From: Octopus bimaculoides
Lineage: Eukaryota
DNA length: 64,000 nucleotides
Assembly: GCF_001194135.2 (NCBI RefSeq)
Contig: NC_068986.1
Coordinates: 72,784,383 to 72,848,382 of the forward strand
Reading direction: 5' to 3'
Positions 1 through 64,000 of this stretch are shown here, one piece after another. The notes under the pieces were generated by a model. The model was not told where the DNA came from and searched no databases. It saw nothing but the letters and a program-made list of their open reading frames with translations. Each line of letters opens with the position of its first letter. Position 1 is the stretch's first letter. Position numbers and translations under genes: made by a program.

Positions 1-250
1 TAGCCCACACTCTTAACCACTATGCACACTGCATATAACTCTTCTTATGCCTAATTTTTCTCACATGCAAACTCATCACCTTCTTCTGTACACTCTCAAA
101 CATTTTACAGAAGTTTGTCTCTGGTGTGACTAACCTGCACATCCCTTTCTGTAAATCACAATAGATTCCAACCTCGAGCCTCAACCACCACACTACATAA
201 GAACTTTTCATGAGATGATATGACAACTTCAAAAAAAACCAATAGCCAAC
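1..250 (-). mobile_element. Decayed RTE-type LINE fragment
   Basis: Minus-strand translation resembles the RTE Cys-rich region (K..IRHKKSYMQCA*WLRVW versus GVGRNSI.C..C..W.H). Confidence 0.5.
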
Positions 251-635
251 CATGTGTATATGTCTATGGAGTTACTTGTTGATTCTTATGTGAAAGGATT
301 TCAGCTCACTATCGTAAACCACCAAACTGTTCCCTTATTTCCTGTTTTGTGTTATTGTTTTTCCTTTATTGTCGGGTAAGTGAAACAGAAAACACTTCTT
401 CCTGTTTCTGAAAAATTAGATATAAACCTTCAATTCTGTAGTAAAGAAGCTAGCACCTTATCCACTGAGTCTTTGCAAGTTCCACAAGGCTATCATCAGC
501 AGCAACAGTTTGTTTTTCTCATGCTAGGGTATTTCTATCATTTCATCTATTTTGTTATCTCTCTCTTCTCTGGTATATTCCTTCCTGTTATCACTCCCTC
601 CTTATACTTTCCTTTTTCTTTTTTACTTATTACAG

Positions 636-808
636 ATGTCAGTTGGCAGTGAATTCAACCAACCATCAAGTAACCTTGTGATAGATGATAACAGTAATGA
701 TGCCCCACTTGTAGTTGATGATGCACATACATCTTTCCCTCCACGTGAGTGCTACATGCCTTTGTTTGTATCATTTTGGCATACTTTTCTTTGGTGCATT
801 TATGAAAG

Positions 809-841
<33 letters not shown>

Positions 842-3800
842 TTATTAAGCAAAGTTAGAAAAGAGGAAATATAGTAATAGATAAGACATCAGTGATAAAA
901 GTCACTGATAGGTGAACCAGTTCAATCCTGGAGCTGACTCTACTTACTCTACACCATCTTTTACAAGACTGTGCCTCATATCAAACTACCAAAGAAGTTT
1001 CTATGAGAAATACTGGAAACAGAGATATCAACATTTAAATGCTACTCATTACCAGACGGGTGTTTATTTTTTTAAATTTAATTTTATTCAACAGCAGAAA
1101 ATATATTTGCTTTCATTGTGTTCCAAAATAAAAAGTATATTAACAAATCTGTTAATCAGCATATTGTAAGTTATCATTATCATCATCATTTAACGTCTGT
1201 TTTCCATAGGTTGGATGGTTTGACAGGAGCTGGCTAGTGGAAGAGCTGCCTGGGTTCCAGGTCTGTTTTGGCATGGTGTCTAAGGTTGGATGCCCTTCCT
1301 AACGCCACCTCCTTTACAAAGTGTGCCGGGTGCTTTTACGCAGCACGGCACAGGTCCTTTTATGTGGTTCCAACATCCACAAGATTAGGATTGCTCAGCT
1401 GAAGAGGAATGCAGGAGTCATGCCTGTATGCAAAAACTATAATTTTACTTAGCTTGACATGCCTTCTCAAGCACAGTAAACTGCCACAAGTCTCAATCCT
1501 TTGTCATCCCCTCTGTAAATCCCAACATCTGAAGATCCTTTCTCACCATTTTGTCCCACATCTTCTTGGATCTACCCCTTCCACATGTTTCCTCCGCCCT
1601 CTTAATGTCATTCATTTTAATGTTTTTAATTATATTTTTTGGTAATTTCAGTGGCTCCAATTCCAACACCAACAAAAAGAGGAACAGGTCGTAGTCGTGG
1701 TCGACCAAAAGGTTCAGGAGTTGGACGACGCCCACGTGGACGAGGCACTGCAAAGAAAGCATTATCTGCTGCTGAAATTGCTGGTGCACAAGCTGGCATG
1801 ACTGCAGCGTATGCTGCTTATGGCTATAATTTCACAGGCCAGGCAAAAGGTCAGACACTCAGCCCTATATGTAACACATAAGTTATTTCTTTCAATGGAA
1901 AAAAATAAATATTTGTTAGCAGTGTCGTTATTTCAGCTTAAAACTCAATTTAGACACTAATATTACCACCACTGCCACTACCATCACCATTTTATTGTTT
2001 TTTTTTTCATTCTTGCATGGGTCAGGCAGAATATGTTGTAAGTTTTTCTATGACCAGATGATCTCCCTCTCACCAACTTTCACCCGTTTGCTAGCATGGT
2101 AATATTTTATATTCCCTAGTTCTCTAATCATGAACAGCACACTGGCTGGACATGTTTTCTCAGAGGAATGCAAAGGGACAATGTTGCTTGTGTGACAGTG
2201 ACATTCTTTGACAATTGGTGCACAATGTCAAGACAAGGAAACAAATCACATGACTTCTTAACTACACAGCCAATCCTGTGCCTTTTTGAAAAAGATTCTC
2301 CTCGTATATTTTAAGCAAATTTCTTAATCAGCCTGTTAGGCTTAGACCAACTGTTTGGACAGCACTCCTGTTGTTAATTATAATAATTGGCAATTTGCTG
2401 GCATGCAGAGATGGTTTGGAAATAGGAGATTTTTAAATGATAGAGAGTGAAAGAAATGAAGGAACACAAGAGAATTAAATTGAGAGTGGATTGGAGTAAG
2501 AAGTGTTATCTTTATATTGCTTTAAGCAGGACACTGAACATAGGAACAAGGGGAAGATGTGTGCAAGAGAAAAGGCTGTGCTAGCATAAGCATGTGATGC
2601 ATTTGTAGGACATGTGCTGCATAAGAAGGTGCCAAGTACTCTGAGTTATCGGAAACTGTGGGAGAGGGAGACCGAAAAAGATATGGGACAAAGTAGTGAA
2701 GACTCTTCAAAATATTTTGCATCTCACAGCAAAGATGACATAGGACTGTATTGATTGGTGATAGACAGTGCTGGAGAAGACTAAGCTACTTATTTAAGCA
2801 CAGTGACACATACATTAAAATGAAGGTAGTGAGGGAGATTTCGATCCCTATGTATATATGAATGTGTGTATGTGTGTGGACCATCAGGAGTTACTGCTGA
2901 GATGCTTAAAACATCTGGTGGTGTAGGATATGGTTTAGCTGCCCACATAACCAATCAGGTTGTACAGGAAGGTGTCATACCCAATGACTAGCAGCATAAT
3001 AGGCAGCTGTTTCAAGGGTGAAAGAGAGATGCCTTAGAGAAAGAAAGTTAGAGGCATCAAATTGCAGGGCCAGATCATGAAAGTTACAGAAAGAGATATT
3101 AGGAAGAGAATTAGCCAAGATGAGACGCAGTTTAGTTTTGTGCCAGGGAGAAATACTACTGGTGCTGTCTTCCAAATGAGGCTATTTCAAAAGTATTTAG
3201 CTGAAAGTAAGCCAATGTGCTTATCCTTTAACATGATCCATCACTCCCTAATCTCTTGGTCTATGAGGATGCTAAGGGTAAACAAATGACTTGTGAGATC
3301 TGTTCAAGCCATGTACAGTGGTGCAGTTAGTAAGATGGAAGTTATCAAGTACAATAATGAATTCAGTATGTGGGTTAGCGCTCACCAGCGCTTGGTTCTC
3401 AAGTTCCTAATCATCATTATCTTTCAGACCATTACAAATTAGTTTAAACTGGATGCCTCTGAGAACTTCTACATGCTGATTACCTTGTTCTTATAGCTAA
3501 ATCAGTAGAGTTAAAAAAGAAATTATAGGTATGGAAGCAAAGCTCAGAATCAAAGGGCCTTTAAGTTAACTTGGCAAAGACCAAGGTTGAAGTAAGTAGG
3601 AAAACAGAGAGGACTCTACTTCTATAAAAAAAATGGCCTTGCTCAGTATTTCGAAAAGGAATAAGTAGGAATTTCATATGATGTGCCCATTGCAAACTAT
3701 GGACACACATAAGGTATTACAAGCAGATTAGCAGAGAAAGTAAACTTTGTATGCAGCAGGTCCCCAGTAGTTGTACATAGCTTCTGTTACCTAGGCAACA

Positions 3801-4200
3801 TAATTCACAGTGATGTCGGAATAGTTTTGAAAGTATAGTAGAGTAAGAACAGACTGCATTAAGTGCAGTAAGCTATTACCTCTGTTGGTAACAAATGGTC
3901 TCAAAGTGAAAGGTAGACTGTATGGTACTTGTGTACAAACTGCATTGTTGCATGGTAGCAATACATGGGCCCTGAATGCAGAAAAAGTTATGATGACAGT
4001 AAAATAATTACTTTCATTGCTGGGCTTTTAAGACTAAAAATAATTAATTCACAGTAATTACTTATATAGTAATGATGTTTTTTATTATGTTTTGTATTTT
4101 AATTCTCTTTTCAGGTGTTCGAGGGAGAGGATTAGCTCATTCAGCTAATAGCACACCAAATGTTTCTCCAAAATCTCTAATGAGGAATGGAACGCCATAA
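636..4200 (+). CDS. 3' part of an unidentified gene encoding an AT-hook-like / RG-rich (probably nuclear) protein; exons 636-744, 1652-1849, 4115-4200; 5' end lies outside the window or was not found
   Basis: Acceptors tacag|636, ttcag|1652, ttcag|4115; donors CCAC|gtgagt and AAAG|gtcaga; phases join into one frame: MSVGSEFNQPSSNLVIDDNSNDAPLVVDDAHTSFPPLAPIPTPTKRGTGRSRGRPKGSGVGRRPRGRGTAKKALSAAEIAGAQAGMTAAYAAYGYNFTGQAKGVRGRGLAHSANSTPNVSPKSLMRNGTP*. RGRPK resembles an AT-hook core. Confidence 0.8.
1176..1612 (-). mobile_element. RTE LINE 3' end / RTE-tailed repeat with (CAT)n tail
   Basis: ETCGRGRSKKMWDKMVRKDLQMLGFTEGMTKD plus the catcatcatttaacgtc tail family. Confidence 0.75.
2520..3985 (+). 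mobile_element. Decayed RTE-clade LINE (3' fragment 2520-2780; reverse transcriptase 2875-3985)
   Basis: GPSGVTAEMLKTSG, DETQFSFVPGRNTTGAVFQ, a degenerate ELLYADDLVLIA-type motif, KWPCSV..KG..RN..C.HCKLWTH; many stops and frameshifts. Confidence 0.88.
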
Positions 4201-7200
4201 TTGAATACTCAATTATCAGCTTCCCCTCCCTTTGGTGATCTTACATGAGCCAGGCCGAGTTTTGTCGATAGCTGACAACTTATTGGACAAAGGAGCTGAC
4301 TTTATGGCCTCTGTCAAACTCGTGTCACTCAGTTCATGGACGACTTGATCATTGAATCAAGTGTATTTGAGACAACAGTGTCAGTGATTTCAAGTCGAGA
4401 GGAAAACAAATTGAGTTAAAAAAAAAACACTGGCTAAAAGTAAGCTTTAATTAACCAGATAACATGATGGTTTACTTCAACCATGATCAAATGGTAGTTA
4501 CTGCTTTTCTATTTATTTTCTTCTTGCATACTATGGACTCTTTCTGTTTGTCAACTAACAATACCTTAGTTATCCTTCTATTACAAATAGGTATAGCATA
4601 AAGAAAATATAGTTTCAGGAGATCAGTCATAGTCTTTTCTTTTATTTTTGTCTCTTCTCTTTATCATACACAATAGACACCTTGGTTAAATTTAAATATC
4701 TATGCTTGTTTGCAGATATTTTGTCATGAGCCTATCCCCAATCTCTTTCTTTCTTTTTGGGAATCTATGTGTTAAATAAAGGGGCTAAGTAGTAGTGTAA
4801 TGAGGCCTTAAATGTGCAGCATTTATCAAAGCTATAATGGTTTGTCTATTGAACACAAGAGAAATGTTTGAGTATTTGATGAGTGTAGATGCATACACAG
4901 AAGGATTTCTAAAACGGTATTTCTTATTGTATTTAAATTATTACTTTAGCTCTTATAAAAATAGTTTTAGGGAGAAATGAATTTTTATTTTTATACTTTG
5001 TTAATCGGCATTAAAATCTGAATTGGTTTTTATATTTATTCTCTTATCAATTCTTTGAATTGATATAATGTTGATTCTCCTATTGGTATTGGTAAATTCC
5101 TGAGACTGTATCAGTTTCAACTGTTTGTGACGAATATTCCTTCAATTTTATATTAATTTGTTATGAGCTCTTGATGCATAAGTAGTGTGATTAATTGACC
5201 TGAAATGAAATTAAAGTTTTACACACACACACACAGTCAAAATATTCTTACCTTTATTCTGAAGATAATTTCAGCTGTGACAAAAACAATTTTGGCGAGT
5301 AGTTTTCCTGAAGAACACTACATAGAATTTAGAGCTTGAAGTTTTTTTGTTTGTTTTTTTTTGTTGTTTTTTTTTCTACCAGAATGCTCTCATGTTAAAA
5401 GACAAAGTTAGTTTTTTTTTTAAACTTTTTACTGTTCAATCCACTTGGATTAAACAGTGAAAGACTTCACCATTCTATGATTATATATTGTAAGGATTTT
5501 GATGTAAATCAGTTGATTATACTGTCATATGCTGAGAACTGTGAAAGCAGCACCTAATTAATTGCAGGGCTTAATTTCTTGCAAAAAAAAAAAAAAAAAA
5601 AACATAACAATGGAAGTAAAGATGTTTGTGAAAAATGAAATGAAATTTTTTAAAGGGAACCAAATCAGGTGTGTAACAATTTGCTATATGCTCATTCATT
5701 AAATGTGAAGAGTGAGAGGAACAAATATGGAAAAAGTCAAATTAAATAAAGTGCTTAACAACACACATACTCACACATACAGGAGTAATTGAAAAAAGAA
5801 ATATGAAAATACTGGTAAAGCGTTCATAATGTAATAAAATCTGTTTAGTAGATAGGAATATACATGATCACATCCAAGTATATCAGTCATTTTAAACAAC
5901 TTTATACTGATGGATGAATCTTGTTAGTAACATCTAGCCATACCAACTAGTAAACTCATCTTAGGATTTGTATTAGAATTATGAAAAAAATATATGAAAG
6001 GAGAAACAATTACGGATTGATTAAATGGCAAAATGACAGTTGTGAATTCATATTTCATTATAGGTACTATAATATATTCTTGACCAGCTAAATTTGCTTC
6101 AGTTCACTTGATAAAGTTGGTTGCATTTATGTGAACCTGGTATCATAGCAGAAGTAAAATAACTATCGTATTTTTACAAGGTGGAAGTTTGTCTCCTGTT
6201 TCCAAAGTATTGTTGATATCAGAAAATAAGTATCACCAATATATCTGTTAACAGGAGGGTTTTTTGGGGGTTTTTTTTACACTGGTAGTAAAGTGTTGAC
6301 TTTGAGTAATATTTATTTAATACTCATATTAACCAAATATTATTCAAAGTCATCGCTTTTAAAAAAACTTAACAAAGTAAAAATATCGATGACACTTATT
6401 TGAAGACAGGAAACAAATTTTAAAGATTGACTATGTAAAGACTACAATCATTAAAAACAAAAAGTGTTTGTAAGAGAAAGCTGGAGTGATAGGATAAGTC
6501 TGTAGAAAAAGTAAAGTTTACTGCTGGGAACAAAGACTTTCACTGACATAAGTTGACAGCTGTTTATTACATATCAACTGATACTTTACTGTACAACTGT
6601 TTTCATAGTGTACAATTGTCAAGTTTTGCCTAGTTTAGTTTAGAGAGAAACAATGATATTGACTTTAAAACTAAGTATAAATAAAATATGGTGCAATATT
6701 CTAGTGTAGCAGGAATGTCACTTATTTGTTCATTGCTAATGAGGTGCTGTTAAATATTGTCCTTGCAGTGCAGGAGATAGCATTTTTGATTTCTAATCTA
6801 TAGCATCCCACAAAAAGATGACAATTAAAAATTTGCTCGGTTTTCTGTTGTATTTGTATACAATGATAATAAATTGAATTTAATAATTTAATTCTTTTAC
6901 ATAATAACATTTACAAACAATAATTCATTTTGCTTCATAGTCATCAGTGGAAACTATTTCAAAATATGTAGTATATATAAAATTATTATTTGTTATAAAG
7001 GATGTTTTGACTACTAAAAAAAAACCCTAATATAAATATATAATCTTTAAATTTACAATTTTTCTTGGTTTCAATTACAATTCTAAACTGGAATCACTAG
7101 TTGGTGAATTTCAGAATTCTTCCTGAAATGTAAGATAAGTTTTTTTAATTTTTTTATGTCAATAAAATAGTTCACATATATAGAGTTTCATAAATTCCCC

Positions 7201-8269
7201 TTTGTAAAACTGAACATAAAGGATGCTTTACGAAGGAATGAATTATAGCCAGTACAGCAATCAAATATACTCCTCATTCTAATATCTTGTCTCAGTTACA
7301 GCAATAATAATTATGGTTCAAATAATTTAATAGACACACTGAATACCTTTTTCTTAGACATGTTTCTAAACATTCCCTTTTTTTTTTTTCTGTCACAATA
7401 AATCTTTTAATTTTCTGCAGTCTTTATAACTGCCACAGACCATGTATATTTCCATTCAATTCTACCCTCACTAAAATTTAAAAACCTTAAATGCATTAAA
7501 CTTATTCTTTCGTTTGATTTAATTTTTTTTTAATCTATTTAAATAATTTATTTGTGCAATGCTCTTATCACATTTATTATTTTTCTTCTCAAACAGAAAA
7601 TATATTTTACTATTTGCCAATATTGTACCTCATTTCCGTTATAAACTGTTTTCCTCTTTCTCACTTTTATATTCTCTCCATAGACAATTTACTGCTTTGT
7701 CTACTGCACATCATGGTACTGACCAAATGTTTAATTTGGTTTTTATATAATAATAGTAAAAAAATAATTCAAAGCTAATTGGAGACTGTCCCTGTTAATT
7801 AAATATTACCCACCACCATATTCATTTTCCCTACTCATATTTTTCCCATATCTGCATATGATACACACTAAATTTTCTCTTCCAAATCACACATACACTA
7901 TATATGTATATATATATACATATATATATATATAAAATGAAAAAAAAATTCAGGACATTAATTCTGTCTGTTGCTTTCTGTGACACGTTTTGTACAAAGT
8001 TAACCATCTTTCTTCATGTTGGAATGTTCACTCGTAAAGAAATAAAAAAAAAGGAAAAGGAAAAATAGCACATATGGGAATGGGAAAGAAATGGGTAAAA
8101 ATTTTAAAATTTCACTTTGTTGTTTTTGTTGATTGTAAAGGAAAAAATGCATTAAAAATTAGTGACATCTAGATATAAAACCACTAATAAAATCCTGCCT
8201 ATTTTTACAATTGGATGTCTTTTGTGTTTTGTTTATTATTGTGTATAAAACATAATTTTTTTATTCAAA

Positions 8270-9560
8270 TGTAACTTTTGTTTAATAACATTGTTGTGTG
8301 GACGTGATAGCTAGATGGAAGCATCAGGTAGAGCGAGACGGAACCGTCAGTGGTCAAGACGTCGGAAGTGAGAGTTCGGTAGTTGAGTAGAGGTACGTTA
8401 TTGGCAAAGGCACACCATCCGAACGTGCAATATAACAGTGGCAACGAGGTTTCGAATAGTTCCGAAATGGAAGAGTTACTGAAAGCAGTTGTCAAACAAC
8501 AAGAGCAGCAACTACAGATGTTACTGCAGTCAAGAAATACGACAATCAGTTTCAGTGGATGGTGTTGCAAATTCCATCGAAGAATTTCACTACAAACTGG
8601 ATGAAGGAACTACTTTTACTGCATATTACAGATGATTCGAAGACATATTCCGAGAGGAATGCAAGGGATGGTCTAGTGAAAGGAAGGTAAGACTTCTTTT
8701 GCGAAAGCTTGCCCCTCTGGAACATGAAAGTTCTTGTAACTTTATTTTGCTGAGAAAGCCCGTGGAATTGTGTTTTGATGAAATGATAAATATTTTGACT
8801 AATATTTTTAGTGAGAAAAGTTCGCAGTTTAACATTCAGTGGGAATGTTTAAATTTAAAGAAAAACGAGTCCGACGATTTTGTAACATATGCCAGTGTGG
8901 TTAATAAGGCTTATGAAAGGTTTAAGCTGGAGGAATTAATGTCAGATATGTTCAAGTGCCTAATATTCGTTAAAAGGCTGGTGGCAGTGGAAGACATGGA
9001 AAATGGAAAAAGAATATTATCAAAGCTGAATCAAGATGTGAAACTAACCTTGCAGAGAGTGGCTGAGGAATGCCAACAAATAATAAACCTTCAAGATGAT
9101 ACAAGAAAAATAGAAGACAATAATAAGAAGGTACAAATGTGTAAAGAAAGTACAGATAGAAGAAAACATAAATTCAAAACGGTGCTATGGTTGTGGAGAC
9201 CAACATTTGAAGAAAGATTGCCCCTTCAAAGATAAAACATGTTTTAAGTGTGGTAAAATTGGGCATATACAGACGAAATGCTGGTCAAAGAAAATTGTAA
9301 AACCAAAGAAAGTCTACTCAACAAAAGTAAATTGTACTATACAAAATTGAAAATTTGTGTTGGTAAAAATAAATGGTTTTCAGACCAAAATGCAATTAGA
9401 TACCTGTTCAGACGCATCAATAATAAATACGGCAACATGGTGTAAGATAGGCAGGCTGGTGTATTAAAAAACTACTAGGATAGCTCACGGTGTGTCAGGG
9501 GAACGATTTCAAATCTTGGGCGAAATTTCACCATAAAAATCCCTTAAAACATGACACAGC
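8270..9560 (+). mobile_element. Truncated Ty3/gypsy LTR retrotransposon (short 5' LTR about 8270-8437, PBS-like site, gag with two zinc knuckles, protease start)
   Basis: tgtaac...tataaca then gtggcaacgagg; gag MEELLKAVVKQQ...RKVRLLLRKL...; CYGCGDQHLKKDC and CFKCGKIGHIQTKC; protease MQLDTCSDASII; disrupted by stops and frameshifts. Confidence 0.85.
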
Positions 9561-9737
9561 AAAGTAAACCAATGGTAGCTAAGAATACAATGAATCTGTA
9601 AATGATGTGTATTTATATTACTGTTTAACTCATAAATTATATTTTTTGAATGATCCATATTAAAATAATTGTGTTTCTATAGAAGTAAGATAAAAATGCC
9701 AGTAAAATAAACCATATCTGATTTTTATTGTGATATT

Positions 9738-9883
9738 TTAAATGTCAGTGAGTTCTGTAAAAGGATTTTCATCCACTGATGTGCATAATTTGACACCTTG
9801 TCCTCCAAGGATTGTTTCAAAAGCATGGAAGCCTGACTCATTCAGTTTTTGTAATGCAGCAAGTTTTTGGTTTTCAGAGACAC
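9738..9883 (-). CDS. MVK: MVK last coding exon (GVSENQK...FETILGGQGVKL...TDI*)
   Basis: 146 nt; ttgcag acceptor; TAA at 9740-9738; AATAAA just downstream on the minus strand. Confidence 0.92.
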
Positions 9884-12800
9884 CTGCAATATTCAAAGGT
9901 CATTCTGTTAAAAACCAAAACAATTTCAAAAACTGAAAATTTAAAAAAAAACATTTTGCTTACCATTTTGTTAAACCTTTTAGCATTCAGATTACTATCA
10001 CATATAAGTTTATTTCTTCAAATTGTTTTGAATTAATTATAACTTTGAGATTTTCATGATGGAATGGCTTTGATCTGAGCTAAACATACCATGCTAAAAT
10101 CAATTTACATTGTTAATCATCATGAGGAAATACATGAATGTTACAATATCACACTTTTTTACCTTGAGTGAAGTCGAACTCAAAGTGCTAAAAGAAACCA
10201 GTAATGGTACATTTCCTTTCTCTGCATTCCAAGTTCAAATAATAACTGGCCTTTTTTTTTTGGCTCAGAAAGTTTAATAAACTAATATATACATAGGCGT
10301 AGGAGTGGCTGTGTGGTAAATAGCTTGCTTACGAACCACATGGTTCCGGGTTCAGTCCCACTGCATGGTACCTGGGGCAAGTGTCTTCTACTATAGCCTC
10401 GGGCCGACCAAAGCTTTGTGAGTGGATTTGGTAGGTGGAAACTGAAAGAAGCCTGTCGTATATGTGTGTGTATGTTTATGTCTATTTGTCCCCACCAACA
10501 TCGCTTGACAACCGATGCTAGTGTGTTTACGTCCTTCGTAACTTAGCGGTTCAGCAAAAGAGAGCGATAGAATAAGTACTACGCTTACAAAGAATAAGTC
10601 CTGGGGTTGATTTGCTCGACTAAAGGCGGTGCTCCAGCATGGCCACAGTCAAAATGACTGAAACAAGTAAAAGAGTAGTAATATATTTGAATGAATTCAG
10701 TTGACAACACTCTTTCTCTTTGTAAATGGCTTCATTATCATCATCATACTTAGTAAAACCTTTCTTTATTCAGTGCTGCATGTAGCATAAAGACTATAGC
10801 CTTATTTTCGTCAATAGAGTGAACAGAGTGGGGAGGCAAGCTCCTGGTCGTAACCTAAATCTGACATAAATTTAGAGCAACTTCATTTATAATGAAATAA
10901 TTCTATGTAGAACAATTAATATCAATGCTCTCCTCTTTCATAAAATCAGCAGGGGAGCTACCTGGGAAAAAGAAATAAAAAGATCATATCCATTTATATA
11001 TTTCATTTAAAGTCATTGGACTGTGACCATGCTGATTCACTACCTTAAAAGGTTTTAGATCAGTGGTTCTCAATTGGGATCCATATGACCCTAGCCAGTC
11101 TATATAAGATTTTTCTTGTTAAAATTTATCTGCAATAGATTAGTTATACTTCTACAATACACAAAATATTTTGACATATTTTTTAATACAATTTCTACTA
11201 TTTCATTCCAAAAATATAATGGGATTTTTTAAAGCTTAAAATGGCTAAGAGGGTCTACCCAAGTAAAATATGAATCAAAGAAGTTCAAAGGTTAAAAAAA
11301 AATGTTTGAGTACCACTGTTTTAGATGAACAAATTGACCTGGGGTCCTTATTTTTAAAGTCTGGTACTTATGCTATCGGTATCTTGTGCTGAACTGCTAA
11401 ATTATAAGGACATAAACAAACCAACACCAATTGTCTAGCAGTGGTTGGGAACAAATGCAAAGACACACATATATGTATATACAATGAGTTTCTGTCTACC
11501 AAATCTACTCACAAGGCTTTGATTGGCCCTGGGCTATAGTAGATGCTTGCCCAAGATGTCATGCAGTGGGACTTAACTCAGAACTATGTGGTCGGAAAGC
11601 AAACTTCTTGCCACCAGCCACATCTGCACCTATACACACACACATATAGCCTGTATAATTATGTTTCAGTTTAATTAAAAACAAAATTAAATATTTAAAT
11701 ATCAACTCATGTATTTTATGATTTCTTGTCAACAAATGCCAAAATGTGGCAATTAAGTTTTTTGTTTTCAACAATGGTACCTTTTAATAAGTAAACTAAA
11801 TAATATTGCTAAGAAATGAAAACAGAAAGCTATAATAAGCTACTTTTAAGCATTAGATAGCAAAGTTATTTTTTTACATTCCCTATTATTATTGATTTCA
11901 TTTTTGTGAGTGTTTTATTTATATGTCCATAAATCATAAGTTCGACAAAATAAACTCTTCACAATACATCTGCATTGCAAGAAAACTCTCTCTCCAAACA
12001 GAAAAAGTAAAAAAATAATTCAAACTCTCTGGAGAAGCCATGATGATTAATGAAAGTAAAATTGGACTTAAAAACTCAAAGACCATCCAATCTTATAGCT
12101 AGACAATAACTGGAATTTTCACAATAATTTACATTGCACAATAGTTTACAACTCCCATGCAATGTGAAAGCAAGAAGACAATAATACACATACATAGATT
12201 TCTCTGTGTTTTTCTCCTTGTTTTCTCTGTTGAAGAGCGTAGCTCAAAACGTTAAAGACTTTCTCTATTCCTGAGCGTTAAACTAATACATGCTTTTGCT
12301 GTTTACACCACCTGTCCTTGTCTGTTGTTTTTTTCGTAGATTCTCCCATATATATAGATACACATACACACAGTAAGAATAATGAGTGCTCAACATTGCA
12401 TTGATGGGTAAGTATTCTTTATTTCTAGGTTACCCAGGCTACCATGGGTTTCATGTTAAGGAAGTATATAACTTAACAATTATCAAGCCTATTATATATA
12501 TATAAATGGATGCATGTATTTTTCCCTTGTTTACAATTAACACAGAAAAAATAGGTTAACAGTTACCAGGGCAGCAAAAAATCACACACGTAATAACACC
12601 CTGTTTGTAAAGGTAGAAACTCTGAGTTGATGTGATATATTTTGTATAATATATATATAAACAAATAACTTAAAGGCTTGGAAAAAGATATATCTAGTGG
12701 AAGTGAAATGTAAGAAGAAAATCAATGGAGGTGGGGACAGTGTATTTATCCCCCACTCCCAATGAATCTGGCTATGAAAAATTGTTACAATTTATGTAAA

Positions 12801-15800
12801 TATTCAAAGACTTTTAACTAATACTGGCATCATATAATGAATGCAATATCTAAACAGACAAAAAGAAAATGCATTTCATTTACTGAATATGATAAAGTAA
12901 ATACATACCAGAATTAAGGATAGCAAAAGCGCATCCACCGCCTCCAGCTCCAGTCAATTTTGCAGACAAAGAAAATTCATGAAGTATGTATCGTATATAT
13001 TCCAGTGATGGATGGCTAACGCCAAGAGCTGCCAACTGACAATGATTTAAATCAACTAGTTCCTATGAAATATAGATATTAAAGCATATTTGAAAATAAA
13101 TTGTATAATAATAAATTCAATGAAAACATAAATTAATAAGAGACAGACAGGATCAGGCTGAGACATGTAGCTCACTGTAGAACTATGTGGTTTAGGATTC
13201 ATCCCCATACATGGATACTTTTGGCTAGTATCTTCTGCTAAAGCCAAGAGCTGACCAATGCCTTGTGAGTGAAATAGATAGGTGAAAACTGTAAGAAGCC
13301 CATCATGTATATACATATGAGTGTGTGTTTGTGTCTTCCTCTTGACATCTATGCACTGATTGAAAAGAAAATCACTGTCCATCCAAAATCGCATCATTTG
13401 TTTATAATCTACATATATATATGAAAATATACGTAGTCATTGAGCTGTTCATTATTCAAAGGACTATTGCTTTGGTAGGAAACAGGTGAGGCTTGGTGAA
13501 GAAAGAGCATCTGGCTAGACAAAAATACCTCGAAGAGTTTTGTCTGACCCAAGTAAGCATGGAAAAGCGAACATTAAATTGATGATATAAGTGTTGCTGT
13601 GAAAAGTTTCACTTTAAAAACCTTAAAAGGGACAACATGGAATAGTTATTAATTCATGTGCTCAATAATTAAATTCCAGTTCCTTTTTGTCAAACAAATA
13701 CTTTCTGTACCAGATTCATTACATAAAGCTGTTTACACCTGAGAAAAGAAATATTTAGTTATACAGGTGCTAAAGATGAATTTGTTGAGACTTGAAATCA
13801 TGAACTTCCCACTGTTAAAAACAACAGCATTGAATGATTATATCTTGCGGGTTTAACCTCTTAAAATTCAAACCGAGTATATCTGGCCTAAATATTCTAC
13901 CTGTTTTATGTTCAAACCAGCTAGATACAACATCTCACAACTACCCCTACAATGTCCTTCTAAAAATAAGCAATTACAGCGTGAATATCTCAAAGCCACA
14001 AGATGATGTATGATTAATTCAAAACAATATGAATGAAAAAGCATTACATTTGATGGAATAATCTGAATGCTAAAGGGTTAATGGATTTTTTAAATCAAAA
14101 ACTGTTCATAGCAATACTGGATATATTTACATATATAGTATGATAATATGTACTGAAGTCACATGTATCATAAGTTGTGAATTCACATATAGTGAATGCA
14201 GCATGGCCAAATGATTAAGTTTGATTCACAATCATGATGTCCTGGATTCAATCCTACCATGCAGTATCTTATGTGTCTTTCACCACTGCCTCAGGTCAAT
14301 AAGTGGAACTGGGTACACAGAAACTGTAATAGGAACCCATCAGAAGGATTATACCTGTATTTCAAAAGTACAGTCTTACCACGTACTGGTCGTGATGATT
14401 TTGCTTGAGAATTATGTTAAGGGTACATACGTCTGTGGAATACTCAGCCGCATACATGCTAATTTAATGAACAAATCAATCAGTTGATTGAACAACTGAA
14501 TCCTCATCATTGAAACCAACAGAAATTCATTTACTTACATTAGGTTACCATGTGTAGTGTAGTCAGATGTAAGGGAGTCATATGTAGAGTAGTCATGTAG
14601 TGTAGTCATATGTAGTGAAGCATATATAATAGTCATAGGCAGTGTAGTCACATGTAGTGAAACATATATAATAAATCATATGTAGTGCAGTCATAGGTAG
14701 CAAGTCATATGTTGTGTAGTCATATGTATTGAGTTGTGTAGTCATACGTAGTGAATTCACATACAGTCAAATGTAAAATTTACACATTCAGAAGCAATTT
14801 AATGAGAAAGTATATTGAGTAGGTAAGATTAATTCTACCTCAAGTACTGGGTAAAGTTTATCTTCATGAATTTCTTCATTTAAAATTTCGCAGGCCTTCA
14901 AACTTATTCCATGGATCACATCCATAATTTTTTGCATAACCTCAGGATACTGGATTTTAAAAAAGAGAAATTCTTTTAAATGATTTTTATTTTGTTTCTA
15001 AATATTTCATTGTATTCAAAATATTTATTCTATAACTACTCCCTGATATTCTATCCTGTACTCCATCATACTCTCATTATTATGTACTCAATCATACTCT
15101 CACAATCATATACTTCATGACACTTTCACTATGTAGCAGCTTACAAATACATTATTCTTATTGTAGAGACTACAACTTCAAGAGGAAGACTATATAGGTA
15201 GAACAATTGAATAATTAGTATAGTTAAATGAGTAAAATAAAGTGAAACTGCCCAGCTATTCAATTATGAGTTAACCACACCATGCCATACAAGTAATTTA
15301 TTGTACTTACTCTGGCCATTTTTTGTTTCACTCCTTCAACTAACTTTCTAGTGCTTCTCTGTATTTTAGTGTTGATTATTAAAACATTTAGTTTAAAATT
15401 TCTGTCAAAAATAAAACAGAAATAATGATGACAATGTGTGTGTATAATGTGTGTAAAATATATTCAACAATAAATTATTTTTGCTTAATTCTAAAGATGA
15501 GGCCAAATGTTGTCACTCACAGATATACTCCTGCTTCTGGACTACAGGCATGCTGCTTCCTCTCTACCTTTTCTACTGCTTCTATAACAGCTTTTTTATC
15601 CTTTTGAATTGATTGGACTCATGCCACCTGTATGTATGTATATATATATACAGGGTTATTCAAGAAGAATGAACCAATTTCATGACGCAATATTTTAATA
15701 AGGAAGTCACAAGTATTTACTCACAATCAACTTTTATCTCCAGTCTTACGAGTGTTCAATGTGGCCACCACCTGCAGCAAGGGCAACATCGATGCGATAA

Positions 15801-16172
15801 GAGAATTCCTCCCAGATGCATATCAGCATATCATGATCCACTGAGTTGATTGCTGTTGTTATTCGATGTTTAAGGTCATCAAGGTAATGGGTAGTGGTGG
15901 AACATAAACACGATCTTTTACATATCCCCACAAGAAAAAATCACACACAGTGAGGTCTGGGGATCTCACAGGCCAAGCAGATACACATCTGGGAAGAATT
16001 CTCTTATAGCATTGATGTTGCCCGTGCTGCAGGTGGCGGCCACATTGAACACTTGTAAGACAGGAAATAAAAGTTGATTGGGAGTAAATATGTGTGAGTT
16101 AGCTGAAGTTTTCTATTGCTTTTCCTTATTAAAATATTGAGTAATGAAACTGGTTCATTCTTTTTGAATAAC

Positions 16173-16251
<79 letters not shown>

Positions 16252-18155
16252 CTGTATATATATATGTGTATATATGCATGTGTGTATATGTGTGTGTGTG
16301 TGTGTGTATACACACAGGGTGTGATGGGTAAATTGTCGCCATTTTATATTTTTAAATTCGTGCATGCGCATTGTTTGTTTTTAATATTGTCGCCTACACA
16401 GTATAGTAGGGTCAGTTGGGCACTGTCTGTGAGAAAAACAACATCATGGCGCAAATCACTCTGCCAATGATTTGGAAGCAACGTGCTATATTGCTTGTCA
16501 TTCATGCCAGAAGCTCCAATATGAACATTTCAGAGTGTTTGAGTGTCAATCTGAGGACATGTACTGAGAGTGATAAAAATCAAACATCCAGTCAACATCA
16601 TGGTGTTTGGAGTGATTACTAGTGATGGCGATGTCATGCTTCCATCATCTTCTCACACAGCCTCAGACTCAACACAGAGACCTACATCAAGTGCCTGGAG
16701 GAGGTAATGCTGCCCAGAGTGGCTGCTGGAACACCCTATGTCTGGCAACAGGACTCTGCACCATGCCACAGAAGCAAGAGAACCCAGTCATGGCTGTCAG
16801 ATAATTTCTGTGACCACATCACCCCTAACATCTAGCAACCTAACTCCCCAGACTGCAACCCCCTTGATTATTATGTGTGGGGTGCAGTTGAGTGAGAGAC
16901 CAACAAAACTCCTTGTAACACCAAAGATAAACTGAAGACAAGGATTACGGCAGCATTCAGCAAATTAAACAAGGAGACCACCCAGAAGAGTTGCAGGAGA
17001 TTCTGAAGTCATCTGGAGGCCATAGTTGAAGCCAATGGCGATTTTATTGAATAAATTTACTCTTTAGTATTTCAAGATATTTTTATGTAATTTTGGTAAA
17101 TATATCAGTTAAAATGAGAAGTTAGTGTTATTTTCATTTTTGCGTAATTTAGACAACTTATTTGTGCGTGCATGCGTGTGTGCACACACACACATAATGG
17201 GCTTCTTTCAGTTTCTGTCTATCAAATCCAATCACAAGGCTTTAGTAGAAGACATTTGCCCAAGGTGCCACACAGTAGGACTGTACCCAGAACCATATGG
17301 GTGGAAAGTAAACTTCTTACCACACAGCACCTGATGAATGCAGAAAATAAAAAATGGGTGTGGGATTTGTGGTGTTGGATATAGCAAAGATGATAGGAAG
17401 ATTAGAGACAAGTAGAACAGGAGTGCCTGAATGGAGATGGCATGAGTCCAATCAATTCAAAAGGAAAAAGGCTATTATAAGGATATTATAGAAGCAGTAG
17501 AAAAGGCAGAGAGGAAGCAGCATGCCTGTAGTCCAGAAGCAGGAGCATGTCTGCGAATGATAGCATTTAAGCAAAAACAATTTATCGGTGTCTTTTTATC
17601 TAGAATTTTATCAAAGTCTTTAATTTGGATAAATCTAAAAAGAGACAACAAATAGCTTTAGAATAATTTAACAACTTTTTTTAATCACTTCAGTAACCCA
17701 AAAAATTATTCAGTGTTAGAATATTAGCTAATTCAGAAAGCTGTTACTCAAACACTCACCTCTGTAAGGGTTGTATTTTACCATTCTCATATGTTACTGC
17801 TCCACCTAAATAAATATCAAATATATAAATATACTTCTTCCCAATTAGCTACAAGGAGGTGCTGAAAAATTCTTGGCTTTGGGTAAAAGAAAATACAGGA
17901 GGATCAGTTAATTATGATTGTATTCAACATATTCCCCTCTCAGATTTACACACTTATTGTAGTGATTCTTCAGTTTTTCTAAGCCCTGTAAAAGAACTTG
18001 GAAGATTGGGCCTCCAACCAGGCTTTTTGTGATACCCCTAAAGCCAGGAACTTTTGAGCACCCTCTCATGCAGATGCTACATTCCACAACTGAAATTTAC
18101 TCTCCCTCTTCCAGTTGTCTATATTTATGTGCATGTATGTATGTGTGTTTGTGTG

Positions 18156-18213
<58 letters not shown>

Positions 18214-21200
18214 CACACACACAAGTAAGTGAACAAATGAAAGAAAGAGGCACTCAACATAGTAAGAGTTATATATTATTATTATTCAAAACTACTTGAT
18301 TCAGCCCCAAGCAAGTTTTGTAGGCTCATTACAGGAACCTATGAAACTTTAAGTAGCATGAGGCTGAGTCAAATTGTTTTAAATAATATATATACATACA
18401 GTGTGGGCCAAAAGTCATGTACCAAAATCTTTGGTTACGATATTATGTTATTATTATCAGGTGCAGACCCCCTCAAGAAATGAAGTACGTCCTTCTAAAT
18501 AATGTTATTTCACCCTTTTCTCTTGGGACTGTATTCCTTTCAAAAAATTCTTGGAACTGCACCTGATCATTATTATAGATTTAGTTTATTATATACAAGT
18601 ATATTTTTATTTATCATGATTTTGTTTATTTTATTCAATTTTAGAAAAATTGAAATGTGTTTTTGACAGCTGTAGAGTATACTGGACTTATTTTGTGTAT
18701 GACTTTTGGTCCACCCTGTGTATCAGACAAGGGAAAAGATGAAGATATCAATATAGCACAAGTTTAATATTGGTTACAATTGTTTCAGTACCATTCCACT
18801 TTGAATGATTACACCATTACATATAAATGATAATGTGTGATAAATTACATAAAACCAGTATAAATTCACTCATGGTTAAAAAGCACAGAGCGGCACTTCA
18901 TCAGACTCTTACCAAATCTTTGCTACTACCTTTTATCTTTTACTAGTTTCAATCTTTGGACTGTGGCCATGCTGAGGTGCTGCTTTGAAGGTTTTAGTTG
19001 AACGAATCAATTCTAGTACTTACTTTTTAAAACCTGGTAGTTATTCTATCAGCCTTTTTTTGCCAAGCTACTAAGCTATGGGAATGTAAACAAATCAACA
19101 CCAGTTGTCAAGCAACAGTGGGAAACAAACACAAAGTGACACGCACATCATCATTCAACATCCATTTTCAACCACCTTACTGCAGGTACTAGGTACTTTA
19201 TTTCTTAACAAAAGCAGTAGTGTGGCTGCCAAAAAACTTGTAAGACAAGCTCCCTTGACTGTGTGGAAGTGTCATAGAGAAGGAGATGGCTTTATGCTAA
19301 ATGTTGAAAGGCTAAAATATGGCAGAGGAACAGGAACTGGTGTGTTGCTACAGAGGAGATACATGGAGAACCATTATATGCCAAAAAAACTTACCGAAAG
19401 TGCAAATGGTGTTATCTATACCAGATGGTGTTCCATGAATTATACACTCACTTCTAAAAGCCCAAGCATCAATTTTTTTCAGATCTTCCAGAGTCCAGTG
19501 GTGGTTCAATGTATTTTTGTGAAGATGGGTGATCATCTGCTGTTGCTGTAAGAGAGCTGCTGATAAACATACGGCAATACAAGCAGATGAGCCAAGACCA
19601 GCACCAACAGGAAGTTCAGCAATAACTGCAATTTGGATAGACGGTAATTCTCTGAAACACAAATTATGTACTTTGATTAAATAAAGAAAATATAATCAAA
19701 ATGTTTTTAATGGATTCAGTTCATACAGACGAGGAAAGTTATTTGCTTAAAGTTATATGCACATATAATTTTTCTTTTCTACACCCCTTTTCTCATTCAC
19801 TCTTTCTCACTCTCTACCTCTCTATTTCTGTTCTTCTTAGCATTTTCCTGTAACTTTCATGTATAAATTATCATGTCAATTGTTTACATAGTGCAGCAGT
19901 TCTCAACCATTTGTTTTACCTATGGATCCCTTTGATAACTATTTTACTTGGGTGGACCCCAACAGCCATTCACTGTTTAAAAACTAGTTTTATACAAACT
20001 TCTTTCAAAATTCCTATTTTGCTTTCTGCATATTCACTTGTGTAGGTTGAACTATGTAAAACATTAGAGAAAGAAACCCAACACTTTCTTGCAATAAATA
20101 CATCTAAAGTAAAATTTTTTCATGGACCCATAAGATATTGTGGCCCCAATTTTCCTATTTTCCTTGTGTGGAACCCCCAAAATCTTATGTGGGCCCCAAA
20201 GGGTTATATGGACCGTGGTTAAGAACTACTGGCTTAAACAAATAATGTTTGGTCAAGTTGATCCAGATTAAAATATTTGAAATATATCAATATGTCAGTT
20301 AAAGTGTGGAGAATGTTAAATCAGTAACAATACAGTTTCTCTTCACTTGTATCCTCTTAAATAATTTATTCTCACCTTTTATGGATTTAACTAAAAGAAC
20401 TAGGCACAGGTGTGGCTGTGTGGTAAGTTTGCTTCCCAACCACATGGTTCCAGGTTCAGCTCGATTGCATAGCCCCTTGGGCGAGTGTCTTCTGCTATAG
20501 CCTTAGGATGACCAATGTCTTGTGAGTGGAAAGAAGCTCATCATATATGTGTAAGTCTCCTCCTTGTCTTGACATCATGTGATAGTTATAAATGATTATA
20601 GTCCTTCAGTACTGTTCTGACCTCGTTTACAGATTCATATTTTTTCCATCCAAATGATTTTGAAGACTGCAGAATAAATGATAATCAGATGGGGCAATGT
20701 CCAGCAAATATGGTGGGTTTCCCATTCAAACTGCTCCAGCCTTTGAAATGTCAACCTCACTGTATGTGACCGAGCATTATCCTGATGGAAGAACACCTTT
20801 CGTCTTGAAACCAAAGATGGTCATTTTTCTTCTAGTACTGACTTGAATGACCAAATCCAAGCCTCTATGCTAGTTCCTGAACAATTACAGTGGGATTTTG
20901 TTTCACCAGGGTTTGCAGGACATCCTCATCAAGCTCTACAGATCTTCCAAGACAAGGCTCGTCTTCTAGGCTGTAGTTTCCAGCTCAGAATTTCTGGAAC
21001 CACCATTGACACTGGCTTACACTTATTGTCCGATCCCCATATACTACATTAATATTCTTCACATTTTCCGTTGCATTGTTGTTTTTACTGAACTCATAAA
21101 GCAAAATATGCCAAATGTGCTCCTTTGTCAGTTCCATTATAGCTTTGAAAAGAATAACTGTTAAAATCAAACTGCATTCTTCAAAACTTGCACTACGAAT

Positions 21201-24200
21201 AAGTACAAGGTAAAATTACTACCTGCTTTTATAGCAAGTTGATGCAGGTAGTTTATCCCATCCCCTTCCAACTTTTAGCTCATGCAATTGAAAAAACTGC
21301 ATTATTTAAGGGATGACCCAATATATATATATATCTGTATCTTTGTATCTATGTCTGTTTCCCACTACTTAACAATTGATGTTGGTTTGTTTACGTCATT
21401 GTAACTTAGTAGTTTGGCAAAAGTTACTGATAAAATAAGTGCCAGACTTAAGAAAAACAATAAGTCCTAGGCTCATTTGTTCAACTAAAACTTTCAAGCA
21501 GAGTCTCAGCATAGATGCAGTCCAATGGCTGAAACAAGTAACAGATAAGAGATAAAAAAACAATAAATACATTAAAACAACTTACTTTTGTGAGCTGTTT
21601 ATGCAAATTGCTAAGTAGAGATAGAGAAATAAAATCATAAACATTTGTTTGGAGGTCATTGAATCTGAAGTAATATCCAAGAATGATTTTAACCTCTTTA
21701 AAACAGTCGCTGTTGGTCTTTGGGCTAATTCATCAACTAAATTAGAAAGAAAAAAAAGACTTGAAAATATAATTTGATATAACAATATCAATAGAAACAT
21801 TTCTACTGAAATAGTGCTGATATTATTTAAGGAGTGAATTGGAAAAAATGGTAAATTGCAGCCATCCATATATACAGGTATATCCTTTATGGCCATGCCC
21901 CCATTCCATCTCCCAAATAAGGAGTCTTTGTTTTGCAGGTGCTGGTGCCATGTAAAATGCATTCATGTCAGCACCATATAAAATGCACCTGTGCTAGTGC
22001 CATGTACAACATAAAATAAACTCATGCTGGTAGCACATATAGAGAACCTAGCATACTCTGTAAAGTGTCTGGTATTAGGAAAGGCATCCAGCCATAGAAA
22101 TCACACCATAGCAGACAACTGGAGCCTGGACAGCTCTCTGGTTATCCAGTTCCTGTCAAACTGTCCAACCGATGCCAGCATGGAAAATGTACTTTTAATG
22201 ATGATGATGTTGATGATGATGATGATGGTAAAGTGTTGAACAAAATATCTATCTGCATCAGTTATGACTATATTCCAAGTTTAAACACTGTATTATGACT
22301 ATATTCCAAGTTTAAACACCAGCCTTAATAAATTTCCATTTCTGCCCATCATCATGTAACCTGAAGCCTTCATGTTGTGCTGAGTTGCGATTTAAGGAAG
22401 CTACAGTACATAGCTTTGGGCATACATCAAGTATTAGGCCAGGGCATGTTCTAAAGGTAATCCAATTTTCACACCTAGCTTTATCAGAGGCTAAACGGTA
22501 TGAATGTGCTTCAGAAGAGTTTGAAAAAGACAGCCTGATTAGTTTGGATTTCAGACCTGGTCAACCAAGGTGGAGAGCACCCTTTAGGGGAACACAGTCG
22601 AAGTCATTGGATGACCTGGCAGCAAATGCCAGAAGGTCAGCTATGTCCTCTGATATACCAATGGCAATTACTTCATGGTTGACAGATTCAGTAGCTTTCT
22701 CACTGTGTCTAGATTCAGCAAGAGCTATGGGGAGATTTAATGTAATTGACTTACCCCTCCCCCGAAACTGCTGGCTTTGTGCCAAAATTTGAAATCAATA
22801 GTAACAGTTTCTTTTAATTTTAGAACACAAAAATAATGAAAGATATCTCTTGGCAAAGGCACATGTGAGTAAGGGAATGAATGAAGATGAGAGGGAGGGA
22901 GGGAGAAAAGGAGTAAAGGAGAAAGGGAATGAGGACGGGGGGGGGGCATACACATGCATATGTGTGTGCCTGTTTGTGAGAGAGTAAATGTATGCATGTA
23001 TACATGTATGTATATACTTTAAGACTATTGAAATTATTTTATAATTACTAAATTTAAACAGGTTGATTAATAATGTAATTAAAAATTAGGATTAAACTTT
23101 CACCATACCTGTAAATTCTTCTGACAGTTTCTTCAGATCTTTAAGTGACCATGTTTTATTTATTTCAAGAGCAGATATAGATACTTGGACCATTCCTGTA
23201 TCTGAGGGTGTTAGTCGAATAAATGACCTCATATTTAAGCTACTGGAAATGGCCATCTGTAAAAATTTATGTTGCATTAAAAAAATGAAAAAAGAAAAAG
23301 AATGAATGATAATTTATTTCTTATATTAAAAATCAAAACCCTCCTATTGAAATTTTTATTAAAAAAAAATTTAAGGTAGCCATGAAACTACTCTACAATG
23401 ATGATGAATGATAAAGGTATTTGGTATTTCTTTCAGATTCTTCACTGTTAATTAGACTTAATTAGAAATGATTCAGCAATAACACAAGCAAATGAATACT
23501 GTCTGTAAAAGAATGATCACTTAAGCTAACATGCTAACCAGTTTGAGTGTAAATGTTGGTGAAATGAGACGGAAAGATGGCTGTATTTAGAAGAGATAAT
23601 TGATTACACTGGCTCCCTAAAAACAAGATACCATGTAAAAAGCATTGATGTGGGTGCTGGTGTCATGTAAAAAGCATCCAGTACACTCTGTAAAGTGGTT
23701 GGTGTTAGGAAGAGCATTCAGCTGTAGAAACCAAGCCAAAACAGACTATGGAACCTGGTGCAGCCACTGGCCTTGCCAACTCCTGCCAAGCCATCCAATC
23801 CATGCCAGCATGGAAAATGAATGTTAAATGATGATGATGATTTTATCAATAAGGACGAAAATAAATCCAATCACACTCAGCAATACACCTCCAGTTATTC
23901 TGAGTTGAAGCTTATCTATTCAATTCTATATTCATCTTCTGCCTCCATCATTTTCCAAACTCCTCCAGTCACCATCAGTTATTTGACCATTTCACTTCTT
24001 ACATTAAAGACATTCACACCTCATCTCTCTCTCTCTGAGGTCAATGTACTTGGGATCACTACCTGGTTGTTATACTCCTTCCACACCAGTGCCGATGGTG
24101 CAGAAGCCAACTGATTTTACATACTGAACTGCCTGAACCAATTAGGTAATTAAGCCTACCCATATCCCTGACAGACAAACTGATATCCAAATACTCACTT

Positions 24201-26144
24201 TGAGTATTTGGGATGTCATCCCCAAATACCTCTGACTCATCTCCAAACCAGCTTTTATACTAACATTAACTATTACTGTCTCTGTGCAATTTATATCAAT
24301 CCAATTACTAACAAATCAAAGCAACACACACCTCCAACTTCTAAACTTTCTAGTATTTCAACAACTTGTTGAAGCTGCACTATTTCTATAGACATTGAAA
24401 AAGCCTTCAATTGTGTCTAGCATGTAAATCAATCAAAACTTCCCATCTGTATGCCCCACTATCTCTCATTCCTTGGATTGGAAATTTTCTGATTGCACAG
24501 TTGTCACATGTGTCAATGGAGCTCTTTCTGCCCTATTCTTGATCAACTTTGGTGTTCCCCAGGATCCAGTACTGTCACCCACGCTCTTCCTTATATATAT
24601 AAACATAATTAAGGGATCAGCAACAGTTGCTTCACCACATACCGAAATTTTAGAAATAGCAGTTAAAGTGTTAATTCTAAAATAAGTCTCCAACAGATAG
24701 CAATACTAATCCTTTACCCTATATTTATTAATAAATTAATAATCCTAACTATATAACTCTCAATAAAAATAAATATATATATATATATATACCAATAACC
24801 TACTTGTCACCAAATCCAACAACACCAACTCTTATGCAGATGGCACAGCCCTTCATTCCTCTCTAACTTTTCCCAATCATGTATCATCCACACATAGCCT
24901 AGACATCATACACCAAACTTGCACTGATTCTACAAATGGAAATCTTGAGAGAATCCTTTGGTTGGGACCATTCCAACTTTGTTTCTCTTAACAACAGAAA
25001 AGAAGCTCAAGCACCACTCATATGAACCAAGTACACACACACACACACCCTAAATACAAGAAGTCCTCAGCTAGATCCCTCACGTCATTCCTAAGACACT
25101 CTTCTCTTCAGGGCCAGAAAATATTCCAGCCCTAACAGCTGCTGACACTCTGTGAAGCTCACATTTGGGAGGGTGCTGCACATAAAAAATCTTGGACTGC
25201 GTCCAGAGAAGGGAGCCACTCGACTAACTGGTATTAAACAACTGACACGCCCAAACTCTGGTTTTCATGATTCTTGTCTCTTCTTTCTATCTTTTCTGTG
25301 ACTACAATAACGGCCTCTGTTCCGCGGAGGCGGTTGGTCGTCTACAGCAACCACTCAGGCATTCGATCCCACTCATCTTTCTACATTGAATTCGACTCCC
25401 TCGGCTCCGCACTAATCATTATGCCCGGTCCTTTTTTCCCCAGGACATCGTCTTTCTGGAATCTCTTTATTCATGTCTTTACTACAGGTGTTGCCTGCAA
25501 CAGATTAAACAGAACATTAACGACTTCTGGCTCGCCGGTCTTGGAGGGTCTGCAAAAGTCATAGGTGCCTTCCATTCTTCCAAACCTAATACGTAGAAAC
25601 TATGCATCAGCTGTATCGATTTGACTTGTCTGGAATGAGTGGGGTTGCGAAAGTCGTGGTACCGCCCTTTCAATTCAGACTAACTTAGCGGAGGGAAAAA
25701 ATGATCGTTCAATAATTTTAATAAGAGCGATTGACCGAGAAGAAAACAATATGAATGATTCAAACAAAAGTTAAATGTCATCAATGAAAGTCCAAGTTGG
25801 CGAAGAAAAAAATAAGACATTTTTGTTCGGCTTGAAATTCTTCAAACATCTTAAAAGTACAAAAAGATTTAGAAAATGTAATTTATTTCTGCAAGGAATT
25901 TTGTAGCGGGTAAAGAACTAAAAGTTGAAAAACAATCAGTTGTGTTTCTGAGATACATTTTTTAATGCGTATCTTATCAATTACGGTAATAAACCTTATG
26001 TTGTTGTAGTTTTACCGGACAATATATGAGATATATGCATAACAATAACAGAACAAATCTTCTTACCTTTCCATAAACAACAGCATGTTCGCCGAACAGA
26101 ATTAGTTTTCCAGGAGCCGATACAGTAATTGAATTCATGACCAT
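9738..26144 (-). CDS. MVK: Mevalonate kinase (GHMP kinase family), 9 coding exons, 1182 nt, 393 aa
   Basis: Exons (minus): 26144-26067, 23256-23109, 21736-21586, 19651-19395, 17805-17760, 15401-15311, 14949-14839, 13062-12909, 9883-9738, all GT-AG and phase-consistent. Motifs SAPGKLILFGEHAVVYGK, ELPVGAGLGSSA, IHGTPSGIDN, SAKLTGAGGGGC are present. Confidence 0.97.
10275..10672 (+). mobile_element. Full-length tRNA-derived SINE (dominant family in the window)
   Basis: ggcgtaggagtggctgtgtggt (A box) ... gggttcagtccc (B box), ccttgggcaagtgtcttc-like core, (TG)n linker, 3' tail ...gactgaaacaagtaaaagag; many partial copies elsewhere (e.g. 11000-11620, 13150-13340, 17190-17330, 20400-20580, 27670-27860, 51370-51700, 63260-63790). 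Confidence 0.85.
11061..11318. mobile_element. hAT (Charlie-like) MITE
   Basis: TIR cagtggttctcaa...ttgagtaccactg; perfect 8-bp TSD ttttagat at 11053-11060 and 11319-11326. Confidence 0.9.
12195..12350 (+). mobile_element. Penelope-like retroelement terminal fragment with degenerate hammerhead-like core
   Basis: ttgaagagcgtagctcaaaacgttaaagactttctc resembles (C/T)TGA.GA-G...C-GAAAC PLE termini. Confidence 0.45.
12909..13062 (-). CDS. MVK: MVK coding exon 8 (ELVDLNHCQLAALGVSHPSL...KLTGAGGGGCAFAIL)
   Basis: 154 nt; GHMP motif 3. Confidence 0.96.
13857..14077. mobile_element. piggyBac-like MITE with TTAA flanks
   Basis: ttaa|cctctt...gaatgctaaaggg|ttaa; related copies at about 55670-55858 and about 9972. 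Confidence 0.7.
14548..14770. repeat. Degenerate minisatellite, about 14-15 bp unit (gtagtcatatgtagt)
   Basis: Repeated gtagtcata(t/g)gtagtg units visible directly. Confidence 0.8.
14839..14949 (-). CDS. MVK: MVK coding exon 7 (YPEVMQKIMDVIHGIS...YPVLE)
   Basis: 111 nt, phase 0/0. Confidence 0.92.
15311..15401 (-). CDS. MVK: MVK coding exon 6 (NFKLNVLIINTKIQRSTRKLVEGVKQKMAR)
   Basis: 91 nt; NTK..R.T..LV.GV motif; gtaagt donor. Confidence 0.93.
15651..16176. mobile_element. Tc1/mariner-derived foldback MITE built from two transposase 3' ends
   Basis: Ends cagggttattcaa(g/a)aagaatgaacca (28/30 inverted match); about 175-bp arms; minus-strand WPVRSPDLTVCDFFLWGYVK...DDLKHRITTAI...HIEHS*; plus-strand IWEEFSYSIDVARAAGGGHIEHL*. 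Confidence 0.9.
16177..16314. repeat. Compound (TG)n(TA)n microsatellite
   Basis: Directly visible. Confidence 0.95.
16315..17165 (+). mobile_element. Internally deleted Tc1/mariner of the DD37D (maT) type
   Basis: YVWQQDSAPCH...PNSPDCNPLDYYVWG, with 37 residues between the second and third Asp (one is a premature stop); C-terminus LEAIVEANGDFIE*. Confidence 0.85.
17760..17805 (-). CDS. MVK: MVK coding exon 5 (GGAVTYENGKIQPLQ)
   Basis: 46 nt; tttag acceptor, gtgagt donor. Confidence 0.92.
17852..18068. mobile_element. mariner-type MITE
   Basis: ta|caaggaggtgctgaaaaattcttggcttt versus aaagccaggaacttttgagcaccctctc inverted ends. Confidence 0.8.
18399..18718. mobile_element. Tc1/mariner MITE
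   Basis: TIR cagtgtgggccaaaagtcat / atgacttttggtccaccctg (18/20); TA on the left; internal inverted repeat atcaggtgcag / ctgcacctgat. Confidence 0.8.
19395..19651 (-). CDS. MVK: MVK coding exon 4 (ELPVGAGLGSSA...HGTPSGIDNTICTF)
   Basis: 257 nt; ATP-binding loop and catalytic Asp (SGIDN). Confidence 0.97.
19894..20231. mobile_element. hAT (Charlie-like) MITE, older
   Basis: cagcagttctcaacc ... ggttaagaactactg; no clean TSD. Confidence 0.65.
20620..21270 (-). mobile_element. Deleted mariner transposase remnant
   Basis: MELTKEHIWHILLYEF...VYGDRTISVSQCQWWFQKF..GNYSLEDEP..GR; then PPYLLDIAPSDYHLFCSLQNHL (YSPDLAPSDY-like). Confidence 0.85.
21586..21736 (-). CDS. MVK: MVK coding exon 3 (DELAQRP...LFLYLYLAICINSSQ)
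   Basis: 151 nt; FLYLYL motif; gtaagt donor. Confidence 0.93.
22330..22760 (-). mobile_element. Probable LINE ORF1-like remnant in an MVK intron
   Basis: NHEVIAIGISED...HLG*PGLKSKLIRLSFSNSSEA resembles the N.II.G.PE...RLG....RPI.V.F.S pattern of LINE ORF1 RNA-binding domains (inference). Confidence 0.4.
23109..23256 (-). CDS. MVK: MVK coding exon 2 (MAISSSLNMRSFIRL...KKLSEEFT)
   Basis: 148 nt; tttacag acceptor, ACAG|gtatgg donor. Confidence 0.93.
23900..25545 (+). mobile_element. Decayed CR1/L2/Jockey-type LINE (RT and 3' end)
   Basis: DIEKAFNCV, GVPQDPVLSPTLFLIYIN, NSYADGTAL, FFPRTSSFWN. Confidence 0.82.
26067..26144 (-). CDS. MVK: MVK coding exon 1 (MVMNSITVSAPGKLILFGEHAVVYGK)
   Basis: 78 nt; GHMP motif 1; donor AAG|gtaaga. 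Confidence 0.95.
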
Positions 26145-26654
26145 AATGATATAGTTATATGTTTATATATAAGTTAACACGCCCTTTTTCTCGAAGTCAG
26201 AACAAAACTGGTGAAACTATATAACTCTCAATAAAAATAAATCTTCGAAGAAAATATAAACATAACAGACTCTCCGTGTATATAAAACAATTTTCTATAA
26301 TTCTCAATTCTAAGAAAAAGTGATGCTATGCCTATTCAACAAAATGATATATTTTGAAACGTATACACTAATTTGCTTGTATTTGATGTCTAATTAGAAC
26401 CAAATGTATCTCTATACTTTACTAAAGAACCAGTAGTGTAGCTTATGAATAAATACAGGTATTTAGTCACGTCATAAAATTAGGCTCTCACAAGGGCATT
26501 TTTCGGTTGCTTGAATTAGTGACTGAACCGACCGGTTTCGTTGTCATTTAAGAATTCACTCAGATCTCCCACCAAAATAAAAAGTAGTTAATAAAATGTA
26601 AATACAATGTACTCCAAGACATCAAAGCGCTGTGGTGGAAGGGAGACAACCTAC

Positions 26655-26672
26655 CTTGATTCCGATAAAAAC
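26655..26672 (-). other. MVK: Probable 18-nt 5'UTR microexon of MVK
   Basis: Long polypyrimidine tract ttttttctttttctttcttgtttcag|GTTTTTATCGGAATCAAG|gtaggt; upstream donor CCAG|gtgaaa at 26743 and downstream acceptor caccag|26207 fit. Confidence 0.55.
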
Positions 26673-27516
26673 CTGAAACAAGAAAGAAAAAGAAAAAATT
26701 AAATTTTGTAACAAATTGCGTTTCCAAATAAGTCATTTTCACCTGGTTTTGTCTTCTCTAAGGAGCATGAATAATCTCACTCTTGTACTATTCTTATAGA
26801 TTTAAGTATGTCCTTAAAAATTCGCAATATTTTAATCTGTTCAACTGTTCCAAATAAACGTACAAAATATTTTACTTTTCTCTCTTTGATGGTGTCTATA
26901 TTAAAGAATTTTATTTTTATTTTTATTTAAATTATTGCTACATCATCATTGATTTTGTGTTTTGCCCTTGATATCCTCAAAAATGTTCTGTATACCAACA
27001 TCTCAAAGTTGTAATCAATGTTTTTGATAAAACGTTTGTTAATGTCCATGTTTCATTTCCATATAGCAGAGCATATATAACATTTTCACAAACTTTTGCC
27101 TGTTTCCATATTAATGTTTATTGGTTTTAGTAAGATTAATCTTTTTGCTATGACTTTCTAAAAATTTCAACCCTTTTGGTTTTTGCTTCATGTTTACTGT
27201 TTCTGATCGTGTTTATCCCAGCTCTTGTTTTTTTATTATTATCATGTCTGTTCAGTTAGCTTTGTGTAAAAAAACGAAAGAATATACACAAGCACATACC
27301 CAAACATCCATCTCTCTGTACAAACGCACAAACACTCATATACACATAACATATTTGTTGCAGAAATGTATATGTATATTTCTATATGTATCTATGAGGG
27401 TGTGCTTGTGTTTGTGTGTGTGTGTTTGTGTGTGTATAAATGTTCATATGTGTAGAAGTGTGCACATGTGTAGTTCTGTGGGCATTTCTTTGTCATTTAC
27501 TTTGAGATACAAGGTT

Positions 27517-27660
27517 CTATAGTTCATTAGTGTTGAAAGTTAAGATAGTATTGTTTGCATATCTAAGGTTCTCTGTGATCTTACCACGTATTGACATTTC
27601 CAGAATGTTGTCTGCTTCCCTAAGGTATAAGTTAAATAGGATAGCGAGTAATACACAGAC
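27517..27660 (-). mobile_element. RTE LINE RT fragment
   Basis: ILFNLYLRE...GKITENLRYANNTIL (NLRYADDT-like). Confidence 0.65.
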
Positions 27661-27856
27661 TTGCATGACTCCTTCATTAATCTTGTGGCCTACATAGGTG
27701 CAAGCATGGCTGTGTGTAAGAAGTTTGTTTCTCAAACACAAGGTTCCTGGTTCAGTCTCACTGCATGGCTCCTTGGGCAAGAGTCTTCTACTATAGCCCC
27801 AGGCCAACCATAACCTTATGAGTGGATTTGGTTGAAGGGACAATGAAAGAAGCCTC

Positions 27857-27903
<47 letters not shown>

Positions 27904-28429
27904 AAGTGTTGTCCTTCATTTCCAATCTTCAGAGATCTATCTGGCCATGGGGAAATATTACCTTGCTTGGAAACAGGTAAGTGTTGGTAACAGGAAGGGC
28001 ATCCATCCATAGAAAAATTCACTTCAGAAAATTCCACCTGACCCATGCAAGCATGGAAAAGGTAGATGTTAAACAATGATGACAACGATGATGATGATGA
28101 AGTAGAAGAATGAAGAAAACTATCATCTGCAAAGGTATGAGCATTGATAGGGGTGACAAATAGCAGGAAGAGTGCAAAGGACATAAAGGAAACATTGGGA
28201 TATACCAGAGCTGACAGAGATTCATGTTGTTGCTGTCATTCATCTGCTTGTAAATATCAAGCAAAGACTTAATTTAGAATTTTATCATAAAGTTAGCCGA
28301 AAATGGCAATAGCATCACCAAATGTTTGTCAACCTTCAATATGCTCATACATTGCAACACAAGCATAACTTTAAAGTGTGTGATGTGTATCAAGGCATTT
28401 GCTCTGCAATCAGTGCATTTTATGCAAAA

Positions 28430-28960
28430 TACCTTGCTGGCTTACCAGAAGTAGTGGAGAACTTCTGTTACTAAGGTGACATAATTTGTAGTGGAAGTGG
28501 TTATTCTGAAAGTACCATAGCTGAGTTAAAAACTGGTTGAAAAAATTGCAATGTGAAACAAAGGCCTTATTTTTCAGAGTGAAGAGAAAATTGTATGATG
28601 CTTGTGTTCAAACTGCAATACTGACTAAAATTGAGGCATGAGCTTTGAATGTAGAAGACCAGCAAATGCTACAAAGAAAAGAAGCAAACAGGCTCTCATA
28701 GATGTGTAACGTCAGTGTTTGTGAACACCAGAGTGCAAATAGCCTGAAAGAAAAACTGAGTATAAAAGAAATCAGAAATTGTGTGCAAGAGCAAAGGTTG
28801 TATTGGCATGGGAAAGAGATAAACATGATGAAAGACTGTTGTGTAAGGAAGTGCTATATGCTCCAAATTAATGGAACCCATGATAGTGACAAACCAGACA
28901 ATACAAAGTGGTAAAAGCATACCTGAAGATGCTGCATCTCACATAGATGACAAATGTGCT
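28430..28960 (+). mobile_element. RTE LINE 3' fragment
   Basis: KLYDACVQTA...ALNVEDQQMLQRKEA...CVQEQRLYWHG...DCCVRKC. Confidence 0.7.
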
Positions 28961-28989
28961 TCATGAGGACACAGCTTGGGTTGTAGTCC

Positions 28990-29290
28990 AGGCCTAGTGG
29001 TCTAGTGTTTAGGGTGTTGCACTCATGATCACTAGATCATGGGTTCAATTTCCAGTTCAAGTAGCATGTTGTGTTCTTGAGCAAAACAGCAAAACACTTC
29101 AGTTCAAGTCACTCCAGTCTTCTCAGCTGTAAATGGGTAACCCTGCAATGGACTAGCCTTTTAATCAGGGAGAATGTTGGCTTGCTTGCCTAGCAAGTGG
29201 GGTGGCAACATTTGAAAGCTAAAATGATGCAAAGTGCATTGTGACCAGCGATGTATAACAACATCTGATAGTCTGGTCAATCACAATATA
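28990..29290 (+). mobile_element. tRNA-derived SINE with V-domain-like centre
   Basis: tagtggtctagtgtttagggtg...gggttcaatttcc head; tcagctgtaaatgggtaaccctgcaatggactagc resembles the V-SINE domain (inference). Confidence 0.55.
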
Positions 29291-29329
29291 TGTATGTATG
29301 TATGCATGTATGCTGACAATTGAAACCAC

Positions 29330-30818
29330 CGGAAAATCCTTGTCTTCAATGGCGTTGGCAGTGTAGCTCCTCGTGGGGCTCTGCTCCCATTCACATTACT
29401 AACTCACGGCGCACAATGCCTCCATGACACCAAACGAAACCACATCTCCTCCAGCACTGACACCTCCAAGGTGGTCAGTTGCATCCATCCCCATTACTAC
29501 GTCGATCCTGTCTACCACATGGTCGATCACGATTGCCCGAAGCCTTAGCGTTGTGTCTTGCACCACTATATCCACATAGCTGCTACTCTTGCATTTGATT
29601 ACGCTGCCATCGACCACCCAAATGCTACTCATCCCCTTCCATTTCTTTGTCACGAGAGTCGTCATGCAGCCCATGTTCACGAGGGCCTTGAACATGTTTC
29701 CCCTGAACATGACCTCAACTATGGGTAGTGACTTCACCAACACCTCTACTCGTTCGCGGGGGAAGTTTGAGAGGCAGCAACTTCCCCATGGCCTTTTCCC
29801 TGGCTACAATTCCAGGTGATATGCCCAGTCTGTTTGCACTGGTAGCAAACTGGTCCGGACTCCACACAGTCCCTTGCCATGTGCGGTCCTTGTGAACAGC
29901 TGTTGTTGTTCCAAAGTAGGCCTCTTTTCATCCTTCTCTGGCTCCATGCAGATTCGCAGGCTTCTGCGGCCACCATCATCACTGCCTTCCGCCTAGTGCT
30001 TTGTGTCAACATACGGGCTTGAACAATGAGCTCGCTCATCACCATTTTGTTGCTGCCTAGCAACTGTTGTAGTCACTCTGACACGTCATTGGGAAAGCCA
30101 TTCATAAAAGCCAATTGCGCTACTTTCTCAAGTCCCTCAACGGTAAGACCAGACAACACAACCAGCCTCCGTACCTCCACAGCGTATTCGTCGATATGTT
30201 CCCCTTTCCATCTGATCATTCCCAGCTTAGCAAAAGTGGTGTACTCTCCATCTGTATAAGCCTCTCTCAAGCGCTGCTTGATCATTGCTGCACTCAGCTG
30301 TTCTTCTTCATTTCGAGGTACTGTGCCAGTGCACTCCCCTCCAAATACAGGGCCATGCGGCTTGCTACATCTTCAATGCCTTGTAGCCTGGCCACAACTT
30401 TGACCTTTCGAATCTAGGCTACTAAGTCACCTTCACCATAGAAAGGTCTGATGACATCACTGCCGATCTTTATCTTCGCTGCCATCATGTATCAAATGGA
30501 CAACAATGTTTGTATACAATTGCTGAAATAGCTTGTTGTTTGTGGAAAATGAAAAGAGGTTCTCCTACCTTCCTCTCTTCTGCAACCATCTAGTAATAGT
30601 CACTCCAGCTATCCTGCCCTACCCTGTTACCCAGTATAGGCAGCTGCTATTTCACCAGCCTGAGAGCAAATTCCCTCCCTTCTGTTTGCAATGCCTCAGC
30701 CAGCCAAAAGAGCACAACCCTGTCCTGTCCCCACCGCACTCCCCTTCTCATGCTTCCTCTCCCAGTCAGTCCCTTGACCATTGATGTCATGGCCCTCTTC
30801 TTCTGGCTCATCCCCACA
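29330..30818 (-). mobile_element. Truncated Ty3/gypsy LTR retrotransposon: 5' LTR 30818-30488, PBS-like site, gag, zinc knuckles, protease
   Basis: LTR tgtgggga...tttgataca followed by tgatggcagcg; gag MMAAKIKIGSDVIRPFYGEGD...LAFMNGFP; C..C..GPHMARDC and CYQCKQTGHITWNC; protease FKALVNMGC (ALVDTGC-like), IDVVMGMD; no RT, integrase or second LTR seen. Confidence 0.88.
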
Positions 30819-31974
30819 GTTGAGCATCTAAGTATGTTTCCTTCCACGGACACCCAGCAACTAAACAGTTAAACTTTTAACTATTAGTGACAGAAATAAT
30901 GCTAAAAAATATCCTAGATGCAATTGGAATTATAATAGAAGACAATATGGAAACTCCATCATTTGTTCAATACATACTGAATCATGATGCAAATTAAAGG
31001 CTCGTGTTAGATGTGTGAAGTAAATTTTACAGTTGCAACATGCAATAACAGATTCATTCAGTTTTGTTAAAGATTGTTTAATAATAAAATAGAGAGAAAA
31101 AAAAGAGTCAAAGGGGACTGTTGATGGTCTGATAATGTTTGATTATCTCTCATGCCTGGTCATTGTCTACAGAAGCCAAATCTGAAAAAGGTAGCAAAAT
31201 TGAATGAGTTTGTACACTGTAAGGAATGGTAAATAGTTATCATGTTAAAAAAAGGGGGGTGGTGAGCACTTTTTTTTAGAAGAAATAGGTTTTCTTATAA
31301 TGTCAGTATCTTAAAGTGGTAATCAACTGGATTAATGCTCAGTTAACGAAGGTATCAATATAATTCACCATATATTCCAGTGTTTAAGACACACTTTTTT
31401 TTTTTAAATGTTACAAGAAATTGTTATGCATCTAATGTGACTGTTTTACTGATGCTATAACAAGTGTATGGGTGTATGATGAATCATATTAAATGTGTCT
31501 TTGGTACAAAATAGAGGTGCATCTTATATGCCAGCAAATAAGGTAATTACATAAAGATATTAATGCAAATGTAATTTACTGGTGCAGGTACATTGACTAT
31601 TTCTGGGGAGGGGATAAGTCGATTACATCGATCCTAATGCTCAACTGGTACTTATTTTATTGACTCCAAAAAGATGAAAGGCAAAGTCGACCTCACCAGA
31701 ATTTGAATTCGGAACATAAAGACAAGAAATGCCATTAAGCATTTCCCCTGGAACGCTAAGGATTCTGCCGGCTCACCGTCTCAATAGGTGTGGATATATT
31801 GGTGCAAATATAATTTATTGGTATAGAAAGTGTGGTGTATATATTGATGTTGGTCCATTCGTTTGTTTGTTTTTATGTCTATTGTTTTTTTCCATGCTAG
31901 CATGGGTTAGAATATATTGTTATGGTATACAGCAGGATCTTATTTCTTTATTGCCCACAAGGGGCTTTTTTTAA

Positions 31975-32140
31975 AGTCGATTACATCGACCCCAGTGCGT
32001 AACTGGTACTTATTTAATCGACCCCGAAAGGATGAAAGGTAAAGTCGACCTCAGCGGAATTTGAACTCAGAACGTACTGGCAGACGAAATACCGCTAAGC
32101 ATTTCGCCCGGCGTGCTAACGATTCTGCCAGCTCGCCGCC
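31975..32140 (+). mobile_element. Well-preserved SINE segment (gtcgattacatcgacccc family)
   Basis: aagtcgattacatcgaccccagtgcgtaactggtac...ctgccagctcgccgcc; older copies at 31600-31790, 54380-54560, 54790-55030. Confidence 0.75.
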
Positions 32141-32490
32141 CTGTCAGTAAGTCCTGTCTGTTTCCGAAGGAAGGGATCTCTTGCTTTGACACGTCTTTGA
32201 CGGTACGAAGTGAATGGACGATTTGTTGATTGGAGACGGGATAACAATAATGCTACTTGTAGCTTGTGACTTTCATAGAGTATCAGTGTAAACGGACATG
32301 CACAATCAAACATAGATACATACACACACACATACATATGTACATATGTACAAACATGCATATATACATACATACATAATAATGTAGCTGGAGCGAGGTG
32401 GTGGAGGGTTGGCTGCTCAATGCAAAGCTTTTATGGAGGTGGTACTTTTGGGTATGCTGCATAAACCAGGATAGAGATGGAAAATTCAAG

Positions 32491-33940
32491 GGTCAAACTC
32501 CACTGTTTGACTCGAGCAAAAAAAAAAAAATAGTGCAATAGGTGTAAAACAGCATGTAGTAAACGAATATGAAAAAAAACTGTGCACTGGCGAACGGGGG
32601 AGAGGACTCGGAAAATTAACATCGGGAATTTCCAAGTCCTCTCACTACTTCCCTGTTGGTCGGTGAAATTTTTTCTCCATATTCGTTTACTACACATTAT
32701 TTTACACCTAGTACACTAGTTCTTATTCAATCTTTTTTATATTCGTTTACTACCTGTTGTTTTACACCTATTACACTATTGTTTTTTTCATTTTTGTGAC
32801 CGGGTGTTAACGTTGAGTTTTCGGATCCTGTGAGTTTGATCGTGTGAATTTTTCGAGTCCTGTCCTCACCTCACCCCTGTTCGCCAGCATGCATTATTTT
32901 TTCCATAATCGTTTAGGACACATTATTTTAGACTTATTGCACTTTTTCTTTTTTTTTTTTTTTTTGGTGGCCGGGTGTCGAAGTCGGGTTACTGGATCGT
33001 GTGAATTAGCCGAGTTCGCACCCCACTTGCAAAAACTAAACAAAAATAATAGTGTACTAGGGATAAAATAATGTATAGTAAACGAACTTTGAAGAAAAAA
33101 AAATTGCGCCGACGAATGGGGAAGTGGCGAAAGGACTCGGAACACTCCCAATGTGAATTTTCCGAGTCCTCTCTCCCTCCTTCATGTTCGCCAGCGCGCA
33201 TTTTTTGGTCAAACACCAGTTTTTTACCCGAGCAAAAAAATAGTGCAATAGGTGTAAAACAACACGTAGTAAACGAATATGCAAAAAAAAAAAAAAATGC
33301 GCGCTGGCGAATGGGGGCGGAGGAGAGAGGACTCCGAAAATTCATTTGCCCAAAGTGCCATGCAGTGGGACTGAAACCGGAACTGTGTTGTTGGGAAGAA
33401 TATCCATTTTCTTTAGGGTAAAAATCGGATCGTGTGAACTGTCTTGGTCCCCCACCTCCCTCACACGTATTATACTATTTGTTTTTCATTTTTGTGACTG
33501 TGTGTTAACGTTGAGTTTTCGGATCCTGTGAGATTGATCGTGTGAATTATCCGAGTCCTCTCCCCCGCTCCCCGTTCACCAGCGCGCATTTTTTTAATAT
33601 TCGTTTACTGCATGTCGAAGTGGGGTTACTGGATCGTGTGAATTATCCGAGTCTGCACCCCACCTACCCCGTCACAAAAATTGAACAAAAAATAGTGTAC
33701 TAGGTGTAAAATAATGTGTAGTAAACGAATATGAAGAAAAGCGATTTCGTCGACGAACGGGGAAGTGGTGAGAGGATTAGGAACATTCCCGATGTGAATT
33801 TTCCGAGTCGTCTCCCGCCGCCCCCTTTCGCCAGCGCGCATTTTTTTTTTCATATTCGTTCACTACATGTTATTTTATACCTATTGCACTATTTTTATTT
33901 ATTTATTTATTTTGCTTGGGTCAAATACTGGAGTTTGACC
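32491..33940. mobile_element. Non-autonomous foldback DNA transposon, probably Merlin/IS1016-like (MULE not excluded)
   Basis: 8-bp TSD aattcaag at 32483-32490 and 33941-33948; termini ggtcaaactcca / tggagtttgacc (26/30 over the terminal 30 bp); about 240-bp inverted arms made of repeated modules; no transposase. Confidence 0.88.
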
Positions 33941-34538
33941 AATTCAAGGACTGCTCCGGGCGGCACACTCCACCTAGGTGACTGTACATACGATAGGCTC
34001 CTTTCAGTTTCTATTCACCACAGTTCTCTCGCATGGCTTTGGTCAGCCCAGAGCTACAACAAAAAATGCCTTCTAATATAGGCCTCAAAACATATTGGTC
34101 ATGAAATATTGGGTATAGAATATTTCCTGCCAAAGATTGGTCTAGAATTCAGACAAATGAAGAGAGCCACTAAGGAAATAGGTATGGCAGCTGATACCAG
34201 CTCGATGTGTCTGTAATTGACGAGAGACTATAGATGGGACCCTTCTGCTGGCGAAGACTAATTCAGTCCTCGCTGCTCCACTCAGATGAAGCATAAAGGC
34301 TAAAGGGCGCGACACTTGTGATCTTGAGATACACGCTGATGATACAGAATGATTTCCAACATTGCGATGAATTCAGAAGAGCTTGCTCCTCAGTAATTCC
34401 CTTAATTTCTGCCTGGGACAAAGCATCTTCGATGTTTATTTCACTTTGGTGTAGACATCGTAGTCGACATATTGATGTATATTTAATTTATTCGTCTAGA
34501 TATATAAGTATATACATAAATTGGTGTAGCTATATTAT

Positions 34539-34539
<1 letters not shown>

Positions 34540-34594
<55 letters not shown>

Positions 34595-34636
34595 TATAGA
34601 TAGATAGATAGATAGATATAGAGAGAGAAAGAGAGA
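34540..34636. repeat. Compound (TG)(TA)n(GATA)n(GA)n microsatellite about 100 bp upstream of the FBXO21 ATG
   Basis: Directly visible. Confidence 0.95.
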
Positions 34637-34733
34637 TTTATTGACAGATGTTAATATATTGGTAATTCCGAAGACGAAGTTGATAAAATATTTGGGGGAG
34701 ATAACTCTTGCATTACAATTCAAACGAGAAAAC

Positions 34734-34903
34734 ATGGCAGTCGAGGTGAAAATTCTGCCACAGCTTCCAACAGAGATTTTAGTGAAAATTCTGTGCTGTG
34801 ATACAGTTTCACATGTCGATATTTGTCGGCTAGCCTTTACTTGCCATCGAATGAGAGACATTTGCCTCACAGAAAATATATGGAAATGTAAATTTTTTCA
34901 ATG
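34734..34903 (+). CDS. FBXO21: FBXO21 exon 1 (F-box)
   Basis: MAVEVKILPQLPTEILVKILCCDTVSHVDICRLAFTCHRMRDICLTENIWKCKFFQ; TG|gtaagt donor. Confidence 0.93.
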
Positions 34904-37900
34904 GTAAGTTGGTATGGCGTACTTTTTTCTCACTAATTTCATTAACCTGTTTTGAGTTGGCTGGATTCCTGTTTTATTTTGGTCTGCTATATGAACTCAG
35001 TAGAAAACAAAAGTTGAAGAACTAGAAGACAACGAGACTTATAGGGTTGTCACATGACCCTTCTCGTAACTTTTTATACAATTGCGAATTTATCTTTTCG
35101 CGTTCAAATGCTGAAACAACTTTCTTCAATAAATATTTAAGCAGAGCTGTATATTTTGGTGAATGAAATTCACAAAGAGCCAAAGAACGTAACCATATGA
35201 ATGCAACAGAAACTTACACATTCTTAAAACTCATGACTAATTCGTCTTCATTGATGTGAAATACCAATTTTCGTATCTTCCTGTTAAGTTTCTTCGCATC
35301 TGTGTCAGTCTAAATATTCTCAATGTTTTGTTTACATACAATATCCTTGTCAGGCTCCATAACATTCTTCGTAGCGATAATCAAACAACGTGTTTACACA
35401 TTGAAGTCCAGATCATTTAACCTGTTGTATTTTTATATTCACTTATATTGAGAATATTTGATATAAGTTTCTAATGTACTTAAGTGAATACTCCTTGGTT
35501 TTATAACTCGCCAAACTACTATACTAAATATGAATGATATTATTACTAATAAACCCCAACAGTAAAATATTTTGGTAAATTTTTTAAAACTTTACCGATA
35601 TTTTACCCCCCCCCCCCCAAGTTGTGTTCTGAAGTAGGACATGTTGCGTGTTGGATGGTTAATTGACAAGAAAATTACGTATGTTTGATACAGCAAACTG
35701 TTCTAAAATCGTTTGTGTAACTATTTCATTCCAGCTTTTAAGAAAAATAATAATAAACGAAAATATCGCATAATCTTGTTTCCTAATAAATCTAAGACCT
35801 TGTATCTAAGTAAGAAATTATTTCGGAAATGGATCGTCAAGATATACTGATGAAGGAACATATATTTTATTAACAAGTCATCCGAGGCGATGTAGTGATT
35901 GTCTTTATCGTTCCACTTAACCGTAACAAACGGACGACTTCTGGAAGGACATGTGCCGTGGGGAAGGGAGGAATACTGAGGGCAGCGTTTTGGGAACGAA
36001 GGACTGGTCGTAGTAATTAGTACGAGGCCTGAGAGGATAGATATTATAGGTGATGAGAAGAGGAGGGACAAGTGAGTAGAGAGAGAGTATGCAAGTGGGG
36101 GTGACACGGGAATAGCCAGTTCAGATGAGTAGAGACAATTTGTAATTGCGGTAGAATAGGTAGAGCAGCGACTGTATGTATTTAAGCTAGGAGTTGCACA
36201 TGTCTGAGTGGCTTCACGTCAATCAGTCAAGTAGACTTTCTCCGTATAAGTTTGGGATGTCTTTGTGTGTAGCAGCTGCACTGTCCCAGATGTGAGAGTA
36301 GCACTCTGTCGTGAGCCTCTCATCAGCTATTCTACAATTGGATAAAAAATAGTGTCAGTGGTACAGACTTAGAGTAGTTCATCATCATCATCATCATTTA
36401 ACGTCTGTTTTCCATGCTCGCATGGGTTGGACGGTTTGACAGAGAGCTGCACCAGATTCCATTTTCTGTTTTGGGATGGTTTCAACAGCTGGATGCCCTT
36501 CCTAACACCAGCCACATTACAGAGTACACTGGGTGCTTTTTACATAGCACCAGTACAAGTACTAAAAGACAAATATTAGCAGGAATCTTACATGTGGTTA
36601 CAAATTTGTTGGTTTATGGTTAGAGGAGAAGTGTGTACCCAGTACTTTTGAACTCAGTACAGTGATGTAGTTGAAGTAAGTGATGTTTATTTTGTTCTGT
36701 AGGTTCTGTGCGTAGTTGCACTGCTGTCAAGATAAATGTTTCAGACTTGTTGTTCTGGCAGAAAAGCTGTGTTTAGTGTTGGGTAAGTGTGATAAAAATT
36801 TTAGTTGGTCTGATGAGTGGAGGAGATGCAGGTTCAATGAATACAGAAGTGAAGACATTATAGTAGCATTAAAGAGATGGTCGTGGGTCACAATAGCATG
36901 TTGATGGGCTAGTTGTTTTATCAAATAATTAGGATGAAGAGCTGGCTGTCATCTTTGGCAGTGAGGTTGATGTGGTCCATCACCAGTTCTGTTGATTTTT
37001 TTAAAGATCTTGACACTATAAGGAAACTTATTTTTTCTTTAAAAACAAATCCCCCACTTTTATTTATTTGTCTATTTATTTTAATGTATTACATCGTGAA
37101 AATTCCATTTTGTTCAGGTGAATAAAAATTTTAATCTAAAATTTAACATTTAATGAACATATTTAATTAACATTTAATGAATATATTTTGACTCCCTTAC
37201 CTCAGTGACAATCAGAGAGTGAATATACAAATCATAACCTTATATAAGCTATCCAAAGTCATCACTGGGTGGTCAGAGGGGCAGATAATGAAATGAAATA
37301 CATTTACATGGCACCCATGAGTTGTAGTTGTTGCCAGTGCCATGCAAATGACATCCATGAATCATAGTCATGGTCACTGCCGGTACCATGTAAATGATAC
37401 CCATACATCGTAATTGTGGTCATTGCCAGTGTCTTGTAAATGGTACCTGTGATGATGGCATGTAAAAGTACCCATTACACTCTTGGAGTGGTTGGCATTA
37501 GGAAGGGCATCCAGCTGTAGAAACCATGCCAAATCAGACTGGAACCTGGTGCAGCTCTCCTGATCATTAGCTCCAGTCAAAGCGTCTAACCCATGCCAGC
37601 ATGGAGAGTGGACGTTAAATGATGATGTAAGAATTTAATCTCTCCTTCTAGTATAATACAAACTTGTTCAAGTTTGCAAACTTTATTCTCAGATTTGTTC
37701 AGGTGTGAGAGACAACCAAATATTGTTAGACCATCTTGTCCTTTTTCTTCCCTCTATCTTAGCAAAACTAAATGAACCTCTTATTGTATATTGATACTGT
37801 AACCTTTACTTCAGACAGCTACTCTAACACTTACCTTTAATTTGTACCATGATTCAGTATGTATTGAACCAATGACAGAGTCTCCCCATCATCTTTTATT

Positions 37901-40900
37901 ATAGTTTCAATCGCATCTAGGATGTTTTATTTGAATATGCTTGTTTTTAGCATATATCTTCTGCACATTGCTCAGTTTAACTTAGTTTCCAGGTGTTTTG
38001 TAGGAGGAGACATGCTAAGGGTACAACTTACTAGAAATAGCGACCAAAATGCCTTCAGATCAGAGCCTCTTAAAAAAAAAATACATTGAATGATATACAT
38101 ACATATTTTTATTTAGGGTTTATATTTATTGTATGCATTGTATTATGTACATTGTTCTTCTTACAATATTTAGGTATGATTCCATATTTTTCTTTTCATT
38201 AAGCTTTTGATTAAAATAATACCTTTTTTATTGATATTCTACATCTCACACTTGAACATTGCAAGGAGGGAATATAAAAGGGTTACAGCTCTGGGAAAGA
38301 AGGATTATGATGGGTTTGAGAGGTGAAACAGTGACGGTTGAGTCACATAGGCTTGGATGAAAAGTGTGTACAGTTAATTCAGAGAATTAAAAGTTCTTGT
38401 GGTGGTGATGGAGGCAGAGAGAAGAAAAAGCACATCTATAAATCAGTGGTTGAAACCTATGGGCAGTTAAATCAAACAAGTCTGCTTTGGGATCCAATAT
38501 ATGATTGTGTGTTGATGTGAACAGTTACTTCAATGTGAGACTTACTTAAGGGTCAGCAACTGATAAAACTGAAGTATTTCCTGGTTATAAAGAATTCCTA
38601 ATAATTGTAAATTTGTTTTGATAATATGTGGTTTTACTTTGAAAGATGATCAGAGATTGTGAAGTGTACTTCTAGTGACTTTAAGTGTTTTAATTTTGTT
38701 AAAATTTAGGGAAGGTTATGTACAAAATTGTTTCTTTGATATGTATAATGGTTTCAGATTTAGGCATTGGCAGAATTTGAACAAAGAATGTTAAGATAGA
38801 TGAAATTCCACTAAGTATTTTGTCTGGCATGCTAACAATTCTGCCAGCTCACTGCCTCTGATATGTATAATGACTGAGTTTTTGGTGATATTGAAAGGGA
38901 CTCTATGTCAATCAATTGAATAGCTGCTTTTTTTATTAATGTGATCAAACAAGTTACGTGCATCTGTGTGTGTTTTGTGTGTGCTTGCACAGCAGTATTG
39001 TCCCAGTATGTGAGTAGTACTCTAATTGTGTGTGTGCTTGCATAGCATTACTGTCTCAGCTATGTGAGGAGTACTCTAATATGGGTTGTATTTGTGCATT
39101 GTAGAGTTAGTAACTCTTCATAACCGGAGTGTTTTCTGAAAAAGAAACTTATCCACTAGAATAGAGTTTTAGCAATGTTATTTATATTTAATTATAAATC
39201 TTAAGCACAGAAATATTAGTAACAGATTAGAATCACCGAGCATCGGTGGTAGAACTGCTGTATCATGTGATCTTGGTGTGTTTTGTACCTTATACAAAAG
39301 TCTTCCGCAATTTGTAACAAATTTACTCACAAAGCTTTGGTCAGCCTGAAGCTGTAGTAGGAGACATGTGCCCAAAGTACCACTCAGTAGAATTGAACCT
39401 GAGACCATATGATTGAGAAGCAAACTTCTTAACTGTATGAACACATCTGACCTATATTGATTTCAAATTTTGGGGGAGGGTAAGTCATTTATATCGACCC
39501 CAATACTCAACTGGTGTTTATTTATTGACCCTGATGTTCAGAATTCAAATTAGCATTTAGGTTTATAAATAGCAGGGATGAACCAATTGTGGTTCATGAA
39601 TGTCATAAAATAAATCAAAACCAGTTTATTCTGAATGTGTACCACTTTGTAAGCTCAACAAGAATTTATAAGCCAATTGAACATTTTATTTGGTAAACTA
39701 TATTTTTAATAAATTGAAGTTATAATTTTTTTTGTTGGTTGGAAAACATCACATAATCAAATAATTGATAACTAATGTGAACTTGGAATTTGAAAATGTC
39801 TAATATTGTAAAGATTTAGAGTAAAAATTGAACAAATGGATTTAGAAACATCATCATCATCTGCTCAATTTCCATTACTGGCATGTGTTGGACAAGTTGT
39901 CACAGTCCATATCAGTTTTTATTTGGAGTTGAGTTACTGCCGTCCTTGGTGGATTGGGGAACCATCTCGTGCATTTCATTTTTGGCATGGATTCCATGGC
40001 TGTATACCCTTCCTTATCACCAACACTTTACAGAGTGTACTGGATGTGTTTTATGATGGTACCAGTATTAGAAAAGTTCTCATATCCTTGACAAGAGTAA
40101 AAGGTGTTTTTGACCCTGTGCTATCTGTGCTCATTTGCCAACCATTTTACAGAACATGTTGGATGCATATTATTGTGGAACCAACACATGTGGGGTTGCT
40201 TTCTGTTCTGTAAGACTAAAAAGTGCTTACTACTTTATGCTCTGCTCATTTGCTCAATGCAGTGTTATTAAGAGTGAATAGTAGAGTGATGATGGGAGAA
40301 AATGGGATGTGTGTGTGTGTGTGTGTGTGTGACAGGAAGAAGTGTATAATAGCAGAGACAGAAGTTAGTGAGAGAGGAGCAGAGAGGGTATGGGTCAGGT
40401 GTAGAGTACAGGATGATAGTAGTGGGAACTTGAATACAGGTAGTCTGGCGATGCTCCTTGTTGCACAAGTGGTATATTTCAGTGTGAAGGCAGTGAGTAT
40501 CAAAGGATTGGACAAGTCTAAAGACACCCTGACACAAGCCTCATGGTACAATGAATAGAAGTAAGGGGTGAGGGATAGAAAAATCATAGAGGTAGGAGAG
40601 TATCAAGAGGCTGGGTAGGTGGTAGGCTCAGTGGGAACATATTGAACAAGAGACCCAGCTACAGATATATCTCCCAACTTCCATGACTATCATTATTTCA
40701 ACACTCAAGTCACTGTATTGGCATGCTGAGCAGATTCTTTCCAACACTGCATGTCTGTCACTCTGGTTCTCTGAATATTTTTCTATAAGGCTTATCATCC
40801 TGAGATAAGTTTTGACCACTCCACCTCCTGTCATTAATGCATTTGATAAAAGGTGATGAAGAACTATTGTGTATTCAGAAACCATCGATAGTTTGTAGCA

Positions 40901-43900
40901 ATGGGAGATAATGTTAGCGCTGGCTTAGCTATAAAACAGTTATGTCCCTTACGTCTTCCATTTCTATGCCAGCTACAACTGATTGATATATATATATATA
41001 TATATATATCCTAAATTAGTTTAAGGATTCTGGAAATTTCTTTATCAATCCCTTACTATCTTTAGTTGTACATTATAACTTAGACGTGGAATTATATTCC
41101 AGCACTAACTTGAAAGCAACCAATTCTTTTGATATGAAACTTTTTGGGTTTAGGATTAGTCAAGTTACAAACTGAATTTCTGTAATTTATTGTTACTGAT
41201 GCATATACTGATTTCAAATATGGTTGAGAGACTGTGCAAAATAGAGGAACTATTTGGCCATGTTTGCTTTAATTATGTTGTGTTGTTGATCAGGAATAAA
41301 CAAACTTTAATCCAGATTCTAGATCTACTAGATAAACAAACAAATTCTAATCCAGTTTCTAGATCTACTTAATTACGAATAATATGTTCCATTATGACAA
41401 GGACAGGATTTTCTTGGATAAGAATTGAACTGCTAAACTAGCACTTTGTATAAGAACTATTTAACTGACAGGATTCATATTCCTTTATAACATGTTATGT
41501 TATAGATGAATCGTTCAAACTTTTTGAGACAATGTAATAATCAACATAGAAAAGTAAAAAAAATTGCTTACAGCTTTTGTTTGCATGTAGGATCAGTTTA
41601 CAAGGGTCAGTAATAGTCAGCAGTTTTGTGGTACAAGCCGAGTGACAAGAATGAAGCTTTTACACTCTTAGATGTGAGTCTGTTAGGAAAAGCTGCTTGC
41701 TAAAAAGCAAAAGATGTACAGTGTGTGGAAACAAAAAATACTGACCACTGACACTTTCTGAGGGTTCCTATTTATACCTACTGAAAAAGCTGAAATCAAA
41801 GGCATATAACTTGTCTTATCTATGTTAACCTCCAGTTGAACATAGAATGCTAACTCAAACAAAGGAACCAAGATAAGAGAGACAAGTGCGCTCATAAATT
41901 TCCTAGTATTAATGCTGGAAACAAAAGAAAGGATCTCATAGGAAAATGTTATGAGATTTTGAGGCTAAAATTATTTCAATTGTTGCTTGCAAAGATAAAG
42001 ATTCATTTAAAAAGATTTCTTATAAGAGCAAGAATAATTTGTTGATATCTCAGTGGCCTTAGTTAAAGAGAAGTAAACTTCTAAGCCAGCATAAATGTCA
42101 TCCAGCTCAAGCAAGCATGTGCTAACAGTATCACAATTGTATGCCCATTACAAATGTGTCACAATTGTTTGTGTTCCAGGACAGAAAAAACAACTTGTAT
42201 TCATATTTTTAAACAATTATTTTGAGTTGTTTAAAGTAATCATTTTTGCCTTTTATCTGATGAACTAAGTTTTTCATTCACTACGTTAAAACTGTAAATT
42301 TGTACAATGTCTCTGCTTTGAAAATTTTCCAGATTGTGTTTGAGTAAAGCTAGGCCATAAAAAAAGATAATATTTAAATATCATACATCATCAGCATCAT
42401 CATTTAACTTCCATAACTTCCAGGTTCCATACTGGTTTGGGTTAGACAGTTGTCCTTACATTGTTTAATTGTCTAAATTTAAAATTCTAAATTTCTTATA
42501 TTATTTAAGTTTCCTTTTTGTCTTTCTTAATGGTTTTTAGCTGGCCTAATGTTCTTCCAAAGACTAAATACCATATGCCTGTGGCATGGCGAAAATTGTT
42601 CATTCGGCATTATACATGTATCCAAAATGTCAACCGGTTTCTTCAGAATTTAGCAGAAATTTGCTACAATTATGAGGAGGTTCCACCAGATAAATTTCAT
42701 ATAATTCTCCAGTATATTGATGAAGATGAAAACAACAGAGATTTTATCACTAGTTATCTCCATTTAATTGCATCGGATCCAGTGTAAGCCATTCTCTTAT
42801 TTAATCATTTTGTTATTAAATGTTTATATTTTATTTTTTTATCACTGTGCTAATAAATAAAATCAATAGGCTTTTTAGTTTTGCAGGATCTTTTCTGTTT
42901 GGCTGCATCTATAGAAATTTTTAAATTTAGTGAAAATTTTAAAATTTGGTGTATTGATGTAATTTTTCAAGCTGAATCTCAGGGAATATTTAACTTTTTC
43001 CAGAAAAAAATTTTAAAACAAGTTATAGAGGTTTAAAGTTTGATCATTTTTACCCAGTCAGAAAAGATTTGGAAGCTGCCAGCCATTTTGTGCATGGCAG
43101 CACGTGTTGTCAGCTGTAAACAAATGAAATATTGACCAAATTTCTCATGCACTAGCTGATGAATTTTTTCCACATTTCCAGGGCTGACACTAATGGCTGG
43201 TCTTCCAGATCACTCATCATTTCCAGGGTTGTTCTGCTTTTGAAGTGCCTGTGCACTCAAAACATTGCGTACAGCCATTGCCTCATCGCCATAAATTTGT
43301 TGAAGCATATTCAGTGTCTCTGTAGCAGACTTTCCAAGTTTAACACAAAATTTCATGTTGGCTGTTTGTTCCAACTTCTTATTGATGACAAAATCGCAAA
43401 CTACAGCATACTCATAATCACAAAAACACAAATTTCACAATTTGCGAAGTATACACAACGATCTAACTTAGCACACTCCCTCATGAAGGTCGCTGCTAGC
43501 TCTCACTGCACATACAACTGTGTGCTGCCATCTGTTGGTGCTCTACAGAACTGGTCTGGGAACTTTTTGATACTACATATGGAGAAAAGTCAGTGCACTT
43601 TTTCCACCCAGAGCTAGTTGAAGTATCATGTTCTGTGCTATCTAGAACATCATCATCATCATCAACCTCATCTGATGATGAAGGAAAGTCACAAAACTTC
43701 ATCACCATATAAATCTTCCAGTTGTGACCAGGGCTAGATTTATAGGGTGACAAAAGGGGCAATTGTCGTAGGCCCCTGCTACATGTTGATGATGGTATAT
43801 CCATGCAAAATGTTTGAAACAGCAATTGATGATGTCTGCTATTCTCTAATGAAACATCAATTGATGATGTCCACTCTTTAAGGGTTAATATAGAATCTCC

Positions 43901-44390
43901 TAATATAGAACAAATACACAAATAATATCCTACCTTCCACATGTCTGATCCACTGGTATCTAGAACCCTACAGTCATTTCACTTTTACAAGCATTATAAA
44001 CTACCAGTCTTCACTTTAGTAATTAAGTTGCTTAATCTAGTTGAACTGATATTTCTTACTCTTTTATACGATGTTGTCTCTGTTATATTTAAAGTCATTA
44101 TGTGGCTAAACCCAAATCTGTAACAATTTAACATTTTGAATGTCAAATATGAATCCACTGGATTTCTGTGCAATTTATTTTTCTGCTTTCTACAGAGAAA
44201 ACTTAACAAAGAAATACTATGCTGGTAAGACATTGCAGCACATTCAGCATCACAGTTTATCTAAAGCTTGGCATAGTTATTTATCACTGCCTATTAATGA
44301 ACAGAAACTGGAAATTGGTAAGTAGTAGTTGTTTTTGTTGTACACAAGCTGGTGCCTTGTACACTCCTGGTAACCAATAACACTGTGTAA

Positions 44391-44428
<38 letters not shown>

Positions 44429-47400
44429 TCTTTAGTCAGTAAGTGTTATTTCCTATTTACTTCTATCTAGAAATAAAAGGAAATGACTACTATTCCCTTC
44501 AAACTTTGCTTTTGTGACCTGCACATCAATGTTTTCAAACTGACCTATTTTCCATTATATTTCACACAGATTCAGCACTGAGTTGCTGAAGCAGAAATAT
44601 TGTTATTGCAAACATTCAGCTCAATACCACAGATTTGCTTGTCAGTTGCTTGACCTTAACCATTTGAGCATGTCTCTTACAGGCTGACAATATGTGCATC
44701 TCTGATCATGAGCAGGAGTAGTGGGGGAGTATCATAGCCATGTATTGAGAAGGATTCTGTGGCGTTTGAATAAAAGTAACAAAAGCAAAGTTTGAAGGAA
44801 ATATTAGCCATTTTTCATACTTTCTAAGGTAAGCAAATAGGAAATAACAGTTGCTACCCAAGGACAAAAATCATGTTATGCAGTATAATTTAGGATTTGA
44901 TCTACCCACTGTTGTTGTTCCACATCTTTTATATTTTCGTTGTCATCATCATTTTTATTGTTGCTTTATTCTGATAAAAGAGGTTGTGCCCATAGCTTTC
45001 ACAGTCCATCCAAGAGATCGACATGGTTACTATTTTTCTTGAATAACTGCAAATCAACAGCAACAGGAAAAATCTGCTAAGACAATATGGATGTTCTCTA
45101 ACATGAAGTTGAATGAAACTGGATAAATGTTTCATAAACTTTTATCTACTTTGGTTTTCAAACAGCTGCTCATTTAAATTCGAATAGTCTTATATCGAAA
45201 ATCTCTTTGAAAAGTTCTATCTGCTGATAGAGATCTAACTGTCTTGCTCTATTCTTTTGCAGGTACAATTTATATGCATAACTGGCATTGTTTTTTGGAA
45301 ACAACAAATATTGAAGACATATTACAAAAACTAGATACACTTGCATATGAAGTTAAAAAGGAACTGGCAAAATTTCGCCCAGATCATCCTACACTTGTTA
45401 AAGAAGACCTTTATGATAGTAAGTTATATTACACTTTACAGTTGCTGTAATTTTCGTCAATGATTTTTGATATTTATGAAGAAAAGGAAAATATAAAATA
45501 GTACTATATCACTATTAACCTCAGGATCATCATCATGATCGTTTAACATCCGCTTTCCATGCTAGAATGGGTTGGACGATTTGACTGAGGACTGGTGAAC
45601 CGGATGGCTGTACCAGGCTCCAATCTGATCTGGCAGGGTTTCTACAGCTGGATGCCCATCCTAATGCCAACCACTCCGAGAGTGTAGTGGGTGCTTTTAC
45701 GTGCCACCGGCACGAGGGCCAGTCACGTGATACTGGCAAGGCCACACTCAAAATGGTGTTTTTTACGTGCCACCTGCACAGGAGCCAGTCCAGCGGCACT
45801 GGCAACGATCTCGCTCGAATGTCTTTACACGTGCCACCAGCACAAGTGCCAGGAAGGCGACGTTGGGCACAGGTACCATCACGATTTCGCTTTTGCTTGC
45901 CCCAACAGGTCTTCACAAGTCGAGGTAGTGTCCAATGAAGGAGCCCAGTGATGCTGGAAAAGCTGGCAGGCTCTGTATAAATCAGCTATTAGCGACAGAA
46001 GCAGGTTTTGTGACAAATATTAATTAGTACATTCAACCTGACACAATACAGTGAAATCACATAATACAGTAGTGCCATATGTGTGTGCTGACAAAATTTA
46101 GTCAGCTGATAGTATTTTGCTACTTTTTTGCATTGTTTACCACAGTCTACGGTGTTATAAACAACACATCCAGGTTAGATGTGCTAATTAATATTCATTA
46201 GAAAGGCTGCCTTGGTTGCCAAGTTTATGCAGCTGTCCTCATCTATACCATCACATGAGCAAACCAGCACAGTTGTCTCTCTTGCACTCTCTATCTGATT
46301 TTGACCTCGACGAAATGAAAAGTAATGTCAACCTCAGCAAAATTTGAATTCAGAACATAAAAAGCCAGAAGAAATACAACTTCTGATTTTGTCCAGTGCT
46401 TTTAACAATTTTGTCAAGTAGACTGCCTTTCACTAAGTGTGCAATGTAATTTAAATTCCTGATTAAGCCATTTTGCTTCATTATTCATTTTACCTGTAAT
46501 TTTTTTTTCTTTCTCTGGTCAGTAGCTTAAATAAGAATAATTTTACCAGGTAACTTACCTCAGCATACTCCATAGAGACAAAACAAATTACGAGTGGTTG
46601 TGTGTGTATGTGCATGTGTACATCCATTTATCAAAGATTGGGATAGTTTTATAAATTTGGACATCTGTTTATTGTTGAAGAACATTTTTTGCAACCGGAT
46701 TCCTTTTCTTCTAACTTCTCAAGTAGGAGCATTATTTGTTACCAGCTAAATAGACTGAAAGAAACAGGAAAGAATGTTTAGCCTGGAGGCAGAAAACAGC
46801 ATTTTATGTTCAGTAATACAATATTTTAATCTCACGCCTGTTGTGTAACTAAGAGCTCTAACACATAGAGAAGGATTAATGTCAGTTTGTATGCTTTCTA
46901 TACGGCAGCTATTGATACCAATCTGTGGAATCCTACAGATACTCGTGATATACTTATTGCTATGAATAATATTTTGTACAAGAAACACAGATTCCATGCC
47001 GAAGAATATTCTTCAATGGATCTTCTGAATATCAACAAGGTATGTTTTTGAATTTTTTTTAATTAATTTTTTTTTTTTTTTTGCAAAATGAAAGGTAATG
47101 GTTTGGAAATCAGGAGAGCAATGAACAAAATGCTCTGTGGTATTTAGTTATATCCCCTTATACTCAAATCCCATTTGGATCAACTTTGCCTTTCCTCATT
47201 TTCGAGTTGATAAAAATCAATACCATTCATGTACTGGGGTCAATGCAATGGACTTTACCACTCTCCTTCAATTCAAACATGTTCCTATGTTAGAAATCAA
47301 TATTTTTGTAAATTGAAATGAAATGAGAATGACTAGGGACAACTTGATTAAAACTGAATTACAACAATAATTTAATTGTTTAATTGTGCTTTATGAATTT

Positions 47401-49297
47401 ATATTTCAAAGCAAATTATTTTCTTTTTGCCATAGTTTATAAAAAACAAACTGATAATAGATTTGTAATTTTACAGGTTTTAATTAGTAAACGTTGTCTA
47501 CGTTGGATAGTAACTGTGATTTATCAGAGTGTAGCTCGAAGACTTGGAGTCCTCTTAGAACCAATTCCGCCTTTCATGCAACTTCTTCGTTGGCAAGAAC
47601 ATCCAAAGTGAGTACCTTTCAAATGGCTTCACTTTTATATTGAAAAGTAATTAAATCTGTAGAGTGGGTGCAATATAAACAAGAATGCATTTTGCACCAA
47701 AAGCCAATATTAGAGTTTCTTGCATGGTAACTACTGCAGTATAGTATGTTGTAATAGGACATCCACATTTAAGTGGGCATACATATTACCTCTCGGTATT
47801 AATACTACCTCTGTCGTTGCTATAGTCTTCAACTGACCAAAGCCTTGTGAGTGAATTTGGTAGAAAAAACTGAAAGAAGTCTATTAGGTATATATAGGCA
47901 AATATGATGGTTCATACTGAGAATTGAATTGTGTTTTCTTTTTTAAATAATGTTCTATATATGCCATATTCCATAAGAGGAATAAGTATTGAGATATCAG
48001 AATTTAAACCAAAATTATCAATTTGAAATTTGAAGCCCAAGTAGGTGTCCACCAACATTGTTGTTCTCATCCTTTTTCTCAATGTCTTGCATCAGCAGAA
48101 TTTTAACTGTAGAATATAGAAAAATGCAGATAATCTGATATATATATATATATANNNNNNNNNNNNNNNNNNNNNNNNNNNNNNNNNNNNNNNNNNNNNN
48201 NNNNNNNNNNNNNNNNNNNNNNNNNNNNNNNNNNNNNNNNNNNNNNNNNNNNNNNNNNNNNNNNNNNNNNCACCACTGGTTCCCCACCATTGCTTGACAA
48301 CCAATGATGGTGTTTATATCCCCATAACTTAGCAATTTGGCAAAAAGAGGTGATAGAGTAAGCTCCAGGCTTAACAAAAAAAAAAAATAAGTACTGGGGT
48401 CGATTCATTCAACTAAAAGCTCTTCGAGGCAGTGCTCCCTCATGGCCACTGTCTAATGACTGAAACAAATAAAGAAATAAAAGATTGTTAAACAATGAAA
48501 GAATGCAATGAGCACAAAAATGATAAAGACACACTGCCATTTTCACAACCTTATTTCTTTACCTACTAAGTGATAATTATTTATAATTTACAATTATATT
48601 TACCTTTTGCTTCAGTTATTTGAACTGCACCCCAATTTGTCTTTCAGTGAACAAGCCAGTTATAAACAGTATACCTATTTAAACACAAATGAAAGTGGAC
48701 GGTTCCTTAGTGAAACACAATGCTATCATTTACACAACGAAGAGGTTGTCATTCCTCCCAGAAGAGTAAGTATTTTCCAGCTTAAATTATCCCAATCTAA
48801 TTAAGTCTCCAAAAATATGCAAATGCAGATTGATTAAATCTCACAAATGATAGTGTATTATTGGTTTAACCGCTGAATGTTCCATCTTCATGTAATGGTA
48901 ATCCATCTCTTTCCTGACTGTTGATTACAACTGAGCATGAGAGAAATGAACTTTTTTGACCAACAATTCTGCTGTGGAGGGCAGATCTACTCACACACAA
49001 CACACACACACATTTCGTTTTTGTATTTAGTTTGCAAGATTCTTGATGTGAACGTGTGTTGAAACATATTTTGTTGTATCTCACAAGAGTCGTCATACCA
49101 ATAATAAATACAACTAACCAGTTTAGCTAATCAATTTTTTGATTAATTATTCAATAATGACCTTCCTGAGATACAACGACATATATATNNNNNNNNNNNN
49201 NNNNNNNNNNNNNNNNNNNNNNNNNNNNNNNNNNNNNNNNNNNNNNNNNNNNNNNNNNNNNNNNNNNNNNNNNNNNNNNNNNNNNNNNNNNNNNNNN

Positions 49298-49334
<37 letters not shown>

Positions 49335-52300
49335 ATTTGTGAAAGCTAGTAAAAAAATGAAGCAACATGCTCTGTTTGGTGTGAAATGTTAATGTGCATG
49401 AATGACATAGACAAATGAGCTTAGAGAAATTGTTTCTGTTAAGCATCCATCTACTCTCCTACCTTCTCTTCATTAAATTCATTCTTTTTTTTTTTCTTTT
49501 TTCTTTTTAGTCAAACTTCATGTTTTCCTGCTAGACGTTCAAACAATTTTGTCTCAATTAATACTTTGTTTTTTTTTTTGTTTTTACTGTTTTAAAAATT
49601 TTATTTTCTTATAGTGGTTTCACAACATTGCAACAAAGCTGTTGAGGGTGGGTCGTATTGCAGAGGGTCAGTTGATGGTACGTAATTACATGAAGCTGGC
49701 TATTTTATTAGACCCTGAAGATCTGGATATGCTGGCTGTCTGGGTAGAATATAATGTTAGTGCTAATGTTAATTTAGAACAGGTAGGTACAATTTGTTAT
49801 TTGAGTTTTACTGCAGATTATTTCTAAGTTTTTAACACAACAGCAATAGAAAACTAACAAATGTATTAAACTTTGGTTAAGTTTATTTTTTTCTTTTACT
49901 TTATATTCAAAAATTTTGTTCTTTAACTCACTATTTGCTTATCAAGAAAATGTGATGTAATTACAGCTACTGTGAGAACATTTAAAACAGATTCTGTAAT
50001 TGGATGTTGAGTTTTTATTTCATAAAACGACCAGATTATTTTTATTCCTTGTTTTAGCTCCTATAATGGTGATTTTATTTGTTATTTAGTATAAGCTCAC
50101 AGTTTATTGTCCAGTGTTAATAGTTGTTACATTTTTTGCGTCGTTACAGTCAAATATTTATGTTTTATATCATTGTGTGTGGGTGAGAGAAGATTTAATA
50201 TATTTTCTTATTTGATCTTTTTGAGAGAAGGTATAGAATTTTTTAATGAGTGTAAAAAAATGAGATTATGCTAATATATTTTAATTGATAGCACCATCTA
50301 CTATATTAAAAGCTGTTGTGAAAAATCACAAAATAATATTTATATAAAAAGAAACCTGTATAACAATGATTATTTTCCCCCTCTTTTTAGTATGAAATAT
50401 TTATTTATTTGTAAAATTATTCATGTATCTATTTTTTTTCTAAGAAATTCTATTTTCACTTCTTGCCTGATTTCTGTATTTGAAGGTGTTGATTAGTGCC
50501 CAAAGACTTTTGTGCTCTGAAGTTCAAAGATTCCAGTGTCTTGGCAAGAGACTTATTCACCGTATTGAAGAAGAACTTGCAAAAGATGGCGAATCTAAAC
50601 CAGTTAGTTTCTCATTTTCGTTTTTATCATAAATTATAGGGAAATATAAACATTAGTTGAAAATAACATAAAAATTAGACATTTTATTTACTTAGAAGTA
50701 GGTGTTGATTTGTTTTTCTAAGATAAATTCCTGTTTAACCTACACATTCTCTTTTCTCATTTTAGACTATGTTCCCTTTTGCTTCACCTTCATCATATTT
50801 ATAGAGACATATAATATTCTTCTTTAGTTATATTGCTGTAGCCTAAATGTTGTAACAATGTGTTTTTAATACATCTATTGCTCTCTTTATATTTGTAAAT
50901 ATAAGGAGAGATTATTTTCATGGCCTTTTTAGGACTTGTGCAGTTAGATGACCAGAACAACTATTTGAAGTTTACAAAGAGTTAAAACTGAAATAGTTTT
51001 CGTCCTGGTCCAACCCTAACATTTGTAATGTAATCTTAGCTGTGAGTGAATGTGGAATTTACATGAGAGGTTATCAGTGTTTGTTTGGCCAATCATTTAT
51101 ATGCACTGTAATATTTTGAAGTGCTTGTTGCTCACATAATCATGATATAATATTGTGAATTTGTTTCATTAATATGCAGAATTCAAAGATTTTGGTATAG
51201 TTGAATGTGACTAGATGTAGTGAGAAGAGTTGAGTTTGGATATAATTTGTTTGAGTAATTAAAGGAAATACTGAAGATAATTAAAGAAAATACTTAAGAT
51301 TTTAGTGTGACAGCTGGAATATTTGGTAGCTGTCACCATTTATTAGCTGTGGACTTAATGGAATCTATTATCTTTTTTCTTTTGACTGTGGTCATGCTGG
51401 GGCACTACCTTGAAGGATTTAGTCAAACAAATTGATCCAAGTAATTTTTTTATAAACCTGGTACTTATTCTATCAGTCTCTTTTGCTGAACCGTTAAGTT
51501 ACAGGGATGTAAACAAACCAATACCAGTTGTCAAGTTGTGGCAGGCTTCATTCAGTTTCCATCTACCAAATCCATTCACAGTCTTTTGTAGGCTCCAGGC
51601 TATAGTAGAAGACACTTGCCCAAGGTGCCATGCAGTGGGATTGAACCCAGAATCTTGTGGTTGGGAAGCAAACTTCTTACCACACAGCCATACCTGTACC
51701 TATAAAGCTCATGAGGAATGAATGGGCTAGCAAAAAATGAAAAATGGATGTTTGCATACATGAAAGCTATGAGTATAGCTTTACTTCAGGAGGACTACTT
51801 ATAAAATAGACAAAAACATTCAGCAAACTGAATCCACGTAATAAGGAACCAAACAGTACAATAAGGAAGAGTTGATGAATTGTGTTATTCAAAGACATGT
51901 TTTATGCTAGGGATAAAATGTTTGTACATATTACATTTGTCTAACAATGTCTTTCAGTTTGTATGAATTCAAAATATAAGTGCTTGGCTAAACAGTCTCT
52001 GATGATCTCTCTGGTTTGAATAATTCACCTTTTATAAACTCCTATCCTCACCAAACTTTTCTGTCTTTCTCTCTCTACAGAAATCTATCTCTATGGAAAC
52101 AACAGTATGTCCTATTCCCATGAAGAGTAACTTCCCTTGTCAACTATGTCTCTAATTTCATTCACTTCCAACATGAAAAAGAAAATAGCATCAATCTAAA
52201 ACAATTGTCTTAATCACCTTCAGTGATTAACCAGCAACTTTGCTAACTTAAGTCATTACTCATCACCTTCTCCATCAGATTCAGTCTCTCTCTCCTCACC

Positions 52301-55300
52301 AGTTACCATCATTACAGTTCCCTTAACTCATATGACAGTCTTCTCTCATCCTAATAAACTTCTACATTTAACATCAGCAAAGTTTTAAACCATATCCGAC
52401 ATAATAACTTCCTCTTAATTTGATTATTGAATGAGTTCCATCCATTTCCCATCACTTGTAATAGAAATTTTCTGTTAGGTCTTTCTATTGTACCAATAGC
52501 ATAGCTCTAATCTCTTGTTCAGTCTACTCAGATTTACTCCAAATTCAACAGTCTTCTCTCTATGAAATAATTTTGTTGTTACACACTCTTCCACACAAGC
52601 CATACCTACCCTTCATTTCAACTTAACCCTTCACACACGCAACTTAACCCATCATCCACATGCAACTTTTATACTTCAGTTTTATTTTCATGATTAGAAA
52701 CTTCAAAAATATCATCCTACAATAGACACAATAACATAGTTTCCTTCAACATCATAAAGATATGACTACAACAAATATGAAAGAAATACTTTAATACTGT
52801 TACATTTTTTTCAAACTAAACATCGATCACTCTGGATCTACCTACAAAAGTCCTGCCATTGCCCTTCTTTTTGAACTAATTATTTAAAATAAAAACTTTA
52901 CTTGTTACCAAAGAATTGTTGCTGTTGGCACTCCATCGCTTACGACGTCGAGGGTTCCAGTTGATCCGATCAACTGAACAGCCTGCTCGTGAAATTAACG
53001 TGCAAGTGGCTGAGCACTCTACAGACACGTATACCCTTAACGTAGTTCTCGATGATATTCAGCATGACACAGTGTGACAAGGCTGACCCTTTGAATTACA
53101 GGCACAACAGAAACAGGAAGTAAGAGTGAGGGAAAGTTGTGATGAAAGAGAACAGCAGTGTTCGCCACCATCCCCTGCCGGAACCTCGTGGAGCTTTAGG
53201 TGTTTTCGTTCAATAAACACTCACAACGCCTGGTCTGGGAATTGAAACCACGATCCTATGACCGCAAGTCCGCTGCTCTAATCACTGGGCCATTGCGCCT
53301 CCTCCAAAGAATTAACAAATACCTAAAATCTAAACAATAATTATTGCAATGAGCAGACAATGAGATTATTGTATACTTTGCTGTAGGGCTGCATTGTAGT
53401 GAAGTAAATCATGTGAAGGATGGCTCAACTTTTAATCTTTCCTTTCAGTTAAACTCTCCTACTGACAAATTGAAAAGCGTTGACATGAGCTAAGGGATAT
53501 AACTCAAATGAACCAGTGGCATGACTTTAAATAAATTAACTAATGGTTGACATACTGAACGTTGCTCTGCTGGAAATCATTATGGTTCTGACACCAAGAG
53601 GTACCATTCAATTCAACAATGTCCACAGTACCAAAAATGTGTATTTAAATGCTTCCCAGAAATTACAAGACATAAAAAAAACAAAAACATCACATGCATG
53701 TACTTATGATAGAACAGAGTCTACAACATATAACACATGTGTGTTTCCAAACAAACATCAGCATAAAAAGTTTCACATGTATGTATATGTGTGTGTGAGT
53801 TTCTGTGTGTATACAAAACTTAAGTATTCATTTAATTATTTACAGGAAGCCCTTGTCCCAAGACGAAGAGCAGACAACCAGGAAGTGGAATTTTCAGTTG
53901 GATTAATCATGAAACATAAGAGGTTAATATTTAACCTACTTACACCTCTTGTCATTCTCTCTCTCTCTCTCTCTCTCTCATCATTCAGTCACTCCCCACC
54001 CCCCAACAGTAAATTGTTAATACTCCATCTACAATAGAGCACTGTTTATCCTTGTTTTCTTTTTACTCCCTATTTCCAGATATGACTACATGTGTGTAAT
54101 AACTGGTTGGGATAAAAAATGTATGGCATCTCAAGAATGGATTCTTGGAATGGATGTTGACCGACTTCAAAACCAAAGGAACCAACCTTTCTATGATGTT
54201 CTGGTCAATGATGGAAGCAACAGATATGCAGCTCAAGGTAACGCTCATTAGTAATGTCCTTCATAATAATCTTGCTCATTTTCAGTTTCACTAAATCTTT
54301 TATACTCAGTAGCTACACAATAGTACTGAAATTGATGTTAGTTACCTTCAGCTCAGCTGAATAATAATAGTCTCAAAATTTGGCATAGGGCCAGCAGTTT
54401 TTGAGGGGTGGAGGAAGTCAGTTTCATCAACCCCAGTACTTGACTTGAATGGATGAAAAACAAACTCATCCTCAGTGGAATTAGAACTCAGAATGTAAAA
54501 ATGGATGAAATGCTACTAAGCATTTTTCCCAGCATGCTGATATTTCTGCTAGCTCACCACCTTAACAATAATAACAATAAAACTGCTCTATTGGAGACAG
54601 TGAGGATTTTGAGATTGTTACATGGGTGTTAAGTATCATGAAAAGAGACCTGGTGAGACCTTTGATAACTGGTTGCTGTCTGCTCTTACAAAATTAACTG
54701 GAGCAAGTAAGACTGAGAGCTCTGAGAAGTGAACTGGAAATAATAATAGTAATAATCCTTTATGTACTATAAGCACAAGGCCTGAAATATTTGAGGAGAT
54801 GAGGTTAGTCAATTCCATCAACCTCAATGCTTGACTAGTACTTTTTTTGGTCAACCATGAAAGGATGAAAGGTCATGTTAACCTTGGCAGAATTTGAACT
54901 CAGAATGTAAAGACAGACAAAATGTCACTAAGCATTTTGTCCAGCATGCTAATGATTCTGCCAGCTTACCACCTTAATAATAATAATAATAATANNNNNN
55001 NNNNTGCTAATGATTCTGCCAGCTTACCACCTTAATAATAATAATAATAATAATAATAGTAGTAGTAGTAGTAGTAGTAGTAGTAATGATGATGATGCTG
55101 ACCAAAATGACAAAAATTTTAAATATGAAATAAAGGTAGTGTGTGTAAATACTAATTACAGGTAAAACTAAATTAGTCTAATAAGTATGATAATGTATGT
55201 AAACAGTAATTGTAAGTGAAAGTATGATAATGTATATAAATAGTGATTATAGGTGAAAGTACAGTATGCAAATAGCAATGAGTGGTAAAGCTAAAGTATT

Positions 55301-56145
55301 GTATGTAAATACTAATTGTAAGTAAACATAATCTGTTGTATGAAAATACTAAGTAAATCTAATCTAGTGTTTGTAAATAGTAATTTTCTTAACAATGAAA
55401 TTTGAATAGATTGACTATTTAATATCGGTTTCTATAGCAAGTCTAGAGAAAACATGAAGTCGTAAATGAACTGGATCTACAGCCAGTTCCAATTTCCAAT
55501 TCAAACCATTTCTCTTATGTATTTTTTTAGATATGAACAATACAACTTCTCATTTCCTTTCCACTGAAAATATCTTTTTTCTGTTTTGTAAAAAAAAAAA
55601 AATCTATCTTAAATTTTTAAAAAGTTGACTTGAATTGTTATAAAATTAATCACATTCAACTTGTCTAATATTTTAGCATTTAAGTCAGCCATATCTGGCC
55701 CAAAAATTCTACCTGCTATATGCTCAAACTATCCAACTCCAGCTTCTCACACCTACCCTACAATGTTATTCCTAAAATATACAACTACATCATCAAAATC
55801 TTGAAGCTACAAAATAATGCATGAGTAATTCAAAACAATGTGAATGCTAAAAGGTTAAAAAAAAATACCTATTTCCAAAAAATTAGTATATTATTATTAG
55901 TTCCTCTTTTATTTATTTATTTATTTGTGAAAGGTGTTAAAACCTAATATTGATATCTTTCTTATTACACAGAGAACCTTTGTATGCCTGACCATGGAGA
56001 AATGATTCAGCACAATGAAACAGGGCGTTATTTTCAAAAGTTCTGTGATAATTACTATTTTCCTAATGAACAAACAATGACTAAATACCCAGATGACTTG
56101 GCAGTAACACAACAGATTATTCAAACACACTATGGATGTTTATAG
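34734..56145 (+). CDS. FBXO21: F-box only protein 21-like (N-terminal F-box, central transglutaminase-like/SirB1-type region, C-terminal YccV-like domain); 12 exons, 1764 nt, 587 aa
   Basis: Exons 34734-34903, 42541-42783, 44196-44317, 45263-45418, 46909-47039, 47477-47607, 48648-48765, 49615-49782, 50486-50602, 53846-53922, 54080-54237, 55973-56145, all GT-AG and phase-consistent. F-box LPQLPTEILVKILCCD...; YccV-like FSVGLIMKHKRYDYMCVITGWD...QPFYDVLVNDGSNRYAAQENL...GRYF...YPDD. Confidence 0.93.
35920..36330 (-). mobile_element. CR1-type LINE 3' fragment
   Basis: YPLRPRTNYYDQSFVPKT (PR.RTN.Y..SF.PRT-like). Confidence 0.55.
38976..39080. repeat. Two-copy tandem duplication, about 52-bp unit
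   Basis: tgtgtgcttgca(c/t)agca..a.tgtc.cag.tatgtgag.agtactctaat twice. Confidence 0.75.
42541..42783 (+). CDS. FBXO21: FBXO21 exon 2
   Basis: 243 nt; WPNVLPK...LIASDP; gtaagc donor. Confidence 0.88.
43150..43585 (-). mobile_element. mariner transposase 5' fragment (HTH region)
   Basis: EQTANMKFCVKLGKSATETLNMLQQIYGDEAM...NDE*SGRP. Confidence 0.85.
44196..44317 (+). CDS. FBXO21: FBXO21 exon 3
   Basis: 122 nt; ENLTKKYYAGKTL motif. Confidence 0.9.
45263..45418 (+). CDS. FBXO21: FBXO21 exon 4
   Basis: 156 nt; GTIYMHNW...LDTLAYEVKKEL...HPTL. Confidence 0.88.
45525..45930 (-). mobile_element. RTE-associated 3'UTR repeat with internal about 65-bp tandem units
   Basis: Reverse complement of the family at 61200-61717 and 62362-62893. 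Confidence 0.8.
46909..47039 (+). CDS. FBXO21: FBXO21 exon 5
   Basis: 131 nt; LIAMNNILYKKHRF. Confidence 0.88.
47477..47607 (+). CDS. FBXO21: FBXO21 exon 6
   Basis: 131 nt; VARRLGVLLEP...LLRW. Confidence 0.9.
48155..48270. other. Assembly gap (N); other gaps at 49189-49297, 54995-55004, 58594-58920
   Basis: Runs of N next to microsatellites. Confidence 1.
48648..48765 (+). CDS. FBXO21: FBXO21 exon 7
   Basis: 118 nt; the phase-2 acceptor tctttcag|t restores the frame; YTYLNTNESGRFL. Confidence 0.8.
49615..49782 (+). CDS. FBXO21: FBXO21 exon 8
   Basis: 168 nt, phase 0/0; LAILLDPEDLDML. Confidence 0.85.
50486..50602 (+). CDS. FBXO21: FBXO21 exon 9
   Basis: 117 nt, phase 0/0. Confidence 0.8.
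52918..53303 (-). mobile_element. Full-length tRNA-derived SINE with 10-bp TSD
   Basis: Head ggaggcgcaatggcccagtgattag...ggtttcaattccca; tail aacagcaac; TSD ccaaagaatt at 52908-52917 and 53304-53313. Confidence 0.88.
53846..53922 (+). CDS. FBXO21: FBXO21 exon 10 (start of YccV-like domain)
   Basis: 77 nt; VEFSVGLIMKHKR. Confidence 0.93.
54080..54237 (+). CDS. FBXO21: FBXO21 exon 11 (YccV-like core)
   Basis: 158 nt; YDYMCVITGWD...QPFYDVLVNDGSNRYAAQ. Confidence 0.95.
55130..55385. repeat. Degenerate minisatellite (aagtatgataatgtatgtaaa.agtaattgtaagtga-like units)
   Basis: Repeated gtatgtaaat..taattg/ataa motifs. Confidence 0.65.
55973..56145 (+). CDS. FBXO21: FBXO21 last exon
   Basis: 173 nt; ENL...GRYFQKF...YFPN...KYPDD; TAG at 56143-56145. 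Confidence 0.93.
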
Positions 56146-56705
56146 ACTGGAAAGGAAAACTGAGTGTGTGTATGTGTCTCTACCATTTCATCTTTTTGGG
56201 ACTCTTTTGAACAGAACCCTCTAGTCTTGTCTCTGGCAATAAAATTACTGTTACCAATATCATGTGAAAAGCAATTATATGTTTTTTTTTATATATATAA
56301 AAATGCATTTAATCTTGATTAACGAGACTGATAATGGTGATAAGGATAATATATATTACTAATTTCTCTCTCTCTCTGTTCATCATGATACCGTTCTTCC
56401 TATTATTGGTATGTAACAATGAATCACTTTCAGTGATAATCTATATATTAAGAAACATTTTGGTGCATTTAAATTTGAGTCTATTAAATGCTCTTAGACA
56501 TACAAAGACATTATAATCACTATATTTAATGTAACTAGATAAATTAATGAATGGAACTGAAATATTTTGTTTTGAAAATGTTACACTACAAAACTATATT
56601 TCACAGTTGCTGATATTACAAAATTTCTGAATCTGAGTTAACACTTTAAGATATTGTTCTTTCTCCAACCTTGATATGCATTTGAATTTTTCCTTTGCAT
56701 ATACC

Positions 56706-56765
<60 letters not shown>

Positions 56766-57164
56766 ATAATACTTTTACATGAAGAGTGGTGACTGTGACT
56801 TTGAAGTTATGGCTTGGCAGCCTTCATTGGAAAGCTAGCAGGACGAAACATCGAAGTCACTGTCATCACTCTTCATGTAATAGTATAATAAGCGTGTACT
56901 CCACAAAATGTATTCAGTAATCCTCCAGTTTAATGCAAAGTTGTTTTTGTTTATAACTCAACATAAAGACATTAATATTTATATCACTGCCAATGTTAAC
57001 ATCTTGTCAAATGTCTGATAGCTTAGATCACCCATATTTTCAAAACAAAGCCCAAATCATCCATCTGTACATATGTAATAAAGCTTTTGCTACTACTGTC
57101 TCTCAGCATACAGCTCAGTAGTATTAGCTAAAGATAACTATTGTAGCTTGTATGCTATTATTGT

Positions 57165-57392
57165 ATTTGATAGCCAGTACTGCCTGACTGGCCCTCATGC
57201 CGGTTGCACATAAAAGCACGCACTACATTCTCGGAGTGGTTGGCGTTAGGAAGGGCATTCAGCTGTAGAAACTCTGCCAGATCAGATTGGAGCCTGGTGC
57301 ATCCATTTGGTTCACCAGTCCTCAGTCAAATCGTCCAACCCATGCTAGCATGGAAAGCAGACGTTAAACGATGATGATGATGATGATGTTGA
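57165..57392 (+). mobile_element. RTE-tail repeat with (GAT)n tail
   Basis: ctgactggccctcatgccgg...gacgttaaacgatgatgat; a similar copy at 58170-58590. Confidence 0.75.
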
Positions 57393-58990
57393 TGTGATAG
57401 TTCTGAGATCAGTGCAATTACTTCTTTAATAAATCAATTATTGTCAATTTCATTTAGGTATAAATTAAACCAGTAATTAGTTGATCATGGTCTTGAACAC
57501 TAACAGTGTGTGGCTTTGAGGAACAAATTACTCTCATTTACTTAGTCAAGCTAACTTTACAAAATATATATATCGACAACTTGTGTCGGGTGTTACGAAG
57601 ATATAAATTTGTATAATCAACCAACCCACTGGAAGCTTTGAGCAGATATCAACATCAACTCATCATGAAATAAGTGAAATAGTTTACAAGTAAACAGTTG
57701 TCTGGGCGTCACTGATATAAAATAAAATAATATATATAGAGAGGTAGATAGATAGTTAAGTAAGTAGGTAGATAGATAGATAAACTTTAGGTTAGTTAAT
57801 GTATGTTTGTGACATATTTCTACTTCTAATGGTAAATTCACTACAATTACCGTGGAGGAAAAAATCTCTCTTATGGTAACAAAAGGTGTAAAAACATCAT
57901 ATCTGCCCAGTGCTGCCTCTTATCAGATTCACAGACATGATAACTGCAGTGAATTTGAGTTACCAAAAAATATGTTTGTGACATACCAATATGTCACAAA
58001 CATATTTTAATTATCCTAAAGTTTGCTTATGCCTAAACACTGCTCGGTGCTGCTACCTGGCACCTTGCTGTACTCAAGAAAACCCATTCTCCACAGCAGA
58101 AATGTTAAGGTAGCATCCTCTGGTGAAGAGGATTGGCTTACAAGAGTCCTATACAAGTGCCTCGTAAAAAACAGTTGTGCCAGTGCCATGATAAAAGCAT
58201 CCAGCATGCACTGTAAAGTGATTGGTGTTAGGAAGGGCATCCAACTGTACAAACCAAGCCAAGTCAGACTGGAACGTGTGTGTGTGTACATATATATATC
58301 TGTATATATGGCTCCCATGCTGGTGGTGACAGGCTCCCGTGCTGGTGTGGTGGCACGTAAAAAGCACCATTCAAGTGTGGTTGATGTCAATATCACCTGA
58401 CTGGCCCTCATGCTGGTGGCACATAAAAAGCACCCACTACACTCTTGGAGTGGTTGGTGTTAGGAAGGGCATCCATCTGTAGAAACTTTGTTAGATTGGA
58501 TTGGAGCCTGGTGCAGCCTTCTGGCTTGCCAGCCCTCAGTCAAACCTTCCAACCGATGCCAGCATGGAAAGTGGACGTTAAACGATGATATATNNNNNNN
58601 NNNNNNNNNNNNNNNNNNNNNNNNNNNNNNNNNNNNNNNNNNNNNNNNNNNNNNNNNNNNNNNNNNNNNNNNNNNNNNNNNNNNNNNNNNNNNNNNNNNN
58701 NNNNNNNNNNNNNNNNNNNNNNNNNNNNNNNNNNNNNNNNNNNNNNNNNNNNNNNNNNNNNNNNNNNNNNNNNNNNNNNNNNNNNNNNNNNNNNNNNNNN
58801 NNNNNNNNNNNNNNNNNNNNNNNNNNNNNNNNNNNNNNNNNNNNNNNNNNNNNNNNNNNNNNNNNNNNNNNNNNNNNNNNNNNNNNNNNNNNNNNNNNNN
58901 NNNNNNNNNNNNNNNNNNNNNAAATGTTGAAGTGAATCTGATGGGTTTTGTGTGTTCTTAAATGGCTTATAAACATCTTCCATGCTGCAA

Positions 58991-59042
<52 letters not shown>

Positions 59043-60959
59043 TAGTGGGTCTCTATCATTCAAAATGTACCTTTAATGTAATTTTCAGATAGAGCCAGAG
59101 TGATGCAGCATGTGACAAAGCTGGTCCTTTTTGAATTGCAGATACAATCCAACTGATAGGCTTCTATATACCTTCTAGTTACCCAATTTCACTCACAAAA
59201 TATAGATCAACATAGGGCTATAGTAAATGATATATGCACAAGATGCCATGCAGTGAAATAAAACCCAGTAATGCATACATGCATATATAATGCAATAAAA
59301 AAGCTCTGATGTAATTCAGTTTGATAATCCAGTAGGTGTGGATGCTTGCAGAGCTGACTGTGTTAGTGTAAAGAAGAATATATTCAAACATATAATAACA
59401 ATGCAGTCAACAAATAAAATAAGAAGTGTTAGTTTGATGGTGAATGAATGAGAAAATAAAAGAAAGACAGGTAAAAAAACTGAGTTGATCCAGTAGACAT
59501 TTCACAAAGAGCAGTAATATTAATTGTGTGAGAGTATATTTTGTATATATGAGTGTTTCCAAGATGTAACATCTACAAAAACTGAAAGGAGGTAGGGAAA
59601 GTTAAGTTAGGGGTGTGTTTTAAAGTTACATTTATTAAGATCTTGCAAGCAGAAAACATTGTAATGGTGAGGAAGCAAGTAGTTCAAAATGTTGGCTTTT
59701 AGGAAATACTGCTGAGATGAAACAACAAGAATGGCTCTGGAATACTTAATTAAACATTAATATTATCTAGTTGGAGCTTAGGCACAGATACAGAAGATAT
59801 TTGTTGAGTCACAAAGACACAGAGGACTAAGAAGCAGAGAAGCAAGGCAAAAAACCCTACCGTAGGTTTTGTTAAAGTGAAATTGGTTCATGGTATCAAA
59901 CTTTGAACATATGCAAGGATTTTTAACAAAATTTTATGGGAAAGCTAAAAGCTGGAAAAAGTAAACTGCATTCTTTGATTGATAAAGTGGTAAGATCCTG
60001 TCAGAATGTTTGAGATATGAAATGTACTATAATGTAAAATGAATAGTCTTGTAGTGATGTTTGAAATTCAAAACTCTATCTCAGTAACAAGAAAAAGGCC
60101 CTGACATGTCAGGCGATTTTGCCCCCTATTCCAATCAATTATATGACAGGTGCATTCATCTGATCTCATAATTTGAATGGAAATTTCCATGCAATTTTCC
60201 CCACCATCATTCACTCTCCTCATTTATCCATCTCTTGCTGTCCATCACTCACCTCTATCCATTTTAGTGCTGATACCACAATAAAATGCATCTAATTTAC
60301 TCTAATATGTGTAAGGTAGTGAGGTCTCTTTATCTTGCCAAAGACATAAATAACTTCTCTACTGCTGGTGCCAAGGAAAAATGCACCCAATACACTCTGT
60401 TAAGTATGAGATTGAGAGAAGCTTTTAGTCTTGTTAAAGATGTAGCAACTTCTCTAGTGCTGGTTCCATATAAAGGGATCAGTGTTAGGAAAGCTATTCA
60501 GCTGTAGAAACCAAGCCAAAAATGAAACTGACAAGCAAACTGTGTTCCTCTAATCCATCTAGGAAAGCAGCACTGACCATTCAACTCGCAAATGTAAAAC
60601 AATGATGTGTGTGTGTAATATTCAATCTTCAAATATTAGTCTAACAAAATATTTTTTTTCCGCTAATGACTCTTCAAGAATGAAGATTATCGACTCAAAA
60701 TAATGGATTAAATATTTTACACACTCTCAGACTTATCTTTGAGTATTTTATTTGAAGTGTCCAGATGTAGCTTCTTTTGAACTTGTCACTCCCTGGAATA
60801 TATTATCTGTGTGTGTGTGTGTGTGCATGGTTCATCATCATCATCATCATTTAATGTGTGCTTTCTATGCTGGCATGGGTTGGATGGTTTGACATGAGCT
60901 GGAGCGCTGTCCAGACCCCAATTGTCTGTTGTGGTATGGTTTCTGCTGTTGGATGCCCT

Positions 60960-61717
60960 TCCTTATATATTTCGAGGCAATGACTTCTGACCGAGACCTT
61001 TGGAAATATGCTGTGCATGAGAAGACCCAGCAAGCCGAGTGAGATCAAAATCCAAGGCCTCTGCCAGGGATGTAGCCAGCCCGCTTATGCATAACTTTCC
61101 TCCATTGGACACTAAACTCCACTTGCGAAGACCTGTTGAGGCAAGTGAAATCAAAATCGAAATCGAACTAAATTCGACGACTTGCACCCGTGCCAACGTC
61201 TCTTTCATTGGACACTAAACTCGGCTTACGAAGACCTGTTGGGGCAAGCGAAAGCGAAATCGTGATGGCACCTGTACTAGTGGAGCACTAAGAGCACTGT
61301 TCAAGCGTGATAGTTGCCAGAGCAGCTGTCTGACTTCTGTGAGGGTGGCACGTAAATAGCACCATTTGAGTGCGATCGTTACCAGTGTCACCATCCTGGC
61401 ACTTGTGCCGGTGGCACGTTGAAAGACATTCGAGCGAGATCGTTGCCAGTGCCGCTCGACTGGCTCCTGTGCAGGTGACACGTAAAATACACCATTTTGA
61501 GGGTGGCCATTACCAGTACCGCCTGACTGGCCTCCGTGCCGATGGCATGTAAAACCACCCACTACACTCTCGGAGTGGTTGGCGTTAGGAAGGGCATCCA
61601 GCTGTAGAAACTCTGCCAAATCAGATTGGAGCCTGATGTAGCCACCTGGTTCACCAGTCCTCAATCTAATTGTCTAACCCATGCTAGCATGGAAAGCAGA
61701 CGTTAAATGATGATGAT
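60960..61717 (+). mobile_element. RTE LINE 3' end with long tandem-repeat 3'UTR and (GAT)n tail
   Basis: AMTSDRDLWKYAVHEKTQQAE* followed by about 65-bp units and gacgttaaatgatgatgat. Confidence 0.85.
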
Positions 61718-62361
61718 ATATGTGATAATCTATCATGCAATTTCCATCAACCAAATTCCATTCACAAGGTGATAGAAGTGCTTACCCAATGCACTGTGCA
61801 GTGGGATCGATCTGAGAACCATGTTACCTGCTCCTAAGAGTGGAATATTTTTTTAAGTTCGCAAATTTGCCTGTGTTAAAGCATGTTCTTCTTTTACAGC
61901 TGTGCACCATTCCTGTTAGTAATGTCTTTCTCAAGAGACACAATACAATGGTGTTATGAGTAAAGGTAGGCTTAATAATTTTTTTTTTTAAATGCGTAAA
62001 TTATTGAAATTTAGATTCTCTTCTTCAGTGAAGGCTTAGTAAATAATCTTTAATATTGTTTAACTAATAGCATTTTTAAAAAAATATTTTATTTCATGTT
62101 CTGCGGACTCAGTGGTATATATGGTACAATATCAACATTTACATAGTTGTCTTCTCCACAGAATATGTTCCTAGTCAAGGTTCTGTTTTCCTCATCATGA
62201 TGTTTCTTTCTGACTGAGTTGAAGGAGATGGTTGCTATTTCTAACATCAACTAATCATATAAATGTGCTCACATTTTTTAATATGTGTATATATGATCAT
62301 AATATTTACAAGAAATGAACGTCAAGGAGAATTTTTTTTAACATTAATTTTATCCCACTTA

Positions 62362-62893
62362 TAACGTCTCTTTCATTGAACACTAAACTCGGCTTGCGAA
62401 GACCTGTTGGAGCAAGCGAAAGCAAAATCATGATGGCACCTGTACCAGTGGAGCACTAAGAGCACCGTCCGAGCGTGATCGTTGCCAGAGCACCAGCTGT
62501 CTGGCTTCCGTGCCAGTGGCACGTAAATAGCACCATTTGAGCGTGATCATTACCAACATCGCCTTCCTGGCACTTGTGCCAGTGGCACGTGAAAAGACAT
62601 TCGAGCGAGATTGTTGCCAGTACCACTCGACTGGCTCCTGTGCAGGTGGCATGTAAAACACACCATTTTGAGCATGGCCGTTGCCAGTACTGCCTGACTG
62701 GCCTTCGTGCTGGTGGCACGTAAAAGCACCCACTACACTCTCGAAGTAGTTGGCGTTAGGAAGGGCATCCAGCTGTAGAAACTCTGCCAAATCAGATTGG
62801 AGCCTGGTGTAGCCACCGGTCCACCAGTCCTCAATCAAATCGTACAACCCATGCTAGCATGGAAAGCGGACGTTAAACGATGATGATGATGAT
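62362..62893 (+). mobile_element. 5'-truncated second copy of the same RTE 3'UTR
   Basis: Aligns by eye with 61194-61717 unit for unit. Confidence 0.85.
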
Positions 62894-64000
62894 AACATTT
62901 CAGTGAAATATCTTAGCTCAAAACTTCCTCTTACATAAACAAAGTAGCAAATGATGAGTATTAGTGAAGTATTTTTATTCGCAATAAGAAACATTTCAAT
63001 GATTTTTTTTTTACTTTTCATAATCCTTATTTTGATAAAGGTTTACATCATAAAAAAAAAAGATTTTTTGCTTGTGTGGTTAACCTTAAGGCTTGGAAAA
63101 TTAAATTAAATCACCAGCACATCTTTGTCATTCATTATTAAAACAAATAAAAAGTAAACAGTTTCATATTTTACTGTGTTAGCAAACTATACAACTGTTT
63201 AAATAATTAGAAAGAAAGATATAGTTGTACTTTAAAAAAATAAAAGATAAATTTGTATATCAATAGGTGCAGGAATGGCTGTATAGTTAAAAAGTTCTTT
63301 TCATAGTCATTTTGAGTTCAGTATCATTGTGCAGCAACTTGGACAAGTGCCTCCTACTATAACTCCAGGCTAGCCAATATCTTGTGAGTGAATTTGGTAG
63401 GCAGAAACTGTATGGAAACTTGTTTGTGTGTGTGTTGCTTGCCTCCACAATGTTGGCTTGTTTGATAGTTCAATAACAAGAACTTGCTTGAATAAGTAAT
63501 GGACATAAAATAATTACAGTGGTCAATTTGTTCAACTAAACCCTTCAACATGGTGCTCCAGCTATGAGTAAAACATGTAAAAATATAAAAGAAATGAATG
63601 AGTAGGCACAGGCATGGCCATTTGGTAAGAAGCTTGTTTCCCAACCACATGGTTCTGGGTTCAAGTCTCATTGCATGGCACCTTGGGTAAGTGTCTCCTA
63701 CTGTAGCCTTGGGCTGACCAAAGCCTTGTGAGGCTAGCATCCTAGAGGTCTGTGGGGTGTTTTGTGGATTTCATAGATAGAAACTGAAAGAAATCCATTA
63801 TATGTGTGTATATATCATCATCAACATCATCAGCATTTAACGTCCACCTTCCATGCTGGTATGGGTTGGATGGTTTGACAGGAGCTGGCCAGGCAGGAGC
63901 TTGCACCAGACTTCTGTGTCTGGGTTGGCGGGGTTTTTATGGCTGTCTATGTATGTATATATATATGTACATATTTATGTTTGTGTATCTTTGTGCCTGT

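What the first reader, a model, noticed from the sequence alone, without database searches (positions are those of the whole stretch)
32483..33948. 1450-bp modular foldback transposon (GG ends, 8-bp TSD) in the MVK/FBXO21 divergent interval
Seen: exact TSD aattcaag; termini ggtcaaactcca...tggagtttgacc, each with a small gtcaaa/tttgac hairpin; about 240-bp inverted arms (about 32491-32730 and 33676-33940) that are themselves palindromic. The whole element is about 13 full or partial copies of one about 95-bp module (tagtgcaataggtgtaaaa...tagtaaacgaatatg-An-tgcgcgctggcgaacgggg...gaggactcggaaaattcaca) in alternating orientation. It is CpG-rich and non-coding. Known: Merlin/IS1016 elements have 8-9 bp TSDs and terminal GG, whereas hAT and P ends usually begin with CA or TA. 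Inference: a probably undescribed Merlin-like foldback family. Its nested hairpins could form cruciforms or dsRNA, and its repeated modules could be transposase- or factor-binding arrays next to the FBXO21 promoter.
Basis: partly seen in the sequence, partly recalled or inferred. Interest (0 to 1): 0.78.

Follow-up and report, generated by a model that had tools for sequence, protein, structure and literature searches.

The report
Rearranged two-unit foldback transposon upstream of FBXO21
This is an ordinary non-coding cut-and-paste DNA transposon from a family of tens of copies in an octopus genome, present here as a scrambled head-to-tail pair of about 0.8-kb hairpin-rich units inserted just upstream of where FBXO21 transcripts start; it is a useful annotation, not a new kind of element.

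Summary
There is an exact 8-bp duplication (aattcaag), GG…CC termini, about 245-bp inverted arms that are themselves palindromes, CpG-rich repeated modules and no coding capacity.

Reads from other individuals show that the family's other copies lose similarity exactly at 32491 and 33940. The ends are therefore real and the duplication is 8 bp, not 9.

The "1450-bp element" is not one unit. It is two diverged, colinear direct repeats (32491-33206 and 33207-33940, 84.5% identical). Unit 2 starts with a second copy of the left terminus. Unit 1 lacks its right end. Unit 2's left hairpin is broken and patched with 56-83 bp of an extremely abundant SINE.

The unit junction and the right junction are confirmed at single-copy depth in four individuals. 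The left junction could not be verified.

Merlin remains the best guess for the superfamily. Authentic octopus Merlin elements fetched here also have GG ends, 8-bp duplications and long TIRs. However, they share no sequence with this element, no transposase partner was found, and Mutator-like elements (8-11 bp) are not excluded.

The element ends about 37 bp upstream of the point where RNA contigs of the FBXO21 5' region begin. Any regulatory role is untested.

This is a new member of a known kind, of low to moderate interest.

The parts
32483..32490 (.). Left target-site duplication, aattcaag
   Evidence: Identical to 33941-33948. Other family copies lose similarity at 32491, which fixes the boundary.
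32491..32517 (+). Left terminal module T (GGTCAAACTCCACTGTTTGACTCGAGC), a terminal hairpin
   Evidence: The family consensus from reads is GGTCAAACTCCAGTGTTTGACCCGAGC; this copy differs at 32503 and 32512.
32491..32735 (+). Left arm: T, A+, B+, B-, A-; itself a palindrome
   Evidence: 89% complementary to 33676-33940. DNA fold -52.5 kcal/mol, z = -10.6.
32491..33206 (+). Unit 1 of the dimer: T A+ B+ B- A- / A- C B- A- C2 B-(truncated) / A+ B+ B-. It lacks the final A- and right terminus (about 94 bp).
   Evidence: Colinear alignment with unit 2: 84.5% identity over 477 aligned positions. Module map.
33207..33233 (+). Internal second copy of the LEFT terminal module T (GGTCAAACACCAGTTTTTTACCCGAGC), marking the start of unit 2
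   Evidence: Family D13 (85%); one mismatch to the terminal 12-mer. Exact contigs covering 33147-33301 (33147-33295 in some runs) at single-copy depth span the junction in the three of four individuals whose listed pieces cover it.
33207..33940 (+). Unit 2 of the dimer: T A+ B+ / filler / C2-B-(truncated) A-(truncated) C B- A-(truncated) C2 B-(truncated) / A+ B+ B- A- T-
   Evidence: It lacks the 58 bp that unit 1 has at 32894-32951.
33343..33425 (-). SINE-derived filler replacing the second half of unit 2's left hairpin. 33343-33398 matches SINE positions 89-34; the similarity fades by about 33425.
   Evidence: Matches other SINE copies in the window. Read depth is about 1.7 million against about 46 for single-copy sequence. 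CpG o/e is 0.28.
33676..33940 (+). Right arm: A+ B+ B- A- (TTTA)n T-; itself a palindrome
   Evidence: DNA fold -57.2 kcal/mol, z = -10.9.
33914..33940 (-). Right terminal module T
   Evidence: Family depth drops from about 1300 to about 130 after 33940, and other copies' flanks diverge there.
33941..33948 (.). Right target-site duplication, aattcaag
   Evidence: Exact 728-732-bp contigs span 33832-34100 in four individuals.
33977..34904 (+). Neighbouring gene, not part of the element: the transcribed FBXO21 5' region (RNA contigs from 33977, one from 33863) and first coding exon (ATG 34735, splice donor after 34904)

Best explanation
The feature is a non-autonomous, cut-and-paste (class II, TIR) DNA transposon of the foldback/MITE type. 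It belongs to a family present in tens of copies in this genome. The genome is an Octopus species, probably O. bimaculoides.

A transposase supplied in trans would recognise the terminal module. In the family consensus this module is a small palindrome (GGTCAAAC-N6-GTTTGACC), followed by an A-run and arrays of two CpG-containing motifs, A and B. The element inserted at aattcaag and duplicated 8 bp.

The copy at this locus is not a simple element. It is a head-to-tail composite of two diverged units of about 0.8 kb. The outer left end of unit 1 and the outer right end of unit 2 are the functional-looking ends that the TSD flanks. At the inner junction, unit 1 has lost its right terminus. Unit 2's left hairpin has lost its second half, which was replaced by filler copied from a SINE.

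This is the scar pattern expected from double-strand-break repair with template switching at unstable palindromes. The steps of that history are inferred, not shown.

The most likely superfamily is Merlin (about 0.5). A Mutator-like element is the main alternative.

The element sits in the non-CpG-depleted promoter zone of FBXO21. It ends about 37 bp upstream of where RNA contigs begin. Its effect on the gene is most probably neutral or modest and was not tested.
For: - Exact 8-bp TSD next to 12/12 complementary termini.
- In four individuals, contigs from other genomic copies align up to exactly 32491 (15-18 contigs per run) and 33940 (6-9 contigs in two of the runs), then diverge into unrelated flanks with agreement of about 0.44.
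- Module depth is tens to hundreds of times single-copy depth.
- No coding capacity and no known RNA family.
- Unit 1 and unit 2 are colinear direct repeats, and there is an internal copy of T.
- The unit junction and the right junction lie in exact single-copy contigs. Flanks upstream of T in other copies do not read "...GCGCATTTTTT", so dimers are not the usual form.
- The filler is a SINE fragment.
- The arms are strong palindromes.
- For Merlin: GG ends and an 8-9 bp TSD define the superfamily, and O. bimaculoides is unusually rich in Merlin, with 191 proteins (PMC8101967). Three authentic octopus Merlin insertions fetched here have GG...CC ends and 8-bp TSDs. The two full-length copies have about 354-bp TIRs, and the MITE derivative has short subterminal repeats followed by an A-run.
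- Promoter position.
Against: - No autonomous partner was found. The 8 Merlin-bearing loci examined share no TIR or module sequence with this element, apart from one 19-bp match of doubtful meaning.
- Only one copy's TSD could be read, so the family's TSD length distribution is unknown.
- An 8-bp TSD and long TIRs also fit Mutator-like elements (PMC5225508, PMC6446971).
- No short-read contig covers the left junction (32478-32490), and no long reads were available.
- The order of events that made the dimer is inferred, including whether it formed before or after insertion here.
- No empty-site allele or orthologous empty site was seen, so mobility at this locus rests on the TSD and the family-level boundaries.
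Confidence: 0.8

Rival explanations
1. The element is a non-autonomous Mutator-like (MULE/Foldback-type) element, not a Merlin. It would be mobilised by a MULE transposase, with this copy's 8-bp TSD at the short end of the MULE range.
For: - MULE TSDs are 8-11 bp and their TIRs are commonly hundreds of bp (PMC6446971).
- Muta1 makes 8- or 9-bp TSDs, and Spectre makes 8 bp.
- Octopus genomes carry more Mutator families than Merlin families: 55 against 18 in O. vulgaris (PMC13282606).
- From my own knowledge, Drosophila Foldback elements are classed with MULEs.
Against: - 8 bp is the typical Merlin TSD and the minimum for MULEs.
- GG termini are universal in Merlin (PMC8101967).
- All three octopus Merlin insertions inspected show exactly GG ends plus 8 bp.
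- No octopus MULE was examined, so this rival was not tested directly.
Confidence: 0.25
2. The dimer arose in place. A single unit of about 0.8 kb inserted at aattcaag and was later partly duplicated by replication slippage or template switching between its own repeats. On this view the dimer never moved as a dimer.
For: - The unit1/unit2 junction is single-copy.
- Other copies are not preceded by the B-/polyT context.
- The TSD flanks the outermost ends.
- Palindromic arrays are prone to such rearrangement (established knowledge).
Against: - The units are only 84.5% identical, similar to the divergence between different family copies.
- At the sites inspected, the units share no derived differences from the family consensus. 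This fits two different source copies, or a very old duplication.
- A perfect 8/8 TSD after that much time is possible (p of about 0.4) but not favoured.
Confidence: 0.35
3. The arrangement is an assembly artefact: a collapse or chimera of repeats, not a real locus.
For: - No Logan contig covers 32478-32490.
- The left flank 32418-32477 is itself a repeat of about 10-15 copies.
- No PacBio run could be listed, and the raw-read samples were too sparse.
Against: - Exact contigs at single-copy depth cover 32550-32698, 32823-33301 (including the unit junction), 33641-33713 and 33787-34100 (including the right junction). They come from individuals sequenced in 2015, 2022 and 2025.
- The perfect TSD links the two outer junctions.
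- The missing link is the kind of low-coverage bridge between two repeats that contig assemblers drop.
Confidence: 0.04
4. The element, or its right arm, has been co-opted as part of the FBXO21 promoter. It would supply CpG-rich factor-binding arrays or the transcription start, and perhaps divergent transcripts.
For: - RNA contigs begin at 33977 in two runs, 37 bp from the element's end. One 284-bp RNA contig runs from 33863 inside the right arm into the 5' region.
- A unit 2-specific RNA contig (33328-33555) and a few strand-biased raw RNA reads exist.
- The element is part of a 4.5-kb zone that is not CpG-depleted.
Against: - Depths are very low (3-8).
- Contig ends are not mapped transcription starts, and genomic DNA carry-over cannot be excluded.
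- There are no accessibility, methylation or reporter data.
- There is no evidence of conservation or selection.
- Insertion near promoters is common for DNA transposons and needs no function.
Confidence: 0.15

Closest known systems
Merlin superfamily (eukaryotic relatives of IS1016/IS1595) and their MITE derivatives
   Same: Both have 5'-GG...CC-3' termini, an 8-bp TSD and a TIR length inside the reported 24-462 bp range (PMC8101967). The octopus Merlin insertions fetched here (L002/L004, and the MITE in L007) show GG ends and 8-bp TSDs; the full-length copies have about 354-bp TIRs, and the MITE has short subterminal repeats followed by an A-run.
   Different: No DDE_Tnp_IS1595 gene is associated with these termini. 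The terminal and module sequences are unrelated to the Merlin TIRs examined. Here the terminal 22 bp is itself a palindrome and each arm is a long hairpin, which was not seen in the L002 Merlin.
Foldback-type elements (Drosophila FB, and Galileo of the P superfamily)
   Same: Both have very long inverted arms built from short repeated motifs and little or no unique middle. They are non-coding, rearrange frequently, and have strong hairpin potential.
   Different: From my own knowledge, FB makes 9-bp TSDs and is classed with MULEs, while Galileo makes 7-bp TSDs. This element makes 8 bp, starts with GG and shares no sequence with them. The resemblance is architectural only.
Mutator-like elements (Muta1, Spectre and non-autonomous MULEs)
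   Same: Both have long TIRs. TSDs of 8-9 bp are documented for Muta1 and 8 bp for Spectre (PMC5225508, PMC6446971). Both tend to insert near genes.
   Different: The typical MULE TSD is 9-10 bp. No MULE transposase or TIR similarity was tested or found here.
MITEs in general
   Same: Both have TIRs and a TSD, lack coding capacity, are multi-copy with sharply conserved ends, depend on a transposase in trans, and commonly lie next to genes.
   Different: At 1450 bp (units of about 0.8 kb) it is larger than the usual MITE size of under 800 bp. It is also internally rearranged into a dimer with captured SINE filler.

Membership tests
Class II TIR transposon, non-autonomous (MITE/foldback type) | Terminal inverted repeats flanked by a direct target-site duplication | tested here: met
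   The terminal 12/12 bases are complementary, the arms are 89% complementary over 245 bp, and there is an exact 8-bp TSD.
Class II TIR transposon, non-autonomous (MITE/foldback type) | Multiple genomic copies whose similarity ends precisely at the termini, in different flanks | tested here: met
   There are 15-18 contigs per run ending at 32491 and 6-9 contigs in two runs ending at 33940, with unrelated flanks. Terminal depth is about 30-100 times single-copy.
Class II TIR transposon, non-autonomous (MITE/foldback type) | No transposase coding capacity | tested here: met
   The longest ORF is 118 aa. A 1620-aa six-frame translation had no hit at E <= 0.01.
Class II TIR transposon, non-autonomous (MITE/foldback type) | Evidence of excision or insertion polymorphism (an empty site) | tested here: inconclusive
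   No empty-site joint was seen in four individuals' contigs. No other species' runs were found. Contigs show presence, not absence.
Merlin superfamily | TIRs begin with 5'-GG (PMC8101967) | tested here: met
   Both ends and the internal T copy begin with GG. The family boundary falls at the first G.
Merlin superfamily | 8- or 9-bp TSD (PMC8101967) | tested here: met
   The TSD is 8 bp at this copy, the only copy that could be read. The 9-bp reading is disfavoured by the family boundary and by the GG-only right and internal ends.
Merlin superfamily | Mobilised by, or derived from, an element encoding a DDE_Tnp_IS1595 transposase with the same TIRs | tested here: not met
   The 8 loci fetched around Merlin-like genes (O. 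bimaculoides, O. sinensis, O. vulgaris, one Logan contig and one ENA contig) contain no GGTCAAAC terminus or A/B/C modules. The sample is tiny, about 0.1 Mb, so this is absence of evidence and not a valid exclusion.
Mutator-like elements | TSD 8-11 bp, typically 9-10; long TIRs (PMC6446971) | tested here: inconclusive
   8 bp is at the lower limit and the arms are long. Only one TSD is available.
Mutator-like elements | MULE (MURA-type) transposase partner | not tested
hAT superfamily | 8-bp TSD with termini of the form YARNG (own knowledge) | tested here: not met
   The TSD length fits, but the termini are GGTCA..., not CA/TA-RNG.
P superfamily (including Galileo-type foldback elements) | 7-8-bp TSD with termini starting CA (own knowledge) | tested here: not met
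   The termini are GG...CC.
Drosophila Foldback (FB) family | 9-bp TSD; arms made of tandem short repeats; MULE-related transposase (own knowledge) | tested here: not met
   The TSD is 8 bp. The arms are palindromic module pairs, not graded tandem arrays. The resemblance is architectural only.

The most novel reading that the evidence does not exclude
The family is a CpG-rich, promoter-seeking Merlin-derived foldback lineage whose ends are terminal hairpins. At this locus its right arm would have become part of the FBXO21 core promoter. It would seed an unmethylated CpG-island-like zone and drive divergent transcription through the palindromic arms, giving hairpin dsRNA or small RNAs.
Probability: 0.08. 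Interest if true: 0.55.

Novelty: new member of a known kind. Interest (0 to 1): 0.25.

Why it matters
For annotation, the result gives exact ends, the TSD, the module grammar and a corrected two-unit architecture for an octopus DNA-transposon family. Automated libraries would probably label this family "unclassified TIR/MITE".

The locus is a clean example of how palindromic transposons decay. It shows loss of one hairpin half, loss of an inner terminus and capture of SINE filler. It also places a CpG-rich repeat array within a few tens of bp of a gene's apparent transcription start.

If a Merlin partner were found, it would link the unusually large Merlin complement of O. bimaculoides to a MITE family. 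None of this would surprise a transposon specialist.

Tried and rejected
1. I tried to fetch other copies through proteins. A 1620-aa concatenated six-frame translation of the element was searched against 5.8 billion proteins and gave no hit.
2. I hunted for the autonomous partner. An O. bimaculoides Merlin protein taken from the supplement of PMC8101967 was used as a single query and then as an 18-sequence profile. Eight loci were fetched. None carries the termini or modules. The only match is a 19-bp exact match in L007, in an unrelated 100-bp repeat that flanks a SINE.
3. An exact scan of JGI metagenome contigs for the consensus terminus found nothing.
4. I looked for long reads and found no PacBio run. 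The raw Illumina runs were sampled at under 1x and could not verify the left junction.
5. I looked for an orthologous empty site in other species, but only organism A holds the flank.
7. The Rfam scan gave only sub-threshold generic miRNA-hairpin hits.
8. I rejected the 9-bp TSD reading (aattcaagg). It would make the two ends unequal, with G against GG, and the family breakpoints fall at 32491.
9. I rejected the idea that the CpG richness is purely a property of the element, because its flanks are also not CpG-depleted.
Full report

The described features are in the sequence.
- aattcaag occurs at 32483-32490 and again at 33941-33948, directly abutting GGTCAAACTCCA... and ...TGGAGTTTGACC.
- The terminal 12-mer occurs exactly only at these two places in the 64-kb window. 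It also occurs once with one mismatch at 33207, inside the element.
- The arms 32491-32735 and 33676-33940 are 89% complementary.
- Each arm folds on itself far better than shuffled controls: -52.5 and -57.2 kcal/mol, with z = -10.6 and -10.9.
- The terminal 27 nt form a small hairpin.
- The motif cores are hugely over-represented. GAATTTTCCGAGTCCTC has 10 hits against 0.08 expected. GTAGTAAACGAATATG has 8 hits inside the element.
- CpG o/e is 1.20 against 0.35 for the window.
- ORFs are at most 118 aa, and their translations have no homologue. No Rfam family reaches threshold.
- The gene context is right. MVK exons lie on the - strand (GKLILFGEHAVVYGK at 26076-26108, GAGLGSSA at 19585, TGAGGGGC at 12934). 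The F-box exon of FBXO21 starts with ATG at 34735 on the + strand.

**2.

An internal copy of the left terminal module sits at 33207-33233. Aligning 32491-33206 with 33207-33940 shows two colinear direct repeats. They are 84.5% identical over 477 aligned positions in three blocks.

I use these names for the modules:
- T: the 27-bp terminus.
- A: TAGTGCAATAGGTGTAAAACAGCATGTAGTAAACGAATATG.
- B: TGCGCGCTGGCGAACGGGGGAGAGGACTCGGAAAATTCACA.
- C and C2: GTGACCGGGTGT... modules.

The unit reads T A+ B+ B- A- | A- C B- A- C2 B-(truncated) | A+ B+ B- A- T-, which is about 0.8 kb.
- Unit 1 lacks the last A- and T- (about 94 bp).
- Unit 2 keeps both termini. After T A+ B+, the second half of its left hairpin is replaced by 33343-~33425.
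- The first 56 bp of that replacement are a fragment of a tRNA-derived SINE (SINE positions 89-34, reverse orientation).
- The SINE has at least 15 copies in the window. Its read depth is about 1.7 million against about 46 for single-copy sequence.
- Unit 2 also lacks 58 bp that unit 1 has.

So "13 copies of one module in alternating orientation" is only an approximation. The orientation is not strictly alternating, and there are several module types.

**3. Is it a mobile family, and where are its ends?**

Logan contigs from individuals sequenced in 2015, 2022 and 2025 show the modules at tens to hundreds of times single-copy depth.
- Contigs from other copies align up to exactly 32491 (15-18 per run) and then continue into unrelated sequence, with agreement of about 0.44.
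- On the right, depth falls from about 1300 to about 130 after 33940, and 6-9 contigs (listed for two of the runs) diverge there.
- The ends are therefore GG...CC, and this copy's TSD is 8 bp.
- The 9-bp reading (aattcaagg) would leave unequal ends. It is also contradicted by the right and internal T copies, which have only GG preceded by T.
- The family consensus terminus from reads is GGTCAAACTCCAGTGTTTGACCCGAGC, an 8-bp-stem palindrome.
- Terminal depth suggests tens of elements. A modules are about ten times more numerous than T modules.

**4. Is the assembly right?**

Exact contigs at single-copy depth cover the following stretches; each appears in at least three of the four individuals in the listed pieces, and the right junction in all four:
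- 32550-32698
- 32823-33301, including the unit1/unit2 junction
- 33641-33713
- 33787-34100, including the right junction

No empty-site joint appears in those runs. No contig covers the left junction (32478-32490). The adjoining flank 32418-32477 is itself a repeat of about 10-15 copies, so the assembler probably dropped the low-coverage bridge between two repeats. No PacBio run could be listed, and the raw-read samples were too thin. I rate an artefact as unlikely but not excluded.

**5. Which superfamily?**

- The literature defines Merlin DNA features as 5'-GG termini, TIRs of 24-462 bp and 8-9-bp TSDs. It notes 191 Merlin-like proteins in O. bimaculoides (PMC8101967).
- I took one of those proteins from the paper's supplement and searched with it, then with a profile. 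I fetched eight loci.
- An 8.7-kb O. sinensis element is present at 99.6% identity on two chromosomes. It has about 354-bp TIRs, ends GGCGATGTTTCG...CGAAACTATGCC and TSDs GCAAATCT and CAAGGCTT.
- A 472-bp MITE derivative with the same ends has the TSD CAAAAGAG/CAGAAGAG.
- Octopus Merlins therefore do show GG ends plus 8 bp, as this element does.
- None of the loci shares the termini or modules. The partner is not identified.
- MULEs also give 8-11-bp TSDs (Muta1 8-9 bp, Spectre 8 bp) with long TIRs (PMC5225508, PMC6446971).
- hAT and P termini do not fit.
- My estimate is Merlin about 0.5, MULE about 0.25, and other or unknown for the rest.

**6. Species**

The window's SINE copies match a SINE in an O. 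vulgaris locus at 70-84% identity. The runs that hold the window include a 2015 genome project with matching RNA runs. The organism is an Octopus, probably O. bimaculoides.

**7. How it most likely works and arose**

- Shown: TIRs, the TSD, precise family ends, no coding capacity, the dimer structure and the SINE filler.
- Inferred: a transposase supplied in trans binds the terminal palindrome and the subterminal A/B arrays, excises the element and inserts it with an 8-bp staggered cut.
- Inferred: the dimer and its scars are the products expected of double-strand-break repair with template switching at unstable palindromes. The scars are loss of the inner right terminus, loss of one half of unit 2's left palindrome exactly at the hairpin centre, and filler DNA.
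- Unresolved: whether this happened before the insertion here (the dimer moved using the two outer ends) or in place. The junction is single-copy, which favours an in-place origin or a single move. The units are as diverged from each other as different family copies are, which favours two source copies.

**8. Relation to FBXO21**

- RNA contigs covering the 5' region up to 34530 start at 33977 in two runs and at 34032 in one run.
- One 284-bp RNA contig runs from 33863 (inside the right arm) to 34145.
- A unit 2-specific RNA contig (33328-33555) and a few strand-biased raw RNA reads also exist, all at very low depth.
- The element therefore ends about 37 bp upstream of the apparent start of transcription.
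- It lies within a 4.5-kb zone that is not CpG-depleted (31750-36250, o/e 0.7-1.3). This partly explains why its CpGs have survived.
- A regulatory role is possible but untested.

**9. Verdict**

This is a real but ordinary feature. It is a rearranged, two-unit, non-autonomous foldback DNA transposon, probably Merlin-mobilised, inserted at the FBXO21 promoter edge. It is a new member of a known kind, with interest about 0.25.

Noticed in passing
window 10295-10676 (full copy); also 11364-11621, 17184-17328, 20402-20530, 27707-27890, 51380-51690, 63604-63732 and others: A tRNA-derived SINE of about 380 bp occurs at least 15 times in the window. It is extremely abundant in the genome, with Logan word depth of about 1.7 million against about 46 for single-copy sequence. 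It matches a SINE in an O. vulgaris locus at 70-84% identity.
   Followed up: partly
window 33343-33398 and 33988-34049: The SINE filler inside unit 2 (SINE positions 89-34) and a SINE remnant in the right flank (positions 167-107) are nearly adjacent SINE segments, 17-19 nt apart, in the same orientation. They lie in swapped order, 590 bp apart. This could be chance (roughly p = 0.05) or filler copied from a neighbouring SINE during repair.
   Followed up: partly
window 29399-30285 (- strand): ORFs with a CCHC zinc knuckle and gag/protease-like sequence lie in a GC-rich block. This is probably an LTR-retrotransposon fragment in the MVK-FBXO21 interval.
   Followed up: no
window 32418-32490: The left flank 32418-32477 is itself a repeat of about 10-15 copies. 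No short-read contig from four individuals contains 32478-32489, so the left junction is not independently supported.
   Followed up: partly
window 32302-32378 and 34540-34625: An (ACAT)n microsatellite lies 110 bp left of the element.
   Followed up: no
L002 265-8996 and L004 252-8997 (O. sinensis, two chromosomes); O. vulgaris L003: An 8.7-kb Merlin-type element has 99.6% identical copies, about 354-bp TIRs, GGCGATGTTTCG ends and 8-bp TSDs (GCAAATCT, CAAGGCTT). The 305-aa transposase ORF occupies only about 0.9 kb. The element is large, apparently recently active, and carries about 7 kb of other content.
   Followed up: partly
L007 8778-9249: A 472-bp MITE with perfect 44-bp TIRs of the same Merlin family (GGCGATGTTTCG...) has the TSD CAAAAGAG/CAGAAGAG. 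It is inserted just after a Merlin-like gene in O. sinensis.
   Followed up: yes
L007 6699-6798 and 7022-7120: Two 100-bp direct repeats (93% identical) flank a SINE copy. They contain GATCGTGTGAATTTTTCGA, an exact 19-mer of window 32838-32856 at the C/B- module junction. This is either a chance match or a motif shared with another octopus repeat.
   Followed up: partly
window 33408-33911: In one 2026 RNA run, the few reads on unit 2 mostly have the first mate on the + strand. The same sample shows none on 33984-34530. This hints at antisense or upstream transcription through the element, but rests on a handful of reads.
   Followed up: partly
flanks of other family copies (reads laid at 32491 and 33940): The majority consensus of other copies' flanks reads ...AAAATTC|GG...CC|GAAA..., which hints at a weak palindromic A/T-rich target preference. 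Agreement is only 0.44-0.49, and this copy's TSD (aattcaag) does not follow it.
   Followed up: no
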